In this document: positions 1 to 64,000 of the stretch, one piece after another
Numbering within the stretch: the first letter of the stretch is position 1
Layout of the letters: each line of letters opens with the position of its first letter
Assembly: GCA_964596525.1 (NCBI GenBank)
Contig: CAZQUL010000001.1
Span: 1,212,312-1,276,311 of the forward strand
Length of the DNA: 64,000 nt
Direction of reading: 5' to 3'
Origin: an uncultured Gammaproteobacteria bacterium
GTDB lineage: Bacteria; Patescibacteriota; Patescibacteriia; Magasanikbacterales; GWA2-37-8
Program-made: the position numbers and the translations under genes
Notes under the pieces: generated by a model
Told to the model about the DNA's origin: nothing
The model's database searches: none
Seen by the model: only the letters and a program-made list of their open reading frames with translations

Positions 1-278
1 AAAAATCAGGCTTAGTGCCAAAAGCACGCCTACTACCAACGAGTTAAAAAATTTCTTGATATTCATACGTTTAAAACAAAAATCCCTGTCGGCAGGAAGG
101 GATTCAGAAGAGCCCCCTCCACTCTTCGCCTTCACCCTAACAGAAGGACGAAATAATTGCAAAATCGAACTTTCAAGCAAGCCTAGCACCCCACAGCTTT
201 GACTAACGACACATCGTGAACTAGACTTCTAAAGTGCCCATGAGGCATGCAACCACACTCGATCAAAGAGGGTAGCTC

Positions 279-935
279 ATGAAGGTTCTACGACCGCTTC
301 TGTTTCTCGGAGTCGCCGCGTGTTTCTCGGTATTCCATCTGTCCGGGCGGAGTTTCACCGCCGGGCGCGACACGGCAGCCGGTCCCTTGGCCGGCGATAT
401 GGGTACGCCCATGGACGGCGGCCTGTCGCTCGATGACTGCAAGAAAACCTGGGGAGTGAAGGGCTATTCCCTCCTCGACATCCCGGCCAATCCCTCGAGC
501 GGCTTTCATCCGAATGGCGCACAATGCCCCAAGGTTATCTGCGTTCCGGAGCGGGGAACCTACGTCGAGCGTCCGTACTGCACCATCGAGAACCAGGGAG
601 ATGGAGACGCAGAGTGGCAGTATACCGCCATTATGGTGGACATTTCTGCCACTGGTTCTAGCCGCCAAGGCCTGACGCTCCACACCACGTATGACGACGG
701 TTCACGCTATTCCAAACCGATCGAAACCGGAACGTGGTATGTCTTTGGCAGAAAAAACGACGGCAGTAGCGCCAAGCTCTACGAAACATACATCTCCGCC
801 TGGCCTTTTACGGGCACGCCGCTCCCGACCATCAAGCGATTGCGCTATGACCTGGCGAAGCGTGCGGTTACGATTGAGGACTGCCCGACGGGCGGACGCG
901 ACTACCGGTACTGCTCCGTCTGGAACGGCCTGTAA
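279..935 (+). CDS. Hypothetical secreted protein with an N-terminal signal peptide
   Basis: ATG at 279 opens a 218-aa ORF with a hydrophobic N-terminus (LLFLGVAACFSVF). A hairpin terminator lies just downstream. No recognisable family. Confidence 0.5.
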   Translation: MKVLRPLLFLGVAACFSVFHLSGRSFTAGRDTAAGPLAGDMGTPMDGGLSLDDCKKTWGVKGYSLLDIPANPSSGFHPNGAQCPKVICVPERGTYVERPYCTIENQGDGDAEWQYTAIMVDISATGSSRQGLTLHTTYDDGSRYSKPIETGTWYVFGRKNDGSSAKLYETYISAWPFTGTPLPTIKRLRYDLAKRAVTIEDCPTGGRDYRYCSVWNGL

Positions 936-960
936 ACCGGACTCCCTACGAGACCCACAA

Positions 961-990
961 CCTGACATGAAGTATCATGTCAGGTTTTTA
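961..990 (+). terminator. Rho-independent terminator
   Basis: The 10-bp inverted repeat cctgacatga/tcatgtcagg is followed by ttttta directly after the 279-935 CDS. Confidence 0.6.
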
Positions 991-1023
991 TAAACTATTA
1001 ATAACGAAATGTACGATCTAAAA

Positions 1024-1090
1024 TATTCAATTCAAAAAACGCACGCCGCAGATATTCTGAGCTTAGAGCTCAGGCATCTGCTCGTGCGTT
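1024..1090 (-). terminator. Putative rho-independent terminator for the minus-strand gene 1122-2321
   Basis: Stem aacgcacg(1038-1045)/cgtgcgtt(1083-1090) with an inner palindrome gagcttagagctc. On the minus strand it is followed by TTTTTTGAATTGAATATTT. Confidence 0.4.
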
Positions 1091-1121
1091 GATACGATGA
1101 ACCGGCTGAATCTTTTTGCCA

Positions 1122-2321
1122 CTACCTCATGAGCGACAGGACGGCTTCGGTTTTTCTACGCTCTTCAGCCTCGTAGCGCAGGCGTTTCTCGACGAGCTTC
1201 TTGCCCGCGGGAATGATCTGTCGGAGCTTCTCGACAAGCGCCAGATCATCGGGATATTCGCGTATGACATGTTCTGCCAAATCGACATCCTCTTGGTTGT
1301 AGAGGCCGAAGGAATTACCCTCCGTCTCATTCTCCAGGACGATGAAGTGTGCGATACGTCGGCGCAGCTCACGGTACTGATCCCCAGCGAGAACCTGGAG
1401 GATCCTTCTCAGATGGTACGACTTGATAAGCCCGCGATTTTTGGCCGAAGGAATACGCAAGAGAAAAGCGAGTTGGTCGGCGAAGAGCTCCGCGGTATAC
1501 GGAATTTTACCATCGTGGCTGTAGAATCCACTTTGGACATGCTCTGCAAAACGCTTAAGCGCCCCTTCATGTTGGTGTCGCGGTGAGGCATCACCTGACT
1601 CTTCCGTGAGAACGATCGTTTGCAGCTCAAGCGTGGCTAACCGCTTCCACTTCTCTGGTACCGGCGCGCCGAGCATGACGGGAAACGGGTTATAACCCGA
1701 GAAATCATCAAACGTGTCAAAGGCCACAGCATCGTTGATTCCCCACACCTCGAAAAGCCGGGCTGCCAATCCGTCTTCTTCGGGGAGGATGGCAAGAAAG
1801 TCAATGATGTAGAGGTTGTACACGTCGAGGGTCTGACGGGTATTCCGAAGAGGCTCGACCGAGAATTCTTTGGCGATCGCCATGTAGAGGAGGATCAACT
1901 CAGCAGTGACGATCCAAAGGTGCTCGGACAGCTTTTCGACCTTGACCGGTCGTCGATCCCTCAAAAAAAGCAGGTTACTAGCCGCATCTTCATCGCGCCA
2001 CGTAAAAGGCAATACGCCGCAGTATGGGGCCAGGAGAATCGCGATCGCCCTGATCTTAAACTCATCGCGGACATCGGACTCGATGAGTGCCGCGAGCCGC
2101 CGCCAATCATCGCGTGGCTTAAGATTAACCCACTTCTCCCATGCTTCTCCTCCGGCGTCGGTGAAAAGGCTTTTGAAATAATCGTGCAGACGCTGCAAAC
2201 TCGGAAGTGCGGACATGTTTGCCCCTTTTTCTGCAGGCATCCTGGGCTCCTGCGACCCCTGTGTTATCTTCAATAGCGAAGAATAACAAGAGAAAATATC
2301 AAACTTAGCGCACCATGTCAA
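1122..2321 (-). CDS. Hypothetical protein (about 370-399 aa, predicted mostly helical); the true start is possibly the internal Met at MSALPSLQRL
   Basis: A long ORF with host-like GC and no family I can recognise by eye. Confidence 0.45.
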   Translation of the reverse strand: MTWCAKFDIFSCYSSLLKITQGSQEPRMPAEKGANMSALPSLQRLHDYFKSLFTDAGGEAWEKWVNLKPRDDWRRLAALIESDVRDEFKIRAIAILLAPYCGVLPFTWRDEDAASNLLFLRDRRPVKVEKLSEHLWIVTAELILLYMAIAKEFSVEPLRNTRQTLDVYNLYIIDFLAILPEEDGLAARLFEVWGINDAVAFDTFDDFSGYNPFPVMLGAPVPEKWKRLATLELQTIVLTEESGDASPRHQHEGALKRFAEHVQSGFYSHDGKIPYTAELFADQLAFLLRIPSAKNRGLIKSYHLRRILQVLAGDQYRELRRRIAHFIVLENETEGNSFGLYNQEDVDLAEHVIREYPDDLALVEKLRQIIPAGKKLVEKRLRYEAEERRKTEAVLSLMR

Positions 2322-2451
2322 AAATATACGGGTTTTAAGGATTTTGTATTTACCGCCTAAGCAGATGTGTTAGACTAGATTAATACTGTTTCCCTACGGG
2401 TGCGCAGTATTAAAATACGGACTTTATACACACCACGCACCATTCACCACT

Positions 2452-3063
2452 ATGTCCACATTTCTTTTTAAAGAACGATCGGTCTTGATTGCGCTCGCGA
2501 TGATTGCCATTTTGGGCTTCGCAGGATGTGGGGAGATTTCATCAATATCAAACCGCCCAACAACTACGCCAACATCCCTAGCCGCACCTTCCTCGGCCAA
2601 TTCCATTCTCCCACCGACATCAACTACTACCGAGAAACAGATAGTGTGGTGCAATACCGCCGCGCAAACCGCATCGGGTGTAAAAAATATTACAGACGAC
2701 GCGGTCTGGATCTCGGTAGAAAATTTTAACGGCATGATACACGAACCAAACGTGTATCATGCCTGCCGTGGCGAATCGGAAATATTCAACTTTAGTGCAG
2801 CGGATGATTATAAAGTAACAGCAGAAAAACACATGGTAGTAGTAGCGCGTGCACGAGGAAAAATGATCATCGGTGGATTTGACCCAGCGGTTGGCCGGCC
2901 GCCTACTAATGAGGCAGCACTACCATTCCGGCGCATCCTCTACGCTCCAGACGCAAAAAATCCGAAGGGTCTTCCTGTGGCACTCTACTATGCCAGCGGG
3001 GACACCAAAACCGAGGCGGAATTAATAAAAATAGTGGAAACAGTTGTACAAAAAGCCAATTGA
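2452..3063 (+). CDS. Hypothetical lipoprotein (signal peptide plus lipobox GFAGC)
   Basis: N-terminus MSTFLFKERSVLIALAMIAILGFAGCGE; the Thr/Ser/Pro-rich linker is typical of a lipoprotein. Confidence 0.5.
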   Translation: MSTFLFKERSVLIALAMIAILGFAGCGEISSISNRPTTTPTSLAAPSSANSILPPTSTTTEKQIVWCNTAAQTASGVKNITDDAVWISVENFNGMIHEPNVYHACRGESEIFNFSAADDYKVTAEKHMVVVARARGKMIIGGFDPAVGRPPTNEAALPFRRILYAPDAKNPKGLPVALYYASGDTKTEAELIKIVETVVQKAN

Positions 3064-3080
3064 AACAACTTACTTGCAAC

Positions 3081-3111
3081 AAAATAACGCTTTCTAAAGC
3101 GTTATTTTGTT
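3081..3111. terminator. Bidirectional hairpin terminator between convergent genes
   Basis: Perfect stem aaataacgcttt/aaagcgttattt with loop ctaa, flanked by A- and T-runs. Confidence 0.55.
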
Positions 3112-3127
3112 GATGAGCCCCGTAATT

Positions 3128-3643
3128 TTACTGGCGGACTCCCCCGATCTCATCCATGCGCTGAAATGGAAACGGACACGCGGCGCGATATTCGTCGATG
3201 CGATCATTGGTCGCTTTGTCGAGTTCGATATGCTCGACGTGGAACGATCGGTCTTCTTTTATATCGAACCCGGTGATGAGCACGGCTTTGTTTACAAAAG
3301 GCTCCAAATCAACGGTCGAGCTCGCGATATTCAAACCGGAGAAGGATCGACAGACCACTTTTTTGCTGCCACGCTCGATGACGAACAATCCATATGTATA
3401 AGAACCCCATTCCCACTGCGACATGCTATAATTCGACGGATCAATCACCTCGGGACGTTTGATAAGAAACACGAACGAGCGACTAAGCCATTGATAGATA
3501 TTCGGGCCGCGGGCTGGATCGAAGTTCCAGTTTTCAACCAATTCGAAGCGTTCTTGCTGACGGACATAGGCATAGGCGAAGTAGGCAACCACAGCGCCAA
3601 AAAGAACTACGAGAAAGATTAGTATTTTTGTTTTCATATTCAA
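3128..3643 (-). CDS. Hypothetical membrane-anchored protein
   Basis: N-terminal TM segment (ILIFLVVLFGAVVAYFAYAY); 171 aa. Confidence 0.5.
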   Translation of the reverse strand: MNMKTKILIFLVVLFGAVVAYFAYAYVRQQERFELVENWNFDPARGPNIYQWLSRSFVFLIKRPEVIDPSNYSMSQWEWGSYTYGLFVIERGSKKVVCRSFSGLNIASSTVDLEPFVNKAVLITGFDIKEDRSFHVEHIELDKATNDRIDEYRAACPFPFQRMDEIGGVRQ

Positions 3644-3680
3644 ATACGTATGGTCTAAAAGATAGGGTGATTATCGGTAG

Positions 3681-4532
3681 TTACCGAGCATCTTCGACTG
3701 CGCATTCTTCGTCGAGCACCTGTTTGGTTGTTGTAACACCACCATCGGCGTATACGGTAGTAGTGATTTCGCACTGCAGATCAACATTTCGAGAGTCGCC
3801 ACGCTGATAATCTTTTTCCAAATTACGCCACTCCCGTGTTTCAAGCAGACGAAAATGCCCAGCAGTTAATTGGTAGATGCTTCGTGAAGCGCCGACCCCC
3901 GGCAAGTTGCGGACGATAAGGCGTTGGTTGGTTTTGTCGAATGCTATATCGTTAAAAGCAATAGCCGCGAGCTCATCTGTCAGGGAGCTGGTAACGAACG
4001 TTCCAGTTTTAGTGTTATATACCCAATACTGGTACGAACCCCATTTGGCGCCACCATTAACGAGCACTCCGATATCCCCGTATTCGTCGAAGTTGATATC
4101 CTGGACGGTAAAAAAGAGCGGAACATTCTCGGCTTGCCACATGTTGGGGTTGAGCGCAATGGTCTGAAGCGGCTTTATGAGCTCATTATCGCGGAAAATA
4201 TCAATGCGTCCCGATGTAGTAGCGGTGAAGGAAATGACACGAAAAACATAGACAGGCTTTTGCGGATGGATGGAAACTTTAAAATAAAACGCACGCTGAT
4301 CCCGCAATGCGGCATCTTTATGTTTCAAACCAAAACCATCGAAGTCTTGTTCCGTAAACACGCGGTTTTTTAATGACTCAAGAGATGTTTTAATTTCTGA
4401 GGCAGCAGAAACTGTCGATGAAGTGGTGGGTGAAGGGATACTCTTTTCTCCGGAAACAAAGCTCTTTTCTTGAACGCAGCCCGCTCCGGTAAAAATAATG
4501 AACGCCGCCCCAAAAAATAAAATCTGTTTCAT
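3681..4532 (-). CDS. Hypothetical lipoprotein; start set at the internal Met MKQILFFGAAFIIFTGAGC
   Basis: Signal peptide plus lipobox at the internal Met (catatg at 4530-4532). The upstream extension in the ORF track lacks any signal and looks spurious. Confidence 0.5.
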   Translation of the reverse strand: MKQILFFGAAFIIFTGAGCVQEKSFVSGEKSIPSPTTSSTVSAASEIKTSLESLKNRVFTEQDFDGFGLKHKDAALRDQRAFYFKVSIHPQKPVYVFRVISFTATTSGRIDIFRDNELIKPLQTIALNPNMWQAENVPLFFTVQDINFDEYGDIGVLVNGGAKWGSYQYWVYNTKTGTFVTSSLTDELAAIAFNDIAFDKTNQRLIVRNLPGVGASRSIYQLTAGHFRLLETREWRNLEKDYQRGDSRNVDLQCEITTTVYADGGVTTTKQVLDEECAVEDAR

Positions 4533-4860
4533 ATGATTAGGGAAAGTTCGATGTTCACAGATTACATCGAAGCCACTTGCAGAACAAGGAAAATTGTTAC
4601 AAAGAAGCACGAAACCACCGCCCTGTATGAACGGTGGCTTCTCTTCTTGATATTAAACTATTCTTTGGGTGCATCCGACGCTCCCTCTTTGGTTTCCGTT
4701 TCATCATTCTGCTCTTCGGTACCTGGCTGGCGATTTTCTTCGTTCATATGCGCGAGGTTAAAAGTAAACAACGTAGGTACTATGGCAAGCGAACAAGAGA
4801 AGAACAACAAGAGCAGTGGATAAGTTTTGATCGTAATCTTATTTTTTGCAGAAAAAAATT

Positions 4861-4889
4861 TTGTATGGCGCTACTACAGCTTGTATACT
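4861..4889 (+). promoter_or_regulatory. Sigma70-like promoter (-35 ttgtat, 17-nt spacer, -10 tatact) upstream of the metalloprotease gene
   Basis: ttgtat(4861-4866) N17 tatact(4884-4889), followed by RBS ggaggag about 8 nt before ATG 4916. Confidence 0.4.
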
Positions 4890-4915
4890 GTTAAAAACCT
4901 GCACGGAGGAGGACA

Positions 4916-5701
4916 ATGAGAAGAAATCTGGCACTTGCCCTCTTTATCAGCTGCCTATCCAGCTGCGTTGCGGAAAGTTTTCACAGTATTGTTTATCGTA
5001 CTGCGGAGCCCTTCCGTATCACCATTGGATACACCAAATTCGCCGCACCCAACGTGACAGTGATCGGCGGTATGGTAGCGCCGGCAGAATTTGTCTGCCA
5101 CAACGTGCGCAAACTGCTGCCGGACAAAAAATGCATCGTACCCAAGACGCTCAAGGAAATGACGCGGTTTGATGTCGCAAGTCCGCCACGGGGATATACG
5201 CGCAGGCAGCTTGAGGAAATGGCCGCCAAGCTCCCCTATTATCCATCGACCCTCAAGATGCTTTTCGTGGATGGTCCATCGCCCAACCGCGCGGCCAACG
5301 CCCGACACTGGCGCCCCGGACCGCTCAACAGCGAACTCGTCATTATCTACACCGCGGAAATCAACGCCAATTTCGAAGAGCTTAACCCGCGCAACACGAC
5401 CGACACAACGGAATGGCGCGAGCGACGCAATCTGTACGAGGCTAAAATTGTCGTGCATGAGATCGGACATGCACTAGGACTCGTTAACCTGGGAGTTCCC
5501 GAAAAAACACGACATCGGCACCCATACGCCAAACACCACTGCCGCAATGTTTCGTGTGTCATGCACTATGGCGTTAAAAATGTGACGAGTGCGGATTTTA
5601 CCGCATGGAAAGCACGCCATCGGGCAGTGGGATGGGAGGCAGACGTCGTGTTTGACGGATGGTGTATAGAAGATATACAAACCAGCACGAGAAAAAAATA
5701 A
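4916..5701 (+). CDS. Archaemetzincin-like (M54-type) zinc metalloprotease, predicted lipoprotein
   Basis: HEIGHALGL...H...HHC....SCVMHYG matches the archaemetzincin HExxHxxGx3CX4CXM pattern. N-terminal lipoprotein signal (LFISCLSSC). Confidence 0.6.
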   Translation: MRRNLALALFISCLSSCVAESFHSIVYRTAEPFRITIGYTKFAAPNVTVIGGMVAPAEFVCHNVRKLLPDKKCIVPKTLKEMTRFDVASPPRGYTRRQLEEMAAKLPYYPSTLKMLFVDGPSPNRAANARHWRPGPLNSELVIIYTAEINANFEELNPRNTTDTTEWRERRNLYEAKIVVHEIGHALGLVNLGVPEKTRHRHPYAKHHCRNVSCVMHYGVKNVTSADFTAWKARHRAVGWEADVVFDGWCIEDIQTSTRKK

Positions 5702-5703
5702 CA

Positions 5704-5731
5704 ACCCCCGGAGACGGGGGTTTGGTTATTT
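5704..5731. terminator. Bidirectional hairpin terminator
   Basis: cccccg gaga cggggg followed by tttggttattt. It lies between the convergent genes ending at 5701 and 5739. Confidence 0.5.
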
Positions 5732-5738
5732 CTATGGA

Positions 5739-6041
5739 TTAGGATTTTTCAAGGCTTGCGTAACGATCGACTAACGCTTTCGCCTCATCAATTGCCTTTT
5801 TAATATTTTCATCAGCAAATGTTTCTGGCACACCTTCTACATCTTCCTCTTTACGAAAATGACCATTTATTTTTTCAAGACCGGGAAGAACTTTGGAAAT
5901 TTCGGTTACTATTCCATCCCGCTCTTCGTTCCGCGCCCAGGCATGCATCGAGGTGAGACGTTCCTGGAGTTCACCGGCGCGTTTTTGGAGCATTTCTTTT
6001 TCAAATTTGGGTTCGAACATGACTTTTTGTTCGGGGTTCAT
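5739..6041 (-). CDS. Small acidic hypothetical protein (100 aa) next to the distal end of the CRISPR array
   Basis: Uninterrupted ORF with an AT-rich upstream region; predicted helical; no recognisable family. Confidence 0.4.
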   Translation of the reverse strand: MNPEQKVMFEPKFEKEMLQKRAGELQERLTSMHAWARNEERDGIVTEISKVLPGLEKINGHFRKEEDVEGVPETFADENIKKAIDEAKALVDRYASLEKS

Positions 6042-6138
6042 AGAATTTTATCTAACTAAAATATAAAATAGCTTCTTAATTATAACAAATTTTATAGATT
6101 CCTGCCCAGCAATAAATTAAAATCTCTTCTCAGCGGAG

Positions 6139-7050
6139 ATCTACAAAAGTAGAAATCGAATGTATGTATTAGAGCTCGATGTTAACGATCCCACCGCCAA
6201 ATCTACAAAAGTAGAAATCGAATGTATGTATTAGAGCGGGGAGAATTGAACGTGGACAAATTATCTACAAAAGTAGAAATCGAATGTATGTATTAGAGAA
6301 CCCGGGCCTTATAAGGCCGCTCACATCTACAAAAGTAGAAATCGAATGTATGTATTAGAGAACCCGGGCCTTATAAGGCCGCTCACATCTACAAAAGTAG
6401 AAATCGAATGTATGTATTAGAGATTAATTTCCATGCCACGGGTGAACTGAATCTACAAAAGTAGAAATCGAATGTATGTATTAGAGTATTTTTGGGTGGG
6501 GGGAGTACCAACCATCTACAAAAGTAGAAATCGAATGTATGTATTAGAGCCGAGAGAAGATTCAGGAGCAAAACGCATCTACAAAAGTAGAAATCGAATG
6601 TATGTATTAGAGAAAAAGACGGTGAAAGTTTTGAGCAAGATCTACAAAAGTAGAAATCGAATGTATGTATTAGAGTTCAAGATGGCATGCCGTACGACAA
6701 TATCTACAAAAGTAGAAATCGAATGTATGTATTAGAGAAATGGTGATGATGAACGCTTATTGAAATCTACAAAAGTAGAAATCGAATGTATGTATTAGAG
6801 AGCGAGACCATCAGTTTGCGAGAAGACGATCTACAAAAGTAGAAATCGAATGTATGTATTAGAGTGGCACGACAGGAAGCGCGATTGCAATCTACAAAAG
6901 TAGAAATCGAATGTATGTATTAGAGGATCGCTGAATCAAGATGCTCTTACATCTACAAAAGTAGAAATCGAATGTATGTATTAGAGTGCTAAGAATCGCG
7001 CAAAAAAATCTGCTATCTACAAAAGTAGAAATCGAATGTATGTATTAGAG
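6139..7050 (-). CRISPR. Type V-A (Cas12a) CRISPR array of 15 repeats and 14 spacers, transcribed on the minus strand. The 36-bp repeat reads CTCTAATACATACATTCGATTTCTACTTTTGTAGAT on the transcribed strand.
   Basis: 15 exact copies of atctacaaaagtagaaatcgaatgtatgtattagag begin at 6139, 6201, 6263, 6325, 6387, 6451, 6514, 6577, 6640, 6702, 6765, 6829, 6890, 6951 and 7015. Spacers are 25-28 nt. The repeat 3' end on the minus strand is the Cas12a crRNA hairpin AUUUCUACUUUUGUAGAU. Confidence 0.95.
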
Positions 7051-7217
7051 TCCAACTTTCGCTCTGTTGAGCATAAAAAAGATACAAACCCCGCGAATGC
7101 GGCGGCGACTTTTGGGCCCAACAGAGCGAAACCGAAAAAATAAGGACGGAGGTTTTGGCAATACAGACACACCGATTTCTCCCTACCCGAAGGTAAGGCA
7201 GATTGAGTTGTCAAAGT
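7051..7217 (-). promoter_or_regulatory. CRISPR leader between cas2 and the first, newest repeat
   Basis: Non-coding 167 bp between the cas2 stop (7218) and repeat 15 (7015-7050). It contains a 12-bp inverted repeat ttcgctctgttg(7057-7068)/caacagagcgaa(7113-7124). Confidence 0.5.
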
Positions 7218-7499
7218 TCATTCAAAGACGACCACTTCTTGTTCTTCATTGACCGCGTATCCGTAACGATAGATCTTTTTTTCGCAACCAATGCACAGAG
7301 GAAATATAACAATGCTATCGGCGTTTGTAAAGTGCGGCGCATAGCTCATTTCGATCTCCGCGATGATATTGTCGAGTGCGCGCGGACTGTTCTTTATTTC
7401 GAACACCGAGTACTGCAAACGTCGTCCGTATTTCTCCAAAAATTTTGAAAAACGAGAGCGCCGACGGTTCGACTCAAAATCGTAAGAGGCGATAAACAT
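7218..7499 (-). CDS. cas2: CRISPR-associated endoribonuclease Cas2
   Basis: 93 aa with the Cas2 hallmarks MFIASYDF...RRRSRFSKFLEKYGRRLQYSVFE. Sits 3 nt downstream of the cas1 stop. Confidence 0.85.
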   Translation of the reverse strand: MFIASYDFESNRRRSRFSKFLEKYGRRLQYSVFEIKNSPRALDNIIAEIEMSYAPHFTNADSIVIFPLCIGCEKKIYRYGYAVNEEQEVVVFE

Positions 7500-7502
7500 A
7501 CG

Positions 7503-8471
7503 CTATAGCGAGAATGTCGGAAATGGTCTTTTCTGATCACTAGGCAAATCCATTTCATTGAAAATATAGAAATAGAACGAATGAATATACTTAAACACTT
7601 CTTCTTTGCGATCCATAATCGCCTGCGCGAAAATCGTTGTATATTTTTTCTGATGCTCGTACATAATTTTCCACTCCCCTTTTTCCTCAAAAAAATCTTT
7701 TTCGTCGATCTGTTTCAAGTTGTATGATTTGACGAGTTGACGCTCGATAATGCAACGCATCGGTTCCATCAAATCACAAGCCAAGGACTTACGCTGGAAG
7801 AAAAGTTTGTGGTAGAAGCCCTTATACGTATCGAGACCATGCAGCGACAGGAGAGCACCCGTAACATGGAAAAGAAACGTATAGCCGATATCGAGAAGCG
7901 TATTATTGATATCCACTTTAGTACGCGGCATACGGCGGTACCATTTTATATCCCTAAAATAAGCCTGATAAAATTCTTTACTCGCAACGCCTTCGAGACC
8001 AAGAAGCGATTCGCCACTATTGACACTCATTACTTTAGCCAATTTTTCAGCAAGCCAGTCATCGCCAATCTGGCTACGTTCTTTAAGCAAGAAGTGTTGA
8101 TTTTTAATTTTGTTGGCCACGATCAGTTTTGCCATAGTCAGTTCCTGATCCGAGGTCAGAGCGTACTGTTTGCCACGCAAGATAAAATTACCGGCGGCTT
8201 CGGACGGAATTTCGGCATAGCATTTCAAGTTGTCGCCGAGCAGGAAGATAGAAACTCCATACTCGATGCACTTACGGATGAGCGGCGAGCTGATAGTGCA
8301 CGTACCGGTAATAAAGAGCGCCAAGATTTTATGGCACGAGAGCTGGTTTATTACCTCACCATCGCGCCGCAGGCAGACGTTTTCGTTCTTGAACGAGAGG
8401 TTGTTTTCTTTAAGATCGCTGCCGTTAATAAAGAGGATCTGTTTTTCACGGAAGTCAGGTAAGCTGATCAT
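7503..8471 (-). CDS. cas1: CRISPR-associated integrase Cas1
   Basis: 322 aa with a Cas1-like fold and conserved acidic/His positions. Its ATG overlaps the cas4 stop (ATGA). Confidence 0.9.
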   Translation of the reverse strand: MISLPDFREKQILFINGSDLKENNLSFKNENVCLRRDGEVINQLSCHKILALFITGTCTISSPLIRKCIEYGVSIFLLGDNLKCYAEIPSEAAGNFILRGKQYALTSDQELTMAKLIVANKIKNQHFLLKERSQIGDDWLAEKLAKVMSVNSGESLLGLEGVASKEFYQAYFRDIKWYRRMPRTKVDINNTLLDIGYTFLFHVTGALLSLHGLDTYKGFYHKLFFQRKSLACDLMEPMRCIIERQLVKSYNLKQIDEKDFFEEKGEWKIMYEHQKKYTTIFAQAIMDRKEEVFKYIHSFYFYIFNEMDLPSDQKRPFPTFSL

Positions 8472-9034
8472 AGGTTTTCGGGCACATCATCACGGCAGAG
8501 CGGGCGGTAGATGCACTGCGCGCATTTGTTAAGATTGGTTTGGAGTTGCCAGTTAGCTGGATTGCGGTCATCGCGCATACGGGCGATGAAAGCGAAGAAT
8601 GGCTCGAGATCTTTGTCGGTCGGCCTGGCTATCGGGTAGCGCTTGTTGTCGTCGAGCGAGCGGATAACAAGGCTTTCGACCGGGCACCCCATTTCTTCAA
8701 GGCAGATCAGCTGCGCGTAGAGCTGGTAACGGTAACCGTCGAAAACCTGTTTCACTTTCTTCTTGCGTTCGATGAGTAGTTTCTTATCAGCGTCGTAGAT
8801 GTCGATCTTGCCCGCGAGCCCGTGCACATCGGAGTACACGGGCATGCCGACGCGGTAACGCTTGAGCGAAGAATACGTTCCTTTATCGATGGCTTCATGC
8901 GCGATCTTGCCAGCGGTCTGGTAATGGCTATGGTAGGTTTCGGTATTGAAGTTATCGTAGATGGTTTTGAGGTAAACCGAGCGCGGGCAGAAGATGAAGT
9001 CGTTGAGTTTAGAGATTTGGATGTAGGAGTCCAT
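8468..9034 (-). CDS. cas4: CRISPR-associated Cas4 (RecB-like nuclease with an Fe-S cluster)
   Basis: About 188 aa with a Cys at the N-terminus plus C-terminal CxxCxxxxxC (NKCAQCIYRPLC) and a RecB-nuclease core. The ATG at 9032-9034 sits 1 nt from the cas12a stop. Confidence 0.85.
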   Translation of the reverse strand: MDSYIQISKLNDFIFCPRSVYLKTIYDNFNTETYHSHYQTAGKIAHEAIDKGTYSSLKRYRVGMPVYSDVHGLAGKIDIYDADKKLLIERKKKVKQVFDGYRYQLYAQLICLEEMGCPVESLVIRSLDDNKRYPIARPTDKDLEPFFAFIARMRDDRNPANWQLQTNLNKCAQCIYRPLCRDDVPENL

Positions 9035-9035
9035 G

Positions 9036-12000
9036 TTAGGTATTGATACTAACAAATTTTTTCCAATCTCTTACAGCACTATCCCAATCTTTGTTCGAGA
9101 TAAATCCGGGATCATCATAATTTTTCCTTATCTTATACAGTTGCATTAAGCCCTTTCGCGCAATATTGTACGCCCCGTTTGCATCTCCGTTTGTAATTAC
9201 TGACAAATTACCGTTCATCTCTGATTTTCGAGAATCAAACGAACAAGACGGACACTCTATATAGTCGGCGTCGCTTCCTGTCTTTTCTTTATTGTAATTT
9301 CTTATCTGTGTAATAAGATTGAAGTAGAAAATTATTGCTTGAAAAAACTCAGTTTCCAATATTCTTCCTCTCTCCACCAATTGTTTGCTTATATCTTTCA
9401 GCTCAACACCATTCTTCTGAAATAAAGATTTCAGATTAGTTGTTATGGAGTTACTAACCCCGTCATTAAATTCAATCGTTCTACTTTCAACATCATTCCA
9501 TTTCGTCCTGGAAACATTCGAAAAAACCACATCAACTCCTTCGTAGAAATCATTCTTGCCTTTATTTTTACATTCCTGCTTCCATGCATATTCAAAACTG
9601 AAGCGATCTTTTACCGAATCATAAGAAATTTTAATATCACCAGACTTTAATAATTTAATGATCTTTTCTTTAGACTCAGAATTCTTTATGTGGAGTCTTT
9701 TGCGCCAGCCGCATTTTGGATGAGGGCAAATTTTTGATGTATAACTAGCCGGAATATAAATTACCGCACCAATCTGGTTGTTTTTCTCCATCTGTTCTAC
9801 AGAATCGATTAATGGGGTAAGCTGATATGCCCCTCTAAAATTGGCACGTTCTTTATCGACCAAATAACCAAGCTTATCAATCAAAGATTTTTCAAAAGCT
9901 TGATATACTTGCCTTTCACGGAAAAATCTTGTTTTCTTAAAATTACCACCCAGGTCTTCGAGCACGTTCAACGTGGCAATGCCTCGATCAAAACCAGAAA
10001 AAATCTCACGTGAAATCCAGTGAATTACATTACCCAGATATGCTTCCTTTAAGGATCTGATGGGCGTCATCTTTTGCCAATTCTTCTGCTCCCAGTCCCG
10101 CTGCCCTTCCCGACTTACCAATAGTTGAAAATAATCGACTGGTTCTTTTACCTCAGTGCCGTCGGCTAATTTTCTAACTTTTTCACCGACTTTATTTAAA
10201 CTTCCGCACTTGCGATCCTCAATCTCACCATATTCGTTCAAAATACAATAATAAATAAGATTATTTTCACCCCGATCCATACCTAGGATTCTTACCGGAA
10301 CTTGAGCGATAAGTTTTTTATTTATCTCTTTATTGAATTCATCTAAGTCCATCTGCTTACCGAAATTCAATCGTATTTTAAGATGTAAAATTAAAGCATC
10401 TTTTGCGAACCGCCGGTGCTGTATTACTTCTTTTTCTTTATTTCCATCTCTTTGATCAATAAAAACAATATCTTTTCCGTTTTTTTGATATGTTTTTAAC
10501 CTCACATCTTCCGTCTTTGGACGGAACCTTATTTCTGCCTTTCCATCAAGTTCGTAGATACACTTGCTTGTGTCTTTACTTTTAATATTGGCAATATTCT
10601 CTAAGCTAAAAAGTTCAAAAAAATATTGAGTAAACAGATTTACTTTAGAAGGCAGATTAGCTTGCTTATACGGATTATTTTTACCTAATTTATTTTCAAT
10701 ATCATAAAAATCTTTTGTATGTATCCTGAATAAGAAAAGGCTGCCATCTTTAATATTTTTTTGAACATAATTTTTATTTACTCTTTTCAGATCAATCCAA
10801 TAAGCCTGCCTCTGAACATGAGCAACAAAATCATCTCTATCTTTGTAGTCCTGTGGTCGTCTAAAATTTAGATTAAAGCGTCTCCAGTCGTCCCTTTTTC
10901 CTAAACAGGAAATATAATATTCGATAAGTTGATCCATTTTCTCTTTAGGAAAATTAAAATCTAATCTTTTTTCTTTTTTTCGCAGCTCCTTAAACTCGTC
11001 GTATTCTTTCTTTATGTTTATATATTTCTCTAATTTTTCTAGATCACCATCTAAAAATTCTTCGGCGAGTTTCAACTTCTTATTTTTCAATTCCTCAGGT
11101 TTTTTCTTGTCATTAGCTTTTCCAAAGGCAATGCCCTCGAATTTGCCAATATCAAGTTGTTTGTACTCTATCTTTTCATAATAATCTTCATCATCAGCTA
11201 TATTATAAGCTTCTTTAACCTCTTCAATTTTTTTGCCAAACTTTTTGTGAAATAAATCACCTCTCTTATTCCCAACACCTAAGTAATACTCATTATTCTT
11301 ACGCAGTAGAACGCCGTGATAATCTAGCTCCTTATTCATATCCCACCCATCCAAAAGATGATCGGCACCGAAGTTCAATTTAATTTCTTTTGTAGTATTC
11401 CGAGATCTCTTTTTTAGATAATTGCCAAATTTATCAAAGTAGATAAACGGAACAAAATCATCGCCTATAAACCCGTCAAATTTTTCATAAAAACCTCTAT
11501 CCTTCTCACCTTCATCGATTTTTGTTTCCTGCTCTTCATTCAACCAAAATATTTCTGCTCGTTTTACAATATCTAAGACTGCCCTTGAATAACTAAGAAC
11601 AGCGAGACAGAAATCCCCTTCGTCCTCATCTCTCATTTTTTCATCATTCTTAACTTTATCCTCAAACCATCTGATTGCTTTTTCCAAAACAATCTTTTTC
11701 TGCTCCAAAGGAATTACGGCCTCCTTTTTTCCTCCCATGACTATCGTTTCGCCTCCTAAAATCAATAAATCTACCTCATGTTTCAAAAGTGAGATGAAGA
11801 CCTCAAACTGATCTCTATTTTCAGCGATATTATCAAAGGAATTTTTATATTCCAATCGGTTATTTTTAAAAAAATTCTTGATATCATCAAAAGTAACAAG
11901 GTCTAAAACAGTCCGCCCGTCATGAAAAATAGCCATAAATTTTTCCGGTTCTCGAAAAATCTTATTTGCAAATGTATTTACTTTATTCTTCGCCAAAAAG

Positions 12001-13235
12001 ACTTTGGAAAGATTTATCCCATTCTTATCATGATCCAAAAAGAAGGATAGCAGGCCCTGGGCTTTTGCAACTTTTTCTTCACTATGTACCAAAAAGAAAT
12101 TCAATTCACGGATCAAATCAGAATCATTCTCAATGAATATTTCTTTTCGAAAGATCTGAGAAAGAATTCTTTTCTGCAGACGTACAAAAAAGGGATATTC
12201 CCTTTTGTTAAACTTACTTCTTTCTTGACCTTTTTTCTTCTGTTTTTGAAGTTCCTTATGTTCGCTCTGTTTTTTTTGAATATAAAGGTTAACAACCTGA
12301 TTAAGACCAATACCACTTACCATCCTTTCTTTTTTATGAGATTCACCACCTAAAATTCTTGCATAGTTATCAATACCTTGCTGGGTAATGCAGTTATTAT
12401 AATAGTCAACGTCAAAAATACCAGGCTTCTCGTCTTCATTATTTCGACACAATCTCTCCGTGATTAACGAAAAATCAATATCAGTATTTTTATAGTTATC
12501 TTGGTAATTTTTTATATTCTTGTAAAAGAGCTCAAAATTACTCAAAATCCTTTCACTCAAAGACCCCTTCTTACCTTTTACCGAATAAAGAAGTTCTCTC
12601 TTTTTACAGAAATCAGCTAAATACCCAGCGTCCATTTCAAAAATATTTTTTGGACTACCCTGTTTATCTTGATATTCAATATCAGGAAATTCTAGCTCTT
12701 TATGGTTATTTTTTTCTCGTAAATCCTTTACTTCAGCTGAAGTAAAGCTCTCTTTTAATTTTAAAAGGCATTTTTTTGGAGATAAGTCGTCCGCTCCCGC
12801 CTTTTTAAAAACTCTATCAATTTGCTCTAGCAGAGCACCTTGAGCGAGCAAGAGCCTAGTTTTTAATTCTTTAATTTTCATCTTCTTTTCATTTTTATCA
12901 GAATCTTTATCTTTTTTACCTTGAGCCAAGGCATCTAAAGCAGCGGCATAGTTGAGCAGGTCTTTCTTCTCAAAATTTAAACTTCTCAACGAATTATCAA
13001 TAATCTTTCGATGTAGAATATCTAAATAAAATTTAACAACCTTAATATTCTCGGCCATTTTCTTATCAGCTTCGATAATTCCATGGCTTTTTAAAGCACT
13101 CCATTCTTCATCTTCAACCAGCTCATTAGTTCTATCATCTACTTTCAAGGGGACGAGCCTAAATTGAAGAGTTCTGGATAATTCGTATAAATTTTTAAAC
13201 TCCTCAATCTTACCAACTCCTTTTTCTTTTGACAT
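9036..13235 (-). CDS. cas12a: Cas12a (Cpf1) type V-A effector nuclease, about 1399 aa from ATG 13235 (1407 aa from an alternative TTG at 13259)
   Basis: N-terminal LYELSRTLQFRLVPL matches the Cas12a WED motif (compare LSKTLRFELIP). RuvC-I is LGMDRGENNLIYY, RuvC-II is VLEDLGGNFKKTRF, and RuvC-III/Nuc is NGDANGAYNIARKG. Gene order is cas12a-cas4-cas1-cas2-array. The gene is strongly AT-rich. Confidence 0.92.
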   Translation of the reverse strand: MSKEKGVGKIEEFKNLYELSRTLQFRLVPLKVDDRTNELVEDEEWSALKSHGIIEADKKMAENIKVVKFYLDILHRKIIDNSLRSLNFEKKDLLNYAAALDALAQGKKDKDSDKNEKKMKIKELKTRLLLAQGALLEQIDRVFKKAGADDLSPKKCLLKLKESFTSAEVKDLREKNNHKELEFPDIEYQDKQGSPKNIFEMDAGYLADFCKKRELLYSVKGKKGSLSERILSNFELFYKNIKNYQDNYKNTDIDFSLITERLCRNNEDEKPGIFDVDYYNNCITQQGIDNYARILGGESHKKERMVSGIGLNQVVNLYIQKKQSEHKELQKQKKKGQERSKFNKREYPFFVRLQKRILSQIFRKEIFIENDSDLIRELNFFLVHSEEKVAKAQGLLSFFLDHDKNGINLSKVFLAKNKVNTFANKIFREPEKFMAIFHDGRTVLDLVTFDDIKNFFKNNRLEYKNSFDNIAENRDQFEVFISLLKHEVDLLILGGETIVMGGKKEAVIPLEQKKIVLEKAIRWFEDKVKNDEKMRDEDEGDFCLAVLSYSRAVLDIVKRAEIFWLNEEQETKIDEGEKDRGFYEKFDGFIGDDFVPFIYFDKFGNYLKKRSRNTTKEIKLNFGADHLLDGWDMNKELDYHGVLLRKNNEYYLGVGNKRGDLFHKKFGKKIEEVKEAYNIADDEDYYEKIEYKQLDIGKFEGIAFGKANDKKKPEELKNKKLKLAEEFLDGDLEKLEKYINIKKEYDEFKELRKKEKRLDFNFPKEKMDQLIEYYISCLGKRDDWRRFNLNFRRPQDYKDRDDFVAHVQRQAYWIDLKRVNKNYVQKNIKDGSLFLFRIHTKDFYDIENKLGKNNPYKQANLPSKVNLFTQYFFELFSLENIANIKSKDTSKCIYELDGKAEIRFRPKTEDVRLKTYQKNGKDIVFIDQRDGNKEKEVIQHRRFAKDALILHLKIRLNFGKQMDLDEFNKEINKKLIAQVPVRILGMDRGENNLIYYCILNEYGEIEDRKCGSLNKVGEKVRKLADGTEVKEPVDYFQLLVSREGQRDWEQKNWQKMTPIRSLKEAYLGNVIHWISREIFSGFDRGIATLNVLEDLGGNFKKTRFFRERQVYQAFEKSLIDKLGYLVDKERANFRGAYQLTPLIDSVEQMEKNNQIGAVIYIPASYTSKICPHPKCGWRKRLHIKNSESKEKIIKLLKSGDIKISYDSVKDRFSFEYAWKQECKNKGKNDFYEGVDVVFSNVSRTKWNDVESRTIEFNDGVSNSITTNLKSLFQKNGVELKDISKQLVERGRILETEFFQAIIFYFNLITQIRNYNKEKTGSDADYIECPSCSFDSRKSEMNGNLSVITNGDANGAYNIARKGLMQLYKIRKNYDDPGFISNKDWDSAVRDWKKFVSINT

Positions 13236-13268
13236 ATGATATGACTTAAAAAATAACAAAAATCAAAA

Positions 13269-13340
13269 AGGGACGACGGTTGTTGCCCAATAGATGTGCT
13301 TACCAAACGGTTAAGCGCTAAAGGACCGTCGCCCCTTTTT
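13269..13340. terminator. Long-loop hairpin with flanking A/T runs between the NUDIX gene and cas12a; putative insulating terminator
   Basis: agggacgacggt(13269-13280)/accgtcgcccct(13325-13336), with one mismatch, flanked by aaaaa and ttttt. Confidence 0.3.
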
Positions 13341-13500
13341 AGTGCCTAACGGCATAAGGGGTGAAGGTAATAACATCTATTGTGGCAACATTCTGACTAT
13401 ACAGAACTCTGCTCAAAAAATCGAGCACGCCTCATGTGGATAGATTTTTTGGGATTAAAATTTGGACCGATCTTACATGATCCTAGATAAAATAAGAATA

Positions 13501-13531
13501 AAGTCCCCACTTGAAACTGGGGACTCTTTTT
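13501..13531 (-). terminator. Rho-independent terminator downstream of the NUDIX gene
   Basis: Stem agtcccca/tggggact with loop cttgaaac. A U-rich tract follows on the minus strand. Confidence 0.5.
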
Positions 13532-13565
13532 AGAAGCTAGTTGTTTTAGGAAAAAATAACTATTC

Positions 13566-13970
13566 TTACTGCCCACTCCACACCACTCCCCCACCCTCCC
13601 CTTTCTCAAAAAACTCCACCACTCTTTGTCTTTGCCGTGCTTTAAATGTCTCTGGAAGCTCATCGAGTGAAAAATACCCCACCATATCCGCCTCATCGCT
13701 CGTGGTAGGAACTTCATCGGTAGCGTAACCCAAAAAGGTAAACACTAAATCATTCTCTTTGGGTTTAAAATCCACACGTAAAAGCTTCTCGAGTTGTATA
13801 GTCGTGAGTCCGACCTCTTCTTTGATTTCGCGTATAGCCGCATCCCAGGGCGACTCCCCTTCTTCAACATGTCCGCCCGGGAGGTTCCAGGCGTCCCGGT
13901 CGCGACGGTGACACAAGAGGATTTTGTTGGTTTTCTGGTCAAGAATGATGGTGAAAGCGCCGAGGGTCAT
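13566..13970 (-). CDS. NUDIX hydrolase
   Basis: The Nudix box GGHVEEGESPWDAAIREIKEEVGL (GX5EX7REUXEEXGU) is present. Confidence 0.75.
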   Translation of the reverse strand: MTLGAFTIILDQKTNKILLCHRRDRDAWNLPGGHVEEGESPWDAAIREIKEEVGLTTIQLEKLLRVDFKPKENDLVFTFLGYATDEVPTTSDEADMVGYFSLDELPETFKARQRQRVVEFFEKGEGGGVVWSGQ

Positions 13971-14707
13971 AGCTGCTGGTCTACTGAGTTAATACAGCAC
14001 ACGTCTGGCCCTGCGATTGAATCACCAAACACAACGGTAACAACGGCGACGCGCAAATCTTCATTTCCTGGGGTAGGCGCAAGAGCGGCATACACATGAC
14101 CCGCGATTTCTTGCGCAGTACCCCCTTGTACATTAACCGCAAGCGGGCCACCAATAAACGACGGAGTCGGACGGATATTTGGGCCATTATACGTGGAAAT
14201 GAGCTGAAGTGCATTTGAAGAATCTGTGATGCTATAACAAGCATGCTCAGGGTTTTCACGGCCGTCGTTGCGAGTGCTATGCAGAGCACCGCTCCACGCG
14301 CCATTGGTTTGTAACCAACAGCCGGTTATGCGCGGCGTGGAGTATTTATCTGGTTCGAAGGAAGTATTTTTTAAATCGTGGTTTAGTTGTTCCTCGGCGG
14401 AAATGGCGCGCAGATTGGTAATCAAATCGGTTTGGCGTCCGTTTCCCATGATTAAACCATTGGGAAAGAAATAAACGGCGGTGTAGTCGAGGAGGGTAAG
14501 ATCGCCTTGGGCCATAATGGTGCGATCGGTTGGTTCTACGTGCACGCGGGTATGGTCTGGGCTCAGCACATACCGTTTTACTCGACTAGCCTGACTGCGC
14601 GCCGTTACGCCATACACCGCGATATGGTGGTTATTTTTAACACCTAAAATAAGGAACCTACCAGGGTACGGTCTTTGTTTAAAAAATTCGGGGAGGTTGA
14701 TAGTCAT
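13967..14707 (-). CDS. IMP cyclohydrolase-like protein (PurO family), putative
   Basis: The N-terminal GRFLILGVKNNHHIAVYGVTARSQASR pattern resembles archaeal PurO (GRFLIVG...YRVSSRS). Overlaps the NUDIX start by 4 nt. Confidence 0.5.
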   Translation of the reverse strand: MTINLPEFFKQRPYPGRFLILGVKNNHHIAVYGVTARSQASRVKRYVLSPDHTRVHVEPTDRTIMAQGDLTLLDYTAVYFFPNGLIMGNGRQTDLITNLRAISAEEQLNHDLKNTSFEPDKYSTPRITGCWLQTNGAWSGALHSTRNDGRENPEHACYSITDSSNALQLISTYNGPNIRPTPSFIGGPLAVNVQGGTAQEIAGHVYAALAPTPGNEDLRVAVVTVVFGDSIAGPDVCCINSVDQQL

Positions 14708-14760
14708 AAAAAGAGGTATTCTGATAACAGAAAACCACCTGTATCACAGATGGTCAAGTC

Positions 14761-16611
14761 TTAGCACCCCGGCGGCAGGCCGCAGGAGTTAATAGCAACA
14801 ACGTCAGCCCGGGCCGATGGTTCGCAGACCGCGCCCGCGACGGATTCACTGAAGGGCGTAAAAAGATGCGACTGCGAGCCGGAGGCAGAAAAACGCTGGC
14901 GATAGAGCGGGCAGGTGTTCATATACGGCGTCCGCTTGGGCGTTCGGGGGCCCATTCCGGAGTTGAAGAAATGTCCCAACTCGAGGAAGCAGTTCCACCC
15001 GAGCCCTTCGAGTGCGGTTCGTTCACCACCGTCTTTTTTGGTAATGACATGGTCGATGCCGCGACTGCACTGCACCCAGAGCGATGTGCTACCATCACTC
15101 CACGCTACGGCCGGAACCGCGAATAAGGTGAACTCGCGATCGTAGGCCGCGCAGGCAAACGGTGGTGTGGAACCAACGCCGTAACATCGTGCGCCGGTGA
15201 TAGGATCTTTGAAGCGGGTGATCCACTTCCAGCACGTCGTTGGATCATCGATAATGCCGTTGCCGTCGTCGTCAAATCCGTTGCAGACTTCGGTAGGGCG
15301 GGTCATATCGGTTGCACCCAAATCACGAGGTGGCATCGCCATGTCCGGCACCATGCCTGAACTGTCCTTGCAGGCGTTGCCGCTGCAGCCGTAGGGGCAC
15401 GACGTGAAGGTGAAAGAGCACCCGTCGTTCGCGCACTGGAAGACGCGCGAAGAATCCGCGCAGTAGACGGAGTACGGCGTGCAGGACAGTGCCCGGCAGG
15501 TCGCACCGTTACAGCCGCAGATGCAGGCTTCGGGGCGGCAGCTGGGGGTGAGGTCGGGTGGGGGTGGTGGGGTGGACATGTCTTTGGGTGGTGGGAGAGA
15601 GAGGTCGGGAGGGGTGGGCGGAGCAGAATTAGCCCCGACACAACTTCCAGCACTAGCGCAGGTGGTTTTTGAACACCAATCAAGGATTTCCACATCTCCA
15701 TCAGGAGAACAGGTGAGAAGAGCTGCGTTTTCGTAGATGGAATAGGCATCTTTACACCTGACAGCCCCCGGCACGCATATCTTGGTCGCCTGTAGCGCTA
15801 CCCCTTCAGATCCAATAAGGCGCTGATAGGCTAAAACCAGCGACCAATAAGGTGGGACATAGGCAAAATCCTGGTTGTCGCGCAAGTATTTTCCATCTTC
15901 ACCCTTCTCTCGTTTTAGAATACCGAAGTGCAGGTGAACAGAGGTAGGCTGAACCGCGACTTGAGAAACGAAACCGATAACCTGGCCACGCTTAACTTCC
16001 TGGCCAATTTTAAGAGTTACTCTTTGAAGCACCCTGGTCACTATCTTCCTTTTACCGTCGACAATAACTTCTATATCTTCTTCCTGTGTTGCCGACATGT
16101 GAAGATACTCATAACGCCTTCCATCGTCCAGAGTTCGCAAACCGACTCCACCATTTGTCGCCCACGATGTCCACCTGACCACGGAATCTTCAACAGCAAC
16201 GACCTCATACCAGGCCTTCCTTTTGCTAGCGGGCCTGATATCCTGACCCTGGTGCGCCCAATGACTCGGGCATAACTTTGCCGAGTGAACATTATCATCG
16301 CGTCTCTCGCAAAAGTTATCGCGCCAAGGGTAACGGAAATTAACCGGATTGGCCCACCAATAGTCCGTATTTTTGTAACCACTCCCTCCCGGACTATAGT
16401 ACTGGGAGTTAAGGTAGGCCGGAGCTTTAAGCGGAAATACTATATCAGGAGCGTGGACCGTAAAATCCACCAGTCCGGTACCGCCATTAAAGGCAGCCGA
16501 CTCCTTGAGCAGATTTCCGGGTGGATAAAAAGAAAAAATTTCCGTCTCGGCCCTTACCTTATTTGCGTAAGAGAGAAGGATGAAAAGTGCGCTTATCGCC
16601 GTTGTACGCAT
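14761..16611 (-). CDS. Secreted M23 (LytM-type) metallopeptidase with a Pro-rich linker and a Cys-rich C-terminal domain
   Basis: Signal peptide present. The motif VSQVAVQPTSVHLHFGIL (HxH) is preceded by an HxxxD-type region. A PPTPPDLSLPPP...PPPPPDLTPSC linker is followed by about 25 Cys residues. Confidence 0.6.
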   Translation of the reverse strand: MRTTAISALFILLSYANKVRAETEIFSFYPPGNLLKESAAFNGGTGLVDFTVHAPDIVFPLKAPAYLNSQYYSPGGSGYKNTDYWWANPVNFRYPWRDNFCERRDDNVHSAKLCPSHWAHQGQDIRPASKRKAWYEVVAVEDSVVRWTSWATNGGVGLRTLDDGRRYEYLHMSATQEEDIEVIVDGKRKIVTRVLQRVTLKIGQEVKRGQVIGFVSQVAVQPTSVHLHFGILKREKGEDGKYLRDNQDFAYVPPYWSLVLAYQRLIGSEGVALQATKICVPGAVRCKDAYSIYENAALLTCSPDGDVEILDWCSKTTCASAGSCVGANSAPPTPPDLSLPPPKDMSTPPPPPDLTPSCRPEACICGCNGATCRALSCTPYSVYCADSSRVFQCANDGCSFTFTSCPYGCSGNACKDSSGMVPDMAMPPRDLGATDMTRPTEVCNGFDDDGNGIIDDPTTCWKWITRFKDPITGARCYGVGSTPPFACAAYDREFTLFAVPAVAWSDGSTSLWVQCSRGIDHVITKKDGGERTALEGLGWNCFLELGHFFNSGMGPRTPKRTPYMNTCPLYRQRFSASGSQSHLFTPFSESVAGAVCEPSARADVVAINSCGLPPGC

Positions 16612-16650
16612 GGTAACCCTCTTTGTTTTCTAGAAGTGTTTAACTTCTGA

Positions 16651-17319
16651 TTACTTACCACTTCCACCTACGTAAACCAAGCTTTCAATGAAAGACCTAA
16701 CGTAGGAGTCCTGCAAGCAACGCTGGTCGTTTATTGTGGAGCAGACCAGGACAATCGAGTAAGCCACATCACCGTTTTCCACCCAGTCTGCAGTTAACGG
16801 AGCCCCTTCACGCCCACCATCACCGGTAATCCAACCGATCGAAACTTTCCGCTTTCCAATCATTAAATAATCATCTTTCGGACGATTAGGATCGGAAAGA
16901 TAAGCGGGGACTGGAGCATTGGACCGAGTACTAACGTTTGTAGCATCGATGGTGAAGTCTAATCCGTTAACTGGCTCTGTAGACCCAAAGCCATAACTAA
17001 CATCGGTAGGATGCATCATGATTCCGGCAGCCAAAAGCTTGGGATCACTCGGAACGAGGACTGGTACACCGGAAAGTGATACTTTAGCACGTTCTTCGGT
17101 CTTGATTTGGGCAAGGGCAGTTTGACTGACCGATGACACTGACGGCCATTCAACGGGACCGATAACCCGTTCTGAAGTATACCTCGGAACACTCGTCGTA
17201 GCTTTCGGATACGCTTCACCGCCCGGGGTAAACCCATTACACCGCATGCCCACGAGGGCAAGCGTGCCGAGGCCGAGAGTGATGAGAAAGGTGCGCAGAT
17301 GAGAAGAAGAGGTTTTCAT
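16651..17319 (-). CDS. Hypothetical secreted/lipoprotein; start set at the internal Met MKTSSSHL, which has an AGGAG RBS
   Basis: Signal-like LITLGLGTLALVGMRC. AGGAG lies 7 nt upstream of ATG 17319. The longer ORF-track N-terminus is probably spurious. Confidence 0.45.
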   Translation of the reverse strand: MKTSSSHLRTFLITLGLGTLALVGMRCNGFTPGGEAYPKATTSVPRYTSERVIGPVEWPSVSSVSQTALAQIKTEERAKVSLSGVPVLVPSDPKLLAAGIMMHPTDVSYGFGSTEPVNGLDFTIDATNVSTRSNAPVPAYLSDPNRPKDDYLMIGKRKVSIGWITGDGGREGAPLTADWVENGDVAYSIVLVCSTINDQRCLQDSYVRSFIESLVYVGGSGK

Positions 17320-17551
17320 AGAGTTCTCCTTAGTGCCACGCGATGTGGCAAGGTGACTAGATTGTTGAGGCAGTGTAGCACGACGCGGTGAAGTAGTCAT
17401 AGCGAACTCCTCGGGCTGAGTTGTCAACGAGCGAACTGAGGCAACAAAAAAGCTGCCGAGCATGCAGCAGCGCGTCCCCCATTGAGAACAACCTACACCA
17501 TAAAAAAATGTTGTAAAGGGTTTGCTGTGGAAGATAAATAAAAGATAAAAT

Positions 17552-18793
17552 CTAGCGGACGACAAAGTCCGTAAGTGGCCCGTGGAATAGTTCATCTTTT
17601 TCCCAGATATTACGCTGGATGTGAATCGTCGAACTAGTTTGGTCGGAATTTTTTATAACGTCGAAAGGAGCAACGATCGGAGATGCTGTAGAAGTCGCAA
17701 GACTAAATCTTGTTGGATCGAATATGAAAGACTGTTCTCCACCACCATTTTTTTGCAGCAAAAAATGCCAACCAAGAGAAGATGTGGCGAAAACATTAGG
17801 TAAATCATATAAGCTGTAATCTTCCGAAGTCGTTGCTATGGTCATAAGTGGTTTGCCGTGCACGTCAAAAATGGCAAACCGGGGAACCTCAGAACGCACA
17901 AAGTTTGAATAACTATGATCATAAACCAACACTTGATCGTTGTCGACGAAGCCAAGAATAATTTCTCCACCGAAATCCCAGGGATATATGAAAGACCCCA
18001 AAAGTTTGTGCTCGACAAAATCATAGACATCATCGGAAGCCCAAAAATTTCCCTGATTATAGAGCAGGCCATAACGCCCGTTGGGCGAAAAAGCGTAAAA
18101 CGCGAATGTGTCGCAGCGGCCTGAGTAAATGGAGCGTTCTTTTTCCGAATCAGAATCAATACCGGGCAGGATACTTACAGTACCTTGAGTGTCAGAGATA
18201 TATACCTGCTCATCAATAAAAATAAGCTCGTGCTTTCCTGGCAAAAACCGCACATTGCCAATTCCTAAGGTGCTGGTTGAAGAGTAAATTATTGTATCTT
18301 TCCCTGTTAAGCGCTCACGCAGGAGTAAAGTATCCCCAAGTTTCGAAATACAACTTTCATCAATATAAAAGGAATGTTTAGGCACTGGATGCTTCCGCAC
18401 CGTGTAGGCAAGAAATTTTCCATCCGATGAAACGGCCACTTGTTTTATAGGGTAGATATTTTCGACTTTGGGAAGAGAGGGGCGGTCATTATCTTCTAGA
18501 TTAAAGTAATCGATTGCTTTGCCGTCAGACCAGATAACTTCGTTATCCCAACCATCACGGGCAATAATTTTTGGATCGTAACCCCAATCGAGGCCAATGA
18601 TACGATCTTTCTCGCGCGTCAAAATCGGCTTCATCGCGACGGTGTTAGTAACGATTCGCGGGACGACCACATAGCGCAGAGCAGGCGAAGGACCGACTAG
18701 GGACTGCCGACTCATGAAAGTAATAAGGGTTAAACCACCCAATGAAACAAGAACGGTAATCACGAATAAGAGAAAAACCTTTTTAAACATCAT
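17552..18793 (-). CDS. Membrane-anchored hypothetical protein with a TolB/beta-propeller-like repeat character
   Basis: N-terminal TM segment (VFLLFVITVLVSLGGLTLITF) followed by repeated Ser/Asp/Gly-rich blades. Confidence 0.45.
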   Translation of the reverse strand: MMFKKVFLLFVITVLVSLGGLTLITFMSRQSLVGPSPALRYVVVPRIVTNTVAMKPILTREKDRIIGLDWGYDPKIIARDGWDNEVIWSDGKAIDYFNLEDNDRPSLPKVENIYPIKQVAVSSDGKFLAYTVRKHPVPKHSFYIDESCISKLGDTLLLRERLTGKDTIIYSSTSTLGIGNVRFLPGKHELIFIDEQVYISDTQGTVSILPGIDSDSEKERSIYSGRCDTFAFYAFSPNGRYGLLYNQGNFWASDDVYDFVEHKLLGSFIYPWDFGGEIILGFVDNDQVLVYDHSYSNFVRSEVPRFAIFDVHGKPLMTIATTSEDYSLYDLPNVFATSSLGWHFLLQKNGGGEQSFIFDPTRFSLATSTASPIVAPFDVIKNSDQTSSTIHIQRNIWEKDELFHGPLTDFVVR

Positions 18794-18910
18794 AGTAGTA
18801 AAAAACCATCACCACCAGCTTGACCTCTTCTCCCCAAAAGCACAACCCTTTGGTGTGGATAGAAAACCCAGCTCGTGGTACCATCCCTACGCTCAAACCA
18901 GAGGAGTATC

Positions 18911-19726
18911 ATGAGAAAAAGACGTTCATTTCTGGACACGCTCAAACTCGGCGTGTTCATCACCATCCACCTCGTCCCCTTTCTTGCCATATGGACCGGC
19001 GTTACCGCGCGAGCACTCGTTCTTTTCGGGGTGCTCTACGTGGTAAAAATGTTTCTCGTGACCGGCGTGTACCATCGGTACTTCTCGCATCGCGCGTACA
19101 AGACGAGCCGCTTCATGCAGTTTACTCTTGGGTTTCTGGGGACAGCGTGCCTGCAACGGGGGCCCTTGTGGTGGGCGGCGCGGCACCGGCATCACCATCG
19201 TTACTCGGATGAACCCGAGGATGTGCATTCGCCGCGCCGCGGGCTCTGGCAATCGCATGTGGGATGGATTGTCGGGAGTGCGTACAATGCCACGGATACG
19301 GATCAGGTGCGCGATTTAGCGAAGTATCCAGAACTTCGCTGGCTCAACAATTATCACGGCATCGCTCCCCTTCTCCTCGCCGTGCTGTGCTATTACCTGG
19401 CGGGGTGGAGCGGCGTGGTTGTCGGGATGGGCTGGTCGGCCGTAGCGTCGTGGCATGCCACGTTTACCATCAATTCGCTCGCCCATCTGTGGGGCACGCG
19501 ACGGTACGCAACGAAAGATACGAGCCGCAACAACGGACTGCTTGCGCTTCTTACCCTCGGCGAAGGATGGCACAACAACCACCACCGCTATCCGGGCGCG
19601 GCGCGGCAAGGGTTTTTCTGGTGGGAAATCGATGTGACGTATTACATCCTGCAAGGGTTTGCAGCGCTGGGGCTGATCTGGGACCTGCGCGAGCCGCCAG
19701 CGCAGATTATGCGCACTGCAAAGTGA
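18911..19726 (+). CDS. Acyl-CoA (stearoyl-CoA-type delta-9) fatty acid desaturase
   Basis: Histidine boxes HRYFSH, HRHHH and HNNHH; TM helices; RBS gaggag before ATG 18911. Confidence 0.75.
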   Translation: MRKRRSFLDTLKLGVFITIHLVPFLAIWTGVTARALVLFGVLYVVKMFLVTGVYHRYFSHRAYKTSRFMQFTLGFLGTACLQRGPLWWAARHRHHHRYSDEPEDVHSPRRGLWQSHVGWIVGSAYNATDTDQVRDLAKYPELRWLNNYHGIAPLLLAVLCYYLAGWSGVVVGMGWSAVASWHATFTINSLAHLWGTRRYATKDTSRNNGLLALLTLGEGWHNNHHRYPGAARQGFFWWEIDVTYYILQGFAALGLIWDLREPPAQIMRTAK

Positions 19727-19827
19727 GTATCGTCTTCTGTGGATCCGGTCATGTGCCGGGTCTTTTTTAACCCTCGTCAAAACTTCTTTGTTCGGCTATA
19801 ATCGATCGGGGTATTTTATTTCTTTTT

Positions 19828-20430
19828 ATGAAACAATCTCTTCTCACCACTCTGCGCGATGCTCGAACGGACACGGCCGCCTTCCGTCGCGCCGCGCATG
19901 GCGTAGCCCGGCTCCTTGCCGCAGAAGCCGTAACGCATTGTGCGGAAAGAACAGCGCCAATTGAGACGCCGGTCGCGCCGACGATTGGGTATTATCCGGA
20001 GCGACAGATCACGCTCGTGCCGGTATTGCGGGCTGGACTTGCTCTTCTACCGACCTTCATGGAGTGTTTTGAAAACGCGCGTGTCGGGTTCGCGGGTTTT
20101 CGCCGTGACGAGGAAACCGCGGAATCGAAAGAGTATTACCGCAATCTGCCGCCGTTCTCAGCCGAAGACCAGATCATTGTTCTTGACCCGATGCTCGCGA
20201 CCGGCGGGAGTGCCCTTGCGACAATCGAAGCAGTCATTACGGCCGGTGGACATGCTAAACAGATCATCGCCGTATTCGTCGTTGCTGCACCCGAAGGTTT
20301 GCAGCGGCTGAAAGAGCGCTTTCCCGAAGTCACTATCATATCCGCCGCATACGACGAAAAGCTGAATGATAAAAAGTATATCGTCCCCGGACTCGGCGAC
20401 TTTGGTGATCGGTATTTTGGGACCATGTAA
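19828..20430 (+). CDS. upp: Uracil phosphoribosyltransferase
   Basis: VLDPMLATGGSA plus the C-terminal IVPGLGDFGDRYFGT signature of UPRT. Confidence 0.85.
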   Translation: MKQSLLTTLRDARTDTAAFRRAAHGVARLLAAEAVTHCAERTAPIETPVAPTIGYYPERQITLVPVLRAGLALLPTFMECFENARVGFAGFRRDEETAESKEYYRNLPPFSAEDQIIVLDPMLATGGSALATIEAVITAGGHAKQIIAVFVVAAPEGLQRLKERFPEVTIISAAYDEKLNDKKYIVPGLGDFGDRYFGTM

Positions 20431-20436
20431 ACGTGA

Positions 20437-20472
20437 AACGCCGCTCTTCAGGTGAAAGGCGGCGTTTTTTTA
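20437..20472. terminator. Bidirectional rho-independent terminator between upp and trhO
   Basis: aacgccgc tcttcaggtgaaag gcggcgtt followed by ttttttt. The trhO stop overlaps its 3' end. Confidence 0.6.
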
Positions 20473-21360
20473 TATATCTTTTTGATCACTCGTGCGGCAA
20501 TCAGGCGAACAATATCCTTTTCCGTTTGTGTCGAGGCAGGATTTGCAACAGAGAATATGCCGTTTACCGCGGCAGTGCACATACGCGCAATCGATGTAAT
20601 TTTCGGTCGAGGCGTTGCAGCGCTCGCACTTCCCTACTATTTCATGATCTGGACCCTCGACATTAAAGCCCATCGTGACCCGGCCATCGAAAACGTAGAG
20701 CAAGCCTTTGAAATCTTCGTTCGGATATTTTTCCATGTACGTAACGATACCGCCGAAAAGCTGGTAAACGTTTTTAAATCCGTGCTTAACGAGAAAGCCT
20801 GATGCTTTTTCGCACCGTACGCCACCGGTGCAGACGGTAACGATGGTTTTGTCTTTGAGGTGCGCAAGGGTCGGAAGAACAGCTGGAAGATCGCGGAAGT
20901 TGGTAAGGGGCGGCAAAATTGAACCCGCGAAATGACCCACTTTGTGCTCGTAGTCGTTGCGCATGTCGATGATATAGAACTCTTTGTCCGAATGGATCCA
21001 GTCATGGAGTTCTTCGGCGGTAATGTAGGCGCCGGTCGTTTCGAGCGGACTAAAATCGTCTTTACCAAGATGAAGGCTGACGATTTCGGAGCGGACTTTA
21101 ATGGAGAGTTTGGGAAACGCCGACCCCGTGCCGACGCTGCGCTTGAAATGAATGCCCTGGAACCGTTCGTCGCGCTCAAGTTCCTCGATATAGCGGGCAG
21201 TATTCTCGGTCGTTCCTTCAAGCGTGACGTTGATACCTTCGGCGGCAATAATAAGCCGGCCCTTTAAGCCTAAGCGTTCGCATAAAAGCCGCTGGTCGCG
21301 GGCGACAGCTTCGGGGTCGGTTAGGGGAACGTATTTGTAGAATAAGAGGATTTCGTACAT
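20470..21360 (-). CDS. trhO: tRNA uridine(34) hydroxylase TrhO (rhodanese-domain protein YceA/UPF0176)
   Basis: N-terminus MYEILLFYKYVPLTDPE...LGLKGRLIIAAEGINVTLEG plus a rhodanese Cys loop (CTGGVRCEKA) and a C-terminal Cys-rich tail. Start set at Met34 of the ORF-track entry. Confidence 0.7.
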   Translation of the reverse strand: MYEILLFYKYVPLTDPEAVARDQRLLCERLGLKGRLIIAAEGINVTLEGTTENTARYIEELERDERFQGIHFKRSVGTGSAFPKLSIKVRSEIVSLHLGKDDFSPLETTGAYITAEELHDWIHSDKEFYIIDMRNDYEHKVGHFAGSILPPLTNFRDLPAVLPTLAHLKDKTIVTVCTGGVRCEKASGFLVKHGFKNVYQLFGGIVTYMEKYPNEDFKGLLYVFDGRVTMGFNVEGPDHEIVGKCERCNASTENYIDCAYVHCRGKRHILCCKSCLDTNGKGYCSPDCRTSDQKDI

Positions 21361-21573
21361 ACGAGACAGCATATACGGAGTATAGCGGAACGAAGGTAAA
21401 AGACAAGAGCAGAGCTTTACCGTCATGGCGAGGAAGGAGTTAGACGACTGACCACGCAATCCCCTTGATTAAAGAGTAAATCTTGAATTACGGAGGGATT
21501 GCTTCACTGCGCTCGCAATGACAATTTTAAAACAGAAAAACCTCCTTACGGAGGCGGAATGCGGCGGCGAGAG

Positions 21574-22410
21574 CTAGAGCTCGGCGATGATATTCAAGAG
21601 GAGCTGCTTGAAGTGCTGGCTATTGCCTTGGGCGACGGTCGCCACGTCTTCGTGCTTGATGGGTTTATTGGCGCTGTCGGCCGCGGGGTTGGTAACGCAG
21701 GCGAGCGCGAGCACATGCGCGCCAAGATGGCGGAGCGCGATGACTTCGGGAACCGTGGACATGCCCACAAGATCGGCGCCGAGCATGCGGAGCATCTGGA
21801 TCTCGGATGGCGTCTCGAACTGCGGCCCGGGCATCATGGCGTAGACACCTTCAGCAAGGTGCTTGCCGGTGAGGCGTAAGACGGCGGTATGTGCAGTAGC
21901 CCGAAAATCCCAGTCGTACGCTTGGGTCATGTCCGGAAAGCGGGTGCCGTACTTCTCATCGTTAATACCGGTGAGCGGTGAGCGCAGTGAAAAGTTGATA
22001 TGATCGCGGATGGCGACGATCTGACCGACATGATAGTCTCGGTTAATCGCACCGGCTGCACAGGTGAGAATAAACTTTTTGATACCCGAGAGTGCCAGGG
22101 TGCGGACAGCATGAACGATCGTCTGAAAATCATGACCCTCGTAGCTATGGACGCGCCCGCTCAAAAAGAGGGCGTGCTGATCCCCGACCATAGCCGAACA
22201 CAGCTTGCCGGCATGACCGATGACGTGCGGGGTAGGAAAACCGAGTTCTTCATAACCGATCGAGCGTGCATCCAGCAGGTCCTCGGCAGCATGACCCAAA
22301 CCCGAACCCAACACCACGCCGACCGTGGGTGGTGTGGGACAATCTTTGAGCCACGCATCAAGGGCGCTCAAGGAACTGTTGAGAGAAGCGGAATCGAGAT
22401 TAGCCTTCAT
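21574..22410 (-). CDS. Purine nucleoside phosphorylase (PNP/MTAP family)
   Basis: VGVVLGSGLG phosphate-binding loop and an overall PunA/MTAP-like sequence (TVPEVIALRHLG). Confidence 0.75.
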   Translation of the reverse strand: MKANLDSASLNSSLSALDAWLKDCPTPPTVGVVLGSGLGHAAEDLLDARSIGYEELGFPTPHVIGHAGKLCSAMVGDQHALFLSGRVHSYEGHDFQTIVHAVRTLALSGIKKFILTCAAGAINRDYHVGQIVAIRDHINFSLRSPLTGINDEKYGTRFPDMTQAYDWDFRATAHTAVLRLTGKHLAEGVYAMMPGPQFETPSEIQMLRMLGADLVGMSTVPEVIALRHLGAHVLALACVTNPAADSANKPIKHEDVATVAQGNSQHFKQLLLNIIAEL

Positions 22411-22533
22411 AGGTACTCCTTACGCCAGAACGGCGCGATGTAACCCTACCACAACGTGCCGCTATCGACAACTTTACAAATAACCCCTGTTTCATTACTA
22501 TGATTACGCTACGCGAACCTTAAAGGAGAGGCC

Positions 22534-23589
22534 ATGGAAATCGCAGCTGTCTCATTGAATGACTTTCAGCACGGTACGAAAAATGTGCAAGAAGAAACGG
22601 CCCAGCGGGCCTACGAATCGTTTCGGACCACCGGACTTCTCTTTGTCCACGATCCGTCGGTAGACCTGGCGGATGTCGTGCGGGCGCAAGCAATGATGGA
22701 CCGCTATTTCGCCCAAGGAGAGACAGTCCTCATGCGGGATGCTCGACCGGAAGTCCACTTCCAGACCGGCTATCTGCCGCGCAAGACCGAACGGCCCAAC
22801 CGCAACCTGCGCACGCGCATCATTGGCATGCCACGCAGACACTGGCCGACGATTCCGCCCTGGGATTATGACGGCGATGACAAGCACCGCTTTTTCTACC
22901 CGTTCGGCGAGCAGCCGCCCGAGACGCCGTTTGATAAAATCAATCCGGCACCGGTTGTTCCCGCCGGATTTGAAGGCGAATGGAAGCCGACGCTCGACAA
23001 ACTCTGCTGCCAACTCCTCGGAGTGGGCACGGCAGCGCTCGCCATGATCGAGCGCGCTCTCGGCGCATCTCCAGGACGGATTACCGACCTTCTGAAGTAC
23101 GCTCCGCACCTGCTTGGCCCCAACGCGGCCGACCTCAGTACCACGAAGATCGGCACGATCATCAACGCCGCGCATACGGATCTGAATGCGGTATCGGTGC
23201 ACCCGGCAGCCACGTATCCGGGGCTGCGCATCTGGTCGCGCGATAACACGCTCATGTCGATCAAGATTCCGCCCGGCTATTTCCTGCTCCAGGCGGGCCA
23301 GCAGCTCGAGTGGGTTACCGGCGGTGAAATCTTGGCTGGATTGCACGAAGTAATCGCGACCGAAGAGGCCGTGGGGATTTACGAACGTCATCCGAGCCAG
23401 AGTCCACGGCGGATTTCACTACCCCTCTTCGTTCACTTCGCTTCGAGCGCCCGGCTCGAAGTGCTCGAAGAAATCTTGGCCGAGCAAAGCGTGCGCGAAC
23501 GGCGGCAGACACTCACCCTTTTCCCGCCCATCACGATCGCCGAACAGGTGACGGCTGAGCTCGAGGCCATCAACCTTAAGCAGAGCTAG
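22534..23589 (+). CDS. 2-oxoglutarate/Fe(II)-dependent oxygenase superfamily protein (IPNS-like non-haem iron enzyme), putative
   Basis: N-terminal DIOX_N-like region (FQHG...) and an HxD...H facial triad candidate (AAHTDLN ... GLHEV). Confidence 0.5.
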   Translation: MEIAAVSLNDFQHGTKNVQEETAQRAYESFRTTGLLFVHDPSVDLADVVRAQAMMDRYFAQGETVLMRDARPEVHFQTGYLPRKTERPNRNLRTRIIGMPRRHWPTIPPWDYDGDDKHRFFYPFGEQPPETPFDKINPAPVVPAGFEGEWKPTLDKLCCQLLGVGTAALAMIERALGASPGRITDLLKYAPHLLGPNAADLSTTKIGTIINAAHTDLNAVSVHPAATYPGLRIWSRDNTLMSIKIPPGYFLLQAGQQLEWVTGGEILAGLHEVIATEEAVGIYERHPSQSPRRISLPLFVHFASSARLEVLEEILAEQSVRERRQTLTLFPPITIAEQVTAELEAINLKQS

Positions 23590-23781
23590 ATGATTCCCAA
23601 ACCACCCACCGGTGGTTTTTAAAATACTTTGTTCATCCGTCACTGCGAGGGGCATAGCAACGAAGCCCGTCCGCTATGGCAGCAGAAGGCGTGCTGGGCG
23701 GGCAATCCCTTTGATGTCAGAGTGAGCTCTGAATTATGAGGGAATTGCTTCGCTGCGCTCGCAATGACATGCCTTCTCATC

Positions 23782-25077
23782 TCACAACAACTTTTCCTGC
23801 ACACTATTATCGTCTCCCCCACCGTCGAGCTCAAGCAACGGAACGGTTGCCAAGCTCGCACCAACAATACCCTGCAGATCGCCGTAGACGCCGGTCGTGC
23901 TGAGCACCACCCGTTCGATTTCTTTTTCGCGCCGGCTCCAGATGCGCTGCATGGCGCGCTTTTCGGCCTCGAGCTCTTCTTTGAGGCTTTTGAAACCCAT
24001 GACGATATTCTCAATGCGATTACGGAACTGCGGACTGGAAATGTATTGATACAAAAAATCTTTTTTCTCTTCGCGGCCGACAAGCGAATTTTTGGTTTGG
24101 TGCATTTCAAGGACATGCGCGCGGATCATGGCCGTAACCGGTACGAGGCAACCGTACTCCACCACCCACACCCCTTCAATGCAACCAAATTGCTTGATGG
24201 AACTGGGTAGCGCTTTAGTCACCAAAATGCACACATCGGCTTGCACGAGTGCCTGGTCGCTCTTGAGTTTTTTAATCCACTCGTCGCTCCAGAGTTTGGT
24301 GTTTTTCGATTCCCACAAAATGACACCGCCTTTTTGGCCAAAGTTGGTTTGCACCGTGTGCACCAAATCCGCGCCGTTGATGCCGGTCGGCACATCGTCG
24401 ATTCGATCGAGTGGAAACGCAGTGGTGAGGAGGTGCTTTAAATCCGCCTCCTGCACCTCACCCTGGATCTGCATCGAAGCCTGCTCGGATTTGCGCTGTG
24501 CTTCATCGAGCGCTTTTTTGAGCATGTCCATCTGTTTGTCTTTTTCTAATTCTTTCTTGCGAAAATCTTCTTGAATGACACGCAGCCGTTCGTCGAGCGC
24601 CTGTGCCTGTTCAGTTTTGAAGCGCGTTTCGAGTTTAATGCGCTCTTCGTCGAGCTTGCGCTGGATTTCGAGTTCCGCATTCTTGGTTTTTTCTTCGAGT
24701 TCGCGGGCTTTGGCGCGCAATTCAAGCTCGTTTTTCTGCGCTTCTTTGAGCTGGCGATCACGTTCTTCTTTTTGCAGCTTCAAGTCCTTAAGCTCGAGCC
24801 CGAGTTTTTCCTGCGCTTTTTCTTGCGCCACGGCCCACAGCTTTTCCTTTTCGGCTTTCATTTTTTCATCAAGGTGCTTTTGCAAATCAGCGCGGTCTTT
24901 TTCGATTTTCTCGCGTTCGGCAAGCAAGGCTTTTTCTTGAAGAGCCATTTTTTCGGCACGAACTTTTTCTTTAGCATCAAACTCCGCGCGCAGTTCGTCT
25001 TTGATCTGCAAAGCCAGTGTTTCGGTAAGGGCTATCTCGTGCTGACACTCAGGACAACGGATTGTATGGTCGGGCAT
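23782..25077 (-). CDS. DUF2130-like protein: N-terminal zinc-ribbon (CPECQHEI), a long coiled coil and a C-terminal globular domain
   Basis: MPDHTIRCPECQHEIAL followed by about 200 aa of K/E-rich coiled coil; architecture typical of DUF2130. Confidence 0.55.
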   Translation of the reverse strand: MPDHTIRCPECQHEIALTETLALQIKDELRAEFDAKEKVRAEKMALQEKALLAEREKIEKDRADLQKHLDEKMKAEKEKLWAVAQEKAQEKLGLELKDLKLQKEERDRQLKEAQKNELELRAKARELEEKTKNAELEIQRKLDEERIKLETRFKTEQAQALDERLRVIQEDFRKKELEKDKQMDMLKKALDEAQRKSEQASMQIQGEVQEADLKHLLTTAFPLDRIDDVPTGINGADLVHTVQTNFGQKGGVILWESKNTKLWSDEWIKKLKSDQALVQADVCILVTKALPSSIKQFGCIEGVWVVEYGCLVPVTAMIRAHVLEMHQTKNSLVGREEKKDFLYQYISSPQFRNRIENIVMGFKSLKEELEAEKRAMQRIWSRREKEIERVVLSTTGVYGDLQGIVGASLATVPLLELDGGGDDNSVQEKLL

Positions 25078-25219
25078 AAAAGAAAATCTAAAAGCAATAT
25101 CGTATCGTCACTATACTACACTCCCCTGCCACGTAAAACCAAGGTTCGCTGGGTGTGTTGACAGATGCCTTTTTTTGGGCTACATTCAGCGCACCACACC
25201 CGTGCAACAGGGGGTTCAC

Positions 25220-26551
25220 ATGATGCCCACAAAAGGTTTCGTCATCAAAGATATTACCGAAATAAAGGGACCGGGAATCATCGCCAGCCTGCGCAATGCA
25301 GCACGGTTGGCGCGCGATCCTGTGCAGTTTATCAGCCGGTTAAAGGCGGACAACCCGCGGCAATCAATCATTCCTCTTGCTGCATTTGGCCGCCGCCGAG
25401 CAGTGGCGATCCTCAACAAAGAGATGGGCGAAGAAATTCTGCGCAACCCGCACTTCGGACAGGCTGGAGTGCTCATGCGCATCCTGGGGAAAAAATTCGG
25501 CCAGAAAGGCCCCTTTACCTGGGATAGCGAAGAGGTGCGCGGGATAATTCGACCGCTCTTTCACAAAGACGAGCTTCTGAACGGGGCGAAAGCCATGCTG
25601 CTGCATAACGAGCTTATGCGGTTCGTAGAAAAACTCGAGATCGCGAGCGAACGGATGGAAACGATTGACATCCTGAAGATGTCCAAAGCCGCATCGATCG
25701 CCATCGTGTGCAACATCATTCTGGGCGCGCAGTGGAACGATGAGACGATACAACAGTGCGGGCAGGATATGGAAGAAATGGTGCTCGCCACGTTTGAAAG
25801 CATGATGAATCCGCTCTCGATCATTTCACCGCGCCGATACCTGCAGGTACGGAAGATGGTAGAGCGCCAACACAAGCTCATCTACGAGCTTATGAACGAA
25901 GCGAGCACCCCCGGAATCCTTACCGCCCACTCGCTCCTCACGAAGTTGCGCCAAGGCGGAGCGATCGACAACGAAACCATGTTCAGCGTGCTCATCCAGC
26001 TGCTCGTTGCTGGGCATGAAACAACGGCGAGCGCACTTGCCCACCTCACGCAACACCTCGCCATCCACAAAGATATGTATGAGGACAGCGGACTCAAAGC
26101 CGAAGCGCGCAAACTCGTTGCGATCGATCCGGGGAGCGACTGGACGTACCGCGATTTCCCGGCGCTAGCGCGCGTCGTCAGCGAAGTTATCATGACATAC
26201 CCGCCGATCATCTCGGTATTCCGCGCCGCCACGCAAGACACGCTGGTGCGGCACACGCGAGAAGAGTCATACCGTTTTAATGCCGGGACGCTCGTGTATC
26301 TGCCGCTCCTCGATTACAGCCACACGGAACTTGTAGCCGGACGCGTGCCGGCAAACCCGCTTGCAACATTGACCTTCAGCAGCGGGGTTCATAAATGCCC
26401 GGGCAATATCTTTGCAGTGCGACTGCTTACGATGACGCTCGCGACACTCATCCACCGCCGCATCCGTTTCAGCATTATCTCAACCCAAGGATACACCGCG
26501 CACCTAGCCTACAAGCCGCGCGGCCTCGCCATGAAAGTTTACCGGTCGTAG
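25220..26551 (+). CDS. Cytochrome P450 monooxygenase
   Basis: I-helix LLVAGHETTASAL (AGxETT) and haem-binding loop FSSGVHKCPGNIFA (FxxGxxxCxG). Confidence 0.8.
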   Translation: MMPTKGFVIKDITEIKGPGIIASLRNAARLARDPVQFISRLKADNPRQSIIPLAAFGRRRAVAILNKEMGEEILRNPHFGQAGVLMRILGKKFGQKGPFTWDSEEVRGIIRPLFHKDELLNGAKAMLLHNELMRFVEKLEIASERMETIDILKMSKAASIAIVCNIILGAQWNDETIQQCGQDMEEMVLATFESMMNPLSIISPRRYLQVRKMVERQHKLIYELMNEASTPGILTAHSLLTKLRQGGAIDNETMFSVLIQLLVAGHETTASALAHLTQHLAIHKDMYEDSGLKAEARKLVAIDPGSDWTYRDFPALARVVSEVIMTYPPIISVFRAATQDTLVRHTREESYRFNAGTLVYLPLLDYSHTELVAGRVPANPLATLTFSSGVHKCPGNIFAVRLLTMTLATLIHRRIRFSIISTQGYTAHLAYKPRGLAMKVYRS

Positions 26552-26615
26552 ACCAAAAACTCATCCCGCCCTGCGCGGGATTTTAATTTACCGGCAATCG
26601 GGGTACACTGCCTAT

Positions 26616-27845
26616 ATGAACAACCACCTTCGCTTTCCCGATAATTTTCTTTGGGGCGCCGCCACATCGTCGCATCAAGTAGAGGGGCATAACTATAACG
26701 ATTGGACTCTCTGGGAAGAATCCAGCCTCCGCCACAACGAACTCAGAGGTAATGGCCATATCGAAAAGTACGGCCTCAAAAATTTTCTGTCCCGAACCGC
26801 AGCCAACCACTTCCACCTCTACAAGGAAGACTACGAATTAGCCAAAGAACTCGGACATAATGCCACCCGCCTATCAATTGAATGGTCGCGCATCGAACCA
26901 GAGGAGGGCGTTTTTAATGAAGCCGCACTCGCCTACTACCGCACAGTGATCGCTCACCTTACAACGCTCGGCATTACCCCTCTAGTCACGCTCTATCATT
27001 GGACGGTTCCAGTTTGGTTTTCCAACCAAGGAGGCTGGCTCAACCCTGCCTCACCTGGGCAGTTCGCGCGTTTTGCCGCCCACATCGTAACCGCACTCAA
27101 AGATGACGTAACGTTCTGGATCACCCTGAATGAACCGGAAATTTACGCGACCAACTCATATTTAAACGGCATCTGGCCGCCGCAGCGCCGGAGTTACATC
27201 GCTTTTTGGCGCGTTTTCCATCGTCTTATAGCCGCACACCGGCAGGCATTTTCAGCTATCAAAAATATCCAACCGGACGCTCAAGTTGGTATCGCCAAAA
27301 ACAATATCTACTTCGAAGCAGCGGGTAAAAATCCGTTCAACCGTCTATTCAAAAAAATCTACGATTATGCGTGGAATTTCTATTTTCTGGACCGGATACG
27401 CACGTATCAAGATTTCATTGGCCTCAACTATTATTTTCACAATCGCATTGACTGGGGATTCATCCGCAACGAAAATAAGGCACTTTCTGATCTCGGTTGG
27501 GAGCTGCATCCGGAAGGGATTTACCATGTGCTTACAGATCTACAACGCTACCGACGCCCTATCTATATCACGGAAAATGGTTTAGCAGACGCAACCGATA
27601 GTCAACGCGCCTGGTTCATCAAAGAAATCCTCCGCCACGTTCACCGCTCGATTGAGGAAGGGGTGGATGTTCGCGGCTACCTGCACTGGTCGCTTATCGA
27701 TAATTTTGAATGGGACAAAGGATTTTTCCCTCGTTTTGGATTAGTCGCCGTGGATTATGCTACTTATAAACGCACACCACGTTCTTCGGCCCACATCTAC
27801 GGTGCTATCGCCAAGAACAATACACTACCAATTGATTCACCCTAG
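26616..27845 (+). CDS. Glycoside hydrolase family 1 beta-glucosidase
   Basis: FLWGAATSSHQVEG N-terminal signature, acid/base TLNEP, nucleophile ITENG. Confidence 0.85.
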   Translation: MNNHLRFPDNFLWGAATSSHQVEGHNYNDWTLWEESSLRHNELRGNGHIEKYGLKNFLSRTAANHFHLYKEDYELAKELGHNATRLSIEWSRIEPEEGVFNEAALAYYRTVIAHLTTLGITPLVTLYHWTVPVWFSNQGGWLNPASPGQFARFAAHIVTALKDDVTFWITLNEPEIYATNSYLNGIWPPQRRSYIAFWRVFHRLIAAHRQAFSAIKNIQPDAQVGIAKNNIYFEAAGKNPFNRLFKKIYDYAWNFYFLDRIRTYQDFIGLNYYFHNRIDWGFIRNENKALSDLGWELHPEGIYHVLTDLQRYRRPIYITENGLADATDSQRAWFIKEILRHVHRSIEEGVDVRGYLHWSLIDNFEWDKGFFPRFGLVAVDYATYKRTPRSSAHIYGAIAKNNTLPIDSP

Positions 27846-27900
27846 GATTTACTTTTCCACCAGGCGTGCTACAATCAGCATATATCCTTAACTCTTCCGT

Positions 27901-28419
27901 ATGGCGGAACAACCCAAAACCACTCATCAATCGGAGGGCAGTAGTGTTGCACTCATCATTGCCGTTGTTTTCATTGTCATCGCGGCTTTAGGTGGTGTTG
28001 GTTATTATTACTACAACGAACTTGCTGCCGAAAACGAACTTGCGCCGCGCGCCGCAACACCAACGACCGTGGCTGTCACTCCGATTACTCCTGACGCCAC
28101 ATCCCCTACCGTTACCGAACCGAACCCGACAACGCCGGTAGTTCCGGTAGATCCGTATGAAGGCTGGAAAACCTACACCTTCCGCGGCGATACGGTTACG
28201 CCGGGCTTCACAATCCGCTATCCAGCTGGCTATGAAGTAGGCCAAAAGTTCGACAAGGATGGCAAAACCTTCATCATTTACTCGAGCACCGACAAAAACG
28301 AAGCTTCGGTAATGGAAATCTTGTATGAAACCGACGGCAGCGTCCGCTTTGGCCACGGCGACACGCAGGTCTGGGATTCGTTCGACATGGTGGTGAAAAG
28401 CTTCACTCAAATCCGCTAA
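27901..28419 (+). CDS. Hypothetical membrane-anchored protein with a Pro/Thr-rich linker
   Basis: TM helix (VALIIAVVFIVIAALGGVGYYYY) then a PT-rich region; 172 aa. Confidence 0.45.
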   Translation: MAEQPKTTHQSEGSSVALIIAVVFIVIAALGGVGYYYYNELAAENELAPRAATPTTVAVTPITPDATSPTVTEPNPTTPVVPVDPYEGWKTYTFRGDTVTPGFTIRYPAGYEVGQKFDKDGKTFIIYSSTDKNEASVMEILYETDGSVRFGHGDTQVWDSFDMVVKSFTQIR

Positions 28420-28442
28420 CAACGTAAGCCGATCGTAATCGA

Positions 28443-28472
28443 AAAAGCACCTATTCAACAAGGTGCTTTTTT
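28443..28472. terminator. Bidirectional hairpin terminator
   Basis: aaagcacct attcaaca aggtgcttt followed by ttt; lies between convergent genes. Confidence 0.55.
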
Positions 28473-28589
28473 GGCGTGACGACTGCACAAGCGGGATGCG
28501 CCACAGCACTCGTCAACACAGACATTAAAATAATATTTCTACAATCAACCAAAAATCCACCAGGCGGTGGATTTTTGTTGAGCAGCATT

Positions 28590-28997
28590 TTAACGCTTGC
28601 TCCACTGAGCGCTGCGGCGGGCTTTTTTGAAGCCGAATTTCTTGCGCTCTTTGACACGCGGGTCGCGGGTGAGAAGACCGGCGGTCTTGAGGGATTTTTT
28701 GAAGTCTTCGTTCCAGGTGACGAGCGCGCGGGCAATACCGTGCTGCACGGCAGTTGCTTGGCCTTTGGTGCCACCGCCAGCGACTTTGACCTGAACGGTC
28801 AGGTCTTTATCTTTACCGGCGAGCTTAAGCGGCGCAAGGATTTTTTCTTGATCCTCAAAGGTCGGGAAGTAGTCCTTGAGCGCTTTACCGTTAACGGTAA
28901 TTCCCGGCGTTCCTTTGTCGATTTTGACGCGGGCAGAAGCGGATTTGCGGCGGCCCACAGCGCGCGTTACATCGGTGGTTTTGGCGATTTTAGTCAT
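28590..28997 (-). CDS. rpsI: 30S ribosomal protein S9
   Basis: Typical S9 sequence with a C-terminal ...KKARRSAQWSKR. Confidence 0.9.
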   Translation of the reverse strand: MTKIAKTTDVTRAVGRRKSASARVKIDKGTPGITVNGKALKDYFPTFEDQEKILAPLKLAGKDKDLTVQVKVAGGGTKGQATAVQHGIARALVTWNEDFKKSLKTAGLLTRDPRVKERKKFGFKKARRSAQWSKR

Positions 28998-29009
28998 AAC
29001 CAGCTTGGA

Positions 29010-29360
29010 TTATTTAAACGACAAGCGGCGCAAACGAGCGGTGCGGTGCTTGTTTCGCGGCAGCATTTTGGATACAGCGTGGCGGATAACTTCTTCCGGC
29101 GATTCGGTGAGGAGTTTCTTGGCGGGAATGCGTTTCAAACCACCTGGATGCATGCTGTGGTGCTTATATTCTTTCTGCGCCAATTTTTTGCCGGTGAAAA
29201 CGATTTTATCAGCATTGGTAACGATCACTTTGTCACCAGCATCGATGTGGGGCGTATACGAAGCTTTGTGCTTGCCGATCAGAAAGGTGGCAATAGACGT
29301 AGCCAAGCGGCCAGGCGCGCTGCCGGTAGCGTCGATTTCGTGTTTTTTACGATTGGACAT
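29010..29360 (-). CDS. rplM: 50S ribosomal protein L13
   Basis: L13 family sequence. Start set at MSNRKKHEIDATG (ATG 29358-29360). Confidence 0.9.
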   Translation of the reverse strand: MSNRKKHEIDATGSAPGRLATSIATFLIGKHKASYTPHIDAGDKVIVTNADKIVFTGKKLAQKEYKHHSMHPGGLKRIPAKKLLTESPEEVIRHAVSKMLPRNKHRTARLRRLSFK

Positions 29361-29370
29361 ACAAGAGACG

Positions 29371-29721
29371 TTAGACAAATTCTACCAGCACTTCCCCGGC
29401 GCCGTCGCCGACGCGGTTCTTGAGCGGGACAAGACGAGTGTAACCGCCCGGGCGAGTGGCGAAACGAGGGCCAAGCTGTTCGAAGAGCTTTTTAACCGCT
29501 TCTGGCGTATAGAGCGTGCTCGTGGCACGGCGACGGTTGGCCAAAGTATCGGTCTTAGCGGTCGTCACGAGGCGTTCCACGAGCTGGCGGGCAGCAGTGG
29601 CTTTGGCCTTGGTAGTAACGACTTTTTCGTGGATAATGAGACTTTCAGCCAAACCGCGGATAAGCGCGCGGCGAGGTCCGGTCTTGCGATCCAGCGTAAG
29701 TTTCTTTTTTTGATGGCGCAT
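29371..29721 (-). CDS. rplQ: 50S ribosomal protein L17
   Basis: L17 family (MRHQKKKLTLDRKTGPRRALIRGLAESLI...). Confidence 0.9.
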   Translation of the reverse strand: MRHQKKKLTLDRKTGPRRALIRGLAESLIIHEKVVTTKAKATAARQLVERLVTTAKTDTLANRRRATSTLYTPEAVKKLFEQLGPRFATRPGGYTRLVPLKNRVGDGAGEVLVEFV

Positions 29722-29757
29722 AATAAGCGAATACCAGTGGTTCTTTTCGGAACCGGA

Positions 29758-30594
29758 TTATTTCTTTTTAGATTTTTTAGCTTTTTTGGCCGGAGCCTCT
29801 TCATCAGACGACGTTTCAGCAGATTCATCGGTGGCTTCGGATTCAGTAGCTTCAGGCTCGGGAGAAGCAGCCGGAGCAGCGTGCGAGACGCCGCCTTTGA
29901 CGCGTTCGGAAGCAGCTTCGAGGATGATCGAGAAGTGGTTCATGAGGATCTCAGTGCTCTGATGCACAGCTTCTTCCGGGGTGATGGTGCCGTTGGTTTC
30001 GATGGTCAAGGTCAAGCGTTCGTAGTTGGTAATGTCACCGACACGGGTGTATTCCACCTTATAGCCCACGTCGCGGACTGGGGTATATACCGAGTCCATG
30101 ACGATCGTGCCGAGGTCGTAGTTTTTCTTGTCCTTTTCTTCGACTGGCTTGAAACCGCGGCCTTTGCCGACCGTGATTTCCATGTCGAGCGTTTTGTTGC
30201 CCGTGAGGTTGGCGATGACGAGATCGGGGTTGACCACTTCGACGCTCGAGTTTTTCTCGATATCGGCGGCGGTTACTGGACCAGCGCCTTTCTTGACGAG
30301 CTTAAGAGTCACCGGATCATCGGCAAAGACGCGCACGACGAGCTGCTTAAGGTTAAGCATGATGTGGAGCGCGTCCTCTTGCACACCATCAACAGTGCTG
30401 AATTCGTGCTGGACGCCTTTGATCTTGAAATGTTCGACCGCAGCACCCGGCAAGGACGAAAGGAGAACGCGGCGGAACGCATTACCGAGCGTGGTGCCGT
30501 AGCCGTGGTAGCAGGGCATGATAACTACCGTACCGGAATGAGGTGTAGCTCCGCTTTGAAACTCAACCTTCGAAGGAAGAAGAAATTTTTCCAT
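29758..30594 (-). CDS. rpoA: DNA-directed RNA polymerase subunit alpha, N-terminal domain only, with an acidic/Lys-rich C-terminal tail
   Basis: The RpoA NTD is conserved (dimerisation and beta/beta' contact). After about residue 235 only SPEPEATESEATDESAETSSDEEAPAKKAKKSKKK follows, with no alpha-CTD. rplQ starts 36 nt downstream. Confidence 0.85.
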   Translation of the reverse strand: MEKFLLPSKVEFQSGATPHSGTVVIMPCYHGYGTTLGNAFRRVLLSSLPGAAVEHFKIKGVQHEFSTVDGVQEDALHIMLNLKQLVVRVFADDPVTLKLVKKGAGPVTAADIEKNSSVEVVNPDLVIANLTGNKTLDMEITVGKGRGFKPVEEKDKKNYDLGTIVMDSVYTPVRDVGYKVEYTRVGDITNYERLTLTIETNGTITPEEAVHQSTEILMNHFSIILEAASERVKGGVSHAAPAASPEPEATESEATDESAETSSDEEAPAKKAKKSKKK

Positions 30595-30627
30595 AAAAAG
30601 GTACGATTAAAGGTAATGCGATTAGAA

Positions 30628-31236
30628 TTAACGAGAATAAAACTCGATAATCGACTTGGCATTGAATTGCGGTTCCTCGAGAGCCGGGGCGCTAACGACC
30701 TTAGCTTCCCAGTTTTTGGCATTGACCGCGAGCCAGGACGGGGCTTCGAGTTTAGCAAGCTTCTCGCCGAGTTCGGCAAAATTCTTGCTTTTCTTGGATG
30801 ATTCCTTGATGGTTAGTATATCACCCGGCTTCACCCGATAGGAAGCGATGTCGACTTTTTTGTCATTGACGCGGATATGGCCGTGCGAAACGAGCTGACG
30901 GGCAGCGCGGCGCGACATGGCTAAACCAGCGCGGTAGACGGCGTTGTCGAGGCGCGCTTCGAGGTACGATAAAAGGATTTTGCTGGTGTCACCGGTTTTG
31001 TTGGCAGCTTCGGCGACGTAGCGGGCAAACTGGCGTTCAAGGATACCGTACAACGCTTTAGCTTTCTGTTTTTCACGCAGCTGTTTGCCGAAACCCGAGA
31101 GTTTGGCATGCTTGCGGTTGGCACCATGCTGGCCAGCCGGATAATTCCGCTTGGTGATGGGGCATTTAGGAGAATCGCACAGCTTTTCGCCGTATTGGCG
31201 GCAGAGTTTGTGCTTGGGTTTAAGATCACGAGCCAT
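30628..31236 (-). CDS. rpsD: 30S ribosomal protein S4
   Basis: S4 family with N-terminal MARDLKPKHKLCRQYGEKLC and an S4 domain. Confidence 0.9.
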   Translation of the reverse strand: MARDLKPKHKLCRQYGEKLCDSPKCPITKRNYPAGQHGANRKHAKLSGFGKQLREKQKAKALYGILERQFARYVAEAANKTGDTSKILLSYLEARLDNAVYRAGLAMSRRAARQLVSHGHIRVNDKKVDIASYRVKPGDILTIKESSKKSKNFAELGEKLAKLEAPSWLAVNAKNWEAKVVSAPALEEPQFNAKSIIEFYSR

Positions 31237-31263
31237 AAGGTGTGGAAATAGTGGAGGTGAAGA

Positions 31264-31701
31264 CTAAACGCGGCGGCGTTTGGGCGGACGGCATCCGTTG
31301 TGCGGAACCGGCGTCACATCCGTGATGGAGATGACGTTGAGGCCGTTGGCGTGCAAAGCACGGACCGCGGATTCGCGGCCACCGCCGATGCCTTTGACAT
31401 AGACAAATACTTCCTTAAGGCCGTAATCGACGATCTTGCCGAGCAACGTTTTGACGACCACGCTCGCGGCGTACGGAGTGGCTTTCTTGGGACCTTTAAA
31501 ACCATTAGCACCCGACGATGACCAGCCCAAGACGTTACCGTTCGGGTCGGTGATGGTGACGATGGTGTTGTTGTAGGTAGCCTGAACGTACACATTGCCG
31601 CGCGGCACCTGTTTCACGATTTTGCGTTTCTTGGCCGGAGCGACCTTTTTATCGCCCGAGGCTTTTTCCTGGCTGGAAGAGAGTTGTTTTTCTTCGGTCA
31701 T
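31264..31701 (-). CDS. rpsK: 30S ribosomal protein S11
   Basis: S11 family (...[17 protein letters not shown]). Confidence 0.9.
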
Positions 31702-31737
31702 ACGAAGAGCATGAAATAGTTACGGAAAAAAGGGGCG

Positions 31738-32124
31738 TTAGGTCTTCTGGCCGGTATCTTTGCGGCCGCTGCCCATGGTTTTGCGGGTATTGCCGCGCAC
31801 GGTGCGGGAGTTGGTCTTGGTGCGCTGACCGCGAACCGGAAGGTGTTTCATGTGACGGATACCGCGGTAGGACTTGATATCCTTCATGCGCTTAATGGAG
31901 GCCTGCACTTCACGGCGCAGGTCGCCTTCGACCGTGAATTTCTTTTCCACGATGTCGCGCAGGGCGTCCTGCTGCTCAGTGGTCAGGTCTTTGGTGCGAA
32001 TATTTTCGTCGATTTTTGCTTCGACCAAGATTTTCTTGGCAAGCGTTGGTCCGATGCCGTAAATATAGGGCAAAGACGCGACGATGCGTTTTTCTTTGGG
32101 AATGTTGATACCAGCGATACGCAT
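31738..32124 (-). CDS. rpsM: 30S ribosomal protein S13
   Basis: S13 family (MRIAGINIPKEKRIVASLPYIYGIG...). Confidence 0.9.
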   Translation of the reverse strand: MRIAGINIPKEKRIVASLPYIYGIGPTLAKKILVEAKIDENIRTKDLTTEQQDALRDIVEKKFTVEGDLRREVQASIKRMKDIKSYRGIRHMKHLPVRGQRTKTNSRTVRGNTRKTMGSGRKDTGQKT

Positions 32125-32159
32125 AAGTATGATTTGGCAGTTGTTAAGCCATTAACAAA

Positions 32160-32276
32160 TTAACCCTGGCGTTGCTTATGTTTAGGGGTCTTTTTGCAGA
32201 CGATCATAAGGCGACCTTTGCGGCGCACCACTTTGCAGCTGGTGCAGACAGTTTTTACCGAAGCGCGGACTTTCAT
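32160..32276 (-). CDS. rpmJ: 50S ribosomal protein L36 (38 aa); absent from the ORF track because it is below the length cutoff
   Basis: The reverse-strand translation is [38 protein letters not shown] with the L36 zinc-ribbon C..C..C..H pattern. Its position between infA and rpsM is canonical. Confidence 0.8.
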
Positions 32277-32427
32277 ACCACACGGGAACGAATTAAATTA
32301 AACAAATGTTAGATAAGAAAAAATACCAACCACTGCCGCGATATCGACGTCCTTTATGGCGAGCATGCGCTCCCTAAGAACTACACCGCACTGGTTGATA
32401 TAATCTTGATTTTTTCTTGTCAACTAT

Positions 32428-32652
32428 TTAGGACAAACGGCGACTGATTCGGCCTCTGGTGAGGTCGTAGGTACTCATTTCCACCTCTACCCGATCTCCG
32501 ATAGCGATGCGGATGCGGTTGCGGCGCATACTGCCCGAGAGATAGGCATTAATCTTCTGTCCGGTCTCGGTAAGCTGCACGCGGAACGTGGTTGAGGGCA
32601 AGAGCTCTACGACGGTAGCAGAAACAACGAATTCGGATTCTTCTTTAGCCAT
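32428..32652 (-). CDS. infA: Translation initiation factor IF-1
   Basis: 74 aa, S1-like IF-1 sequence ([27 protein letters not shown]...). Confidence 0.9.
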
Positions 32653-32737
32653 TGTACCGAAAATAACTGAATAAATAGCTGTCGTTGGCTAGTATAACTA
32701 ATAAACGACAGTCCGTCAAGGGGTGACCTATGACGAA

Positions 32738-33190
32738 TTAAAAGCGGCGAAACGTGGTGGAAGCGCCGGGTGGAACAATTTGTACAGAACGAGCGGTTAG
32801 GGTGCCATCATTAGCCACCGGTCCTTGAATAATTACTTGGGTACCGGAGATAAGGTCTTGGTGGGTAGCCGGCGATAGCTTGGCAATGGTGGTAGAAGCT
32901 GAGAGGAGCACGATTTTCGATCCGCCATCGCGGAGTTTAACCGTTATAGACGAAGCATCGTGGGCGATGATTTCGCCGGCGGTTGGCGCTGCACCACCCA
33001 TGAGCACACCTCCGCGTGGTACTCCCCCGCCACCCATCCCGCCGTTTGCACCACGGTTGAACATCATGGCATTGTTAGAGCCACGGCCCGGAACTACTGA
33101 CTGGGAGCGTCCATAAGCCCGGCCAGCAAAAAATGTACCGCCCGCGACGGCAAGGCCAATAACAGCGATGATGATGGATTGCTTGTGCAT
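32738..33190 (-). CDS. Hypothetical Gly-rich secreted/membrane-anchored protein; start set at MHKQSIIIAVIGL to avoid overlap with the permease
   Basis: Signal/TM segment followed by a Gly/Met/Asn-rich low-complexity region. The long ORF-track N-terminus overlaps the FtsX gene and is unlikely to be real. Confidence 0.4.
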   Translation of the reverse strand: MHKQSIIIAVIGLAVAGGTFFAGRAYGRSQSVVPGRGSNNAMMFNRGANGGMGGGGVPRGGVLMGGAAPTAGEIIAHDASSITVKLRDGGSKIVLLSASTTIAKLSPATHQDLISGTQVIIQGPVANDGTLTARSVQIVPPGASTTFRRF

Positions 33191-33224
33191 ACAAGTAAGA
33201 ATGAGGTTAAAAAAGCAAGATAAT

Positions 33225-34448
33225 TTATTCATAGCGCAACGCTTCGATCGGGTCGAGTGCGGCCGCACGACGGGCGGGATAATAGCCGAACACGACACCG
33301 ATGAGCGTGGAAACACCGACCGCAAGCGCGATGGCCGACCAGGAGACTTCGACCGCAATACCGCCGAAGCGTTGCATGAGCAGCGCTGCCCCCCTCCCCA
33401 CTCCAATACCGAGAACGCCGCCCGTGAGAGTAAGAGCAAGCGCCTCGCCCAAAAACTGGCGGCTTACGTCGCGACGACGAGCACCGAGCGCTTTACGCAA
33501 ACCTATTTCGCGCAGGCGTTCGGTGACGGTGGTAAGCATCATGTTCATAATGCCAATACCACCGACAACAAGGGAAATACCCGCGACTGAGCCGAGGAGC
33601 ATGGTAAACGTATCAGCAACAGACGAAGCAGTGGCAACGATATCGGACTGGTTGATGACCGTAAAGTCAGCTGCTTCGGGATTAGAAATCTTATGCCGCT
33701 CGAGAAGAGCGTAGGTCACTTCTTGCTGCACGGCAGTCATGGTTTTTTGGTCTACAGCTTGCACGCCGATACTACTAACGAAATCGCTGCCGAACAAAAA
33801 GGTTTGGGCCGTAGATAGGGGCACAAAAATCATGTCATCGGGATTGGAAAAACCGCTCCCACCTTTGGCTGCCGTAACGCCGATGACCGTAAATTCCAGT
33901 TGTTTGATACGGATTTTTTTGCCGAGCGCATCAGCCCCTTCGCCAAAGAGATCGTCACGCACCGTGGGGCCGATGACCGCCACTTTGGAGCGGTTGGAAA
34001 GATGAAGTGCGGTCACGAACGTGCCCTCGGCGACCGTGGTATTGCGCACTGCGGCGTAAGCAGGTTCAACGCCGACGATCTGCGTATTGGTATTGGTGCC
34101 GCGCGCAGTAACTTGGTAGCGGCCGGAAACTTCGGGCGAGACGGCTTTGATGTTAGGACTGAGCGTTGCGAGGGCAGCCGCATCGTCCACTGTCAGCGTT
34201 TGCGCCGAACCGCGCCCAGCGCTCACTTGGATACCGGTACCACGCTGCGCACCCGGCATGACCATGATGAGGTTCGAACCAAGCGCCTGGATATTGGATT
34301 CAATGGTTTTTTGCGCACCGCTCCCGATGGCGACCATGGCGATAACGGCTCCGATGCCGATGACGATCCCAAGCATAGTGAGGCCGGAGCGAAGCTTGTT
34401 ACCAAGGATCGCCCGATACACCTGGCGGATAAGGTCGGAAAACTTCAT
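33225..34448 (-). CDS. ABC-transporter permease of the FtsX/MacB family (permease only, no fused ATPase)
   Basis: Four TM helices with a large periplasmic loop; MacB-like C-terminal TM helices (ISLVVGGIGIMNMMLTTVTERLREIG). Confidence 0.8.
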   Translation of the reverse strand: MKFSDLIRQVYRAILGNKLRSGLTMLGIVIGIGAVIAMVAIGSGAQKTIESNIQALGSNLIMVMPGAQRGTGIQVSAGRGSAQTLTVDDAAALATLSPNIKAVSPEVSGRYQVTARGTNTNTQIVGVEPAYAAVRNTTVAEGTFVTALHLSNRSKVAVIGPTVRDDLFGEGADALGKKIRIKQLEFTVIGVTAAKGGSGFSNPDDMIFVPLSTAQTFLFGSDFVSSIGVQAVDQKTMTAVQQEVTYALLERHKISNPEAADFTVINQSDIVATASSVADTFTMLLGSVAGISLVVGGIGIMNMMLTTVTERLREIGLRKALGARRRDVSRQFLGEALALTLTGGVLGIGVGRGAALLMQRFGGIAVEVSWSAIALAVGVSTLIGVVFGYYPARRAAALDPIEALRYE

Positions 34449-34453
34449 AGCCC

Positions 34454-36403
34454 TTAACGTGCCTGGAAACGGATTGCGTTGCCCCCTGTGCCGCCGGTTG
34501 TGAAGGCGCGGGTTGCGCCGCTCGCTCCAGTACCAAACGGTAGAACGCTTTGCTGCCGATTCGCAGGAGCCGCCGAAGAAGCCGTAGTCGGCACAATGGT
34601 GCGGCTGACGATGGTCATACCTTCAGTAAGGCCGCTCGTAATTTCTACCACTTCGCCGTTGTCGAGGCCGGTTGTGACGGGAACTTGACGCGGCGCTTCT
34701 GAGAGCTCAACGCCTTGGAGGTTTGTACCGGCAGGCGGATTATCGACGACTTCGACATAACGTTCTTCGCCAAAACTTTTGACCGCGGCGGCTGGAACGG
34801 TGATAACGTCATTTTTGAGGGAAGTAATAATTTGAGCGGAGACGCTCATGCCGTTTTTAATCCGCGCGTCGTTGGTATCGAAGCTCATGGTTACGCCGTA
34901 GCTCACAACACCTTGGCTCACCGTGCCGATCGGATCGATTTCGGTGACTTTACCGGTGATCGTCACACCGTCAATAGCATCAAAGCTCAGCGTGGCTTTT
35001 TGGCCAACCTTAACCTGGGCAACATCGACTTCGTTGAGCGTGATCGCAGCGGTGTATTGGTCGGAGACTACGGTAAAAGCCACGGTTCCAGCGGAAACGG
35101 ATTCGCCTTTTTTGATACTGACTGAAGCGATTTTGCCTGCTACCGGCGAGGTAATGGTGTAGTTGGCAAGCTCGGCCCTGGCATCGCGGAGTGCATTGCG
35201 GCGAGAAGTGAGCGTAAGTTCTTGGGAGCGTACGTCGAGTGGGTCAGGCGGCGTCGTGAGCTTGGCAAGTGAGAGTTCGCGCTCGGCGATGCGGCGCTCG
35301 GCCTGAGTTTTGGCCAAAGGTTCGGTAACAGCAAGCTTACTTAGGGCAGATTCAGCATCGCGAAGCGTCTGACCTGCCTGCTTAATGGTTTTTTGAAGTG
35401 ATAAAAGTTTGGTTACATGGCTGTTGTTGGTGGACGTAAATGAGTCAAGTTGAGAGATGTGGGTTTTTATGATCGCCGGAACGGCGGTGGAAAAACCGGG
35501 TTTGCGGATAATGTCATCAACAAAATCGATATACGTATGGGTAGTCTTGAGCGCATCAGCGGTAAACTGGGTAAGTTTGTACGTGTCGTTAATAAGACGT
35601 TCAGTCTCCGCGGGGACGGCAGAGGCGCGATTCATGGTCTTAAAACGCGCCAAAATTTCGTCGTAGAGGACGCGTACCCGTTCGTAAGCAGTAGCAACAT
35701 CGGTGCGATACATCACGACCTCGGGATTCGTAAGATTGACCTGGTTGGCATACCAATCGATATTGTTGGAACGAGAATCAATGGAGGAGGAGTACAAAAT
35801 ATCCTTAAGCCCGGAAATGACTGACGGCAAATCCAAAAAAGCGTCGGTGACGGCGCTGAAACCTTCTTCGTACGTTTCATTCTCTGTGAGGATGGCCTCC
35901 TGCTTTTGATCTTCGAGCTTCTGGCGGTTTTCAGCTTGCGTAAGAAGGAGTGTTTTCAAATCTTCTTTGGCCTGGGCAACCGCATGCTCAGCTTCGGTAC
36001 GCGACAAGGTGTCAGGTGGTTGCTTGAATTTATCATAGCTTACCTGCGCGCTTTGGAGTGAAAGCTCGGCATCGCGAATGGTGCGCATAACGTCCCGAGT
36101 ATCGATTTTAGCGAGTGTGGTCGTGGGAGTTATTTTTTGGCCGAGAACGGCGGTGAGGCTCGTTATGGCACCCGAGGCTTTGGGTTTTACTTCCATCGTG
36201 TAGGCGGTCGAAACTTGGCCACTGCCTGATACCGTAGAAACCACTGCGCCGCGCTCGACCGAGGCAAGAACGTAACGGACCGTTTCGGTGGTAGCGAACG
36301 CAGAGCGGTACCAGACAACAGAGCCACCGCCCACCGCGACAACAGCTAGACTGATAATCCACACTTTATGGCGGATAAACAAGGGGTATAATCGTTCACG
36401 CAT
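34454..36403 (-). CDS. HlyD/MacA-type periplasmic adaptor (membrane fusion protein), long form
   Basis: N-terminal TM helix, extended coiled coil, beta-barrel/lipoyl-like segments and a Gly/Thr-rich C-terminus. Sits 5 nt upstream of the FtsX permease. Confidence 0.7.
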   Translation of the reverse strand: MRERLYPLFIRHKVWIISLAVVAVGGGSVVWYRSAFATTETVRYVLASVERGAVVSTVSGSGQVSTAYTMEVKPKASGAITSLTAVLGQKITPTTTLAKIDTRDVMRTIRDAELSLQSAQVSYDKFKQPPDTLSRTEAEHAVAQAKEDLKTLLLTQAENRQKLEDQKQEAILTENETYEEGFSAVTDAFLDLPSVISGLKDILYSSSIDSRSNNIDWYANQVNLTNPEVVMYRTDVATAYERVRVLYDEILARFKTMNRASAVPAETERLINDTYKLTQFTADALKTTHTYIDFVDDIIRKPGFSTAVPAIIKTHISQLDSFTSTNNSHVTKLLSLQKTIKQAGQTLRDAESALSKLAVTEPLAKTQAERRIAERELSLAKLTTPPDPLDVRSQELTLTSRRNALRDARAELANYTITSPVAGKIASVSIKKGESVSAGTVAFTVVSDQYTAAITLNEVDVAQVKVGQKATLSFDAIDGVTITGKVTEIDPIGTVSQGVVSYGVTMSFDTNDARIKNGMSVSAQIITSLKNDVITVPAAAVKSFGEERYVEVVDNPPAGTNLQGVELSEAPRQVPVTTGLDNGEVVEITSGLTEGMTIVSRTIVPTTASSAAPANRQQSVLPFGTGASGATRAFTTGGTGGNAIRFQAR

Positions 36404-36677
36404 AGTAAAACCCAGAATTCGGACAAAGGATTAATGAATTGATCTTAAATTACTGCATCTTAGAGACATAAAATCCAAGACAAGGCGGGAGAGGAGAAAA
36501 AGGGAGGTGTTAACTTTTTCCCTCTCCGCCGTGCCCAGGTCCAAGAAAGCTTGGCCTCTCTCGCCCATTACTACAACGGCTCACCACGTTTATTTCATGG
36601 CGAAAAAAACACTTATTTTGAAATAAAATGCCAGACGTGGTGTAGTAGGTGCTAGAGAGAGCACTTTATATCATTGT

Positions 36678-37229
36678 ATGAATGGACTTACCGACGAGGA
36701 GATCGTACGGCGCATCCATACGGGTGAAAAGAGATTATTTGGCGAAATCATGGAACGGTACGAAGAAAGACTGAAGCGGTATGCCAAAAAATTCCTACTG
36801 GGCTATGAAGAAGCCGACGATTTGACGCAAGACGTGTTCATTAAGGCCTACACCCATATCCATAGTTTTGATCCAGAGCGCAAGTTTTCCTCCTGGATTT
36901 ACCGCATCGCCCATAACGAAGCCATCAACACCATCAAGAAGAAGAAACGCGAACCGCTTGGCTACTTCGATATGGACGTATTCTTTCCCCAACCGCGCTC
37001 AGCGCATCCGGCGGACCGCGAAGTCAAAGAGAACGAATTAACCGGGTTCGTAGCCGATCACCTGGGGAAACTAGCCCCCAAATACCGCGAACCGCTCGTA
37101 CTCTATTATTTCGAAGATCTGTCGTACCAAGAAATCGCCGACATCATGCATATTCCTGTCGCCACCGTCGGCGTACGCATCAATCGGGCCAAAAAAACGT
37201 TAAAAGAATTCATTGGATCGTATGAATAA
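36678..37229 (+). CDS. RNA polymerase ECF (sigma-70 family) sigma factor
   Basis: Region 2 (DLTQDVFIKAY...FSSWIYRIAHNEAIN) and region 4 (LSYQEIADIMHIPVATVGVRINRAKKTL). Confidence 0.85.
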   Translation: MNGLTDEEIVRRIHTGEKRLFGEIMERYEERLKRYAKKFLLGYEEADDLTQDVFIKAYTHIHSFDPERKFSSWIYRIAHNEAINTIKKKKREPLGYFDMDVFFPQPRSAHPADREVKENELTGFVADHLGKLAPKYREPLVLYYFEDLSYQEIADIMHIPVATVGVRINRAKKTLKEFIGSYE

Positions 37230-37989
37230 CGAACCAACTTCTCCTTCCACACCCACCACCTCCCCCACCCCAGCTTCCGCACCAACGCGCGAAACAATTT
37301 TGAACGCGATCGAAAAAAATGAAATCAAACCTCGTTCGCGTGCCTATTTCGTGTTGTGCGGACTTTTAAGCATCATCGGCTGCATTGTCGTGGCAATCAG
37401 TCTCATGTTCATGGCGAGCCTCATTGTTTTTTCTGCGGAACGGCGCGGATTATTGGACGTTCCAGCTTTCGGCTTGTCCGGCTGGTACGCGTTTTTCTCG
37501 TCGCTTCCTTGGCTTCTCATCATTGGTTGTCTGGTGTTTGTTGCTGTTTTGGAACTTCTCGTACGACGGCACCGCTTTGCCTACCGCGCACCGCTCTTGT
37601 ACTCGGTGGGCGGTATTTTCCTCCTTACGCTCGTGGCTGGCTGGTGGGTGGCCAAAACGCCGCTCCATCCGGCCGTTTCACAGTACGCAAACGAGCATCG
37701 CCGGGCGTTTCTCGTACCACTTTACGAGCGTTTTTCAGTGCCGATCGAGGGACGCATCGTACGCGGACAGATTGAATATTTCTCTGATGGGGGTTTTAGC
37801 CTAAGCGTGCGTCGGCACACTTCCATCCCCATCATGGTAAACGGCAAAACGCGCATCATTCCACCCAATAACCGACTAGCCACCGGAACATTCGTCGTGG
37901 TGTTCGGACAACCTAGTCCCGAGGGTATGCGCGCGACTGGCATCAAGATCATCACCCCGGCCACCTGGGAACGCGATATAAAACGCTAA
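37213..37989 (+). CDS. Putative membrane anti-sigma factor; overlaps and is co-transcribed with the ECF sigma gene
   Basis: Start overlaps the sigma gene by 17 nt. Pro/Thr-rich N-terminus followed by 4 TM helices. No recognisable family; the call rests on context. Confidence 0.4.
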   Translation: MDRMNNEPTSPSTPTTSPTPASAPTRETILNAIEKNEIKPRSRAYFVLCGLLSIIGCIVVAISLMFMASLIVFSAERRGLLDVPAFGLSGWYAFFSSLPWLLIIGCLVFVAVLELLVRRHRFAYRAPLLYSVGGIFLLTLVAGWWVAKTPLHPAVSQYANEHRRAFLVPLYERFSVPIEGRIVRGQIEYFSDGGFSLSVRRHTSIPIMVNGKTRIIPPNNRLATGTFVVVFGQPSPEGMRATGIKIITPATWERDIKR

Positions 37990-38003
37990 GCGGATCAACA
38001 ATA

Positions 38004-38043
38004 AAATTCCCACCGAGGAAACCCTCTGGTGGGAATTTTTTTC
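38004..38043. terminator. Bidirectional hairpin terminator
   Basis: attcccacc (13-nt loop) ggtgggaat followed by ttttttt. Convergent genes end at 37989 and 38048. Confidence 0.55.
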
Positions 38044-38047
38044 AGAT

Positions 38048-39412
38048 TTACCAGTGAACCCGAGCCGCCTGCCAGGCCTCGATGAACGAGGACGGATAGT
38101 CGGTACGCAGCCGAAAGGCCGCGACAGCACCCCCGGAAGGAACATCCGCAGCCTCGTGCGCAAGAGCCGCGGCAGCATACCGATGTGCCTCGCAAAACGG
38201 CTTGGGCTCACCGTTATGAACCACGTAGTAGGCGTGCGTCTTGGGGTTGATCTTCTGCGCTGAAAGGAAACAGCAGGTCAGATACCCCTCGTCTGCAAGC
38301 TGCTGCTCATAGGCGCGTGCCTCTTCGCGCGTCGGGAAAAGGCGGTAGCTGGGCGGCGCGGTCGCAAGCGTGAGTGTAATGCCGTGCGGCAATTCCCGCG
38401 GATCCGGCATATGCCCCCACAGCGCGTAAATAAGCTCCCGGACGTGCCGATCAGGCGAGGTCAGCGCCTGGTCGATGGTGAGCCGCCCGCTCTTGAACAG
38501 GTGCGGCAGGCAGATTTCGCGCAAGACTCCTTCCAGGACCAGGTGGGCAGGGTTCGTATAAAAATTCTTCCAGAGGAGTACGCGCAAATAGAGAAACTCC
38601 CGCAGCGCATCGGCATCGAGCACGAGCGTGCCGCTGAAAACCTGAGCAGTCTGCCAGATGGAAAGCGCCACCCGCCAATCATGCTCAAGGATGCGCGCAA
38701 AGCACGAGCAGCACCCAGCATTCTTGACGTATCTGACGATCTGGGTAAGGTCTGAAGCCATGTACCCGAGCGAATCGCACAGATTGTGCAACTGGCCGTC
38801 GACCCCCTTTTCGAACCGAACCGCATTCTCGACAATCGTGGGCGTATCCCCGGGAAAACCGTAGCGCTCGCAGAGAAGCTTGAAGCCGCTGGCGGCACGC
38901 ACGAAAATCTGCGTGACATTGCGGTCTTCGTCCATAGCCTCGGCCTGCTCTTTGTTGAGACGCGCGGCGGTCTTGGTGGCATCACCATAAGCCGGCATGC
39001 CGGCGTCGTGGACAAGCGCCTGCAGGATGCCGAGGTTGATAGCAGCTTCACTGTGGCCAAGACGCATACGCGTCGCTGCCTGGAGCGCTGCCACACCGAC
39101 GCTGTGGTGCCAGCGGGTATGCAAAAGCGTATGCGGACCGGGCGGAAATGGCTTGTTCTGGCCATCGAGCGCGCACCAACCGGTGAGGCCAGCGAGCTGG
39201 GCCTTGCCATCAATGCGGTTAAGACCGAGAAAACGGAGAATGTCGTGCACCAACCCGCCATCGAGCACAACGATAAACTGATCGCCGAACGGGATGCGCT
39301 CTACCTCGTTGTGTAGCTGACCAAGATCAGTGACGGGGATGATTACCATTCCTCCGGGCAACGGCCCAAGAGGCAGATCGAGAGACGGCTCAAATGAGAA
39401 CTTCTGATTCAC
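38048..39412 (-). CDS. HD-domain phosphohydrolase superfamily protein
   Basis: H...HSVGVA...LVHDAGMPAYGD metal-binding HD motif; 454 aa. Confidence 0.55.
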   Translation of the reverse strand: MNQKFSFEPSLDLPLGPLPGGMVIIPVTDLGQLHNEVERIPFGDQFIVVLDGGLVHDILRFLGLNRIDGKAQLAGLTGWCALDGQNKPFPPGPHTLLHTRWHHSVGVAALQAATRMRLGHSEAAINLGILQALVHDAGMPAYGDATKTAARLNKEQAEAMDEDRNVTQIFVRAASGFKLLCERYGFPGDTPTIVENAVRFEKGVDGQLHNLCDSLGYMASDLTQIVRYVKNAGCCSCFARILEHDWRVALSIWQTAQVFSGTLVLDADALREFLYLRVLLWKNFYTNPAHLVLEGVLREICLPHLFKSGRLTIDQALTSPDRHVRELIYALWGHMPDPRELPHGITLTLATAPPSYRLFPTREEARAYEQQLADEGYLTCCFLSAQKINPKTHAYYVVHNGEPKPFCEAHRYAAAALAHEAADVPSGGAVAAFRLRTDYPSSFIEAWQAARVHW

Positions 39413-39621
39413 GGTACACCTCTTTTTTAACGTGCAAGCTTGAGGCCACCTTACTCAAGCGGATGCACTCGGTCAATTGTGAATAACATCGATTTTGATA
39501 CATGAAAAAAATAAAAGTGCAAGTGAATAAACTCTGTACCTTGATCCGCAAGTCTCGATACACAGATGGATAGGTCTGGGGAGCACTTCTTTGGCGAGAT
39601 TGGATGGTGAGGCTGATTCAG

Positions 39622-39668
39622 TAGTACAAAAAATCCACCCGCCGTTAGGCAGGTGGATTTTTGTACTA
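39622..39668. terminator. 47-bp palindromic bidirectional terminator
   Basis: agtacaaaaatccacc cgccgttaggca ggtggatttttgtact is a perfect 16-bp palindrome including the A/T runs. Confidence 0.6.
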
Positions 39669-39675
39669 CGAAAGT

Positions 39676-41427
39676 TTATTTCTCACCAGCCTCTTTTTTG
39701 GAGACGACGACATCTTGGCCGGCAATAAGGCCTTCGGTAATTTCGAGGCGGCCTTCGTTGGCGCGCAAGCCGGTTTTTACGGCAACTTCTTTTTCCGCGC
39801 CGTTTTCGAGAACAAGTACATAGCGGCGATCATCGGCTCCCGTACGCACAACGCGAGTGGGCACCGAGAGAACATTATCTTTCTTTTCGGTCAGAATGCT
39901 GACGTTGGCGGTCATGCCAGGTTTGACGGGCAACGTGGTAGGATCAAGACGAATGCGGACACGGTAATAGACGACATCTTGCACAAGCGTTGCCGCCGGA
40001 TCGATGGTGACCACCTGGCCGGTGAATTTGGTGTCCGGACCAAAAGCATCAAGTACGATCGTGACCGTATCGTTCAGAGTCAATTTGGGCACATCGACTT
40101 CCTGCACATCAACCTGCACTTCGTAGCGCGGCGAAAGGAGTTTGAAGACTATGTCAGCGCTCGAGACCAGTTCACCGACTTTTTTGGCGACTTTGGTAAC
40201 CTGACCGTCGATCGGAGCGCGAATATAGGCTTTTTCGCGATTGGCCACCGCCTGGGCGAGCGAAGCACGCAGCGGAGCGACATCGACAGCGCGGGGAGGG
40301 TTGAGCTTTGCTTGAAGATTAGCAAAGGCCTGCTTGTAAGCAGCTTCCCGAATACTGATGATATTGGTTGCATTAGCCTTAATCTGATCACGCGTGGTAA
40401 CTGCTTTGTTGTACGCGATGCGTAATGACGTTACGCTGTTTTTAGCATTCACGATAGCTTGCTTTTGGGCGACACTGGCGGTAAGTTCAGCCGAAACGCT
40501 CGTGCGGGCAAGTTGAATGGAAGATTTAAAACCATCAAGCAAAGCTTGGGTGAGCGTGCCACCGGGAACGCTGTTAGCCAAAACTTCACTCACGTCAGCA
40601 AGAAGAGCAAGGGTCGCCTGCTGCATAGCTTCGGCTTTCTGCAGGCTTTCATCAATAAGGTCATGGCTTGAAGCTGAAGTAAGCGTGCTGATACGGGAAC
40701 GAGCAGCATCACGAGCAGCTTTGGCCGTGCCGTAGGATAAGCGGGCCTGGTTAAGGGCGGCCGGATTGGCAGTAGAGAGATATGGCTGGAACGACGCCGC
40801 GCCAGTGATATTGTCGACACCGAGCACGTTATCGGCCTGAACGATCGCATCGTCGATTTTGGGAAGCGAAGACTGCAGAGCGGTCACCGCTTTTTCATAG
40901 GCCTGGGTTATAACAACACTCGTACCGGTACTTTCAGCAAGACGCAAATTGTTTTCCGCAGTTAAAACCGCAGCCTCAGCATCGGCAAGAGAGGTTTGTG
41001 TGTCGATTTTAGCCTGGTTTAAAGCAGCTTCAGCCGACTGCACGGCGGATTGATAGTATGTTTTATCTTCGTTCGTAACCGGAGCGAGGCGCTGATTGAG
41101 AGATGCCTGAGCCTGGGCAACGGCAGCGTTAAACTCTGACAAACGCAAATTACCCAAAAGCGTTCCAGCTTTGACGTTCATGCCTTCTTTTACCGTAACA
41201 TTCGCTAAAAGGCCTGGGACTTCAAAGCGGAGGGACAAATCATCAACCGCTTCGAGCTTACCCGTAGCATCTACAGTCTGAAGCAGCGTGCCCTGCTCGA
41301 CTTTGACGGTTTCGTAGGTCGGTGGCGCGTTTTTTTGCTGGTAACTACGATATGAAAAAGCACCCACGATAAGCACGATAATTACCGGGATGTACACTTT
41401 CTTTTGAAGAAAAAACGACAATGACAT
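39676..41427 (-). CDS. HlyD-family periplasmic adaptor (second paralogue)
   Basis: N-terminal TM helix, long Ala/Gln-rich coiled coil and C-terminal beta-barrel segments (GQDVVVSKKEAGEK). Confidence 0.7.
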   Translation of the reverse strand: MSLSFFLQKKVYIPVIIVLIVGAFSYRSYQQKNAPPTYETVKVEQGTLLQTVDATGKLEAVDDLSLRFEVPGLLANVTVKEGMNVKAGTLLGNLRLSEFNAAVAQAQASLNQRLAPVTNEDKTYYQSAVQSAEAALNQAKIDTQTSLADAEAAVLTAENNLRLAESTGTSVVITQAYEKAVTALQSSLPKIDDAIVQADNVLGVDNITGAASFQPYLSTANPAALNQARLSYGTAKAARDAARSRISTLTSASSHDLIDESLQKAEAMQQATLALLADVSEVLANSVPGGTLTQALLDGFKSSIQLARTSVSAELTASVAQKQAIVNAKNSVTSLRIAYNKAVTTRDQIKANATNIISIREAAYKQAFANLQAKLNPPRAVDVAPLRASLAQAVANREKAYIRAPIDGQVTKVAKKVGELVSSADIVFKLLSPRYEVQVDVQEVDVPKLTLNDTVTIVLDAFGPDTKFTGQVVTIDPAATLVQDVVYYRVRIRLDPTTLPVKPGMTANVSILTEKKDNVLSVPTRVVRTGADDRRYVLVLENGAEKEVAVKTGLRANEGRLEITEGLIAGQDVVVSKKEAGEK

Positions 41428-41520
41428 ACATTATTTACATTAAACCAGGCAATAATCTCATAGCTTACACAAAAAAATGGTAATTGTCAATGGATAAAGT
41501 GCCCTCGACCACTCATATCT

Positions 41521-42981
41521 CTACGTGTTTACCTTCTCCCATTCGAGCGCTTCGGCTAAAAATGAATCCTTGATTTTTAAGAAATATTCCTTCGTCGCCT
41601 CGTACTCATTGGGAATAATACCATCCAAGATAGCTTCCTCAAGCGCACTTTTAATACGGCCGACGGTCGGCCCAGGCTTGAGATTGCACATTGTCATAAT
41701 CTCTTCGCCGCGCACGGGTGATTGGAAGGCACGCAACTTGTCTTTCTCAAGAACTTCAGCGGCCCGTCGTTCAAGATGGTCGTAATTCTTGAGACGACGT
41801 TCTTTTTTAGCCGGATTGCCGGTTGTAATGTCGGCGCGCCCTAAAATTAAAAGGTCGTTAAATTCATCACCAAGGGTAACGATGAGGCGGCGCACGGCGG
41901 AATCCGTAATACCCTCGTCCATAAGAGCAATGGGCTGCAAATGCCAGCGGATAAGTTTGGCAAGATAGAGAATCTTATCGGTCGGCAGGCGCAAGCGGCG
42001 GCCGAGCGCGTTCATCATGCGGCGGCCGACGTGTTCATGACCATGGAACGTCCAACCGATACGCGCCACATAGCGCTTGGTAGCCGGCTTACCAATGTCG
42101 TGAAAAAGTCCGGCGAGTCGTAACCAGACATTATCCGAACGCAAAGCAATATTGTCGACGACTTTGAACGTATGGGTGAGATTGTTTTTGTGACTATGGC
42201 CGTACATATCTTCTACACCGTCAAGTGCCGCGATTTCCGGTAATACGACCTGCATGAGATTGGTGGAAAACATGAGTGCGAGACCAGTCGAGGGCTCGGG
42301 TGTTGCGAGCAGTTTGAGGAGTTCTTCCTGGATGCGCTCGGCGGAAACGATGCGCAGGCGCTCGCGATTGCGGAAGATAGCTTCTTGAACGTAAAGCGGA
42401 AGCGTAAAGCCGAGTTGGGCAGCAAAACGGACAGCACGCATCATGCGCAGCGGGTCGTCGCTAAAGGTAACATCTGGATCGAGTGGTGTGACAAGTTGTT
42501 TTTCGACTAACGCAGAGCGACCGTTGAATGGATCGATAAGGGCGGATTCGATACCTTCGAATGTGGGATGTTCTGCGAGCCAAGCTACCGGTACGGCCAT
42601 GGCGTTGACAGTAAAATCACGGCGCGAGAGATCGTTGTCGAGCGTGGTTTTTACCACGCGGGGTTTGCGCGACGCCGCATCGTATTCTTCGGTGCGGGCA
42701 CTGGCAAATTCCACTTCGCTCATCGTTCCATCCGGTTCACTCATCACGTAGCGGGCAGTATGGAAATCGGGAAATTCTACAAGACTCCCCTCTTTGTTCT
42801 TGAGTTCATCGTAGGCTCGCGCTACCTGAAGCGCATCGCCCACAACAGCGATGTCGATGTCTTTTCTCACGCCTTTGCCCAAAAGAAGATCGCGCACAAA
42901 ACCGCCCACGACGTAGAGGGGCGTTTCCTTTTCTTGACTGAGCGTTACGAGATCTTTAAAAAGCTGGTGCAGATCGATCAT
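41521..42981 (-). CDS. cca: CCA-adding enzyme / tRNA nucleotidyltransferase with an HD domain
   Basis: Pol-beta-type head (LYVVGGFVRDLLLGK...DIDIAV) and a C-terminal HD domain (FHDIGKP...HGHEHVG). Confidence 0.75.
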   Translation of the reverse strand: MIDLHQLFKDLVTLSQEKETPLYVVGGFVRDLLLGKGVRKDIDIAVVGDALQVARAYDELKNKEGSLVEFPDFHTARYVMSEPDGTMSEVEFASARTEEYDAASRKPRVVKTTLDNDLSRRDFTVNAMAVPVAWLAEHPTFEGIESALIDPFNGRSALVEKQLVTPLDPDVTFSDDPLRMMRAVRFAAQLGFTLPLYVQEAIFRNRERLRIVSAERIQEELLKLLATPEPSTGLALMFSTNLMQVVLPEIAALDGVEDMYGHSHKNNLTHTFKVVDNIALRSDNVWLRLAGLFHDIGKPATKRYVARIGWTFHGHEHVGRRMMNALGRRLRLPTDKILYLAKLIRWHLQPIALMDEGITDSAVRRLIVTLGDEFNDLLILGRADITTGNPAKKERRLKNYDHLERRAAEVLEKDKLRAFQSPVRGEEIMTMCNLKPGPTVGRIKSALEEAILDGIIPNEYEATKEYFLKIKDSFLAEALEWEKVNT

Positions 42982-43094
42982 AGCCGGGAGCCTAGTCCCA
43001 TTATAGAAGCCAGGTTAGTGCTGGAATGGTAACAAAATAACGCTGGCTTGAAAAGGTTCTTGAGGTATGGTAGGCTCAGAACGTACTATCATCA

Positions 43095-43171
43095 CGGGCT
43101 GTAGTTCAGTTGGCTAGAACGCATGCATGGGGTGCATGAGGTCGGAGGTTCAAGTCCTCTCAGCCCGACCA
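43095..43171 (+). tRNA. tRNA-Pro (anticodon GGG), with CCA encoded
   Basis: Cloverleaf: acceptor CGGGCUG/CAGCCCG; D-arm GUUC/GAAC; anticodon stem CAUGC/GCAUG with loop AUGGGGU; T-arm GGAGG-UUCAAGU-CCUCU; discriminator A plus CCA. Confidence 0.85.
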
Positions 43172-43229
43172 AAACAATCGTATCATTTTGCAAAAAACCA
43201 TCTCGAACATTTCGGGATGGATTTATTTT

Positions 43230-44345
43230 TTAGTTGATGTAAGCGCCGAGCAGGCAGAAGAGCGTGTGGGCAGCACCCCAGTTCACCTCGGTATGCGCTT
43301 GTTCAACATGGTAGGAAATGATGCCGTGGATCCGGCGATCGGGCGTCAGGAGCTTAAACGAAACGTCTGACTGCACGAACGACAATGGTCGGCGGAAAAA
43401 CACCGCGGTGGGGAAGAAAAAGGGAATTTCCCCAACCGGCGTATCTTCGAAGCCCACTTCGACGCGGGCTGCGACAATACCCTGCAGATACGGCAGGGAG
43501 AACAGCGAGGCACGGGCTCCGATAGTCCCAGCCCACGCGTAATGCCGTGCCGATGTACCCGAATCCTCCCAGCCCGTATGAAATTCGGCTTTGATCTCGC
43601 CGGCACGGTGCGACAGCTCGAAGCCGGCATCAAGGATTTGGCGGAAACGTTCTTCGCTGTGGTGCGGTCGGGTCAAGGAAGTGAACTGAGCCTTAAGTTC
43701 TGCATCACCAACCGGCCGCTCGATCCCGGCCCAGAGGTACAGCGAGGGTGCAAACAACGCATCACTCATGCCTGGGTACGCACCGGACCACGTCGGCGAA
43801 ACAGCCGCACCCGTTTTGAAACCGCCCGGACCTGAATACTGGATGGTCGGTAAAAGGGTCGGCGCATAAAACGGTGTAAGGATACTCAGCAGCGAAACCG
43901 TCGGATAGGGCGAATCACGAAAGTCCTTGGTGGTGATTCCATACACACCAAACGGCGCCATCTGCTGCCCAACGGTCAATGTGAGCTTGTGAAGTGGGGT
44001 GGACACAACCCACAAACGGATGACAGCCTCTTGCAGGAGGGGCGTTATCTGGGTCGTCCTAAAAGCCTCTCCTGCGCCCACGCCCACCTCAACTTCAAGG
44101 CGCTTGTGGGGACTCATGACCACTTTGCAGCCGACGTGACGCACCTGCACGCTTGTGGCGTACGGATACAGCAGCGTCGGAAATTCCTGACCGTTTTTCA
44201 GTTGTGCGACAACCCCCTTGAGGCTGGCGCCACAACCATCCAGATGGACGTGGTCAGTGATGCTTTTTGCGAATCCGGTTTCATCGGCGTAAACCGACGA
44301 CGAAACACCAAGCATCACGGCTAAAACACTGGACCAAATTTTCAT
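43230..44345 (-). CDS. Hypothetical secreted protein located between the two tRNA-Pro genes; start set at MKIWSSVLAVMLGVSSSVYA
   Basis: Signal peptide at the internal Met; strong RBS GGAGAGGAG upstream of ATG 44345; about 371 aa. Confidence 0.5.
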   Translation of the reverse strand: MKIWSSVLAVMLGVSSSVYADETGFAKSITDHVHLDGCGASLKGVVAQLKNGQEFPTLLYPYATSVQVRHVGCKVVMSPHKRLEVEVGVGAGEAFRTTQITPLLQEAVIRLWVVSTPLHKLTLTVGQQMAPFGVYGITTKDFRDSPYPTVSLLSILTPFYAPTLLPTIQYSGPGGFKTGAAVSPTWSGAYPGMSDALFAPSLYLWAGIERPVGDAELKAQFTSLTRPHHSEERFRQILDAGFELSHRAGEIKAEFHTGWEDSGTSARHYAWAGTIGARASLFSLPYLQGIVAARVEVGFEDTPVGEIPFFFPTAVFFRRPLSFVQSDVSFKLLTPDRRIHGIISYHVEQAHTEVNWGAAHTLFCLLGAYIN

Positions 44346-44463
44346 TGTACTCTCCTCTCCGCACAACAGTTTAGTCGATCCGCGTAAATAGTCAAGATAC
44401 CAGGGACTATCCTAAAGACTTGCACGTCTACAAAAATCATGCTACGATCGCTCCAGTTTCCTA

Positions 44464-44540
44464 CGGGCTGTAGTTCAGTTGGCTAGAACGCACGGTTCGG
44501 GACCGTGAGGTCGGAGGTTCAAGTCCTCTCAGCCCGACCA
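44464..44540 (+). tRNA. tRNA-Pro (anticodon CGG), with CCA encoded
   Basis: Identical to the tRNA at 43095 except for the anticodon stem-loop (CACGG-UUCGGGA-CCGUG). Confidence 0.85.
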
Positions 44541-44549
44541 CATAAACAA

Positions 44550-44582
44550 AAAACACCGCTTTTCGGACCGGTGTTTTTTGTT
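44550..44582. terminator. Bidirectional hairpin terminator after the tRNA-Pro(CGG) gene
   Basis: aacaccg cttttcggac cggtgtt followed by ttttgtt. Confidence 0.55.
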
Positions 44583-44591
44583 GCGCATCGA

Positions 44592-45299
44592 TTATGGCAG
44601 TTGATGTTTGAGGGCAGAAAAATCCTTGGGTAAAACATGAGCAACGGTTTTGAGCCATTCGTTGGCTTTGGCGTAGTTGGGGCACCAACGGGCTACCTCG
44701 GACCAAAAATGACGCGAGTGGTTGTGGTGGCGCAGGTGAGCAAGCTCATGGACGACCACGTAGTCGATCACATGCGGCGGCGTCATGAGAAGTCGCCAAC
44801 TAAAGTTAAGTGCTCCGGCCGGACTGCACGAACCCCAGCGCGTTGCCGCCTGGGTTATTTTGATGCCTGAATAGGTAAAGTCTCCACGCACCGCAAACAC
44901 TTCAACGCGCGCTGCGATATATTGTTCAGCTGACGACATAAACCATTTCTTAAGCAATTCTTCGGTGCGCCACGCTTGAATAGCTGCTATGTGCCAACCG
45001 TTTTTAAAACGAGGGGTCATTAATGTATTTTGGTAGATGATCGGGTATCGTTCCCCAAGATACCACCACTCCAAGGCCACGGAAGAAGAGGCGCCGGCAG
45101 CACGGCGCCATTCGTTAAATCGTTCCTGCTGGCGTTTGATCCAAGCCGCTGACCGCTCCACGAAATGCCGGATTTCTTCCGGATGGCTGGCATACGGAGC
45201 AGCTACCCGCACCACACCATCACTACCTACCGTCAAAGCGAGCCGTTCGCGGCGGTGAGAGCGCTTGACGATAAAGGAGAGAGGAATATCGCGTGACAT
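44592..45299 (-). CDS. YgjP-like (DUF45/WLM-type) zinc metallohydrolase
   Basis: HELAHLRHHNHSRHFW zinc-binding motif near the C-terminus. Start set at MSRDIPLSFIVKRSHRRERLAL (ATG 45299). Confidence 0.65.
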   Translation of the reverse strand: MSRDIPLSFIVKRSHRRERLALTVGSDGVVRVAAPYASHPEEIRHFVERSAAWIKRQQERFNEWRRAAGASSSVALEWWYLGERYPIIYQNTLMTPRFKNGWHIAAIQAWRTEELLKKWFMSSAEQYIAARVEVFAVRGDFTYSGIKITQAATRWGSCSPAGALNFSWRLLMTPPHVIDYVVVHELAHLRHHNHSRHFWSEVARWCPNYAKANEWLKTVAHVLPKDFSALKHQLP

Positions 45300-45313
45300 A
45301 AGCGAAAAAAATG

Positions 45314-46000
45314 TCACCGCTGGAGATGTTTGTGAGCGATGAGTTTTTCGATACGGGCAAACACATCGAAGCGCTCGATAAGCGGGTTGAGCCAACCCAC
45401 CGTAATGCAATAAAAAGTATCAAAAGGCGCTGTGTGGTGGCGATTGTGGTGCTCAGGAGAAAGAATAAGCCGATGGCGCTGCAAAAAGCGAACGAAGCGC
45501 GGCGCGGTCGGCATGTGAGCCCACTTGTGAATTTGGTTTGTAAGAAAAATTGCAGCAAGGAACGTGAGGAAACCCAAACCAAGGAACCACCACACGGGCT
45601 GCTCTGAGGTACGAAAGAAAACGAACACGGGAATCATGACAATGAGTGATGCAAGGCAGTTTAACCCATTCACTTCGGTAAAGCTGTGGCGCGTGATAGC
45701 GAGCGGATCCACATGATGATGACGGAATGGAAACACGAAATGCGGACCGAAGAAAGGGGTTTTCTCATCACCGAACTGGTCACCGATCCAATGGACAACA
45801 CCCGAGATAAAGTCGGCGGCTACATATGAGACGCCCATAACCGCAAGAGCACCTATACCCGCAAGCCAGAAACCATAGGCTTGCACAACAGAAAAAGCCT
45901 TGCGAACAACTTCAGCCGCAAAAACAGTGCTAAGTACTATAAAACTCCAGGTGGACAGCCACAACACCAGGCGAAACGTGAAGATAGTACTCATACCCAT
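45314..46000 (-). CDS. CarF/TMEM189-family lipid desaturase-like membrane protein
   Basis: His clusters HHHVD...HKWAH...HHNRHH and the YCITVGWLN motif typical of the Kua/TMEM189/CarF family. The ORF-track start at 46120 would overlap tRNA-Trp, so the start is set at Met 46000. Confidence 0.55.
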   Translation of the reverse strand: MGMSTIFTFRLVLWLSTWSFIVLSTVFAAEVVRKAFSVVQAYGFWLAGIGALAVMGVSYVAADFISGVVHWIGDQFGDEKTPFFGPHFVFPFRHHHVDPLAITRHSFTEVNGLNCLASLIVMIPVFVFFRTSEQPVWWFLGLGFLTFLAAIFLTNQIHKWAHMPTAPRFVRFLQRHRLILSPEHHNRHHTAPFDTFYCITVGWLNPLIERFDVFARIEKLIAHKHLQR

Positions 46001-46027
46001 GTACCACGGACAAAAGTGACGAACAGT

Positions 46028-46098
46028 GCGCGGGGTGAGGGAATCGAACCCCCGACAACGGTTTTGGAGACCGTAGTTATACCATTTAACTAACCCCG
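46028..46098 (-). tRNA. tRNA-Trp (anticodon CCA), no encoded CCA end
   Basis: Cloverleaf on the minus strand: acceptor GCGGGGU/ACCCCGC; D-arm GUUA/UAAC; anticodon stem ACGGU/ACCGU with loop CUCCAAA; T-arm GGGGG-UUCGAUU-CCCUC; discriminator G. Confidence 0.8.
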
Positions 46099-46144
46099 CA
46101 GGTTCAGGCGGCAGCGCCACCTGAGCGTACCATAGGCTTTACGG

Positions 46145-46954
46145 TTAATCAACATCCGGCGTCGTGGATGAAGTCGGGGGCGTAGTTTCCTTTTCTTTGG
46201 TTAAAACCATCGCAGCCATGAAGGCAAGAAACGCCAAACGCGGGATAAAGGAGAAGGCAAACCCAAAGAGACTAAGGACAACACCAAGGGCCACCGGCAG
46301 CGTAATAGCGTATAACCCGACCGTAAACAATTCGCCAAAGCGCCAGGAACGTTTAGCGAAGCGCGCAATGAGCCACGTAATAAAGGCGGTGAAAAGAATG
46401 ACGAGTAGATTAAAGACGAACGTGCCGATAAAAATTACAACGACCGTCATAACGAAAATCAGAGCAATCCCCTTAACACTCGTTATCCAGCGAAAGGCGC
46501 TTACAACCTGGTCGCGCGTCAGGGTTCCCGATGGGAACGAAGTGAATGATTCACGCTCTGTGCCGCCCGCAGGACTTCGCACCTCAAAACGGTCGGCTAA
46601 AACGCTAAGCGACGTACCATACCGCTCCATGCGCGTGGGCAACGTGGTCGTTGTTGAATCGACCAAAAAAGCAAAATCCTCTTCCGGCGATTCAAAAAGG
46701 AACGGCTGCTCAAGACCTGTTACGCTTAAACGCCCATCTGCAACCGTGGCCGAAAAGGCCGGAATGTCCGCTTCGATACTATCACGGAACAAACGCAAGG
46801 CCGGAATTACGGAGGCAAAAAGCAAACTCTCAAGGATCGTAATGACGGTGACCAGCGTAAGAAAATATCGCCAGGCACCGCGACGATTTGTACGAAGCGC
46901 CTTAAGCCATTCAAAATCGAAAAGGCTGTGGTAGAACGAAGAGAAAAAGGACAT
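46145..46954 (-). CDS. DUF1189-like membrane protein
   Basis: N-terminal MSFFSSFYHSLFDFEWLKAL and a C-terminal multi-TM region, as in DUF1189. Confidence 0.5.
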   Translation of the reverse strand: MSFFSSFYHSLFDFEWLKALRTNRRGAWRYFLTLVTVITILESLLFASVIPALRLFRDSIEADIPAFSATVADGRLSVTGLEQPFLFESPEEDFAFLVDSTTTTLPTRMERYGTSLSVLADRFEVRSPAGGTERESFTSFPSGTLTRDQVVSAFRWITSVKGIALIFVMTVVVIFIGTFVFNLLVILFTAFITWLIARFAKRSWRFGELFTVGLYAITLPVALGVVLSLFGFAFSFIPRLAFLAFMAAMVLTKEKETTPPTSSTTPDVD

Positions 46955-46993
46955 ATATAATAAAATTACGCGTTAACAAGACAGACCAAGTAA

Positions 46994-47146
46994 TTACTTG
47001 GTCTGTTTATGTTCCTGGTGATGACCGCAGTGCTTGCAGAATTTCTTTTTGATGAGACGTCCTTTGATTTTGGAGTTTTTGTGTTCAAAGTAATTGACGT
47101 GCTCGCACGTGGTGCATTCCAGGTTAGCGCGATTTTCAAGGGCCAT
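46994..47146 (-). CDS. rpmG: 50S ribosomal protein L33 (50 aa); not in the ORF track
   Basis: Reverse-strand translation MALENRANLECTTCEHVNYFEHKNSKIKGRLIKKKFCKHCGHHQEHKQTK shows the L33 zinc-ribbon CxxC...CxxC. Confidence 0.75.
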   Translation of the reverse strand: MALENRANLECTTCEHVNYFEHKNSKIKGRLIKKKFCKHCGHHQEHKQTK

Positions 47147-47168
47147 ACAAAATGTCTAAAGAGTTCAA

Positions 47169-47471
47169 CTAAACGATTTTGACCTCGGTAAAGCGCTGGC
47201 GCTGGCCATGCACTTTGTGGTAGCGGACTTTGCGTTTGAATTTCTCGACACGCACCGTGCGGTTCTTGCCCTGACGCACGATTTCAGCTTTGACCGGCGT
47301 GCTTACGTAGGGCTTACCGAACTTAACGTTACTGCCGTCATCATCGGCGGTCATGAGAACCTGATCAAACGTCACCGTAGTTCCGGCTTCACCGGCAATT
47401 TTTTCAATTTTGACAAGCTCACCGGTTTTGACCAGATATTGCTTACCACCCGTTGCGATAACCGCCAACAT
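47169..47471 (-). CDS. rplU: 50S ribosomal protein L21
   Basis: MLAVIATGGKQYLVKTGELVKIEKI... matches the L21 family. Confidence 0.85.
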   Translation of the reverse strand: MLAVIATGGKQYLVKTGELVKIEKIAGEAGTTVTFDQVLMTADDDGSNVKFGKPYVSTPVKAEIVRQGKNRTVRVEKFKRKVRYHKVHGQRQRFTEVKIV

Positions 47472-47585
47472 ACACAATACGAATAAATAAGAGAAATTTC
47501 CCCAAAAACATCTCGAAGGCCCGAGGTGCTGAGAAAAGGAGTCAGTTGAAATATGGGCTCATGGTAGCGCATTAAAAATCTTTTG

Positions 47586-48080
47586 TCAATGCACTGCTTT
47601 CTCCCCCATCCACACCTCTGTACCAATCCCCCACCCCTGCGCTTTAACCGTACCAGAAGGCACTTCAAGCACCATATCTACCGAACCAGGGCTATAATAG
47701 CGCTTTAAAGCCGCTTCAGCCGTATTGGGCTCCGGAGGTAAATTCGCCGAAACACCCGTTATTTTACCATCTTTTACCCAGATTATGTCCAACGGAAACA
47801 TCATGCGACGCATAACGAACGTACGCTCGGCAGGAGCCGGAAATATGAAAACCATACCCTCATACGGATCAAGCGAAGCACGATCGCTTAATCCTTGATA
47901 TGTTGCCTCAGGTGTATCAGCTACCATTACCGAAAGAGTCGAGGAACCCACGTTGAGCACGGCTTCATGCGCAATGATAGGGGCGAAGCTGCTTTTAAAA
48001 CGCAAAACTACAAAAACGCTCAAAACCACGATCACGACAACAAGCTGCCAATAGCGCTTCGCAAAATGCGTAAAATCCAT
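47586..48080 (-). CDS. DUF192 (COG1430) domain protein, membrane-anchored
   Basis: TM helix plus the conserved MVFIFPAP...PLDIIWVKDGKITGV core of DUF192. Confidence 0.55.
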   Translation of the reverse strand: MDFTHFAKRYWQLVVVIVVLSVFVVLRFKSSFAPIIAHEAVLNVGSSTLSVMVADTPEATYQGLSDRASLDPYEGMVFIFPAPAERTFVMRRMMFPLDIIWVKDGKITGVSANLPPEPNTAEAALKRYYSPGSVDMVLEVPSGTVKAQGWGIGTEVWMGEKAVH

Positions 48081-48099
48081 ACCTGATCCTTAAGCAAAG

Positions 48100-49167
48100 T
48101 TAGTATAAAGCCGTGCCCTTAGCCGACTGCTGGCGAAACCCGAGAATGATGCTTACCGCAATCATCGCGATGAAAGCACCCACCAGTACGAGAATTTTTC
48201 CTCTGGTCTGCAAAAACAGGGTTGTTATGCCCAGTCCGGTGGCGACAGCGTAAATCGTTATCACTACCTGACGTTCGGACCAACCATGGTCTAGCAAGCG
48301 GTAATGCAGGTGTTCGCGATCACCGGCAGTAACGGGACGATGACGCAGCAGTCGTACCACGAAAACACGTACCAGATCAAGGATGGGGATAGCCATAACG
48401 AGAAGTGCAGTGGCAACTTTGCCGCCGGAAATGACCGCCAAGACGCCGAGCATAAATCCAATAAACAAACTTCCTCCTTCACCCAAAAAAATGCGGGCTG
48501 GCTGGAAGTTGAACCACAAGAATCCCAAGCAAACACCCACGAAAACGGTAGCCAATACTGCAACTTCTGGCTGCCAGAAACGCATGGTTTGGGTAAGGAG
48601 AAGAATCATGGTGCCGCCAATCGCTGCCACACCGGTCGCAAGGCCGTCGAGGCCATCGAGGATTTTGGTAGTGTACATCATACCCATCAACCAAGCGATA
48701 ACAAAGACATCCCCAACAACGACAATGCGTTCCCCAAGGGCTGGGAGTCCGAGCGGCAGATCGAGCGGTAAAATGCCGCCGAGCGGATGCGTAATACTGC
48801 GCAGCGTGATGCCGCACCCAACCGCCACCACCGCAGCAACGAGCGTACCTACGAACCGGCTCGCTGGGGAACGCGGTTTGCAATCATCCAAAACACCAAT
48901 CATTATAAGCAAGAAGCTCGCAGCGGCTGCCCCCCAAAGCTGCAGGGTGGTAATCGTACGCGTATCGAGATGCTGCCACCAGGCAAGCACGCCGACAATA
49001 CCCCAAAAAGCCGCCCATAACGCTACGCCGCCCAAAAGCGGTACTGAGCGCCCGTGGCGTTTCCGCTCGTCGGGAATATCGAGCACGCCGTAGCGTAGGG
49101 CTAGAGCCCGCACACCCACCGTTGCCACAGCAGTAACTGTAACGCTAACCAAAAACAAAAGCGCCAT
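48100..49167 (-). CDS. MraY/WecA-family UDP-HexNAc:polyprenol-phosphate HexNAc-1-phosphate transferase (glycosyltransferase family 4)
   Basis: Multi-TM protein with the conserved DD motif (GVLDDCK) and the VFVGDxGSLxxG-like FLGEGGSLFIGF motif. Confidence 0.75.
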   Translation of the reverse strand: MALLFLVSVTVTAVATVGVRALALRYGVLDIPDERKRHGRSVPLLGGVALWAAFWGIVGVLAWWQHLDTRTITTLQLWGAAAASFLLIMIGVLDDCKPRSPASRFVGTLVAAVVAVGCGITLRSITHPLGGILPLDLPLGLPALGERIVVVGDVFVIAWLMGMMYTTKILDGLDGLATGVAAIGGTMILLLTQTMRFWQPEVAVLATVFVGVCLGFLWFNFQPARIFLGEGGSLFIGFMLGVLAVISGGKVATALLVMAIPILDLVRVFVVRLLRHRPVTAGDREHLHYRLLDHGWSERQVVITIYAVATGLGITTLFLQTRGKILVLVGAFIAMIAVSIILGFRQQSAKGTALY

Positions 49168-49169
49168 AT

Positions 49170-50843
49170 TTAGGAAGCGGTCGGAGACGGAGCGTCATCT
49201 GGACGATCAAGAGGAACCCAAACACCGAATTCACTCCCCTTGCCGATCCCTGCGCTCTTTGCCCACACGCGACCACCATGTGCCTCGGCGAACTTACCAA
49301 CCACATAGAGACCCAACCCAGTACCAGTTACGTTTACGCCGCGCACATTTTCACCGCGATAAAACTTCTGGAAAAAGTTGACCCGATCATTCTCCTCAAA
49401 ACCGACACCTTGGTCGACGACGCGCACAGCGACACCTTCGTCTTCTTTTTTAACGGTTACGGTAATGACACCCTGATCGCTGTACTTGATGGCATTATCA
49501 ACGAAATTGAAAATAATGTGGCGCATTTTTTCCTGATCAACTTTAGCCTCAATGAGTTCAGCGGGTTTCTTCCAATCGATTTTAAGCTTTTTACTGCGCA
49601 GCTTGCCGGATAGTTCGAGGACCACGCTCGTCACTAAAGCGCAGATGTCCGCGCGCTCAAAAACAAACTTGGTGCGACCTTGCTCGATGCGGGTGATATC
49701 CAGAAATTCGTCGACGAGCGTGACAAGACGATGGTTGGTTTCATCCATATTCATGAGCGCTTCTTTGATCTGCTGCTGAACCGTACCGTACGCCCCTTCT
49801 TCAAGAAGTTCGATATAGCCATTGAAAATAGAAAGCGGGGTGCGTAGCTGGTGCGAAGCAATGGAGAGGAACTCGTTTTTCTGACGATCGAGCTCTTCCA
49901 GTCGAACGTTGGCTTCGCGCAAATCAACATTGGCTTTTTGCAGCGATTCGGTAAGTTTGGCAAGTTCTTCTTTTTGCTGGACTTCTTTTTTGACACTGCG
50001 CACCAGTACCGCACCGATAGCGGCGACGATAGTGGCAAAAATAACTTTGTAAAAAATGGTGCCAGGCGAAGCGGAAAATAGCCCTTCAGCCACCAGGATG
50101 AGCACGAGAATACCGACGAGAAGTTCGGCAGCCAGGACTTTTATATCGAATAACTGATGCTTGAAAATCGCGTAGGCCGTAAACCCCATGAGTATGACCG
50201 ACGTAAGCGGCCCAAGAAAGACGGTGGCGGAATTCTTGAAAATAACAACCGAAAACAACGCGGAAACAACCATGAAAGTGAACGAAGAAATAACGCCAGC
50301 CAAAAAATAACGCAACTGGCGGCGTTCTTTGCCGGTAGAACGGCGGTATTTTCGAATAAGCGTAATGAAGCTGAGCAGGAATAGCCCCGGAAATGCAAGG
50401 AAGAAAATCGGCATACCAGGACCGGGCGTGGGGAGGGGTTGGCCATTGGGGTACTGCAGATCGGTAAAAATGAGGGGCGTAGTAGAAGCGTACACCGAAG
50501 CACTGCCGATTAGAAGAACGAGAACAAGATAGGCCGGCCGCAGAGAAAGTTTTTCCCCGGGAAATGCGCAGGTTAATAGAAAAAGTAAGGGTCCAAGAAG
50601 CGAGGTAATAACCATTACCGAACGGATCCAAAAGAACTGACTCTCCCCTGGCCCGCCTGGTGGGTGAAGCGAAATGAAATTGAACACGATGTAGGTATCA
50701 ATGGCCAGGCTGAGTAAAAAGAACAGCCGGTGCGTGGCGCTTTTGGGATTGCGGATAAATACCAGAAGACCAAAGTAGGTGGTAAGCAAGAACGTGGTAA
50801 CCCCTAAAATGATCTCGATATGGAAAAAAGAAAGTCCGTTCAT
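49170..50843 (-). CDS. Sensor histidine kinase with a multi-TM N-terminal sensor domain
   Basis: HisKA box ELDRQKNEFLSIASHQLRTPLS plus HATPase_c motifs (NAIKYS..., DQGVGF, GTGLGLYVV). Confidence 0.8.
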   Translation of the reverse strand: MNGLSFFHIEIILGVTTFLLTTYFGLLVFIRNPKSATHRLFFLLSLAIDTYIVFNFISLHPPGGPGESQFFWIRSVMVITSLLGPLLFLLTCAFPGEKLSLRPAYLVLVLLIGSASVYASTTPLIFTDLQYPNGQPLPTPGPGMPIFFLAFPGLFLLSFITLIRKYRRSTGKERRQLRYFLAGVISSFTFMVVSALFSVVIFKNSATVFLGPLTSVILMGFTAYAIFKHQLFDIKVLAAELLVGILVLILVAEGLFSASPGTIFYKVIFATIVAAIGAVLVRSVKKEVQQKEELAKLTESLQKANVDLREANVRLEELDRQKNEFLSIASHQLRTPLSIFNGYIELLEEGAYGTVQQQIKEALMNMDETNHRLVTLVDEFLDITRIEQGRTKFVFERADICALVTSVVLELSGKLRSKKLKIDWKKPAELIEAKVDQEKMRHIIFNFVDNAIKYSDQGVITVTVKKEDEGVAVRVVDQGVGFEENDRVNFFQKFYRGENVRGVNVTGTGLGLYVVGKFAEAHGGRVWAKSAGIGKGSEFGVWVPLDRPDDAPSPTAS

Positions 50844-50918
50844 ACGAAGGGCGGGTGGTAATGACTACGTTCCTAGTATATAAGAAAACCACGAAAAGAG
50901 CACGCTGCGCTTAAAGTA

Positions 50919-52142
50919 TTACCAGCGGGAAACGGATAACGAGCGTTTGTTGAAGAGTGCCCGCGCTGGATACTCGTAACCAAGGCGAAGGCGCGCAATG
51001 GTTTCGGCGGCCAAACCACCAGCTACGGCTACTGTAGAACCGAGCTGCGGAAACATGGTTTCTGACGGACGGGGCAACGAACCGTTTAATATTGCTCCAA
51101 GCTCATCGCGGCGATACGCGGTGCCGATAAGCGCATCTACGAATGCAAAAAAAGCGCTGCGATCACTCGGGTTTGCGAGTGCCGCTTCGCAGGTACGGTA
51201 GAGTACATCGTCAGCAGCCGCATGTGTCAGGGTAAGGGTCGGATCAAGATCAAATCGTCGCACATCAAGCTGGACCGCTGAGCCAATATCGGTAACCATA
51301 ATAAGAGGCAAGCGGCGTTCGCGGGCTTTAGCGCGCAAAAGGATTTTGATTCGCGGATCATCGATTTCATCAACCACTACCTGAACCTTAGGTTCGGTAG
51401 AGTTACCGCCCAGAAATCCATTTATAGCACGCTCGTCAACACCTTGCTCATAGGTGAAAATCTGCATAAATGGATCGATAGCTAAAAGCTGCTCTTTGAC
51501 AGTCGGGGCTTTGAAATTCGGCTCGAGATTATTCCACCCCGGAGCGATGAATTCAGCGTAACCGACGCGCACGCGGTTCATGTTCTCGAGTTTGTAGCGG
51601 CTGCGGTCGGCGATTTTGATGGCTCGCGGACGCAAATCCATAGCGAGCGCATGAATAACACTGCTCCCCACGCTGCAACCAGCTACAGCCACCACGGTCG
51701 AGGCAAGCGTTTCCTGAATTTTTTCCCACGACCAGGATTCGCATGCATGCTGATAAAGGCTGCCGGCCGTTGCGATGAGCGCTAAACGATGCCAACGTGC
51801 CGGAGCGTAGCGCACCACGTGGCGCCGCGTCGGGTAATAAGCCAGGACGCCATAGTGCATCGCAGCAGGAAACACCCGCTCGGCATGACGACGGTAATGC
51901 CGGTATTCAGCCTCAAACTCCTGACGGAGCGTACAACCGCTTTCGAGAATGGGTGAGGCCTCTGCGCGCACCAACCGTTCATTCAGGAGTTCCATGGTGT
52001 GGGGAAGCATGTCAAAACATGATTCGCGGCCAAATGTAATCCAGCCTTCAGGCAGTTTAAGCTCTGCGCCTTCAAATAAAAATCTGACAGCAGCGGAACT
52101 GTCGCGGCGACTCAGATCGAACAAACGGATATCAGTGTACAT
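50919..52142 (-). CDS. E1-like (ThiF/MoeB-family) adenylyltransferase-fold protein with an N-terminal extension of about 170 aa
   Basis: Rossmann motif VAVAGCSVGSSVIHALAMDLRPRAIKIADRSRYKLENMNRV resembles ThiF VxVxGxGGxGS...D.D...NLNRQ. Start set at MYTDIRLFD (ATG 52140-52142), overlapping the upstream gene's stop by 11 nt. Confidence 0.5.
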   Translation of the reverse strand: MYTDIRLFDLSRRDSSAAVRFLFEGAELKLPEGWITFGRESCFDMLPHTMELLNERLVRAEASPILESGCTLRQEFEAEYRHYRRHAERVFPAAMHYGVLAYYPTRRHVVRYAPARWHRLALIATAGSLYQHACESWSWEKIQETLASTVVAVAGCSVGSSVIHALAMDLRPRAIKIADRSRYKLENMNRVRVGYAEFIAPGWNNLEPNFKAPTVKEQLLAIDPFMQIFTYEQGVDERAINGFLGGNSTEPKVQVVVDEIDDPRIKILLRAKARERRLPLIMVTDIGSAVQLDVRRFDLDPTLTLTHAAADDVLYRTCEAALANPSDRSAFFAFVDALIGTAYRRDELGAILNGSLPRPSETMFPQLGSTVAVAGGLAAETIARLRLGYEYPARALFNKRSLSVSRW

Positions 52143-53262
52143 AACTAGGTGTAAATAATGAACGCGCAGCGCGGCCCATGAGCTGACGCCAGGCGCTGGC
52201 ATGACCCAATCGAAGCCGCGGACCATCAGCCACACGACGATCGACCAACTGGCGAACCAGATCGCCCGTTAAGGCTGAACGAGGCAGCACCCCTTCGTGA
52301 GCAAGAAACCGACCCATTCCGCGAATAAGCGGCAACACTTCATACGGATGGTCTTTTTGCCAAGCCATCAAGGAATCAAGTGTTGCCGCAGGTACAAACT
52401 CCTGAAGAGTCTGCAGGTCTAGATGGTCAGAGCGGATTAAATCAACAAGCAGCGCTAAAAGTTCGGGAATACAGAGAAAATACCCGGGGTAGTCATAGGT
52501 AATACCCGGACGGATAAGACGCACATCGCAAGCCCCGCACTGCAAAAAATCTTCGGCTAACGGAAAAGCTCTCCCCCACGCTTCGAGACCTTTCGTAGAT
52601 CGGGCCAAACGATGGAAGAGCTCATTGCGAAAAACCCCCGAAAGAACCGAGAAATTACTGCCGTAGGTACGCCAGAATACTTCGTTTATAGCCACAAAAG
52701 CAGCAGAGACAGCACCGGAGCGTATTTCAGAAATATCGAACGCATCCATATCCCCGACTAAGGGATGCGGCGGCGTAGCTGCAAAACGCGACAGTGAAAC
52801 AAGACGGGTCAAAACATCGCGGTGATGCAAAAAATCACCTTTCAATACCGAAACAAGTGGCGTGCCGGATAACGCAAACAACTCCAAGTCTTCAAGCGAT
52901 GGAGGATCGGTTTCTCCGGGAACGAACCGGAGCGTCACCCATTCCCTCAGCCAGACCGGAGATGTTCCGGCACGCGGCCATGGATACGTTATTTCAGCCA
53001 CATAAACCACCCCCCGTTCATCAAATTCGTCAACGAGCTCCAAAGAACCGTAATAGTGGCGGTAGGATTCGCGGGCGTGAACTACGGCGTGGCGCAGACG
53101 TTCGTCTACCCACTCGGATGTGTATAAAGGCTTGGCGAGAAAAATACGCAGGGTACGGGTCGCAACAGTGCAGGTTTCTAAGAGCGCGCTCGGCGGAAAG
53201 GAAACGTCGGAGGGAAACGCGCCGTCGCAACAAAATAAAAAAGGCTGCCCCACACGATACAC
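52132..53262 (-). CDS. Hypothetical protein (376 aa), translationally coupled to the E1-like gene
   Basis: Long ORF with host-like GC and no recognisable motifs beyond scattered His/Asp. Confidence 0.45.
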   Translation of the reverse strand: MYRVGQPFLFCCDGAFPSDVSFPPSALLETCTVATRTLRIFLAKPLYTSEWVDERLRHAVVHARESYRHYYGSLELVDEFDERGVVYVAEITYPWPRAGTSPVWLREWVTLRFVPGETDPPSLEDLELFALSGTPLVSVLKGDFLHHRDVLTRLVSLSRFAATPPHPLVGDMDAFDISEIRSGAVSAAFVAINEVFWRTYGSNFSVLSGVFRNELFHRLARSTKGLEAWGRAFPLAEDFLQCGACDVRLIRPGITYDYPGYFLCIPELLALLVDLIRSDHLDLQTLQEFVPAATLDSLMAWQKDHPYEVLPLIRGMGRFLAHEGVLPRSALTGDLVRQLVDRRVADGPRLRLGHASAWRQLMGRAARSLFTPSYVH

Positions 53263-53433
53263 AGAAAATGCGTAATCTTATATCAAGCACAATAAGCCGG
53301 GCTTCTACCTCCGTCAACACTATGACGAGGATTGTTATCCACATTAATGAACCGGGTTAGCCCAAACGGGTAGAGACCCTCCTCTTAATAAAGAGGATGT
53401 GCTATCATGGCATAATTATTTTATCTTTTCTGT

Positions 53434-55206
53434 ATGAAGCAATGGATTGTCCAACCTGCCCCCACACCTGAATTTCTCGCCCTGCACCCGGAATTACCAG
53501 AAATCGTCGCTCGTCTCCTCTACAACCGTAATCTACGCACCCCGGAAGCGATCGACGAATTTTTAAATCCCGACTATACGAGCGATCTGCACGACCCGTT
53601 TTTGTTCCGCGACATGAACCGCGCAATAGAACTTATTTTTGCAGCTATCAAAGATAATAAGCGCATCACCGTGCACGGCGACTACGACGCCGACGGAGTC
53701 TGTGCCTCGGCAGTCATCGTGAGCTGTCTCAAAAAATTCGGCCACACCAACATCGGCGTATTCCTCCCCCACCGCGAAACCGATGGTTACGGCCTGAATC
53801 AACGCACGGTTAAACTGCTTAAAGACGAAGGAACGAGTCTTATCATCACCTGCGACTGCGGCATCAGCAATGCCGAAGAAGTAAAGCTTGCCAAGGAGCT
53901 GGGCATGAACGTGATTATTACCGATCACCACACCATGCCAGCAGTATTTCCTCCGGCTGACGCGATTATTCACCCGCTCAAGCCCGACGAATCGTACCCA
54001 GATAAAGGGCTCGCGGGGGGCGGCGTGGCGTTTAAGCTCGTGCAGGCGCTCTTGCGCGAACACAAAAAAACCAACCTTCTTCTTCCCGACGGGCAAGACC
54101 ACGAAGCGTTCGAAAAATGGCTGCTCGATTTAGTATCGATCTCGACGGTTGGCGATATGGTGCCGCTTACTGGCGAATCGCGCACCATCGTGCGTTATGG
54201 CCTTACGGTACTCAACAAAACCCGCAACCTGGGACTTAAAAAACTCCTCTACGCCGCCGGTCTTGCCGACGAAGACGGTCGCTCCAAACGCGGTTCCTAT
54301 ACCACCCAGACCATCGGCTTTCATATCGCGCCGCGCATCAACGCCGCCGGACGCATGAAACATGCCAACGTGGCCTTTGAACTCCTCATGGCCGAAACCG
54401 AGGAAGAGGCGGAAAAACTTGCTTTCGAGCTCAATCAAAATAACGTCGACCGTCAAAAAGTCACTGAGGAAACAGTCGCCAAGGCCAAAGAATACCTCGC
54501 CGCCACGAACCAATTTAACGCACCAGTACTGTTTGCGCTTGGCGACGACTGGAGCGCCGGCATTCTCGGGATCGTTGCCGGACGCATCAAAGAAGAGTTC
54601 GCCAAGCCGACGTTCGTGATGACCAAACTCGGTACGACCGTTGTCGGCTCCGGACGCAGCATCAAGTCATTCAACATGGTGAAAAACCTGCAGGCTATGC
54701 CGGAACTGTTTCATAAATTCGGCGGCCATCCGCAGGCGTGCGGTTTTACCCTCGCCAAACCCGAAGTCTTTGAAGCGTTCAAGGAACGCATGCTCGCGGC
54801 AGCGGTCAACCTCGACGAAAAAGATCTTACACCGCAACTCATCATCGACGCAGAGCTCAATCTCGACGACGTGAACTGGAAGCTCTATGATGTACTGCAA
54901 AAATTCGAACCATTCGGCCAAGCCAATGAAGAGCCGCGCTATGTCGCTTATGGCGTTACCGTTGTGAGCATCGACTCGGTTGGGCAAGACGGTAAGCATC
55001 TTAGACTCCTTGTTAAGCACCACTCCGAAGTAACCAAGAAAACCATTGCCTTTGGTCTCGGCGATACCACGCGGCACGAAGAAAAATGGAAAGACGTGCT
55101 CACGCCGGGCACAAAAGTAGACATCGTGTTCACGGTCGGTGTCAACGAGTGGAACGGTAACCGGGAATTACAACTGATGATCGAGGACATCAAAAAATCG
55201 GCGTAA
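53434..55206 (+). CDS. recJ: Single-stranded-DNA-specific exonuclease RecJ
   Basis: DHH motif VHGDYDADGVCASAVI, DHHTMP and the DHHA1 region. Confidence 0.85.
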   Translation: MKQWIVQPAPTPEFLALHPELPEIVARLLYNRNLRTPEAIDEFLNPDYTSDLHDPFLFRDMNRAIELIFAAIKDNKRITVHGDYDADGVCASAVIVSCLKKFGHTNIGVFLPHRETDGYGLNQRTVKLLKDEGTSLIITCDCGISNAEEVKLAKELGMNVIITDHHTMPAVFPPADAIIHPLKPDESYPDKGLAGGGVAFKLVQALLREHKKTNLLLPDGQDHEAFEKWLLDLVSISTVGDMVPLTGESRTIVRYGLTVLNKTRNLGLKKLLYAAGLADEDGRSKRGSYTTQTIGFHIAPRINAAGRMKHANVAFELLMAETEEEAEKLAFELNQNNVDRQKVTEETVAKAKEYLAATNQFNAPVLFALGDDWSAGILGIVAGRIKEEFAKPTFVMTKLGTTVVGSGRSIKSFNMVKNLQAMPELFHKFGGHPQACGFTLAKPEVFEAFKERMLAAAVNLDEKDLTPQLIIDAELNLDDVNWKLYDVLQKFEPFGQANEEPRYVAYGVTVVSIDSVGQDGKHLRLLVKHHSEVTKKTIAFGLGDTTRHEEKWKDVLTPGTKVDIVFTVGVNEWNGNRELQLMIEDIKKSA

Positions 55207-55243
55207 TGCCGGTTTTTTGATGGTGATTATTCCGAATAATTTC

Positions 55244-55272
55244 TTGACGCTCGTTTTAGAGTAACATACTAT
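55244..55272 (+). promoter_or_regulatory. Sigma70-like promoter (-35 ttgacg, 17-nt spacer, -10 tactat)
   Basis: ttgacg(55244-55249) N17 tactat(55267-55272), about 37 nt upstream of ATG 55310. Confidence 0.4.
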
Positions 55273-55309
55273 ACCCAGGCTACGAGAAACAACTCAAGGA
55301 AAACTAACC

Positions 55310-55576
55310 ATGTTAAAGCCTGCCCCGCGCGCGCATTTTCGTGGAATGAGCGGAATCTTGTTGGTCGCCCTGGCTACCACCGACGTTTTAGGTTGCCCCG
55401 ATGACATAGACCACAAAGTCATCCAAGAGATACGGCCAGACGGACGAGCCAAAGTATTGCAAGAAGTCATCGAAGGCTCAGACGGCAGCCGTAATGCATG
55501 CGGGACGGCAACTAGCCCCCCATGTTACAATCCTTCGCACGGTCGGAATCCTGTTCCTCGAGATGACGTAGAATAA
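55310..55576 (+). CDS. Small hypothetical protein (88 aa), possibly secreted
   Basis: Preceded by a promoter-like element and an AGGAAA RBS-like stretch. No recognisable family. Confidence 0.35.
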   Translation: MLKPAPRAHFRGMSGILLVALATTDVLGCPDDIDHKVIQEIRPDGRAKVLQEVIEGSDGSRNACGTATSPPCYNPSHGRNPVPRDDVE

Positions 55577-55697
55577 AAAACCTATCTATTTTCTTGATAA
55601 ATAGCCAAACTCTTTCCCGCTTGGGGAACCCGCGCCTAATCTCACCCTTACTGCAAGCGTGAGATTTTTTCAATCCCGTATGTTAAGGCTGATAAAG

Positions 55698-56141
55698 CTA
55701 AACCTTGGAACGTCGGTCAACTAAAATAAGTAAGAAAGAAATCTTTGCCATAACAAACGAAGCGACGAGTGACAGGAACGGAATGGTAACGAATCCGAAC
55801 CATTGGAAAAAGCGTGTGGTGCATGAAATGCCCGCCGTACAAGGAGCGATGCTTTCAGGTAAAATATTGTAGTACAGCAAGTTATGATAGACCGCGATAA
55901 GGAATGCAATACTCGAGAGGGCAAACGTGTAGTACGGCAGCTTAGTATCACGGGCAGCGATACCGATCGGCACAAGGAGTACAAGCGGATAAAGAGCAAT
56001 GCGCTGATACCAGCACAAAACGCACGGAGCAAGTCCCATGACTTCGCTGAAATAAAGACTACCAGCCATAGCAGCAGCCGCAAAAATCCACAGAAGCCAC
56101 GTTATATCATGGCGGAATTTAGCGACAAAAGCGAGGATCAT
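55698..56141 (-). CDS. Disulfide bond formation protein B (DsbB/BdbC-like)
   Basis: Four TM helices with the Cys pairs LAPCVLCWYQR and PCTAGISC. Confidence 0.65.
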   Translation of the reverse strand: MILAFVAKFRHDITWLLWIFAAAAMAGSLYFSEVMGLAPCVLCWYQRIALYPLVLLVPIGIAARDTKLPYYTFALSSIAFLIAVYHNLLYYNILPESIAPCTAGISCTTRFFQWFGFVTIPFLSLVASFVMAKISFLLILVDRRSKV

Positions 56142-56215
56142 ACCAGAAAAATGTTTAAAAAACGTAAAACCGTGTATAGTATACCATCATACCCACATCC
56201 CCTGTCCATCTGCCT

Positions 56216-57076
56216 ATGCCCCTTATTGACGGCAAACACGAAGCCGAACGTATTTTGAACAAACTCAGACCAGCTATCCAAAAACTCGCACGCCGCGGGC
56301 ATACGCCCCGTTTGGCGATCGCGCTTGTTGGCAGCAATCCGGCATCCGAGTTGTACGTGCGCAAAAAACAAGAAACGGCCGCCACGATCGGCATAGACTG
56401 TACGCTTTACCGGTTTCCAGAGCGTATCAGCGCCCGACGTCTGACCGATGAACTCAAGAAGTTGCAAAAAGACCCTAAACTCTCGGGACTTATCGTCCAA
56501 CTCCCTCTTCCACCACACCTTGACCAAACGGTATTACTTGCCGCCATCAAACCAGAAGTAGACGTTGATTGCCTCACCGCCGAAAATATCGGACAGCTTT
56601 TTGGCAAACACCCTCGTTTTATTCCGCCTACAACGCAGGCAGTACTACACGTGATTCGCGAGCACTCCCCCATCCTCACCGGAAAAAAAATTTGTCTTAT
56701 CGGCGCCGGTTTTTTGGTTGGCAAGCCTGTTTCGACGCTTCTTATGCACCACGATATTACCCTCACCATCTGCACCAAGGCAACAACCGATTTGGCGCGT
56801 TACTGCAAAGAAGCGGACATCATTATTTCTGGCGCAGGAAAACCGGGGCTTATCAGCGCCCGCATGGTTAAACGAGGCGCGCTTCTTATCGACGTCGGCA
56901 TCGGATTTAAAGATAATCAGGTCGTCGGTGATTCGGACACCGAGCGGATCAGCGCAAAGGCGTTCGTAACGCCCACGCCCGGCGGTATCGGACCGCTCAC
57001 CGTTGCTTACCTTCTCCACAACGTGGTCTTAAACGCGGCGAGCACCACGAAAGTTCGCGGTGCTCGCAAGAAATAA
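56216..57076 (+). CDS. folD: Bifunctional methylenetetrahydrofolate dehydrogenase/methenyl-THF cyclohydrolase
   Basis: FolD family, with ...ATPGGIGPLTVAYLLHNVV at the C-terminus. Confidence 0.85.
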   Translation: MPLIDGKHEAERILNKLRPAIQKLARRGHTPRLAIALVGSNPASELYVRKKQETAATIGIDCTLYRFPERISARRLTDELKKLQKDPKLSGLIVQLPLPPHLDQTVLLAAIKPEVDVDCLTAENIGQLFGKHPRFIPPTTQAVLHVIREHSPILTGKKICLIGAGFLVGKPVSTLLMHHDITLTICTKATTDLARYCKEADIIISGAGKPGLISARMVKRGALLIDVGIGFKDNQVVGDSDTERISAKAFVTPTPGGIGPLTVAYLLHNVVLNAASTTKVRGARKK

Positions 57077-57083
57077 ACGCGGA

Positions 57084-58511
57084 CTAACCGTACATGAGAG
57101 GCGCCGGCGGCGGAGCGGGCGGCTCTTTTTTTGATGGAGCTTCCGGTGGTTTGCCGCCGATACGCTTAAGCGGCTCTTCAAATAGTTCCACCGGCAAACC
57201 GAGCGGCGGTTCGGCACGTTTAGCACCGGCTTTCTGGACCAGCGGAGTGCGCACGTTCGGAAGCGGGAAGTGCCAAATCGTAGCCAATTCTTCAATATTG
57301 AGAATATAAGGTTTTTCCGTGCCTTTGCTTTTGCGCTTTTTGTACATGCTCATGAAGCTGCTTTTGAGCGCGTTGGATTTTGCACCGCTTTTGTCGTATT
57401 CGGCGGCAGTAACGGCCGCTGGTACGATGGCGTTGCTACCAACGATATGGAACTGATTCACTGCACCGATAAGACCATCAATACAGCGGCTTGGCGAAAA
57501 CGTGGCACGGCGAGCCACGTAGAGCACGTTAATCTTTGATTTGAAACCGATTTTGGAAATTTTTTCTTCGATAGCCTCGACCGTCGCGCGCTTGCCGGGC
57601 GTAAGATCAGAGAGGGTTTTGGGTTTTTCTTCTTTCTTATCATCGCCCTTACTCTCTCCCCCACTCGTACCCACAACTTCGCTTACTATCGTACGCAAAA
57701 GATTAAGCGGCACGGTCATGACCCTAAAAAGAAGCGGAAGTTTTACTTCGGGTTTTTTATTTTCGATAATGCTTTTAACCAGTTCAATTCCAGCCTCTTT
57801 CCAATCATTGGTAACCGGCTCGACTACTATTTGTAGCCACAAATTTTCACCACGACCGATACGGCTGAAGTTTTCCAGAATACCAGCCATCGGATCACTA
57901 AAAATCTGATCCTTACTAATGTTGTGCTCAAAACTCGGATACGTGCGGATAGGATAAGCCTCATCCTGCGCAAGCTTGAACTCAACCCCAAAAGCATCGT
58001 AATCCGGATCGGGGAACTTGTCGGGAAAAGCAGTTACATAGTCTTCGACTTCGGTGATTTCAGCTTCGGCATACTGGGCGTAGATCGCAGCCTCCACCAA
58101 ATCGCGATACTCAACTTCGGTACGGATGAGGAACTGGGTATAACCCTCAATACTCACCACCTCGAAGCTGAAGTATTTCTGCTCTTTGCCGTGCCAATAT
58201 TTGTCCGCAATATTGCAGCTGATAAGAGCGCCGGAAAGCTGGGTGAAGATCTGTTCGACAGCTTTGGGCGACTGGATAAACATAGCCGGAATATCCACAG
58301 CCAAGACCACCCACTTCCAATTCTGTTTCAGCCCCTTGCGGAAATCAATGAGTTTTTCGGAAGCCTTTTTAAAACAAAGCCAGGCGATAAGCACCCAGCC
58401 GATACTTGCAAAAAAGAGAGCAATTAAATACCCAGGGCTCGCTAGAATATCGCCCAACCCCGAAATTTCGAGGACGAGTCCGAAAGGCAGTTCGATAATG
58501 TATGATTCCAT
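57084..58511 (-). CDS. Hypothetical membrane protein with a Pro-rich C-terminus
   Basis: N-terminal TM helices; no family recognised. Start set at MESYIIEL (ATG 58509-58511). Confidence 0.45.
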   Translation of the reverse strand: MESYIIELPFGLVLEISGLGDILASPGYLIALFFASIGWVLIAWLCFKKASEKLIDFRKGLKQNWKWVVLAVDIPAMFIQSPKAVEQIFTQLSGALISCNIADKYWHGKEQKYFSFEVVSIEGYTQFLIRTEVEYRDLVEAAIYAQYAEAEITEVEDYVTAFPDKFPDPDYDAFGVEFKLAQDEAYPIRTYPSFEHNISKDQIFSDPMAGILENFSRIGRGENLWLQIVVEPVTNDWKEAGIELVKSIIENKKPEVKLPLLFRVMTVPLNLLRTIVSEVVGTSGGESKGDDKKEEKPKTLSDLTPGKRATVEAIEEKISKIGFKSKINVLYVARRATFSPSRCIDGLIGAVNQFHIVGSNAIVPAAVTAAEYDKSGAKSNALKSSFMSMYKKRKSKGTEKPYILNIEELATIWHFPLPNVRTPLVQKAGAKRAEPPLGLPVELFEEPLKRIGGKPPEAPSKKEPPAPPPAPLMYG

Positions 58512-58531
58512 ACCGGAAAAATCAGCGCTCA

Positions 58532-58696
58532 CTAATCTTTAGTGATGGTTTTATAAACCAGGATGTAGACGATAAAAACCCCGAGCACCGTCCACCACCA
58601 GCCATACGCACCCGACAAAAACCCGGCCGCCCAGGCCAGTATAGCCATGAATGTAATGAGAAACGCGATGGTATGACGCAGAGAATTGTCGGTCAT
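58532..58696 (-). CDS. Small membrane protein (54 aa), putative
   Basis: Reverse-strand ORF MTDNSLRHTIAFLITFMAILAWAAGFLSGAYGWWWTVLGVFIVYILVYKTITKD with two TM segments, immediately upstream of the 57084 gene. Confidence 0.3.
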   Translation of the reverse strand: MTDNSLRHTIAFLITFMAILAWAAGFLSGAYGWWWTVLGVFIVYILVYKTITKD

Positions 58697-58780
58697 AGAA
58701 GATGATAAGTAGAAAGTAGTATAGCATGAAACAACAAATCTCCCTACTGCAAAGCGGGAGATTTGTTAAATATGCCAGAC

Positions 58781-59692
58781 TTAGGCAGCTGATTTTTCTC
58801 GGTACGCGAGAACAAGAAGCGGTGCAGCGACGAAGATAGACGAGTAGGCACCGCTCGCCATACCCACCAGGAGCGCCAAGGTAAAGCTCCGGAGCGTTTC
58901 GCCGCCCAAGAAATACAAGGCGAGAAGCGGCAAAAGAACCGTGAAGGTGGTGTTAAGAGAACGCATAAGCGTCTCATTGAGACCGCGGTTGACAATCTCT
59001 TTAAACGGCAGATCACGGTGATGGATAAGATTTTCGCGGATACGGTCGTACACGACGATGGTATCGTTAACCGAGAAGCCGAGCACAGTGAGGAGCGCTA
59101 CCACGAAAGCGATATCGACTTCGACTTGGCGGAAGTGTCCAAGGACGGCAAATACGGCAAGCACGACAAGCACGTCATGAAGAAGCGCCGCAATAGCCAT
59201 AACGCCGTACTTCCAGCTGGCGACCGGGCGGGTAACCTGACGGAAAGCGTAGGCCAAATACGCGATAATACTCAAGTTAACGAGCGCGATGGCCCAAATG
59301 GCTTTAGAACGGAGCTGCTCACTCACCACGGCACCGAGCGCTTCAACTCGTTCTTCTTTTACCGTATTACTCGCGGTACCGAACTGCTTAACAAGAGCCG
59401 TGCTGATCTTGGCACGTTCTTCTTCGGTAAGGAAACGAGAGCGGATAATGACGCCCTGCGAACCAGTGGTCTGCAGATGGGCATCGTCGATACCGGCTTC
59501 TTTTTTGTACACTTCTTTAAGCTCATCATTACTTGGCCGGGTCATGCTGAAGGACAGTTCGGTCAAGGTTCCGCCGGTAAAATCGATACCCGGCCGCAGG
59601 CCAAAAGCGATGAGGAGGCCAGCCGACACAGCAACGGTAACCGCGGTAATCGCGAGCCAGATCTTGTAATACTTGATGAAGGGAATATTCAT
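58781..59692 (-). CDS. secF: Protein-export membrane protein SecF
   Basis: SecF family. Start set at MNIPFIKYYKIWLAIT (ATG 59690-59692), which avoids overlap with secD. Confidence 0.85.
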   Translation of the reverse strand: MNIPFIKYYKIWLAITAVTVAVSAGLLIAFGLRPGIDFTGGTLTELSFSMTRPSNDELKEVYKKEAGIDDAHLQTTGSQGVIIRSRFLTEEERAKISTALVKQFGTASNTVKEERVEALGAVVSEQLRSKAIWAIALVNLSIIAYLAYAFRQVTRPVASWKYGVMAIAALLHDVLVVLAVFAVLGHFRQVEVDIAFVVALLTVLGFSVNDTIVVYDRIRENLIHHRDLPFKEIVNRGLNETLMRSLNTTFTVLLPLLALYFLGGETLRSFTLALLVGMASGAYSSIFVAAPLLVLAYREKSAA

Positions 59693-59705
59693 AGAAGAAA
59701 AGGCA

Positions 59706-61757
59706 TTAGGACGAACGGCGCGAACCGAGAATGTACCAGCCGCCTTCGGCAGGCACATACTGCATTACGAAACGCATAATGGTGCGGGTAATGGTGATGG
59801 CGGTGAAGAGGTTGATAAGCGTACCAAGCGCGAGGATGGTAGCAAAACCTTGCACGAAGCCACTGCCAAACCACATTAGGAAGACGCAGCTGATAAGCGC
59901 AGCCACATGCCCATCGCGGATAGAAGGCCACGAACGAGTGAAGGATTCTTCGACCGCGGAACGAAGCGTTTTACCAGCCTGCAGTTCTTCTTTGAGACGC
60001 TCAAAGACGAGGATATTGGCGTCCACCGCCATACCGATAGAAAGGATAAAACCAGCAATACCCGAGAGCGTCATGGTAACACCGAGGATCTTGAAGACTG
60101 CCAAACTCAGCATGGTGTAGAAGACAAGGGAAACAACCGAGAGCGTACCTGGCAAGCGGTAGTATAAAATCATGAAGATCATGATGGCGATGAGGCCGTA
60201 GATACCGGCACGGAAGCTCTTGGCGAGCGAGTCGGCACCGAGGGTGGCATCAACGTTCTTTTGACTGATAAGTTCGACCGGAACAGGCAAGGCACCAAGA
60301 TTAAGGTTTTGAGCGAGTTTCTGCGCCTCAAGCAGGTTGAAATCGCCGCTGATGGAAGCAGTGCCGCTGAGGATTGGTTCGTTGACACGCGGCAAACTGA
60401 TCGGCTCGCCGTCAAGGAAAATAGCGAGGATTTTATTGATGTTACGAGCCGTTATCTCGCCGAAGAGCTTTGCTCCTTCTTCATCAAAAGCGAGGCTTAC
60501 CTGGACGCGGGACGACCGCGGGTCCTGCACCACTTCGGCACGCTCAAGATACTTACCGGTGAGGCCGGTGGATTTCCACTGCTCTGAGGGCGGAACAATG
60601 TCAGCCGCACTCTTGGTTTTGAAGAGTATGCGAGCCAAGCGGTATTCTTTCTCGAAACTTTGGTTTTTCTTATAGATAATGTGGAAACCGAACGGAGTTT
60701 CAACAACTTGCGAAATAGTACCAGTCGCCATGGGCCACACGGCATCTTCGAACTCTTTAACCATCACGCCGCGCGGAAAAGAACCTAAATCACCTTCACG
60801 GGCCGCAGCACCCGGTTCCGTGGAGTGCTGTTTTACGAGTTCTCCGAAATTTTGGGGGGTTGCCTTGGTGCGGATTTCGTCGATTTTCTTTTTAGCTTCA
60901 TCACGGCTGAGGGTAGGATTATCGCACCGTTCGGCTCCTTTATAGCACAAAAGCAGATGAGCGGCCGAAACAACTTCTTGACCATCGCGTACTGCAATAC
61001 GCTTTATAATGTTGTAACCCTCAAGCGACTGAATAACCTCTTTGCTCACCTCGCCATTTTTGTGCCCAGCTGCCCAGGCCGCGAGTTCGGGGTAATACGT
61101 AGAAGAAACGAAGTCCATGTCACCACCGCGAACTTTAGTCGCTTCATCTTCGGATAATTTGGAAGCGAACGATTCAAAGCTCGACGTGGATTTGGCCATG
61201 TTCAAAAGAGTATCCTTGGCTTTTTTCTCGGCGGCTTTGTTGAAATCAGTGAGCTGTTTTTCTTCCTGTTTGGTGAGCGCACGCGGCGGTTCAGTATTTT
61301 CCTCTTTAAACTCAAGAATCGGTGTGCGGCGGATAAGCTCAGTAGCCTTGGAGACATCGGTTACGCCGGGGAGCTCAACGATGAGACGGTAATCGCTGCC
61401 GCTCTGCGCGGTTTCTACGACCGGCTCAGCAACACTCAAACCACCGCGGACGCGGCGTTCGATAATGTCGCGGACACTCTGAAGCGCGCCCGGGCGATCA
61501 GCGGGGGCAATATCGTCGACCTTAGCTTGGTAGACGAGATGCGCACCGCCTTTCAGATCAAGACCGAGCTGGAACGGTTTGTCGAAAATGGTGGGGATGC
61601 CGATATTTGATCTTTCGTTGAGGCGCGTAATGAGTCCATTGAGTGGACCAGAAAAAATAACCAACGCTGTAACAGCAAGCAGAAGGGTGAGCCAGCCGAC
61701 GCGTTTTTTGACCGCACTCATAGAAAGATTTTGGGTAGGGCGCTCGCGAGAACTCAT
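59706..61757 (-). CDS. secD: Protein-export membrane protein SecD with an embedded parvulin-type PPIase (PrsA-like) domain in the periplasmic head
   Basis: SecD TM core at the C-terminus. The periplasmic region contains VSAAHLLL...REGDLGSFPRGVMVKEFEDAVWPMATGTISQVVETPFGFHIIYKK, matching the parvulin rotamase signature. Confidence 0.85.
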   Translation of the reverse strand: MSSRERPTQNLSMSAVKKRVGWLTLLLAVTALVIFSGPLNGLITRLNERSNIGIPTIFDKPFQLGLDLKGGAHLVYQAKVDDIAPADRPGALQSVRDIIERRVRGGLSVAEPVVETAQSGSDYRLIVELPGVTDVSKATELIRRTPILEFKEENTEPPRALTKQEEKQLTDFNKAAEKKAKDTLLNMAKSTSSFESFASKLSEDEATKVRGGDMDFVSSTYYPELAAWAAGHKNGEVSKEVIQSLEGYNIIKRIAVRDGQEVVSAAHLLLCYKGAERCDNPTLSRDEAKKKIDEIRTKATPQNFGELVKQHSTEPGAAAREGDLGSFPRGVMVKEFEDAVWPMATGTISQVVETPFGFHIIYKKNQSFEKEYRLARILFKTKSAADIVPPSEQWKSTGLTGKYLERAEVVQDPRSSRVQVSLAFDEEGAKLFGEITARNINKILAIFLDGEPISLPRVNEPILSGTASISGDFNLLEAQKLAQNLNLGALPVPVELISQKNVDATLGADSLAKSFRAGIYGLIAIMIFMILYYRLPGTLSVVSLVFYTMLSLAVFKILGVTMTLSGIAGFILSIGMAVDANILVFERLKEELQAGKTLRSAVEESFTRSWPSIRDGHVAALISCVFLMWFGSGFVQGFATILALGTLINLFTAITITRTIMRFVMQYVPAEGGWYILGSRRSS

Positions 61758-61930
61758 AACGAAAAAGTTAAAAAAACCGATATCTTAGGCTTATTCAAAG
61801 CGAATAGTACTGTGTTTACCTGGCTTTGACAAGTGGATAAGGGCTCATTTGATCTGGTGCACCACGCTCTCAAATGATTGACAAAAGCGCCTCTTATTCA
61901 TATAGTTACGTAGTGATATTACTTGTTACT

Positions 61931-62824
61931 ATGCACGCACCTTTCCGAAACAAAACATTTTTTCTCGTTGCGAGCGTACTTATGGCAGCAGTCCTGAGTG
62001 GCTGCGGCGAAGCACCAGCTGCATACCCTTCGTTTAACAGCAGCTCGTCGACATCGATCGGGGTAACGAACCCCACGAGCGGATCGGCACGTACCGCTCC
62101 GACACGGTTTCTTACTTTTAAAGGTCTTAACCATTCTCCCACCTCGTCATTGTCACTACGCTTGTTCGCGGCGAATGGACAGGAACTTACCCCGAACGAA
62201 CTCGAAACTATCCACGAGCGGCAGTTGCATCTTATTGTTATCGACAAAGACGCACGTGTTTTCCAACATCTGCACCCGACGTTCTCTAATGGATACTGGG
62301 AAACGGATGTAGCCGCACCTTGCAGTAGCACATTCTACGCCTACGCGGACTTTAAACCCAAAAACGGTCCGGAAGAAGTGCTTCTTACCTCCCTCTCTAC
62401 TGCTTCGTCGGGAGTTGCGGCTTGTACTGCGCGTCATCAGACTGTCCCTGAACCTGGCTTTAGCGCCACGCTCACTACGACAACGTTTGTGGCAGGCACT
62501 GACACGGAACTTAATTTCACCGTCATGAAATCTGGCAAACCAGCCAACATAAAACCGTATCTAGGCGCCTACGGCCATGTCGTAATCGTGCAAGAAAATA
62601 ATCCGGAACGTTTTCTTCACGTGCACCCCATTACCACTGATTCTCCCAAAAATGGCCGCGTGGACTTTGGCACGCTGTTCCCCGCTGTCGGCACCTACCG
62701 CGTTTTTGCCCAATTCAATAGCGACGGGCGCATTGTAACACTCCCCTTTACGGTAAACGCACTAGGCGAGGCCGGCAACAACACCTCGCCATCTGAACCG
62801 GCCGCTCACCACGACCATCACTAA
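61931..62824 (+). CDS. Hypothetical lipoprotein with a His-rich C-terminus (HHDHH), possible metal-binding
   Basis: Lipoprotein signal MHAPFRNKTFFLVASVLMAAVLSGC at the internal Met. Contains HVHP and ends in a His cluster. Confidence 0.45.
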   Translation: MHAPFRNKTFFLVASVLMAAVLSGCGEAPAAYPSFNSSSSTSIGVTNPTSGSARTAPTRFLTFKGLNHSPTSSLSLRLFAANGQELTPNELETIHERQLHLIVIDKDARVFQHLHPTFSNGYWETDVAAPCSSTFYAYADFKPKNGPEEVLLTSLSTASSGVAACTARHQTVPEPGFSATLTTTTFVAGTDTELNFTVMKSGKPANIKPYLGAYGHVVIVQENNPERFLHVHPITTDSPKNGRVDFGTLFPAVGTYRVFAQFNSDGRIVTLPFTVNALGEAGNNTSPSEPAAHHDHH

Positions 62825-62862
62825 ACAATGTACATTTAACAGAAGGAGGGAACTTTTTTGCT

Positions 62863-63450
62863 ATGTCCTCCCTTCTGCCTACTTTTACCGTCAAACATCT
62901 TTTCCGCCCTGAAAAAAAATTGGTCCGCCAGTTACCTGTGTACCACCCACTCCCCGTTGCAAAAAATGAAACACCGGAAGAAGTCGGCGAGACTGCCGTA
63001 AACGAAATCGAAGGTCTTATCCATGAAGAGCGCTTGGATTTGGGCGGCTACCTAGTTACCCACCCGTCCCGTACGTTCATCGTACAGGTCCACGGCGATG
63101 ATTATGCCGAATCCGGTATCAGCTCCGGCGACTTGCTGGTTATTGATCAGGAAGGAGAAGTGCGCGACGGCAGCTTAGCTGTCGGTCGTATGGGAAAGCA
63201 CTTCATTGTGAGCCATATCCGTATCAAGAACAAATTATGGTTTCTCGCAGGAACAGACGGCCGCGACGTGCCCATCACTAAAGATATGCAGGTTGAATTT
63301 TGGGGCGTGGTCACCTACCATATCCGCCGTCCGGGCAAATACCAACCGGCCCGCGCAGAACGCAAAGCCAAAGCTGTTGAAAAAGAAACCACTCTTACAC
63401 CCGTAACAGAACCGACGGATCTTACGGCTGCGTTAGCCGCCGCTTCTTAA
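62863..63450 (+). CDS. LexA/UmuD-like S24-family peptidase domain protein, putative
   Basis: C-terminal region AESGISSGDLLVIDQEGEVRDGSLAVGRMGKHFIVSHI resembles the S24 Ser/Lys dyad fold. No N-terminal HTH is evident. Confidence 0.4.
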   Translation: MSSLLPTFTVKHLFRPEKKLVRQLPVYHPLPVAKNETPEEVGETAVNEIEGLIHEERLDLGGYLVTHPSRTFIVQVHGDDYAESGISSGDLLVIDQEGEVRDGSLAVGRMGKHFIVSHIRIKNKLWFLAGTDGRDVPITKDMQVEFWGVVTYHIRRPGKYQPARAERKAKAVEKETTLTPVTEPTDLTAALAAAS

Positions 63451-64000
63451 GGGGTCACCACGCTAAAAAAGAGGGTGTCAGCTACAAGAGCCGGACGAAC
63501 GTACGCCGCCCCCAAGCGGCGTGCTTTTATTAAAGCAGCTAAAAATGAAGCGAGACGCTCAATATCAGCAGTAGCCGCCGTAGTGCGAGAACGCTCATGA
63601 AATTCGGCTTGGGTACGGTAGAGGAGCTCAACAATGAGCTCTTGCCGCTCGTCAAGACTGCTTTCGGGACCATGTGGCAGCAATCCCTCGAAAGCTCGGG
63701 ACATATCGTAGTACGAAGATGCACAGATTCCTTGTACAAAAGAATTAATTTGCCGCGCATGAACACGAAAATCTTCATCTTCAGCATAACGAAACGCCAC
63801 ACCGGGCCGACCCGCAGCTGCACGAACAGCTTCATCAATGTAATCTGTAGGGTTCTGGCGTGCAGATAGATGTTCGCGAATTTCATCGTCAGCCACGCGA
63901 TGGAAACGGACTTGTTGGACACGAGAAATGACCGTCGGAAGGAGTGCGTCCTGGTGTTCGGCAATAAGAAAGAAGGTGGTCTGGCGCGGCGGCTCCTCGA
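63447..64000 (-). CDS. DNA polymerase III delta'/tau-like AAA+ clamp-loader subunit (C-terminal part; the gene continues past the window end)
   Basis: The reading frame is open to the window edge. The upstream translation ...FLIAEHQDALLPTVISRVQQVRF matches the clamp-loader sensor-2/SRC region. Confidence 0.55.
   Translation of the reverse strand, partial: EEPPRQTTFFLIAEHQDALLPTVISRVQQVRFHRVADDEIREHLSARQNPTDYIDEAVRAAAGRPGVAFRYAEDEDFRVHARQINSFVQGICASSYYDMSRAFEGLLPHGPESSLDERQELIVELLYRTQAEFHERSRTTAATADIERLASFLAALIKARRLGAAYVRPALVADTLFFSVVTP

What the first reader, a model, noticed from the sequence alone, without database searches (positions are those of the whole stretch)
6139..13259. Complete, compact type V-A CRISPR-Cas12a locus (cas12a-cas4-cas1-cas2-leader-array) embedded in a GC-rich, CPR-like chromosome
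Every element of a functional Cas12a system is present and tightly coupled.
- A 1399-1407-aa Cas12a carries an intact RuvC-I D (MDRGE), RuvC-II E (LEDLG) and RuvC-III D (GDANGAY), plus the WED N-terminal motif LSRTLQFRLVPL.
- cas4 starts 1 nt after the cas12a stop; cas1 overlaps the cas4 stop (ATGA); cas2 follows 3 nt later.
- A leader of about 167 bp precedes 15 identical 36-bp repeats whose transcribed 3' half, AUUUCUACUUUUGUAGAU, is the Cas12a crRNA pseudoknot.
- At about 1400 aa the effector is longer than the characterised FnCas12a and LbCas12a, implying lineage-specific insertions.
- Cas12a orthologues from small-genome candidate-phyla bacteria have been a source of genome-editing enzymes, so a new divergent orthologue with its native array is of practical interest.
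Basis: partly seen in the sequence, partly recalled or inferred. Interest (0 to 1): 0.85.

Follow-up and report, generated by a model that had tools for sequence, protein, structure and literature searches.

The report
Complete Cas12a CRISPR locus, CPR bacterium
This is a real, complete and apparently working Cas12a (type V-A) CRISPR immune system in a small-genome candidate-phyla bacterium. It is an uncharacterised member of a well-known family, from a side branch that keeps an ancestral zinc-binding motif and lacks the usual residues for cutting its own guide RNA.

Summary
The order is cas12a (1399 aa), cas4, cas1, cas2, a 167-bp leader, then 15 identical 36-nt repeats with 14 spacers.

All four proteins pass the curated type V-A models. 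The RuvC D/E/D triad and the Nuc arginine are intact. The repeat ends in the canonical Cas12a hairpin. The host is CPR (Magasanikbacteria-like), and the protein is already in NCBI.

So this is a new member of a known kind, not a new system. Length is not special: families of about 1400 aa are already published, and the extra residues are about a dozen short loops.

- **Zinc ribbon kept.** The protein belongs to a minority Cas12a branch that retains a CxnC…CxxC zinc ribbon split by the Nuc domain.
- **Guide-processing residues missing.** That branch lacks the His-Lys-Lys pre-crRNA RNase triad (here Q939 followed by H940).
- **Modules exchanged.** Near-identical cas2-leader-repeat modules occur elsewhere with Cas12a only 33-41% identical, and cas12a GC3 is 0.31 against 0.70 for cas4.

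No protospacer was found, so the PAM is unknown. Interest is moderate (about 0.4), not 0.85.

The parts
9036..13235 (-). cas12a, 1399 aa plus stop. An alternative in-frame TTG start lies at 13259.
   Evidence: ORF. TIGR04330 scores 409.5 bits against a cutoff of 300. PADLOC Cas12a scores 690 bits. PDB Cas12a matches reach 3e-79. The exact 1399-aa sequence is in NCBI.
13146..13181 (-). N-terminal WED motif LSRTLQFRLVPL, residues 19-30.
   Evidence: Aligns to the family consensus LSKTLRFELKP.
11328..11348 (-). GWDMNKE motif in WED-II. K635 is the equivalent of the PAM-contacting WED lysine.
   Evidence: The column is K in 67 of 77 sequences. The GWxxxK motif is noted as PAM-related in PMC7757703.
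10362..10544 (-). WED-III pre-crRNA processing loop, residues 898-958. It contains no His, and it reads 937-VIQHRRF where canonical Cas12a has I-K-D-[KR]-R-[FY].
   Evidence: HMMER alignments to Mb, Lb2, ReChb and As Cas12a. MAFFT alignments of 77 and 201 sequences. The His count in the loop is 0.
10275..10277 (-). RuvC-I catalytic Asp, D987, in MDRGE.
   Evidence: Aligns to LbCas12a D832. The column is D in 76 of 77 sequences.
10014..10100 (-). Bridge-helix region, residues 1046-1074, RDWEQKNWQKMTPIRSLKEAYLGNVIHWI.
   Evidence: Aligns without insertion to the bridge helix of Lb, ReChb and Mb Cas12a.
9957..9959 (-). RuvC-II catalytic Glu, E1093, in LEDLG.
   Evidence: Aligns to LbCas12a E925. 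The column is E in 77 of 77 sequences.
9711..9728 (-). Zinc-ribbon knuckle 1, C1170-x4-C1175 (TSKICPHPKC).
   Evidence: Pfam gives a weak Cas12f1-like TNB hit at 1157-1182.
9300..9302 (-). Nuc-domain arginine, R1312, in QIRNY.
   Evidence: Aligns to the Arg of the LbCas12a motif LQMRNS in the alignment. The column is R in 76 of 77 sequences.
9243..9254 (-). Zinc-ribbon knuckle 2, C1328-x2-C1331 (IECPSCSF). It lies 152 residues after knuckle 1, with the Nuc domain inserted between them.
9183..9185 (-). RuvC-III catalytic Asp, D1351, in GDANGAY.
   Evidence: Aligns to LbCas12a D1180. The column is D in 77 of 77 sequences.
8468..9034 (-). cas4, 188 aa. It has a RecB-type nuclease motif and four Cys (C16, and C-x2-C-x5-C at the C-terminus).
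   Evidence: cas4_PREFRAN scores 208 bits against a cutoff of 70. Sequence. GC3 is 0.70.
7503..8471 (-). cas1, 322 aa.
   Evidence: cas1_PREFRAN scores 302.6 bits against a cutoff of 300. Pfam Cas_Cas1 E-value is 6e-49.
7218..7499 (-). cas2, 93 aa.
   Evidence: TIGR01573 and PF09827. Proteins 89-91% identical occur in other metagenomes.
7051..7217 (-). Leader, 167 bp.
   Evidence: It is about 85-90% conserved in loci L010 and L013-L015.
7057..7131 (-). Nested hairpin inside the leader. It has a 16-bp outer stem, an A/U stem and a GC hairpin followed by a T-run. It ends a few nt before repeat 1.
   Evidence: Inverted repeat I1. RNA fold of -39.8 kcal/mol with z = -5.3. Conserved in related loci.
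6139..7050 (-). CRISPR array: 15 identical 36-nt repeats and 14 spacers of 25-28 nt. Spacers 11 and 12 are identical.
   Evidence: The repeat 3' hairpin is shown.

Best explanation
This is a bona fide, probably active type V-A CRISPR-Cas adaptive immune locus in a CPR (Patescibacteria, Magasanikbacteria-like) chromosome.

**Inferred working, from the established Cas12a mechanism**
1. Cas4, Cas1 and Cas2 capture PAM-flanked DNA fragments. They insert them at the leader-proximal repeat, whose ends carry the TCTA...TAGA palindrome needed by the Francisella V-A integrase.
2. The array is transcribed from the leader side.
3. Each repeat's 3' 19 nt (GAUUUCUACUUUUGUAGAU) folds into the Cas12a 5'-handle pseudoknot and is bound by the WED/RuvC/REC lobes.
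4. The crRNA-Cas12a complex recognises a 5' PAM through the WED and PI domains.
5. It cleaves both DNA strands with the single RuvC site (D987, E1093, D1351), helped by the Nuc domain (R1312).

**Shown here**
Gene content, family membership, intact catalytic residues, the repeat structure, and identical repeats with variable spacers.

**Inferred, not shown**
Expression, DNA cleavage, PAM and crRNA maturation.

The effector belongs to a minority Cas12a branch that keeps a four-Cys zinc ribbon clamping the base of the Nuc domain. That branch lacks the His/Lys/Lys pre-crRNA RNase triad. Maturation therefore probably uses a different residue set (candidates Y916, R/K residues, H940-R941-R942) or a host RNase.
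For: - **Family models.** Curated V-A models are passed by all four proteins.
- **Sequence and fold matches.** Full-length HMMER alignments to solved Cas12a reach 3e-79. The AF2 model has pLDDT 84.8 and pTM 0.82, and its top 50 PDB matches are all Cas12a.
- **Catalytic residues.** D/E/D/R are conserved. The bridge helix is present without insertion. The Nuc domain is present (PF18510 precomputed; 152 aa between the Zn knuckles).
- **PAM-related features.** A PI-like domain and the GWDMNKE motif are present.
- **Array.** There are 15 perfect repeats with the canonical hairpin and the TCTA/TAGA termini, whose importance for V-A integration is reported in PMC13034035.
- **Operon.** The genes are tightly coupled.
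- **No self-targeting.** No spacer matches the window itself.
- **Precedent for atypical processing.** SuCas12a2 has a shorter processing loop, and alanine substitutions of basic residues in it (K784/R785) abolished pre-crRNA processing (bioRxiv 10.1101/2022.06.13.495973).
Against: - No protospacer was found for any spacer. INPHARED phages and PLSDB plasmids were searched with all 13 unique spacers. IMG/VR was searched with 8 spacers. JGI metagenomes were searched with 2 spacers. The targets and the PAM are therefore unknown.
- The single 20/25 hit, L009, has a GC-rich 5' flank and five 3' mismatches in a row. It is probably chance.
- The FnCas12a RNase residues H843/K852/K869 (the HKK mutant, PMC9508855) are not conserved.
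- The PI-domain motif KMLPK is not conserved.
- No promoter consensus was found in the leader.
- There are no expression or activity data.
Confidence: 0.85

Rival explanations
1. The effector is a genuine DNA-cutting Cas12a but cannot mature its own pre-crRNA. It lacks the His-Lys-Lys RNase site, so the array is processed by a host ribonuclease or is used inefficiently. This is a sub-variant of the main explanation, not exclusive of it.
For: - There is no His anywhere in the processing loop.
- The K869 equivalent is Q939, robustly anchored by the conserved RRF and 'LHLKI' strand in four independent pairwise alignments and two MSAs.
- In 201 full-length representatives, none of the 37 zinc-ribbon Cas12a has His at the H843 column, and 29 of 37 lack K869.
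- Within the branch the residues at these positions are not uniform (D, K, H, E, N, R), which argues against a single conserved replacement.
Against: - The repeat keeps the exact handle and the upstream context that Cas12a cleaves.
- The clade conserves Y-[QK]-K and [QE]-H-R-R-F, so His, Tyr, Lys and Arg candidates lie next to the canonical positions.
- SuCas12a2 has a shorter loop, and K784/R785 substitutions abolished its processing.
- Metal-independent 2'-OH transesterification needs only a few well-placed basic residues (general knowledge).
Confidence: 0.2
2. The zinc ribbon marks this protein as a Cas12a2- or Cas12a3-like effector. It would recognise RNA targets and trigger collateral nuclease activity (abortive infection) rather than site-specific dsDNA cleavage.
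For: - It has four conserved Cys in the TNB position, as in Cas12a2, Cas12a3 and Cas12g.
- It shares the Cas12a-type repeat, which Cas12a2 also uses.
- Its processing site is non-canonical, with a short-loop precedent in Cas12a2.
Against: - Cas12a2 is defined by a large domain replacing the bridge helix and by a compact zinc finger replacing the Nuc domain, with Cys at 1170/1173/1188/1191 (14 residues between the two CxxC knuckles). Here the bridge helix aligns without insertion, and the two knuckles are 152 aa apart with a Pfam NUC domain and the Nuc Arg between them.
- Cas12a3 shares only 10-20% identity with Cas12a and is 1099-1226 aa. This protein is 27-31% identical over 99% of canonical Cas12a and passes the equivalog cutoff.
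- No Cas12a2 or Cas12a3 chain appears in the PDB sequence search at E<=10 or in the top 50 structural matches.
- A Cas4-containing, PAM-selecting adaptation module is present.
Confidence: 0.04
3. The locus is a recently transferred or decaying passenger that is no longer used: a silent array and a non-functional effector.
For: - cas12a GC is 0.34 and GC3 0.31, against host values of about 0.52 and 0.56-0.63.
- No spacer match was found anywhere.
- A duplicated spacer is present.
- No sigma-70-like promoter was found in the leader.
Against: - All four ORFs are intact and translationally coupled.
- All catalytic residues are conserved.
- All 15 repeats are identical, including the last one, which is usually the first to decay.
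- The same contig was assembled from two sequencing runs with identical cas genes.
- CPR phages are badly under-sampled, so missing protospacers are expected.
Confidence: 0.06

Closest known systems
Canonical Cas12a/Cpf1 of type V-A (FnCas12a, LbCas12a, AsCas12a, MbCas12a; NCBIfam TIGR04330)
   Same: - Same operon order: cas12a-cas4-cas1-cas2-leader-array.
- Same 36-nt repeat length and the 3' handle AUUUCUAC-UUUU-GUAGAU.
- Same domain order: WED, REC1/2, PI, RuvC-I, bridge helix, RuvC-II, Nuc, RuvC-III.
- Conserved D/E/D and Nuc Arg, and the GWxxxK motif.
   Different: - Only 23-29% identity to solved structures, and 27-31% to database Cas12a outside its own clade.
- It keeps four zinc-ligand Cys where canonical enzymes have D/T/S/x.
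- It lacks the H843/K852/K869 triad.
- The PI motif KMLPK is not conserved.
- It has G instead of A at handle position -19 (sequence).
- It carries about 135 extra residues in short loops.
Uncharacterised CPR Cas12a clade: Saccharibacteria MAG CAYGHQ010000027 (L003/P0002), Gribaldobacteria PEWP01000046 (L002/P0005), P0003, P0004, P0204, P0205
   Same: - 54-65% identity and lengths of 1399-1425 aa.
- The same Cx4C...CxxC knuckles, the same '[QE]HRRF' motif, and the same handle with a 4-nt loop.
   Different: - The window's cas4, cas1 and cas2 are only 51%, 48% and 60% identical to those of L003.
- The leader and the repeat 5' half also differ from L003.
Cas12a-M57 family and PeCpf1 (KKP36646.1), the published Cas12a of about 1400 aa (Goltsman et al. 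2020, PMC7757703)
   Same: Large size (about 1400 aa), a repeat with a 4-nt loop, and environmental or CPR origin.
   Different: - M57 proteins have '...SPV...' at knuckle 2, so they have no zinc ribbon, and their N-terminus differs.
- The PADLOC Cas12a_M57 model scores only 261 bits, against 690 bits for the best Cas12a model.
- They are a separate lineage.
Cas12a2 (SuCas12a2) and Cas12a3 (BaCas12a3)
   Same: Type V effectors with a Cas12a-like repeat, a zinc ribbon near the RuvC site, and a processing site without the canonical triad.
   Different: - They lack the Nuc domain insert. Cas12a2 replaces the bridge helix with a large domain, and Cas12a3 has a tRNA-loading domain.
- Both are RNA-activated collateral nucleases.
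- No detectable sequence or top-50 structural match to them was found here.

Membership tests
Cas12a (type V-A effector) | Scores above the curated equivalog threshold of TIGR04330 cas_Cpf1 | tested here: met
   409.5 bits against a cutoff of 300. PADLOC Cas12a scores 690 bits over the full length.
Cas12a (type V-A effector) | A single RuvC nuclease site with the D/E/D triad, split into RuvC-I, II and III | tested here: met
   D987, E1093 and D1351 align to LbCas12a D832, E925 and D1180. The columns are invariant or nearly so across 77 and 201 homologues.
Cas12a (type V-A effector) | Nuc domain inserted between RuvC-II and RuvC-III, with its conserved arginine | tested here: met
   PF18510 NUC is precomputed for the protein. 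R1312 is conserved. The model region has pLDDT of 85-96.
Cas12a (type V-A effector) | Bridge helix directly after RuvC-I, not replaced by another domain | tested here: met
   Residues 1046-1074 align without gaps to the bridge helix of ReChb, Lb and Mb Cas12a.
Cas12a (type V-A effector) | PAM-interacting domain and WED lysine (GWxxxK) | tested here: inconclusive
   PF22222 PI-like has E = 1.5e-8, and GWDMNKE is conserved. The PI motif KMLPK is not conserved, and the PI lysine is alignable only with a one-column shift.
Cas12a (type V-A effector) | Self-processing of pre-crRNA by the WED-domain His/Lys/Lys site (Fn H843, K852, K869) | tested here: not met
   The residues are not conserved. There is no His in the loop, and K869 is replaced by Q939. 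The activity itself was not tested. The same residues are also absent in 23 of 164 non-zinc-ribbon Cas12a representatives, so the triad is typical rather than strictly defining.
Cas12a (type V-A effector) | tracrRNA-independent crRNA with a repeat-derived 5' handle pseudoknot (UCUAC-N3-5-GUAGAU at the repeat 3' end) | tested here: met
   The repeat ends in GAUUUCUACUUUUGUAGAU, and the hairpin is predicted. The motif definition is from PMC7757703. Absence of a tracrRNA was not specifically searched for.
Cas12a (type V-A effector) | RNA-guided, PAM-dependent staggered dsDNA cleavage | not testable with these tools
   This needs biochemistry. No protospacers were found from which to infer a PAM.
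Type V-A CRISPR-Cas locus | An adaptation module of cas4, cas1 and cas2 of the PREFRAN subtype, next to the effector and the array | tested here: met
   cas4_PREFRAN scores 208 (cutoff 70), cas1_PREFRAN 302.6 (cutoff 300), and cas2 is present. The order and spacing are confirmed.
Cas12a2 | A large domain in place of the bridge helix, and a compact zinc finger (two CxxC about 14 aa apart) in place of the Nuc domain | tested here: not met
   The bridge helix is intact and the knuckles are 152 aa apart with the Nuc domain between them. There is no PDB sequence hit at E<=10 and none in the structural top 50.
Cas12a3 | An independent clade with 10-20% identity to Cas12a, 1099-1226 aa, and a tRNA-loading domain beside RuvC | tested here: not met
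   Identity to canonical Cas12a is 27-31% over 99% of the length, and the protein is 1399 aa. No extra domain was detected: insertions are at most 17 aa.

The most novel reading that the evidence does not exclude
About one fifth of Cas12a sequence clusters, including this CPR clade, may form a distinct, ancestral-like V-A sub-lineage.

In that lineage the Nuc domain is still clamped by the TnpB-type zinc ribbon. Guide maturation would not use the textbook His-Lys-Lys site. It would use either a relocated catalytic set (H940/R941/R942, Y916) or host RNases.

In this lineage, effectors are also swapped as cassettes onto a conserved cas2-leader-repeat chassis.
Probability: 0.25. Interest if true: 0.55.

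Novelty: new member of a known kind. Interest (0 to 1): 0.4.

Why it matters
**Practical value.** This is one more divergent Cas12a orthologue with its native guide. It shares at most 65% identity with anything deposited and 23-29% with solved enzymes. Its PI domain is diverged, so it may read a different PAM.

**Biological value.** The more interesting points are secondary.
- It documents a Cas12a branch that keeps the ancestral zinc ribbon together with the Nuc insert. That is a plausible intermediate between TnpB-like or Cas12a2-like zinc-ribbon nucleases and the canonical zinc-less Cas12a.
- The same branch has lost, or never had, the canonical guide-processing residues. Whether self-processing is universal in Cas12a could be tested directly with this enzyme.
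- The locus is a clean natural example of effector and adaptation-module exchange on an almost unchanged leader-repeat.

None of this overturns current understanding.

Tried and rejected
- **Protospacer and PAM search.** All 13 unique spacers were concatenated and run with blastn against INPHARED phages and PLSDB plasmids, with no match at E<=1. Exact 20-24-nt seeds of spacers 1, 2, 3, 4, 6, 10, 11 and 14 were run against IMG/VR. Seven gave nothing.
- **The one IMG/VR hit.** Spacer 3 gave one 20/25 hit on L009, with 5' flank TCCCGCGC and its last 5 nt all mismatched. I rejected it as probably chance, by my own rough estimate of collection size against a 20-mer.
- **Metagenome scans.** Spacers 1 and 2 were run against JGI metagenomes, with nothing found.
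- **Self-targeting.** No spacer matches the window at up to 5 mismatches.
- **A novel inserted domain as the reason for the length.** Rejected: the largest clade-specific insertion is 17 aa.
- **Identity with the published Cas12a-M57 family of about 1400 aa.** Rejected on motif and model-score grounds.
- **Cas12a2 or Cas12a3 identity.** Rejected.
- **Rfam.** Gathering thresholds give only three tRNAs elsewhere in the window and no CRISPR-DR family hit.
- **Mobile-element borders.** No convincing direct or inverted repeats flank the low-GC segment, and no integrase or transposase is nearby.
- **Literature.** Searches for a description of zinc-ribbon Cas12a, or of Cas12a lacking H843/K869, returned only the Cas12a2 and Cas12a3 papers. 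This library omits most subscription journals. Zetsche et al. 2015 was requested under a PMC id recalled from memory and nothing was held under that id.
- **Tool limits.** The full-length protein exceeded the 1200-aa limit of the exhaustive search and the structure predictor, so residues 560-1399 were used.

Full report

- The ORF list and translations give cas12a at 13235..9036 (1399 aa from the ATG, or 1407 aa from an upstream TTG), cas4 at 9034..8468 (188 aa), cas1 at 8471..7503 (322 aa) and cas2 at 7499..7218 (93 aa).
- The junctions are as described. There is 1 nt between the cas12a stop and the cas4 ATG, an ATGA overlap of cas4 and cas1, and a 3-nt gap before cas2.
- A 167-bp leader (7217..7051) precedes 15 exact copies of CTCTAATACATACATTCGATTTCTACTTTTGTAGAT (7050..6139), separated by 14 spacers of 25-28 nt.
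- Spacers 11 and 12 are identical. No further degenerate repeat exists in the window.
- The last 15 nt of the repeat fold into the 5-bp stem with 4-nt loop.

This cannot be chance.

**2. Identity of the proteins.**

- NCBIfam places all four in the type V-A (PREFRAN) subtype above the curated cutoffs: cas_Cpf1 409.5/300, cas4_PREFRAN 208/70, cas1_PREFRAN 302.6/300, cas2 42.5/24.5.
- Pfam finds REC1, Cpf1 PI-like and RuvC_1. PADLOC's best Cas12a model covers residues 9-1386 with 690 bits.
- Against PDB sequences, the only hits up to E = 10 are 26 Cas12a sequences (ReChb 3e-79; Mb, Lb2, Fn, Lb, As from 1e-68 to 1e-48) and one spurious hit. No Cas12a2 or Cas12a3 chain appears.
- HMMER alignments to LbCas12a put D987 on D832, E1093 on E925 and D1351 on D1180, and put R1312 on the Arg of the LbCas12a motif LQMRNS.
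- In a 77-sequence alignment these columns are D 76/77, E 77/77, D 77/77 and R 76/77.
- An AlphaFold2 model of residues 560-1399 has mean pLDDT 84.8 and pTM 0.82. Its 50 best Foldseek matches in the PDB are all Cas12a, with TM normalised to the query of 0.53-0.63 and 22-29% identity.

**3. Host and public status.**

- The exact 1399-aa protein, Cas1 and Cas2 are already in NCBI on a 1,343,778-bp contig, without a name in the collection searched. They also occur on short-read assemblies of two runs, in which the array is collapsed to one repeat.
- The window's RecJ is 62-65% identical to proteins named Candidatus Magasanikbacteria or Patescibacteria. 'CPR-like' is therefore right.
- 'GC-rich' is relative. 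The window outside the locus is 51.7% GC.

**4. Where it sits among Cas12a.**

- The closest proteins are 64% (Saccharibacteria MAG), 59%, 58% and 54% (Gribaldobacteria) identical. Identity then drops to about 30%.
- An exhaustive HMMER scan of 1.84 billion cluster representatives with residues 560-1399 found 652 proteins at E<=1e-30. Only two were at 50% identity or more (61% and 60%), and the next was 43%.
- The clade is therefore small and uncharacterised, but clearly inside Cas12a.
- Its length is not unprecedented. Goltsman et al. describe family Cas12a-M57 (about 1400 aa on average, 4-nt loop), which groups with PeCpf1 KKP36646.1 (PMC7757703).
- M57 is a different lineage. It has no Cys at the second knuckle, and the PADLOC M57 model scores 261 bits against 690 for the best model.
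- The surplus length is about 135 residues in 12 clade-specific insertions of 6-17 aa, many of them Lys-rich. None is a domain. The poorly modelled segments coincide with such loops.

**5.

(a) *Zinc ribbon.*
- C1170/C1175 (TSKICPHPKC) and C1328/C1331 (IECPSCSF) occupy columns that are D/T/S/x in most Cas12a.
- In an NJ tree of 77 homologues, the 14 proteins with four Cys form one deep branch. That branch contains this clade.
- In 201 full-length representatives, 37 have at least three of the four Cys.
- Where both knuckles could be located automatically (25 of the 36 zinc-branch proteins examined), they are 132-187 residues apart, so the Nuc domain is inserted into the ribbon.
- In SuCas12a2 the four Cys span only residues 1170-1191, and the zinc finger replaces the Nuc domain.

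(b) *Pre-crRNA RNase site.*
- FnCas12a H843/K852/K869 is the catalytic site for processing (the HKK mutant, PMC9508855).
- Canonical sequences show ...H..N..I..KN...F.YD.IKD.RY.... This clade has KTYQKNGK...NKEKEVIQHRRF.
- There is no His in the whole loop. The K869 equivalent is Q939 (E in the Gribaldobacteria protein), followed by a conserved His.
- The K869 position is anchored by the flanking RRF and beta-strand in four pairwise HMMER alignments and two MSAs. The H843 and K852 equivalents are less certain, reading Q/I in one MSA and Y/R in the other.
- None of the 37 zinc-ribbon representatives has His at the H843 column, and 29 lack K869. By contrast, 134 of 164 others have both.
- The two traits therefore co-vary. 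I found no paper describing this, but the searchable library is incomplete.
- The consequence is an inference. Processing may use other residues (SuCas12a2 has a shorter loop, and K784/R785 substitutions abolished its processing), or it may use a host RNase.

**6. Rival: Cas12a2 or Cas12a3-like RNA-triggered nuclease.** The zinc ribbon raises this possibility, but the defining features are not met.
- The bridge helix is intact.
- The Nuc domain and its Arg are present.
- Identity to Cas12a is far above the 10-20% reported for Cas12a3.
- There is no sequence or structural match to those proteins.

**7. Targets and PAM.** No spacer matched INPHARED phages or PLSDB plasmids, the window itself, IMG/VR (8 spacers) or JGI metagenomes (2 spacers). 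The only exception is a 20/25 match with a non-T-rich flank, which I regard as chance. The WED GWDMNKE lysine is conserved, but the PI motif KMLPK is not. The PAM cannot be predicted.

**8. Module exchange (seen in passing, followed up).**

- GC3 is 0.31 for cas12a, 0.70 for cas4, 0.52 for cas1 and cas2, and 0.56-0.63 for host genes. The jump from 0.31 to 0.70 occurs across a 1-nt intergenic gap.
- Loci L010 and L012-L015, from other metagenomes, carry Cas2 89-91%, Cas4 78-79% and Cas1 66-68% identical to the window's. They also carry an 85-90% identical leader and a repeat that differs only in its first three bases.
- Their Cas12a is only 33-41% identical. It belongs to another subclade of the zinc-ribbon branch, with 'DHKRY' at the processing site.
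- Conversely L003, whose Cas12a is 65% identical, has Cas4, Cas1 and Cas2 at 51%, 48% and 60%, and a different leader and repeat 5' half.
- The effector and the adaptation/leader/repeat modules therefore have different histories. The only part of the repeat shared by all is the 3' handle that Cas12a binds.

**9. Leader structure.**

- Positions 7057-7131 form a nested hairpin: a 16-bp outer stem, an A/U stem, and a GC hairpin followed by TTTGTATCTTTTTT. It ends a few nucleotides upstream of repeat 1. The fold is -39.8 kcal/mol with z = -5.3.
- It is conserved in L010-L015. The same architecture, with a different inner hairpin sequence, is present in L003.
- With so few independent sequences the covariation evidence is weak: 2 of 28 pairs show compensatory changes.
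- It could be the terminator of the cas operon, an architectural element for integration, or both. In Francisella only 3 leader nt plus the terminal TCTA palindromes of the repeat were needed in vitro (PMC13034035). The window's repeat has TCTA...TAGA.

**10. Verdict.** This is a genuine, complete and probably active type V-A CRISPR-Cas12a locus. It is a new, uncharacterised member of a known kind, already deposited. It has three moderately interesting lineage features: a retained split zinc ribbon, a missing canonical RNase triad, and effector/adaptation module exchange. Confidence in the main explanation is 0.85 and interest is 0.4.

Noticed in passing
window 7218-13235; loci L010, L012-L015, L003: The cas operon is a compositional and phylogenetic mosaic. 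GC3 is 0.31 for cas12a, 0.70 for cas4 and 0.52 for cas1 and cas2. Other metagenomic loci share Cas2 at 89-91%, Cas4 at 78% and Cas1 at 67%, with a near-identical leader and repeat, but their Cas12a is only 33-41% identical. The locus with the closest Cas12a (65%) has more distant adaptation proteins. This indicates effector/adaptation module exchange.
   Followed up: yes
window 7057-7131 (minus strand, inside the leader): A strong nested hairpin (-39.8 kcal/mol, z = -5.3) has a GC hairpin and T-run at its core and ends just upstream of the first repeat. It is conserved in related loci, and the architecture is kept with a different inner sequence in L003. It may be a cas-operon terminator and/or an integration-site architectural element.
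   Followed up: partly
window 6299-6386: Spacers 11 and 12 are identical (GTGAGCGGCCTTATAAGGCCCGGGTT). Each contains a perfect 14-nt palindrome, GGCCTTATAAGGCC. This points to a repeat-spacer unit duplication or a double acquisition.
   Followed up: no
window 9243-9254 and 9711-9728; proteins P0007-P0012, P0016, P0029, P0078 and others: About 18% (37 of 201) of full-length Cas12a cluster representatives keep a four-Cys zinc ribbon. Where both knuckles could be located, it is split by the Nuc domain. The same proteins lack the His of the pre-crRNA RNase triad, and most also lack the K869 equivalent. All keep D/E/D/R.
   Followed up: yes
window 5739-6041 (minus) and 4916-5701 (plus), just downstream of the array: Two ORFs of 100 aa and 261 aa have no Pfam or PADLOC hit. 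The 100-aa ORF is AT-rich (GC3 0.37) like cas12a, and it is called as a gene in the public assemblies. Its function is unknown.
   Followed up: no
loci L001 and L008 (short-read assemblies of the same organism): The 15-repeat array of the window is collapsed to a single repeat in the short-read contigs. Spacer content cannot be compared between samples from those assemblies.
   Followed up: partly
window 34454-36403 and 39676-41427: Two long periplasmic-adaptor (HlyD/RND membrane-fusion) proteins, a cytochrome P450-like ORF (25175-26551) and a sensor histidine kinase (49170-50843) are present. These are somewhat unexpected in a 1.3-Mb CPR genome.
   Followed up: no
locus L003, 9507-10352: In the Saccharibacteria relative there is an ~850-bp gap, containing a 134-aa ORF, between cas12a and cas4. 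In the window these two genes are 1 nt apart. This is a possible accessory gene or a scar of recombination at the module junction.
   Followed up: no

Follow-up and report, generated by a model that had tools for sequence, protein, structure and literature searches.

A compositional break at the cas12a/cas4 junction of a type V-A CRISPR-Cas locus points to replacement of the effector gene

Organization of the locus

The window, a 64,000-nt stretch of DNA that was analyzed as a whole, contains a complete type V-A CRISPR-Cas locus on the minus strand, comprising a leader RNA, cas12a, cas4, cas1, cas2, a CRISPR leader, and an array. The cas12a gene (9036..13235) begins with an ATG and encodes a protein of 1399 aa, 13% of which is Lys, with Pfam matches to RuvC_1 (5.7e-48), REC1 (1.1e-21), and PI (1.5e-08) and a NUC domain in the precomputed domain list. 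Residues 11-1390 match solved Cas12a structures (E = 3e-79), and the RuvC residues D987, E1093, and D1351 are present, as located by motif (GMD987RGE, LE1093DL, and GD1351ANGAYNIA). Judging from its sequence, the effector looks intact. A single intergenic nucleotide, position 9035, separates cas12a from the ATG of cas4 at 9034. The adaptation genes cas4 (8468..9034; 188 aa; Pfam Cas_Cas4), cas1 (7503..8471; 322 aa; Cas_Cas1), and cas2 (7218..7499; 93 aa; CRISPR_Cas2) follow on the same strand, and the best database matches of the adaptation proteins are named “type V CRISPR-associated” Cas1 and Cas4.

Beyond cas2 lie the CRISPR leader (7051..7217, minus strand; 167 nt) and the array (6139..7050, minus strand), in which 15 identical 36-nt repeats, CTCTAATACATACATTCGATTTCTACTTTTGTAGAT, alternate with 14 spacers of 25-28 nt, two neighboring spacers being identical. 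All 15 repeats end in TCTACTTTTGTAGAT, the V-A stem-loop type TCTACT(N3-5)GTAGAT. No 11-mer shared with the repeat, as expected of a tracrRNA or anti-repeat, was found on either strand near the locus outside the array, and a search of viral contigs for protospacers of four spacers returned none. At the other end of the locus, a covariance model matched a conserved leader RNA upstream of cas12a (13258..13390, minus strand), which forms the upstream edge of the low-GC block. The neighbors of the locus are NUDIX, IMP cyclohydrolase, and M23 peptidase genes and ORFs lacking a Pfam match.

The V-A locus of Francisella novicida has the order cas12a-cas4-cas1-cas2-array. The window shares its gene order and a 36-nt repeat ending in TCTACT-N-GTAGAT with the canonical V-A locus of Peregrinibacteria GW2011_GWA2_33_10 (L055) and resembles canonical V-A loci in the RuvC D/E/D residues of its Cas12a and in having no anti-repeat or tracrRNA-like sequence that we could find. 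It differs from them in that its composition is split rather than uniform and its effector and adaptation module belong to different sub-lineages, as described below.

Two compositional classes within the cas operon

The GC content of the window is 50.1%. Its 51 ORFs other than cas12a average 52.3 ± 3.8% GC (range 42.9-60.0), which is lower than the ~57% originally predicted for the flanks, and 56.3 ± 8.2% GC3. The predicted cas12a value of ~30-33% GC was close to the measured 33.6%; together with a GC3 of 31.4%, this places the gene outside the host range (z = -4.9 for GC and -3.05 for GC3 against the 51 ORFs). Host synonymous preferences applied to the same amino acids would give a GC3 of 52.2%, compared to the 31.4% observed. 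After this amino-acid correction, cas12a falls below expectation at z = -16 while host genes range from -5.8 to +5.6, ruling out amino-acid composition as the cause of its low GC. Tetranucleotide usage gave the same picture: the correlation with the rest of the window was 0.33 for cas12a vs. 0.88 ± 0.04 for host windows of 4.2 kb.

The adaptation genes had been predicted to be intermediate, at 45-52% GC, forming the middle of three compositional steps. Their overall GC contents (52.4% for cas4, 42.9% for cas1, and 44.3% for cas2) partly agree with this, but at synonymous sites they are host-like. The GC3 values of cas4, cas1, and cas2 (69.8, 52.3, and 52.1%) all lie within the host range, as does the tetranucleotide signature of the module, and the low overall GC of cas1 and cas2 arises from codon positions 1 and 2. 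Because the GC3 of the adaptation genes is inside the host range, the locus contains two compositional classes and not three steps. The difference between cas4 (52% GC) and cas1/cas2 (43-44%) raised the possibility of a second breakpoint at cas4/cas1, which we rejected since the same GC3 order, cas4 > cas1 > cas2, holds in the closest relatives, L007 and L077; that Cas1 is the least conserved of the three proteins in other close pairs as well also counts against it.

The break itself is sharp. GC content measured in 100-nt windows changes from 36% (9000-9099) to 50% (8900-8999), and blastn homology to L007/L077 starts at 9033-9038, confirming that the discontinuity falls exactly at the 1-nt cas12a/cas4 junction. 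The discontinuity is genuine and exceeds chance. Among 45 loci compared, the GC3 gap between the adaptation genes and cas12a is largest in the window (0.261, compared to a mean of 0.050 and an sd of 0.086 for the other 44), and the gap between cas4 and cas12a is 0.370, with a maximum of 0.227 elsewhere. Within each of L002, L004, and L055, the cas genes are all similar in GC content.

In the model of Lawrence and Ochman, horizontally acquired islands show incomplete amelioration. Like such islands, the window has a block of atypical GC, GC3, and oligonucleotide signature. Unlike them, the block is a single gene within an operon: composition is not uniformly atypical across the locus, only cas12a being so. 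Incomplete amelioration of one acquired block, as the original prediction had suggested, does not fit adaptation genes that are host-like at synonymous sites only 1 nt away from a cas12a that is not.

Separate affiliations of cas12a and the adaptation module

The phylogenies of effector and adaptation proteins are incongruent. In neighbor-joining trees, Cas12a of the window forms a clade with L002, L003, and L004 with 100% bootstrap, while combined Cas4, Cas1, and Cas2 place the window with L007, L077, L005, L006, and L008, likewise with 100% bootstrap; a grouping of the window with L002 and L004 received 0% in the adaptation tree. Pairwise identities agree with this split. The closest relatives of the window Cas12a are L002 (64%), L003 (59%), and L004 (58%), and the proteins of L007 and L077 are only 29-36% identical to it. 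For Cas4, identity is 78-79% to L007/L077 vs. 48-50% to L002/L004, and for Cas2, it is 89-91% vs. 56-60%. Cas1 identity is 66-67% with L007/L077, 59% with L005/L006/L008, and 46-47% with L002 and L004, the latter two ranking 52nd and 47th, respectively, of 62. Across 48 loci, Spearman correlations of pairwise distances were 0.30 for Cas12a/Cas1, 0.73 for Cas1/Cas4, and 0.71 for Cas1/Cas2. The upstream flanks of the window and L002 both contain an M23 peptidase gene, but we dismissed synteny with L002, as only the leader element and cas12a align and the flanks do not.

The repeats, at 27.8% GC (10 of 36 bases), matched the predicted 28%, and they had been expected to come from the same low-GC donor as the effector. 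Comparison with other loci contradicted the latter: over 36 bases, the window repeat differs at one position from the repeat of L007/L077, at four from that of L005, and at seven from that of L002. Nucleotide homology to L007 begins at the cas4 start codon, covers cas1, cas2, and the CRISPR leader, and continues into the repeats. These two observations rule out the effector and repeats as a single transferred unit, and the repeats and CRISPR leader belong with the adaptation module rather than with the effector, correcting what would be a natural assumption. The chimeric origin in the original prediction was otherwise upheld, as cas12a has a foreign composition and a history distinct from that of cas4-cas1-cas2. 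The low GC of the array region stems from the repeats only, the 14 spacers having 48.7% GC and the CRISPR leader 47.9%. Repeats are AT-rich in every V-A locus that we examined irrespective of host GC, suggesting that low repeat GC is a family-wide V-A feature.

The 18 nt at the 3′ end of the repeat, ATTTCTACTTTTGTAGAT, are identical in both lineages, with all differences confined to the 5′ half. On mature Cas12a crRNAs, the 3′ stem-loop region of the repeat is kept and the 5′ half is trimmed away. Because this 3′ region is identical in the two lineages, an exchange of effectors between them would be viable and the hybrid locus should be functional.

Probable effector exchange and its alternatives

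A recombinant of two modules, in which a foreign cas12a became joined to a host-like adaptation module and array, is probably the best explanation for the composition of the locus, the conflict between its phylogenies, the affiliation of the repeats and CRISPR leader, and the position of the breakpoint. The first module would comprise cas4-cas1-cas2, the CRISPR leader, and the repeat type, from the lineage of L007, L077, L005, L006, and L008; the second would be an unameliorated cas12a from the lineage of L002, L003, and L004, all members of which have ~33% GC. The GC discontinuity would then be the scar of an effector-gene replacement, with cas12a as the newcomer, swapped in situ in the lineage of the window’s genome. 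The downstream breakpoint would lie at the cas4 start codon and the upstream one probably at or near the conserved leader RNA, and the leader and the conserved 5′ end of cas4 may have served as homology arms for recombination. The leader RNA is 80-90% identical to all copies and is too conserved to place the upstream breakpoint, so we discarded it as a marker.

Different effectors occupy one site in close relatives elsewhere, as seen on both sides of cas12a in one pair of loci and on one side in another. In L081 and L103, identity is 97.8% as far as the end of the leader terminator and 96.2% starting 57 nt upstream of cas4; the cas12a genes enclosed by these conserved sides are both low in GC and encode proteins of 26-30% identity. 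L007 and L077 share 98.1% nucleotide identity from the cas4 start codon on, and the 3′ ends of their cas12a genes have no detectable nucleotide similarity. The cas12a 3′ end of L076 is identical to that of L077 and matches L007 at just 35% amino-acid identity over 54 residues. In four further pairs (L037/L038, L019/L024, L019/L034, and L020/L034), homology begins at cas4 or slightly upstream of it.

We considered whether the whole locus might instead have been acquired in one transfer, already chimeric in a donor whose adaptation module had host-like GC. The locus could have arrived in this form, as we found no close relative of the window’s genome with an empty or differently filled site, and the exchange is for this reason not directly placeable in this lineage. 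A 100-aa ORF at 5739-6041 is also atypical (GC3 36.6%), and just outside the window, beyond its start, is an AAA_15/AAA_21 gene with 33% GC (L001:14956-16539). We nevertheless regard a single transfer as unlikely. The GC3 of cas4, cas1, and cas2 is in each case 0.09-0.18 higher than in L007/L077, fitting residence in a genome of ~52% GC; the related pairs show exchange in situ; and no integrase domain is present in the called neighbors, no island boundary is seen beside the locus, and the nearest tRNA gene, at 43 kb, is ~30 kb away. The adaptation module and array might also be the newcomers beside a resident cas12a, a direction of exchange exemplified by L005, whose host-like cas12a is shared with L035 (78% identity) and whose low-GC adaptation module is related to that of the window. 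For the window itself, we find this direction hard to credit, since GC3 and tetranucleotides mark cas12a as the foreign part and the adaptation module, CRISPR leader, and spacers resemble the host.

Alternatively, cas12a might be intrinsically AT-rich, either because it encodes a Lys-, Asn-, and Ile-rich protein, as the Lys content would allow, or through selection for AT codons in a long gene under tight regulation. The GC3 of cas12a is below that of the adaptation genes in 29 of the 44 other loci, many of them of mid GC, and the gap rises with host GC (slope 0.49), so that an intrinsic bias could contribute to the low value. As a full explanation, it is improbable and already largely refuted: the deficit persists at synonymous sites after amino-acid correction, the phylogenetic conflict does not depend on composition, lineages in which Cas12a and Cas1 have congruent histories lack the deficit or reverse it (in L062 and L064, cas12a GC3 is 0.39-0.41 vs. 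0.32 for the adaptation genes), and in L005, the adaptation module is the low-GC part (GC3 0.41) beside a host-like cas12a (0.53). Finally, a contig from what is probably a metagenome-derived genome might have been misjoined at the conserved sequences that flank cas12a. This is very improbable, because L001 (25.3-kb contig) and L154 (23.0-kb contig), assembled from separate sequencing runs, match the window at 100% identity across both junctions, differing only in a collapsed repeat array.

Replacement of the effector remains the preferred reading, and the window locus would be a new example of in-situ effector exchange, which has been described with the adaptation module and array fixed (Koonin and Makarova 2019, PMC6452270). 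As in the module shuffling described there, the adaptation module and its cognate array are fixed, the effector is replaced, in the window apparently by another variant of its own subtype, and the phylogenies conflict. The window differs from that account in having nucleotide-level resolution of the exchange, in a V-A locus with a single effector and the largest compositional scar of the 45 loci. Its upstream edge also coincides with a conserved leader RNA, of which we found no mention in the parts of that article consulted. The nearest Cas12a, at 64% identity, does not identify a donor, and since tblastn with Cas12a gave no match in phage and plasmid collections, no vector was identified.

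The window would provide a clean case of effector replacement in which a change of GC within a cas operon can be interpreted as the scar of recombination. That Cas12a and Cas1 distances are barely correlated suggests frequent turnover of effectors in these small genomes. Such turnover bears on models of the anti-CRISPR arms race, a proposed driver of effector-module exchange (PMC6452270), and on the mining of Cas12a variants that have a crRNA scaffold in common already.

A conserved two-state leader RNA lies upstream of cas12a and, in one locus, upstream of cas9. In the window, the covariance model scored 87.2 bits on the minus strand vs. 28.5 on the plus strand. Box A lies at the predicted 5′ end (~13371-13390), a terminator-like hairpin with a U-run spans 13261-13339, and an invariant 19-nt core, GCTTAACCGTTTGGTAAGC, occupies 13298-13316, all on the minus strand. 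The leader is apparently undescribed: Rfam 15 gave no family match (only three tRNAs in the whole window, and ≤19 bits with E > 1 in 13150-13600), and literature searches on leader RNAs of cas12a turned up nothing relevant. The core was absent from viral contigs, and no second copy precedes the DUF2130 gene of the window. A putative promoter was placed by a conserved -10 box, although a sigma-70 scan of the window’s copy found none. Autoregulators, crRNA-like CreR RNAs and long tracrRNAs, are encoded upstream of cas effector genes, CreR consisting of a repeat-like handle and a partially matching spacer (bioRxiv 10.1101/2023.03.10.532045). The window leader resembles CreR as a small RNA feature between a presumed promoter and cas12a that plausibly controls the effector. 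It differs in having a terminator/antiterminator-type structure and no handle-like sequence (no TCTAC-N-GTAGA with ≤2 mismatches in 13236-13565), and with neither a handle nor an anti-repeat, a CreR- or tracrRNA-type identity was ruled out.

More tentatively, the effector in CPR-type (Patescibacteria-like) class 2 loci may be an exchangeable cassette between the ~130-nt leader, as a new RNA family, and the 5′ end of cas4. The leader might then act both as a terminator/antiterminator gate responding to a signal and, being 80-90% identical between otherwise unrelated loci, as a 5′ homology arm through which cas12a variants, accessory genes (Bro-N, DUF2130, DUF3800, and NYN), and even cas9 could be swapped. 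We hold this broader scheme to be possible, with somewhat less than even chances.

If it regulates transcription, the leader would be a candidate cis-acting structured switch for CRISPR effector expression, of which we found no description in the literature searched, and a testable entry point to the control of immunity in these organisms. Folding models predict a terminator/antiterminator-type structure with alternative helices supported by covariation. Folding energies are -35.9 kcal/mol for the 3′ domain (z -4.7) and -49.9 for the full leader (z -5.7). Of the 26 pairs in the terminator hairpin, 13 have compensatory changes, a level reached by 0 of 500 shuffles, and the box A/box A′ helix is more stable in cognate than in non-cognate combinations (-20.3 vs. 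-17.7 kcal/mol; reached by 0 of 5000 permutations). The two helices share one CUAUUGG segment, which makes them mutually exclusive, and in 57 of 68 leaders, the minimum-energy fold at full length is the antiterminator form.

Composition and integrity of the type V-A locus

A complete type V-A CRISPR-Cas locus lies on the minus strand of the window. In it, cas12a (9036-13235; 1399 aa) is separated by a 1-nt gap (9035) from cas4 (8468-9034), cas1 (7503-8471) and cas2 (7218-7499), followed by a 167-nt CRISPR leader (7051-7217) and an array (6139-7050) in which 14 spacers separate 15 identical 36-nt repeats. The Cas12a protein contains the expected domains and the RuvC Asp/Glu/Asp motifs, and it matched solved Cas12a structures along its entire length. 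The 3′ end of the repeat is the canonical TCTACTTTTGTAGAT. We found no anti-repeat or solitary repeat-like sequence near the locus and no protospacers in viral contigs for the four spacers searched. The array lacks a degenerate terminal repeat, and two adjacent spacers (6299-6324 and 6361-6386) are identical to each other (GTGAGCGGCCTTATAAGGCCCGGGTT).

The original prediction described a stepwise rise in GC content, from a low-GC effector and repeats through intermediate adaptation genes to flanks of about 57% GC. Low GC was borne out for cas12a (33.6%; GC3 31.4%) and the repeats (27.8%), as was a sharp break at the 1-nt cas12a/cas4 junction, where GC changed from 36% to 50% between adjacent 100-nt windows (9000-9099 and 8900-8999). 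The flanks proved to be about 52% GC, and the 51 other ORFs in the window had a GC of 52.3 ± 3.8% and a GC3 of 56.3 ± 8.2%. Nor did the adaptation genes form an intermediate step: total GC was 52.4, 42.9 and 44.3% for cas4, cas1 and cas2, with the low values of cas1 and cas2 arising at codon positions 1 and 2, and GC3 was host-like (69.8, 52.3 and 52.1%). Within the array region, low GC was confined to the repeats, since the spacers were 48.7% and the CRISPR leader 47.9% GC. Low repeat GC is family-wide and similar in L005, a relative whose locus is about 50% GC. Directly after the array, a 100-aa ORF without a Pfam match (5739-6041, minus strand) had the lowest GC3 of the non-cas ORFs (36.6%). 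A second strongly atypical gene (33% GC, GC3 26%), encoding AAA_15 and AAA_21 ATPase domains, lies about 6 kb from the array, on the side opposite the cas genes, just past window position 1 (L001:14956-16539).

Compared with the 51 other ORFs, cas12a had z-scores of -4.9 for GC and -3.05 for GC3. We ruled out a Lys-rich protein as the cause, because the observed GC3 of 31.4% compares with 52.2% expected for the same amino acids under host synonymous preferences (z = -16; host genes ranged from -5.8 to +5.6). The tetranucleotide correlation of cas12a with the rest of the window was 0.33, versus 0.88 ± 0.04 for host 4.2-kb windows; that of the adaptation module (0.70) was in the range of host 1.8-kb windows (0.77 ± 0.09). 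An assembly artefact was likewise ruled out, since contigs from assemblies of two separate sequencing runs (L001 and L154) matched the window at 100% identity over both junctions. In the second of these (L154:1-1436), Cas12a was called at 1380 rather than 1399 residues although the compared DNA is identical, probably because the start was called differently or because the sequences differ beyond the compared stretch.

In a comparison of 45 V-A loci whose genes and flanks were complete, the window had the largest GC3 gap between the adaptation genes and cas12a (0.261); for cas4 alone its gap was 0.370, and no other locus exceeded 0.227. The next-largest overall gaps were 0.240 and 0.226, and the gap was positive in 29 of the other 44 loci (mean 0.050, SD 0.086); the window is therefore the extreme of a continuum. 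In our reading, the general trend reflects effectors that turn over faster and derive from a pool that is mostly low in GC. Loci L062 and L064, in which the Cas12a and adaptation histories are congruent, showed no cas12a GC3 deficit, and L005 showed the reverse; an intrinsic bias of cas12a may still make some contribution to the deficit.

Separate histories of effector and adaptation module

The relatives used for comparison all came from Patescibacteria/CPR or similar metagenome-assembled genomes. The Cas12a proteins nearest to that of the window were those of L002 (64% identical), L003 (59%) and L004 (58%). The adaptation proteins of L002 and L004 were far less similar (Cas1 and Cas4 46-50%, Cas2 56-60%), and their Cas1 proteins ranked only 52nd and 47th of 62 against the window Cas1. 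The closest adaptation modules were instead those of L007 and L077 (Cas4 78-79%, Cas1 66-67%, Cas2 89-91%), whose Cas12a proteins, present as C-terminal fragments, were 34-36% identical to that of the window; the longer fragment of this type found in L076 (906 aa) was 29% identical. L005, L006 and L008 followed the same pattern (Cas4 59-61%, Cas1 about 59%, Cas2 70-78%, Cas12a 27-37%).

Neighbour-joining trees, which are distance-based (100 bootstraps), placed the window with L002, L003 and L004 for Cas12a and with L007, L077, L005, L006 and L008 for Cas4+Cas1+Cas2, each with 100% support, while grouping the window with L002 and L004 in the adaptation tree received 0% support. The two phylogenies are thus not congruent. 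Pairwise distances across 48 loci gave a Spearman correlation of 0.30 for Cas12a-Cas1, compared to 0.73 for Cas1-Cas4 and 0.71 for Cas1-Cas2.

This conflict upholds the chimeric origin put forward in the original prediction, except that the repeats, said to have arrived with the effector, follow the adaptation module. The window repeat (CTCTAATACATACATTCGATTTCTACTTTTGTAGAT) differs by 1 mismatch from that of L007 and L077 (CTTTAATACATACATTCG...), by 4 from that of L005 (CTTTAATACATGTATGCG...) and by 7, all within the 5′ 18 nt, from that of L002, the locus with the closest Cas12a (GTTTAATCCATATATAAA...). In a blastn comparison of the window with L007, an alignment of 71.6% identity began right at the start codon of cas4 (window 9033), covered cas4, cas1, cas2 and the CRISPR leader and extended into the repeats; cas12a showed no similarity. 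The window, L007/L077, L005 and L002 have the same 18 nt at the 3′ end of the repeat. This stem-loop region is the part retained on the crRNA and bound by Cas12a, and its identity in these loci would explain why an effector swap was tolerated.

Probable effector exchange in the window and parallels in related loci

The best explanation is effector replacement. An effector from the approximately 33% GC lineage of L002, L003 and L004 would have displaced an earlier one beside an adaptation module and array that were either resident or long ameliorated, with one breakpoint at the start of cas4 and the other at, or close to, the leader RNA upstream of cas12a. Such in-situ exchange, with adaptation module and array fixed, is described in the review PMC6452270, which attributes it to pressure from anti-CRISPR proteins; on that account, the window locus is a further case of an already known kind. 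We infer that cas12a was the replacement and that the hybrid locus is functional. A search found no close relative of the window genome, so that placing the exchange in this genome's own lineage is likewise inferential. The nearest Cas12a, at 64% identity, is too distant to point to a donor or a date, and because the leader RNA is equally similar to all copies, it does not place the upstream breakpoint in the window. A tblastn search of phage and plasmid collections with Cas12a gave no match and thus no carrier.

Related loci showed the same exchange at closer range. Between the start codon of cas4 and the first repeat, L007 and L077 share 98.1% nucleotide identity, and their cas12a 3′ ends have no detectable nucleotide similarity; the cas12a 3′ end of L076 is identical to that of L077 and has just 35% amino-acid identity to that of L007 over 54 residues. 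In L081 and L103, the upstream flanks are 97.8% identical as far as the end of the leader terminator, the Cas12a proteins are only 26-30% identical, and 96.2% identity resumes 57 nt before the cas4 ATG. Both of these cas12a genes are low in GC (33-35%; GC3 32-36%) compared with adaptation genes of GC3 55-58% and a flank of 47% GC. Homology also began at or just upstream of cas4 in the lower-identity pairs L037/L038, L019/L024, L019/L034 and L020/L034, and the opposite pattern, with cas12a alone in common, was seen between the window and L002 and between L005 and L035. In a small sample of 12 loci, mean pairwise identity was 0.83 over the first 30 nt after the cas4 start codon versus 0.28 just upstream.

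The cas12a/cas4 junction, 1 nt in the window, often holds insertions (L003, L027, L055, L002, L013 and L103), including gaps of 3.1 kb in L027 and 1.6 kb in L055 and, in L003 (9099-10285), an ORF with an IS1595-type zinc ribbon before a cas4 fragment. The Cas12a proteins of L094 (8858-9775) and L114 (10619-11596) are 97-100% identical except over some 400 internal residues (roughly 560-1000), where identity is 40-68%; this looks like an intragenic mosaic, and the divergent segment, judged by position, probably spans the PAM-interacting region. The homology of L076 (3298-5534) to L007 and L077 stops within cas1 and gives way to flagellar-like genes on the other strand, so that either the locus is truncated or the metagenome contig is chimeric.

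A conserved leader RNA upstream of cas12a

Directly upstream of cas12a lies an element of about 130 nt (13258-13390, minus strand) with an invariant 19-nt core (GCTTAACCGTTTGGTAAGC); further copies of the element occur among L002-L153. In 27 of 63 sources, a covariance model gave one hit per source, on the strand of cas12a, scoring 57-103 bits where the other strand scored 23-36 bits. Searching metagenome contigs for exact matches to the core yielded 76 loci: 56 had cas12a downstream, 10 were too short to tell, two (L119 and L132) were rejected as chance core matches, and the remaining 8 had the full element with no cas12a homologue detected by a blastp screen. Full leaders preceded DUF2130 genes (L095, L145, L129), NYN genes (L117, L126), a Bro-N gene (L125), a DUF3800 gene followed by a cas12a-like ORF (L136), and a Bro-N gene followed by cas9, with cas1 downstream (L144, core at 133 after orientation). 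Bro-N, NYN, DUF3800 and DUF2130 genes often lie between leader and cas12a, L006 being among such loci; the window has a DUF2130 gene 10 kb away (23782-25077, minus strand), with no leader copy upstream of it.

The 3′ domain forms a long hairpin followed by a U-run. Of its 26 consensus pairs, 13 show compensatory changes, a level matched by none of 500 shuffles. At the 5′ end of the unit, a conserved extended -10 box is followed about 7 nt later by box A (TGTCGCCCAATAGATATG), the reverse complement of box A′ (CATATCTATTGGGCGACA) within the hairpin. Cognate A:A′ duplexes were more stable than non-cognate ones (-20.3 versus -17.7 kcal/mol), a difference reached in none of 5000 permutations, and frequent G-U pairs are consistent with an RNA transcribed in the same direction as cas12a. 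The terminator hairpin and the A:A′ helix, both supported by covariation, compete for one segment; at full length, 57 of 68 leaders had a minimum-energy fold of the A:A′ form, which leaves the terminator stem open, and 10 had the terminator form. With only about 29 nt from the U-run to the cas12a ATG in the window, cas12a transcription probably has to pass the predicted terminator. A sigma-70 scan of the window copy gave no promoter.

The element had no Rfam match and no description in the literature searched, and we rejected identification as a CreR-type RNA, as no repeat-like handle was found in it. Because its sequence is conserved and the L081/L103 breakpoint falls at the leader terminator, it is a candidate for the upstream homology arm in effector exchange, a role we offer as a hypothesis.

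Elsewhere in the window are genes for a fatty-acid desaturase (18875-19726), a cytochrome P450 (25175-26551) and a family 1 glycosyl hydrolase (26616-27845), which would be unusual if the genome is of a reduced CPR type of about 1.3 Mb.

Follow-up and report, generated by a model that had tools for sequence, protein, structure and literature searches.

Background

What does an overlapping pair of genes do when one encodes an E1-like (ThiF-fold) enzyme and the other a protein of no recognisable family? Such a pair (termed here genes A and B) lies within the 64,000-nucleotide stretch of patescibacterial DNA analysed here (termed the window). The answer suggested by protein families, predicted structure and gene neighbourhoods is that A and B probably form the core of a Patescibacteria-wide cassette that makes an oxazolone (azlactone) derived from an N-acyl amino acid.

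Enzymatic synthesis of N-acyl oxazolones was first reported in 2020-21 (as a preprint in 2020; bioRxiv 10.1101/2020.06.11.147165), and its characterisation has been confined to a few Proteobacteria and to mycolic-acid Actinobacteria (PMC12856293; bioRxiv 10.1101/2020.06.11.147165). The role of these compounds is described by the same authors as explicitly unresolved, with signalling offered as a speculation (PMC12856293; bioRxiv 10.1101/2020.06.11.147165). Three activities recur in the known systems: an N-acyltransferase resembling FeeM and the acyl-homoserine-lactone (AHL) synthases, an ATP-dependent cyclase of the ThiF fold, and a flavin desaturase of the nitroreductase superfamily (termed here the FDO).

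Results and discussion

Anatomy of the gene pair

Both open reading frames are present on the minus strand where the original prediction had placed them, and the 11-nt overlap that it described can be read directly from the sequence ...TTATGTACACTGA..., in which the ATG of B occupies positions 52142-52140 and the TGA of A positions 52134-52132 (Table 1). The frame of B is open as far up as 52235; read from the ATG at 52142 (MYTDIRLF...), it gives a product of 407 aa that ends at 50919. Independent gene calls on a public contig yield identical 376- and 407-aa products for A and B. The start of B is not certain: its homologues are about 7-10 residues longer at the N-terminus, and another ATG in the same frame is found 60 nt upstream. 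Promoter and terminator scans of the region gave counts at chance level; the number of sigma-70-like sites equals the shuffle expectation, so that the site upstream of A (TTGACG, 17 nt, TATTGT) is no evidence of function.

Table 1. Coordinates of the features discussed, in positions of the window
Feature	Positions	Strand	Description	Basis
Gene A	52132-53262	-	376 aa, GTG start	ORF list
Gene B	50919-52142	-	407 aa	ORF list; Pfam ThiF
A-B overlap	52132..52142	-	11 nt; stop TGA of A and start ATG of B	Sequence reading
A, residues ~25-222	52597..53190	-	Predicted GNAT-fold domain like AHL synthases and FeeM	AlphaFold and Foldseek
A, residues ~223-372	52147..52596	-	Conserved, mostly helical C-terminal domain (predicted)	Confident model
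B, residues 1-139	51726..52142	-	Family-conserved N-terminal domain without conserved Cys	Alignment of family
B, residues 140-392	50967..51725	-	ThiF Rossmann adenylation domain	Pfam, sequence, family alignment
Histidine kinase	49170..50843	-	557 aa; HisKA_7TM, HisKA, HATPase_c; 75 nt downstream of B	Pfam
Possible sigma-70-like promoter	53289..53317	-	Upstream of A	Weak

Protein B: a predicted cyclase

Pfam confirms the ThiF motif attributed to B (ThiF model, residues 140-392; E=2.9e-9; 36.9 bits, cutoff 28.1), and the proposal of an E1-superfamily enzyme with an additional conserved N-terminal domain is borne out. That extension, put at 170 aa by the original prediction, measures about 139 aa before the Rossmann domain, and the Cys residues noted in it are not conserved, since no column among 26 family members is invariant, or even at least 90%, for Cys; several members have Ala or Gly in place of the Cys of 'AGCSVG'. 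To judge from its sequence, B is a ThiF-type adenylating enzyme with its fold and active site intact, in which the nucleotide-binding and catalytic ThiF residues are all invariant: G155, S157, G159, D179, N187, N189, R190, K211, E259 and D261 are identical in all 26 members, and their codons were confirmed in the window. D261 (positions 51360-51362, inside 'VVDEIDD') presumably matches ThiF D127, to judge from the motif 'LDCTDN'. By the same motif-based reading it may be equivalent to Asp217 of TrzS, which is described as conserved within the adenylation motif of ThiF proteins (PMC12856293).

The best NCBIfam match to B is the Rv1355c family (NF005901; E=5.9e-32), 25 orders of magnitude ahead of a runner-up family at 7e-7. 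It aligns residues 96-390 with model positions 63-325 and scores 110.7 bits against an equivalog cutoff of 476 that presumes a fused FDO; residues ~96-139 thereby align to the region preceding the ThiF fold in Rv1355c. Rv1355c, or TrzS, is the ThiF cyclase of N-acyl-tryptazolone synthesis (PMC12856293), and B is predicted to be an ATP-dependent N-acyl-amino-acid cyclase. In keeping with this, the solved structure nearest to the B family profile is that of TcdA (E=1e-5), also a ThiF-fold enzyme that forms an oxazolone (PMC12596934). Homologues of B number more than 150, with identities of 37-56%, and among their automated names are one 'tRNA A37 threonylcarbamoyladenosine dehydratase' and several 'molybdopterin/thiamine biosynthesis adenylyltransferase'.

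Protein A: a predicted N-acyltransferase

The description of A as belonging to no recognisable sequence family stands: searches of Pfam, NCBIfam and the PDB by sequence were empty, apart from a single chance PDB match to A alone, and PDB searches with two profiles of its family (A3 and A6) returned nothing. Nor did the Pfam models Autoind_synth, FeeM and Acetyltransf_5 match any of 25 family members, or the NCBIfam acyltransferase models (including exosort_acyl) any of 127. In a word-indexed database, single-sequence and 25-sequence profile searches found only 1 and 6 proteins, respectively; the family was recovered only via neighbourhood mining and an exhaustive HMM search, which yielded 255 representative clusters. 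One member (P0215) alone matches acyltransferase families, through an additional N-terminal fragment outside its A region, and a protein joining PyrD to A (P0214) was discounted as a meaningful architecture, since it is probably an artefact of gene calling.

An AlphaFold model built from a deep alignment (pLDDT 90.5, pTM 0.89) suggests that A has two domains. Its N-terminal domain is predicted, on marginal E-values, to adopt the GNAT acyltransferase fold of AHL synthases and FeeM. The three top Foldseek matches in the PDB are LasI (E=1.3e-3, prob 1.00), TofI (prob 0.98) and FeeM (prob 0.96), with MesI, EsaI and BjaI after them; in contrast to these best structural matches, sequence models of the same enzymes do not match A, and the Foldseek matches are themselves marginal (E 1e-3 to 2e-2, TM 0.44-0.51 by target length, rmsd 7-8 Å). 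Near-invariant residues of the domain are R64, Y71, G72, D78, D81, Y87, E107, W108, R112, P115, S158 and R159, and the resulting pattern R...D-x-x-D...R...S-R resembles the LuxI-family signature, the residue equivalences being putative. FeeM and BjaI are also the reported structural neighbours of TyzA (PMC10404671). On its modelled fold, A is not of the YcaO, NTase or HD kind, the possibilities raised by the original prediction. A likeness to the p300/CBP and GCN5 acetyltransferases came from a model of a 6-sequence alignment (pLDDT 67.5, all Foldseek E>0.4) and has been superseded.

The C-terminal domain (~150 aa) falls outside the ~180-210-column GNAT alignments, with no recognised relative among the top 50 Foldseek matches; R251, P259, Y261, L336 and R337 are near-invariant in it, and D346 is invariant in A3. 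A would represent a newly defined, Patescibacteria-restricted family of predicted N-acyltransferases with an extra domain.

A conserved cassette with an oxidase and a kinase

In a census of 34 related loci, A accompanies B in 30 and is fused to it in two of these, from which it follows that the two are not chance neighbours; this agrees with the original prediction, which treated them as a pair. The natural fusions predict contact between the C-terminal domain of A and the N-terminal domain of B. An Acg-type flavin oxidase, the FDO, overlaps or abuts B in 28 of the loci, and a seven-transmembrane (7TM) histidine kinase matching the cassette-kinase profile is adjacent in 31, the three misses all being contig ends. 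The genes occur in several orders (at least two), besides A-B fusions of 795-814 aa, and are tightly packed, with gaps of -4 to about 100 nt (-4 to +48 nt between A and B in most relatives). A stand-alone CheY-like receiver often accompanies the kinase, and A, the FDO, the kinase and a receiver are the only neighbours found. One locus (L016) lacks A; its slot upstream of B is occupied by a protein that matches FeeM weakly, for which an hhalign comparison with A was negative.

The relatives' oxidase matches the Acg family at E=5e-53 and aligns at E=4e-18 to Rv1355c, in the C-terminal half of that protein, and B together with this oxidase therefore corresponds to a split TrzS. Across the entire window, by contrast with these 28 loci, no such nitroreductase-like ORF was found (best tblastn E=0.055), and tblastn likewise led to rejection of a cryptic FDO or receiver gene; the FDO is also absent from loci L001, L040, L041 and L020. 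The genes that follow the kinase vary: bactofilin and DAGK in relatives of the window, a family-4 glycosyltransferase (2 nt after the kinase) in the window itself.

Given the fold of A, the family match of B and the census of A, FDO and kinase, the cassette is probably a split and divergent form of the OxzAB/TyzACB/TrzAS oxazolone synthetases that is specific to Patescibacteria. This candidate for an undescribed module matches known systems in its composition (PMC10404671, PMC12856293), and what is new is the linkage to a kinase, which suggests a signal-and-receptor module.

TrzAS of Mycobacterium tuberculosis and relatives (Rv1356c/Rv1355c) shares with the cassette an acyltransferase adjoining a ThiF-like cyclase, and the adenylation motif with, presumably, its Asp (PMC12856293); besides having the Rv1355c model as the best family of B and the C-terminal half of that protein as the counterpart of the relatives' FDO, the two have signalling neighbours in common, these being c-di-GMP enzymes in M. 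tuberculosis and Gordonia and a histidine kinase in the cassette. They differ in that TrzS is one fused ThiF-FDO protein of 722 aa, whereas the Patescibacteria have separate genes (and the window no FDO); in the longer N-terminal domain of B; and in their hosts, mycolic-acid Actinomycetota as against Patescibacteria, with tight 7TM kinase linkage in the latter. A, moreover, has no detectable sequence similarity to TrzA-like proteins and carries the extra C-terminal ~150 aa; hhalign comparisons of A profiles with TrzA-like profiles from Gordonia and metagenomes gave probabilities of 0.5-1%, the template being thin (Neff 1.5-2.1).

TyzACB, the N-acyl-tyrazolone pathway (Rv2336-Rv2338c; PMC10404671), and OxzAB from Pseudoalteromonas rubra (bioRxiv 10.1101/2020.06.11.147165) follow the same three-activity logic, and TyzACB consists of three separate proteins, as in most patescibacterial loci. 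The patescibacterial proteins are larger (A, with its distinct second domain, ~340-390 aa versus 322 for TyzA; B ~410 aa versus 318 for TyzB), the gene orders of Tyz and Oxz are different, and neither is reported to be linked to a kinase.

Proposed pathway

By a published criterion, an oxazolone cluster has its ThiF gene next to an FDO gene, or fused with it, and next to an acyltransferase gene (PMC12856293). Scored in this way, the window has a predicted acyltransferase fold adjacent to ThiF and no FDO, which is present in the 28 loci noted above. For substrates and product we infer the following route. A would use acyl-CoA or acyl-ACP to acylate an amino acid on its amino group. B would then bind ATP and adenylate the carboxylate of the resulting N-acyl amino acid, after which attack of the amide oxygen on the acyl-adenylate would close a 5(4H)-oxazolone ring, as with TyzB, OxzB and TrzS. 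In most relatives, the adjacent Acg-type FDO would desaturate the ring substituent. In the clade of the window, the end product is uncertain: with no FDO nearby, synthesis may stop at the reactive, saturated oxazolone or at an activated N-acyl amino acid, unless the genome encodes an FDO at another place. Being naturally FDO-less, this clade could show which product the ThiF step makes on its own.

Patescibacteria are generally considered to be without fatty-acid synthesis, which places the acyl donor for A in doubt. The cassette would extend this type of pathway to minimal genomes that are generally thought to be without lipid biosynthesis.

Other roles for the ThiF-fold enzyme

The absence of an FDO from the window and from L001, L040, L041 and L020 also invites a different, though in our judgement unlikely, account: in this clade B might be an activating ligase and not a synthase whose end product is an oxazolone. 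It would adenylate the N-acyl amino acid made by A and pass the activated acyl group, or a transient azlactone, to an acceptor, for instance an amine, a lipid head group or some part of the cell envelope, giving an N-acyl dipeptide-like or lipid conjugate. Saturated azlactones are reactive acylating agents. The cyclised, saturated intermediate of TrzS forms without an oxidase (PMC12856293), which fits a ligase, as do the glycosyltransferase that closely follows the kinase in the window and the additional conserved domain of A. Against this, no conserved acceptor-handling enzyme lies beside the FDO-less cassettes, where the genes after the kinase vary, and the missing FDO could sit elsewhere in the 1.34-Mb genome.

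Protein or peptide modification, as suggested by the original prediction, would have B activate a protein or peptide by adenylation at its C-terminus, with A as an accessory transferase, in ubiquitin-like (Ubl) conjugation, in a sulfur-carrier system, or in RiPP maturation of the MccB or PaaA kind. B does belong to the E1/ThiF superfamily, and its N-terminal extension is where MccB-type enzymes carry a peptide-binding domain. This reading was nevertheless already disfavoured, and we consider it very improbable. The lack of an invariant Cys in B excludes an E2-like N-terminus (26-member alignment) and Cys-dependent chemistry there. No small Ubl or precursor ORF fits into the cassette, whose genes overlap or lie no more than about 100 nt apart and so leave no space for a conserved one; the intergenic ORFs of the window are only 12-30 aa long and unsupported. 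No Ubl/beta-grasp, JAB, E2, YcaO or precursor gene was found in any cassette neighbourhood, the conserved partners being instead a GNAT-fold protein and a flavin oxidase, and the best family match of B is a small-molecule cyclase, TrzS.

That B is a housekeeping MoeB, ThiF or TcdA next to A by chance, a reading likewise already disfavoured, can hardly be right: TcdA is the nearest solved relative of the B family profile (E=1e-5) and some homologues bear automated TcdA-type or molybdopterin/thiamine adenylyltransferase names, but B scores only 20-26 bits on the ThiF equivalogs (cutoffs 152-275), the NCBIfam TcdA model is not among its matches at E<=1, its conserved ~139-aa domain is not found in MoeB, ThiF or TcdA, and the co-occurrence, overlap and fusion of A and B are conserved. 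TcdA, the tRNA ct6A synthase, does form an oxazolone ring on a ThiF fold by ATP-dependent cyclodehydration (PMC12596934); it differs in size (~270 aa), in its tRNA substrate and in having neither the N-terminal domain of B nor acyltransferase, FDO or kinase partners.

A candidate receptor

Under the preferred reading of the cassette as an oxazolone synthetase, the histidine kinase is a conserved fourth member and a candidate sensor or regulator. From its synteny we infer a signalling role: it would be functionally tied to the pathway, its likeliest task being either to sense the lipophilic product or to control how that product is made. In LuxM/LuxN-type pairs, an autoinducer synthase is coupled to a membrane histidine-kinase receptor. 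As in the cassette, a gene resembling acyl-signal synthases there adjoins a multi-pass membrane kinase without an extracytoplasmic domain; the chemistry of the cassette, with its ThiF cyclase and oxazolone, is different, and the likeness of its 7TM kinase to LuxN is one of architecture. It is possible, though somewhat doubtful, that A, B, the FDO where it occurs, and the kinase, often with a receiver, form a self-contained chemical signalling module of Patescibacteria, in which the oxazolone would be an autoinducer and the 7TM kinase its cognate membrane receptor.

The 7TM kinase could in that case be the first candidate receptor for oxazolone-type molecules, and its near-obligate linkage to the cassette makes it a testable one, through which one could approach what oxazolones do and how cells, or epibiont and host, communicate within the candidate phyla radiation. 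If the module is real, these ultra-small epibiotic bacteria would gain their first proposed synthase-receptor pair, and oxazolones their first receptor. Close relatives carry paralogous modules of ThiF and histidine-kinase genes, which, were the signalling module real, would constitute parallel signal channels.

The gene pair and its ThiF-fold member

The original prediction of two overlapping genes, the downstream one ThiF-type, describes a real arrangement: both open reading frames (A and B, see table) are present, the sequence itself shows the start of B overlapping the TGA of A by 11 nt, independent gene calls for the identical genes on a public contig also yield products of 376 and 407 aa, and B scores above the Pfam ThiF threshold (36.9 bits versus 28.1; residues 140-392). 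The N-terminal extension ahead of the Rossmann fold, put earlier at ~170 aa, is actually about 139 aa long.

The best NCBIfam match of B is to the Rv1355c family (E = 5.9e-32, spanning residues 96-390); the next-ranked families reach 7e-7 at best, and scores against the ThiF equivalogs fall far under the cutoffs. Nucleotide-binding and catalytic residues are invariant in the B family (G155, S157, G159, D179, N187, N189, R190, K211, E259 and D261), whose profile finds as its nearest solved relative TcdA (E = 1e-5), also of the ThiF fold and an enzyme that forms an oxazolone ring (PMC12596934). Rv1355c has now been characterised as TrzS, to which the TyzACB and OxzAB systems are analogous (PMC12856293, PMC10404671, bioRxiv 10.1101/2020.06.11.147165).

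Features of the window and of related loci
Locus	Feature	Coordinates	Strand	Remarks
Window	Cas12a/Cpf1-matching ORF	9036-13259	-	1407 aa; Pfam RuvC_1 5.7e-48, REC1 1e-21, Cpf1 PI-like 1.5e-8
Window	Membrane protein, Lipid_desat (PF10520)	45314-46027	-	4e-53; abuts tRNA-Trp 46028-46099
Window	Family-4 glycosyltransferase (MraY/WecA-like)	48100-49167	-	Pfam 3.3e-28; starts 2 nt past HK stop codon
Window	7TM histidine kinase (HK)	49170-50843	-	
Window	ORF B	50919-52235 (open frame)	-	ATG at 52142 (MYTDIRLF...), giving 407 aa
Window	ORF A	52132-53262	-	376 aa, start GTG
L004	Stand-alone receiver	3602-3994		
L026	Stand-alone receiver	11345-12304		
L027	Stand-alone receiver	5577-5960		
L030	Stand-alone receiver	11538-11906		
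L016	Candidate A stand-in	5034-5858	+	274 aa, directly upstream of B; weak FeeM match, E = 1.4e-3
L021	Candidate A stand-in	8338-9054	-	238-aa unclassified ORF overlapping NTR start
L001	Second module	1-3627		
L040	Second module	1807-4590		
L041	Second module	1-4645		
L033	Gordonia ThiF locus	5686-7593		
L035	Gordonia ThiF locus	5695-7803		
L036	Gordonia ThiF locus	about 5700-7662		

A conserved cassette

Homologues of B number more than 150, about 415 aa long and 37-56% identical, those named coming from MAGs of Magasanikbacteria, Harrisonbacteria, Parcubacteria and the 'Patescibacteria group'. A first search with A returned only A itself, yet in four relatives the gene that precedes B aligns to A over its full length at 26-40% identity; A is thus a family that evolves fast. 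By exhaustive profile search it comprises 255 representative clusters, 235 of them below 1e-10.

Gene content was mapped, using HMMs for A, B, HK and an Acg-type nitroreductase-like gene (NTR), across 34 loci from species-representative genomes, each with a strong B match (two duplicate others). A occurs in 30 of the 34, two of the four exceptions being contig ends; HK occurs in 31, all three misses being contig ends; and NTR occurs in 28, missing solely in the window's own clade (window/L039, L001, L040, L041) and in L020. Gene order varies by lineage: in one type A>B is followed by a convergent NTR and then by HK, while in another B>NTR>A>HK are co-directional with overlaps of 4 nt; spacing between cassette genes runs from -4 to about 100 nt. 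At L012 and L031, and in protein P0235, A and B form a single fused protein of 795-814 aa. That this gene set recurs in several arrangements, and that A and B can be fused, argues strongly for functional linkage.

At 17 loci, or 15 once near-duplicate contigs are removed, the cassette is directly flanked by a CheY-like receiver gene that stands alone (about 125-135 aa), mostly with the B>NTR>A>HK order; none is detectable within the window's 64 kb.

The cassette is otherwise found in Patescibacteria, and the cassette-bearing MAGs labelled 'uncultured Gammaproteobacteria' (L005, L010, L011, L015, L016) or 'Poribacteria' (L012, L031) probably reflect wrong taxonomic labels or contaminated bins. 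Both 'Poribacteria' MAGs are sources of A-B fusion proteins.

A as a candidate acyltransferase

By analogy with TrzS, TyzACB and OxzAB, A is expected to be a FeeM/AHL-synthase-like acyltransferase; such enzymes are the reported structural neighbours of TyzA (PMC10404671). At the level of predicted fold A appears to be of this kind. A first model from six sequences was poor; that from a 127-sequence alignment (pLDDT 90.5, pTM 0.89) has as its three best PDB matches LasI (E = 1.3e-3, prob 1.00), TofI (prob 0.98) and FeeM (prob 0.96), with MesI, EsaI and BjaI further down amid generic GNATs. The GNAT alignments span about 180-210 columns, which we assign to the N-terminal ~220 residues; the conserved C-terminal domain, some 150 aa long (R251, P259, Y261, R337, D346), has no match. 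At the sequence level, support for this assignment is not strong: the Autoind_synth, FeeM and Acetyltransf_5 models match no A member searched, and profile-profile comparison with TrzA-like proteins of Gordonia and metagenomes is negative.

Two loci, L016 and L021, truly lack A, and each has another small protein by the cassette; these may be non-orthologous replacements. Protein P0215 (460 aa) has, ahead of a complete A, the initial ~90 residues of a canonical FeeM/exosortase-type GNAT (Acetyltransf_5 2.3e-7; exosort_acyl 5e-16). This fragment and the weak FeeM match upstream of B in L016 are consistent with the proposed role of A. In P0214 (705 aa), a quinone-dependent dihydroorotate dehydrogenase is joined to A, probably through a gene-call fusion.

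Proposed pathway and alternatives

The relatives' NTR matches the Acg FMN oxidoreductase family (E = 5e-53) and, in Rv1355c, the C-terminal half (E = 4e-18); since B matches the Rv1355c family, B and NTR together correspond to a split Rv1355c. In the proposed pathway, A would N-acylate an amino acid; B would adenylate the carboxylate of the product, with the amide oxygen closing a 5(4H)-oxazolone ring; and NTR, acting as flavin-dependent oxidase (FDO), would desaturate the ring where present. With TrzS, cyclisation precedes desaturation, and disabling the oxidase causes the saturated cyclised intermediate to accumulate (PMC12856293).

No FDO is found in the 64-kb window or in the 3-10 kb flanks fetched for its nearest relatives, so their product may be the azlactone in saturated form, a conjugate made downstream or, should an FDO gene lie elsewhere, a normal oxazolone. 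A live alternative for this clade is that B is ligase-like, handing the activated N-acyl amino acid to another acceptor. A housekeeping MoeB, ThiF or TcdA role for B is disfavoured by its profile scores and by its conserved partnership with A. The Ubl/E2 or RiPP system that the original prediction entertained is likewise disfavoured, inasmuch as none of the cysteines it remarked on in the extension, nor any other in B, is conserved across the family, the spacing between cassette genes leaves no room for the small Ubl or precursor ORF it envisaged, and E2, JAB and YcaO partners are absent from the neighbourhoods.

An actinobacterial parallel to the window's FDO-less layout occurs in Gordonia, where a B-like ThiF gene with no fused or adjacent FDO adjoins a convergent acyltransferase-like gene (about 250 aa, no Pfam family). 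GGDEF and EAL genes flank the L033 locus and an EAL-type gene that of L035; L036 has a GGDEF-like segment upstream, inside the same long ORF.

The associated kinase and neighbouring genes

HK comprises a 7TM sensor, HisKA and HATPase_c, without an extracytoplasmic domain. Cassette-adjacent HKs score 300-950 bits against the cassette-HK profile versus about 150-170 for two other nearby HKs, which indicates that the 7TM sensor region is conserved too. The near-obligate adjacency of HK to the cassette suggests that it senses a lipophilic product or regulates product synthesis. In the window the glycosyltransferase may share a transcript with A-B-HK; in relatives a bactofilin and a DAGK-like gene occupy this position.

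Where the window has RecJ, immediately upstream of A-B-HK, its nearest relatives contain a paralogous second module. In L041 it consists of a cut-off ORF (weak AMP-binding_C_2 match), a 367-aa second ThiF, an alpha/beta-hydrolase and a second 7TM HK; in L001, of an unclassified cut-off ORF, a 396-aa second ThiF and a second HK, without the hydrolase; and in L040, of a KAS-III-like gene and then a second HK without a recorded HisKA_7TM match. The existence of a family of modules pairing a ThiF biosynthetic gene with a dedicated HK is suggested.

Relation to known systems

The cassette shares its three-enzyme logic with the known oxazolone systems, but differs from them in a new acyltransferase family with an extra domain, in an oxidase that is split off or missing, and in its phylum-level host range and kinase linkage. 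Full-text literature searches turned up no paper that connects Patescibacteria or a histidine kinase with oxazolone synthesis, with ThiF plus nitroreductase or with acyl-signal systems, and neither is mentioned in the Trz and Oxz papers (PMC12856293, bioRxiv 10.1101/2020.06.11.147165).

Other features of the window

The Cas12a/Cpf1-like ORF probably encodes a type V CRISPR effector gained by horizontal transfer; it lies in a low-GC stretch (0.33-0.37 at about 10-14 kb, the rest being at about 0.51) whose GC skew is strongly negative. The Lipid_desat gene is of note because this lineage is generally regarded as lacking lipid biosynthesis; lying 5 kb from the cassette, it may bear on the acyl or lipid chemistry there.
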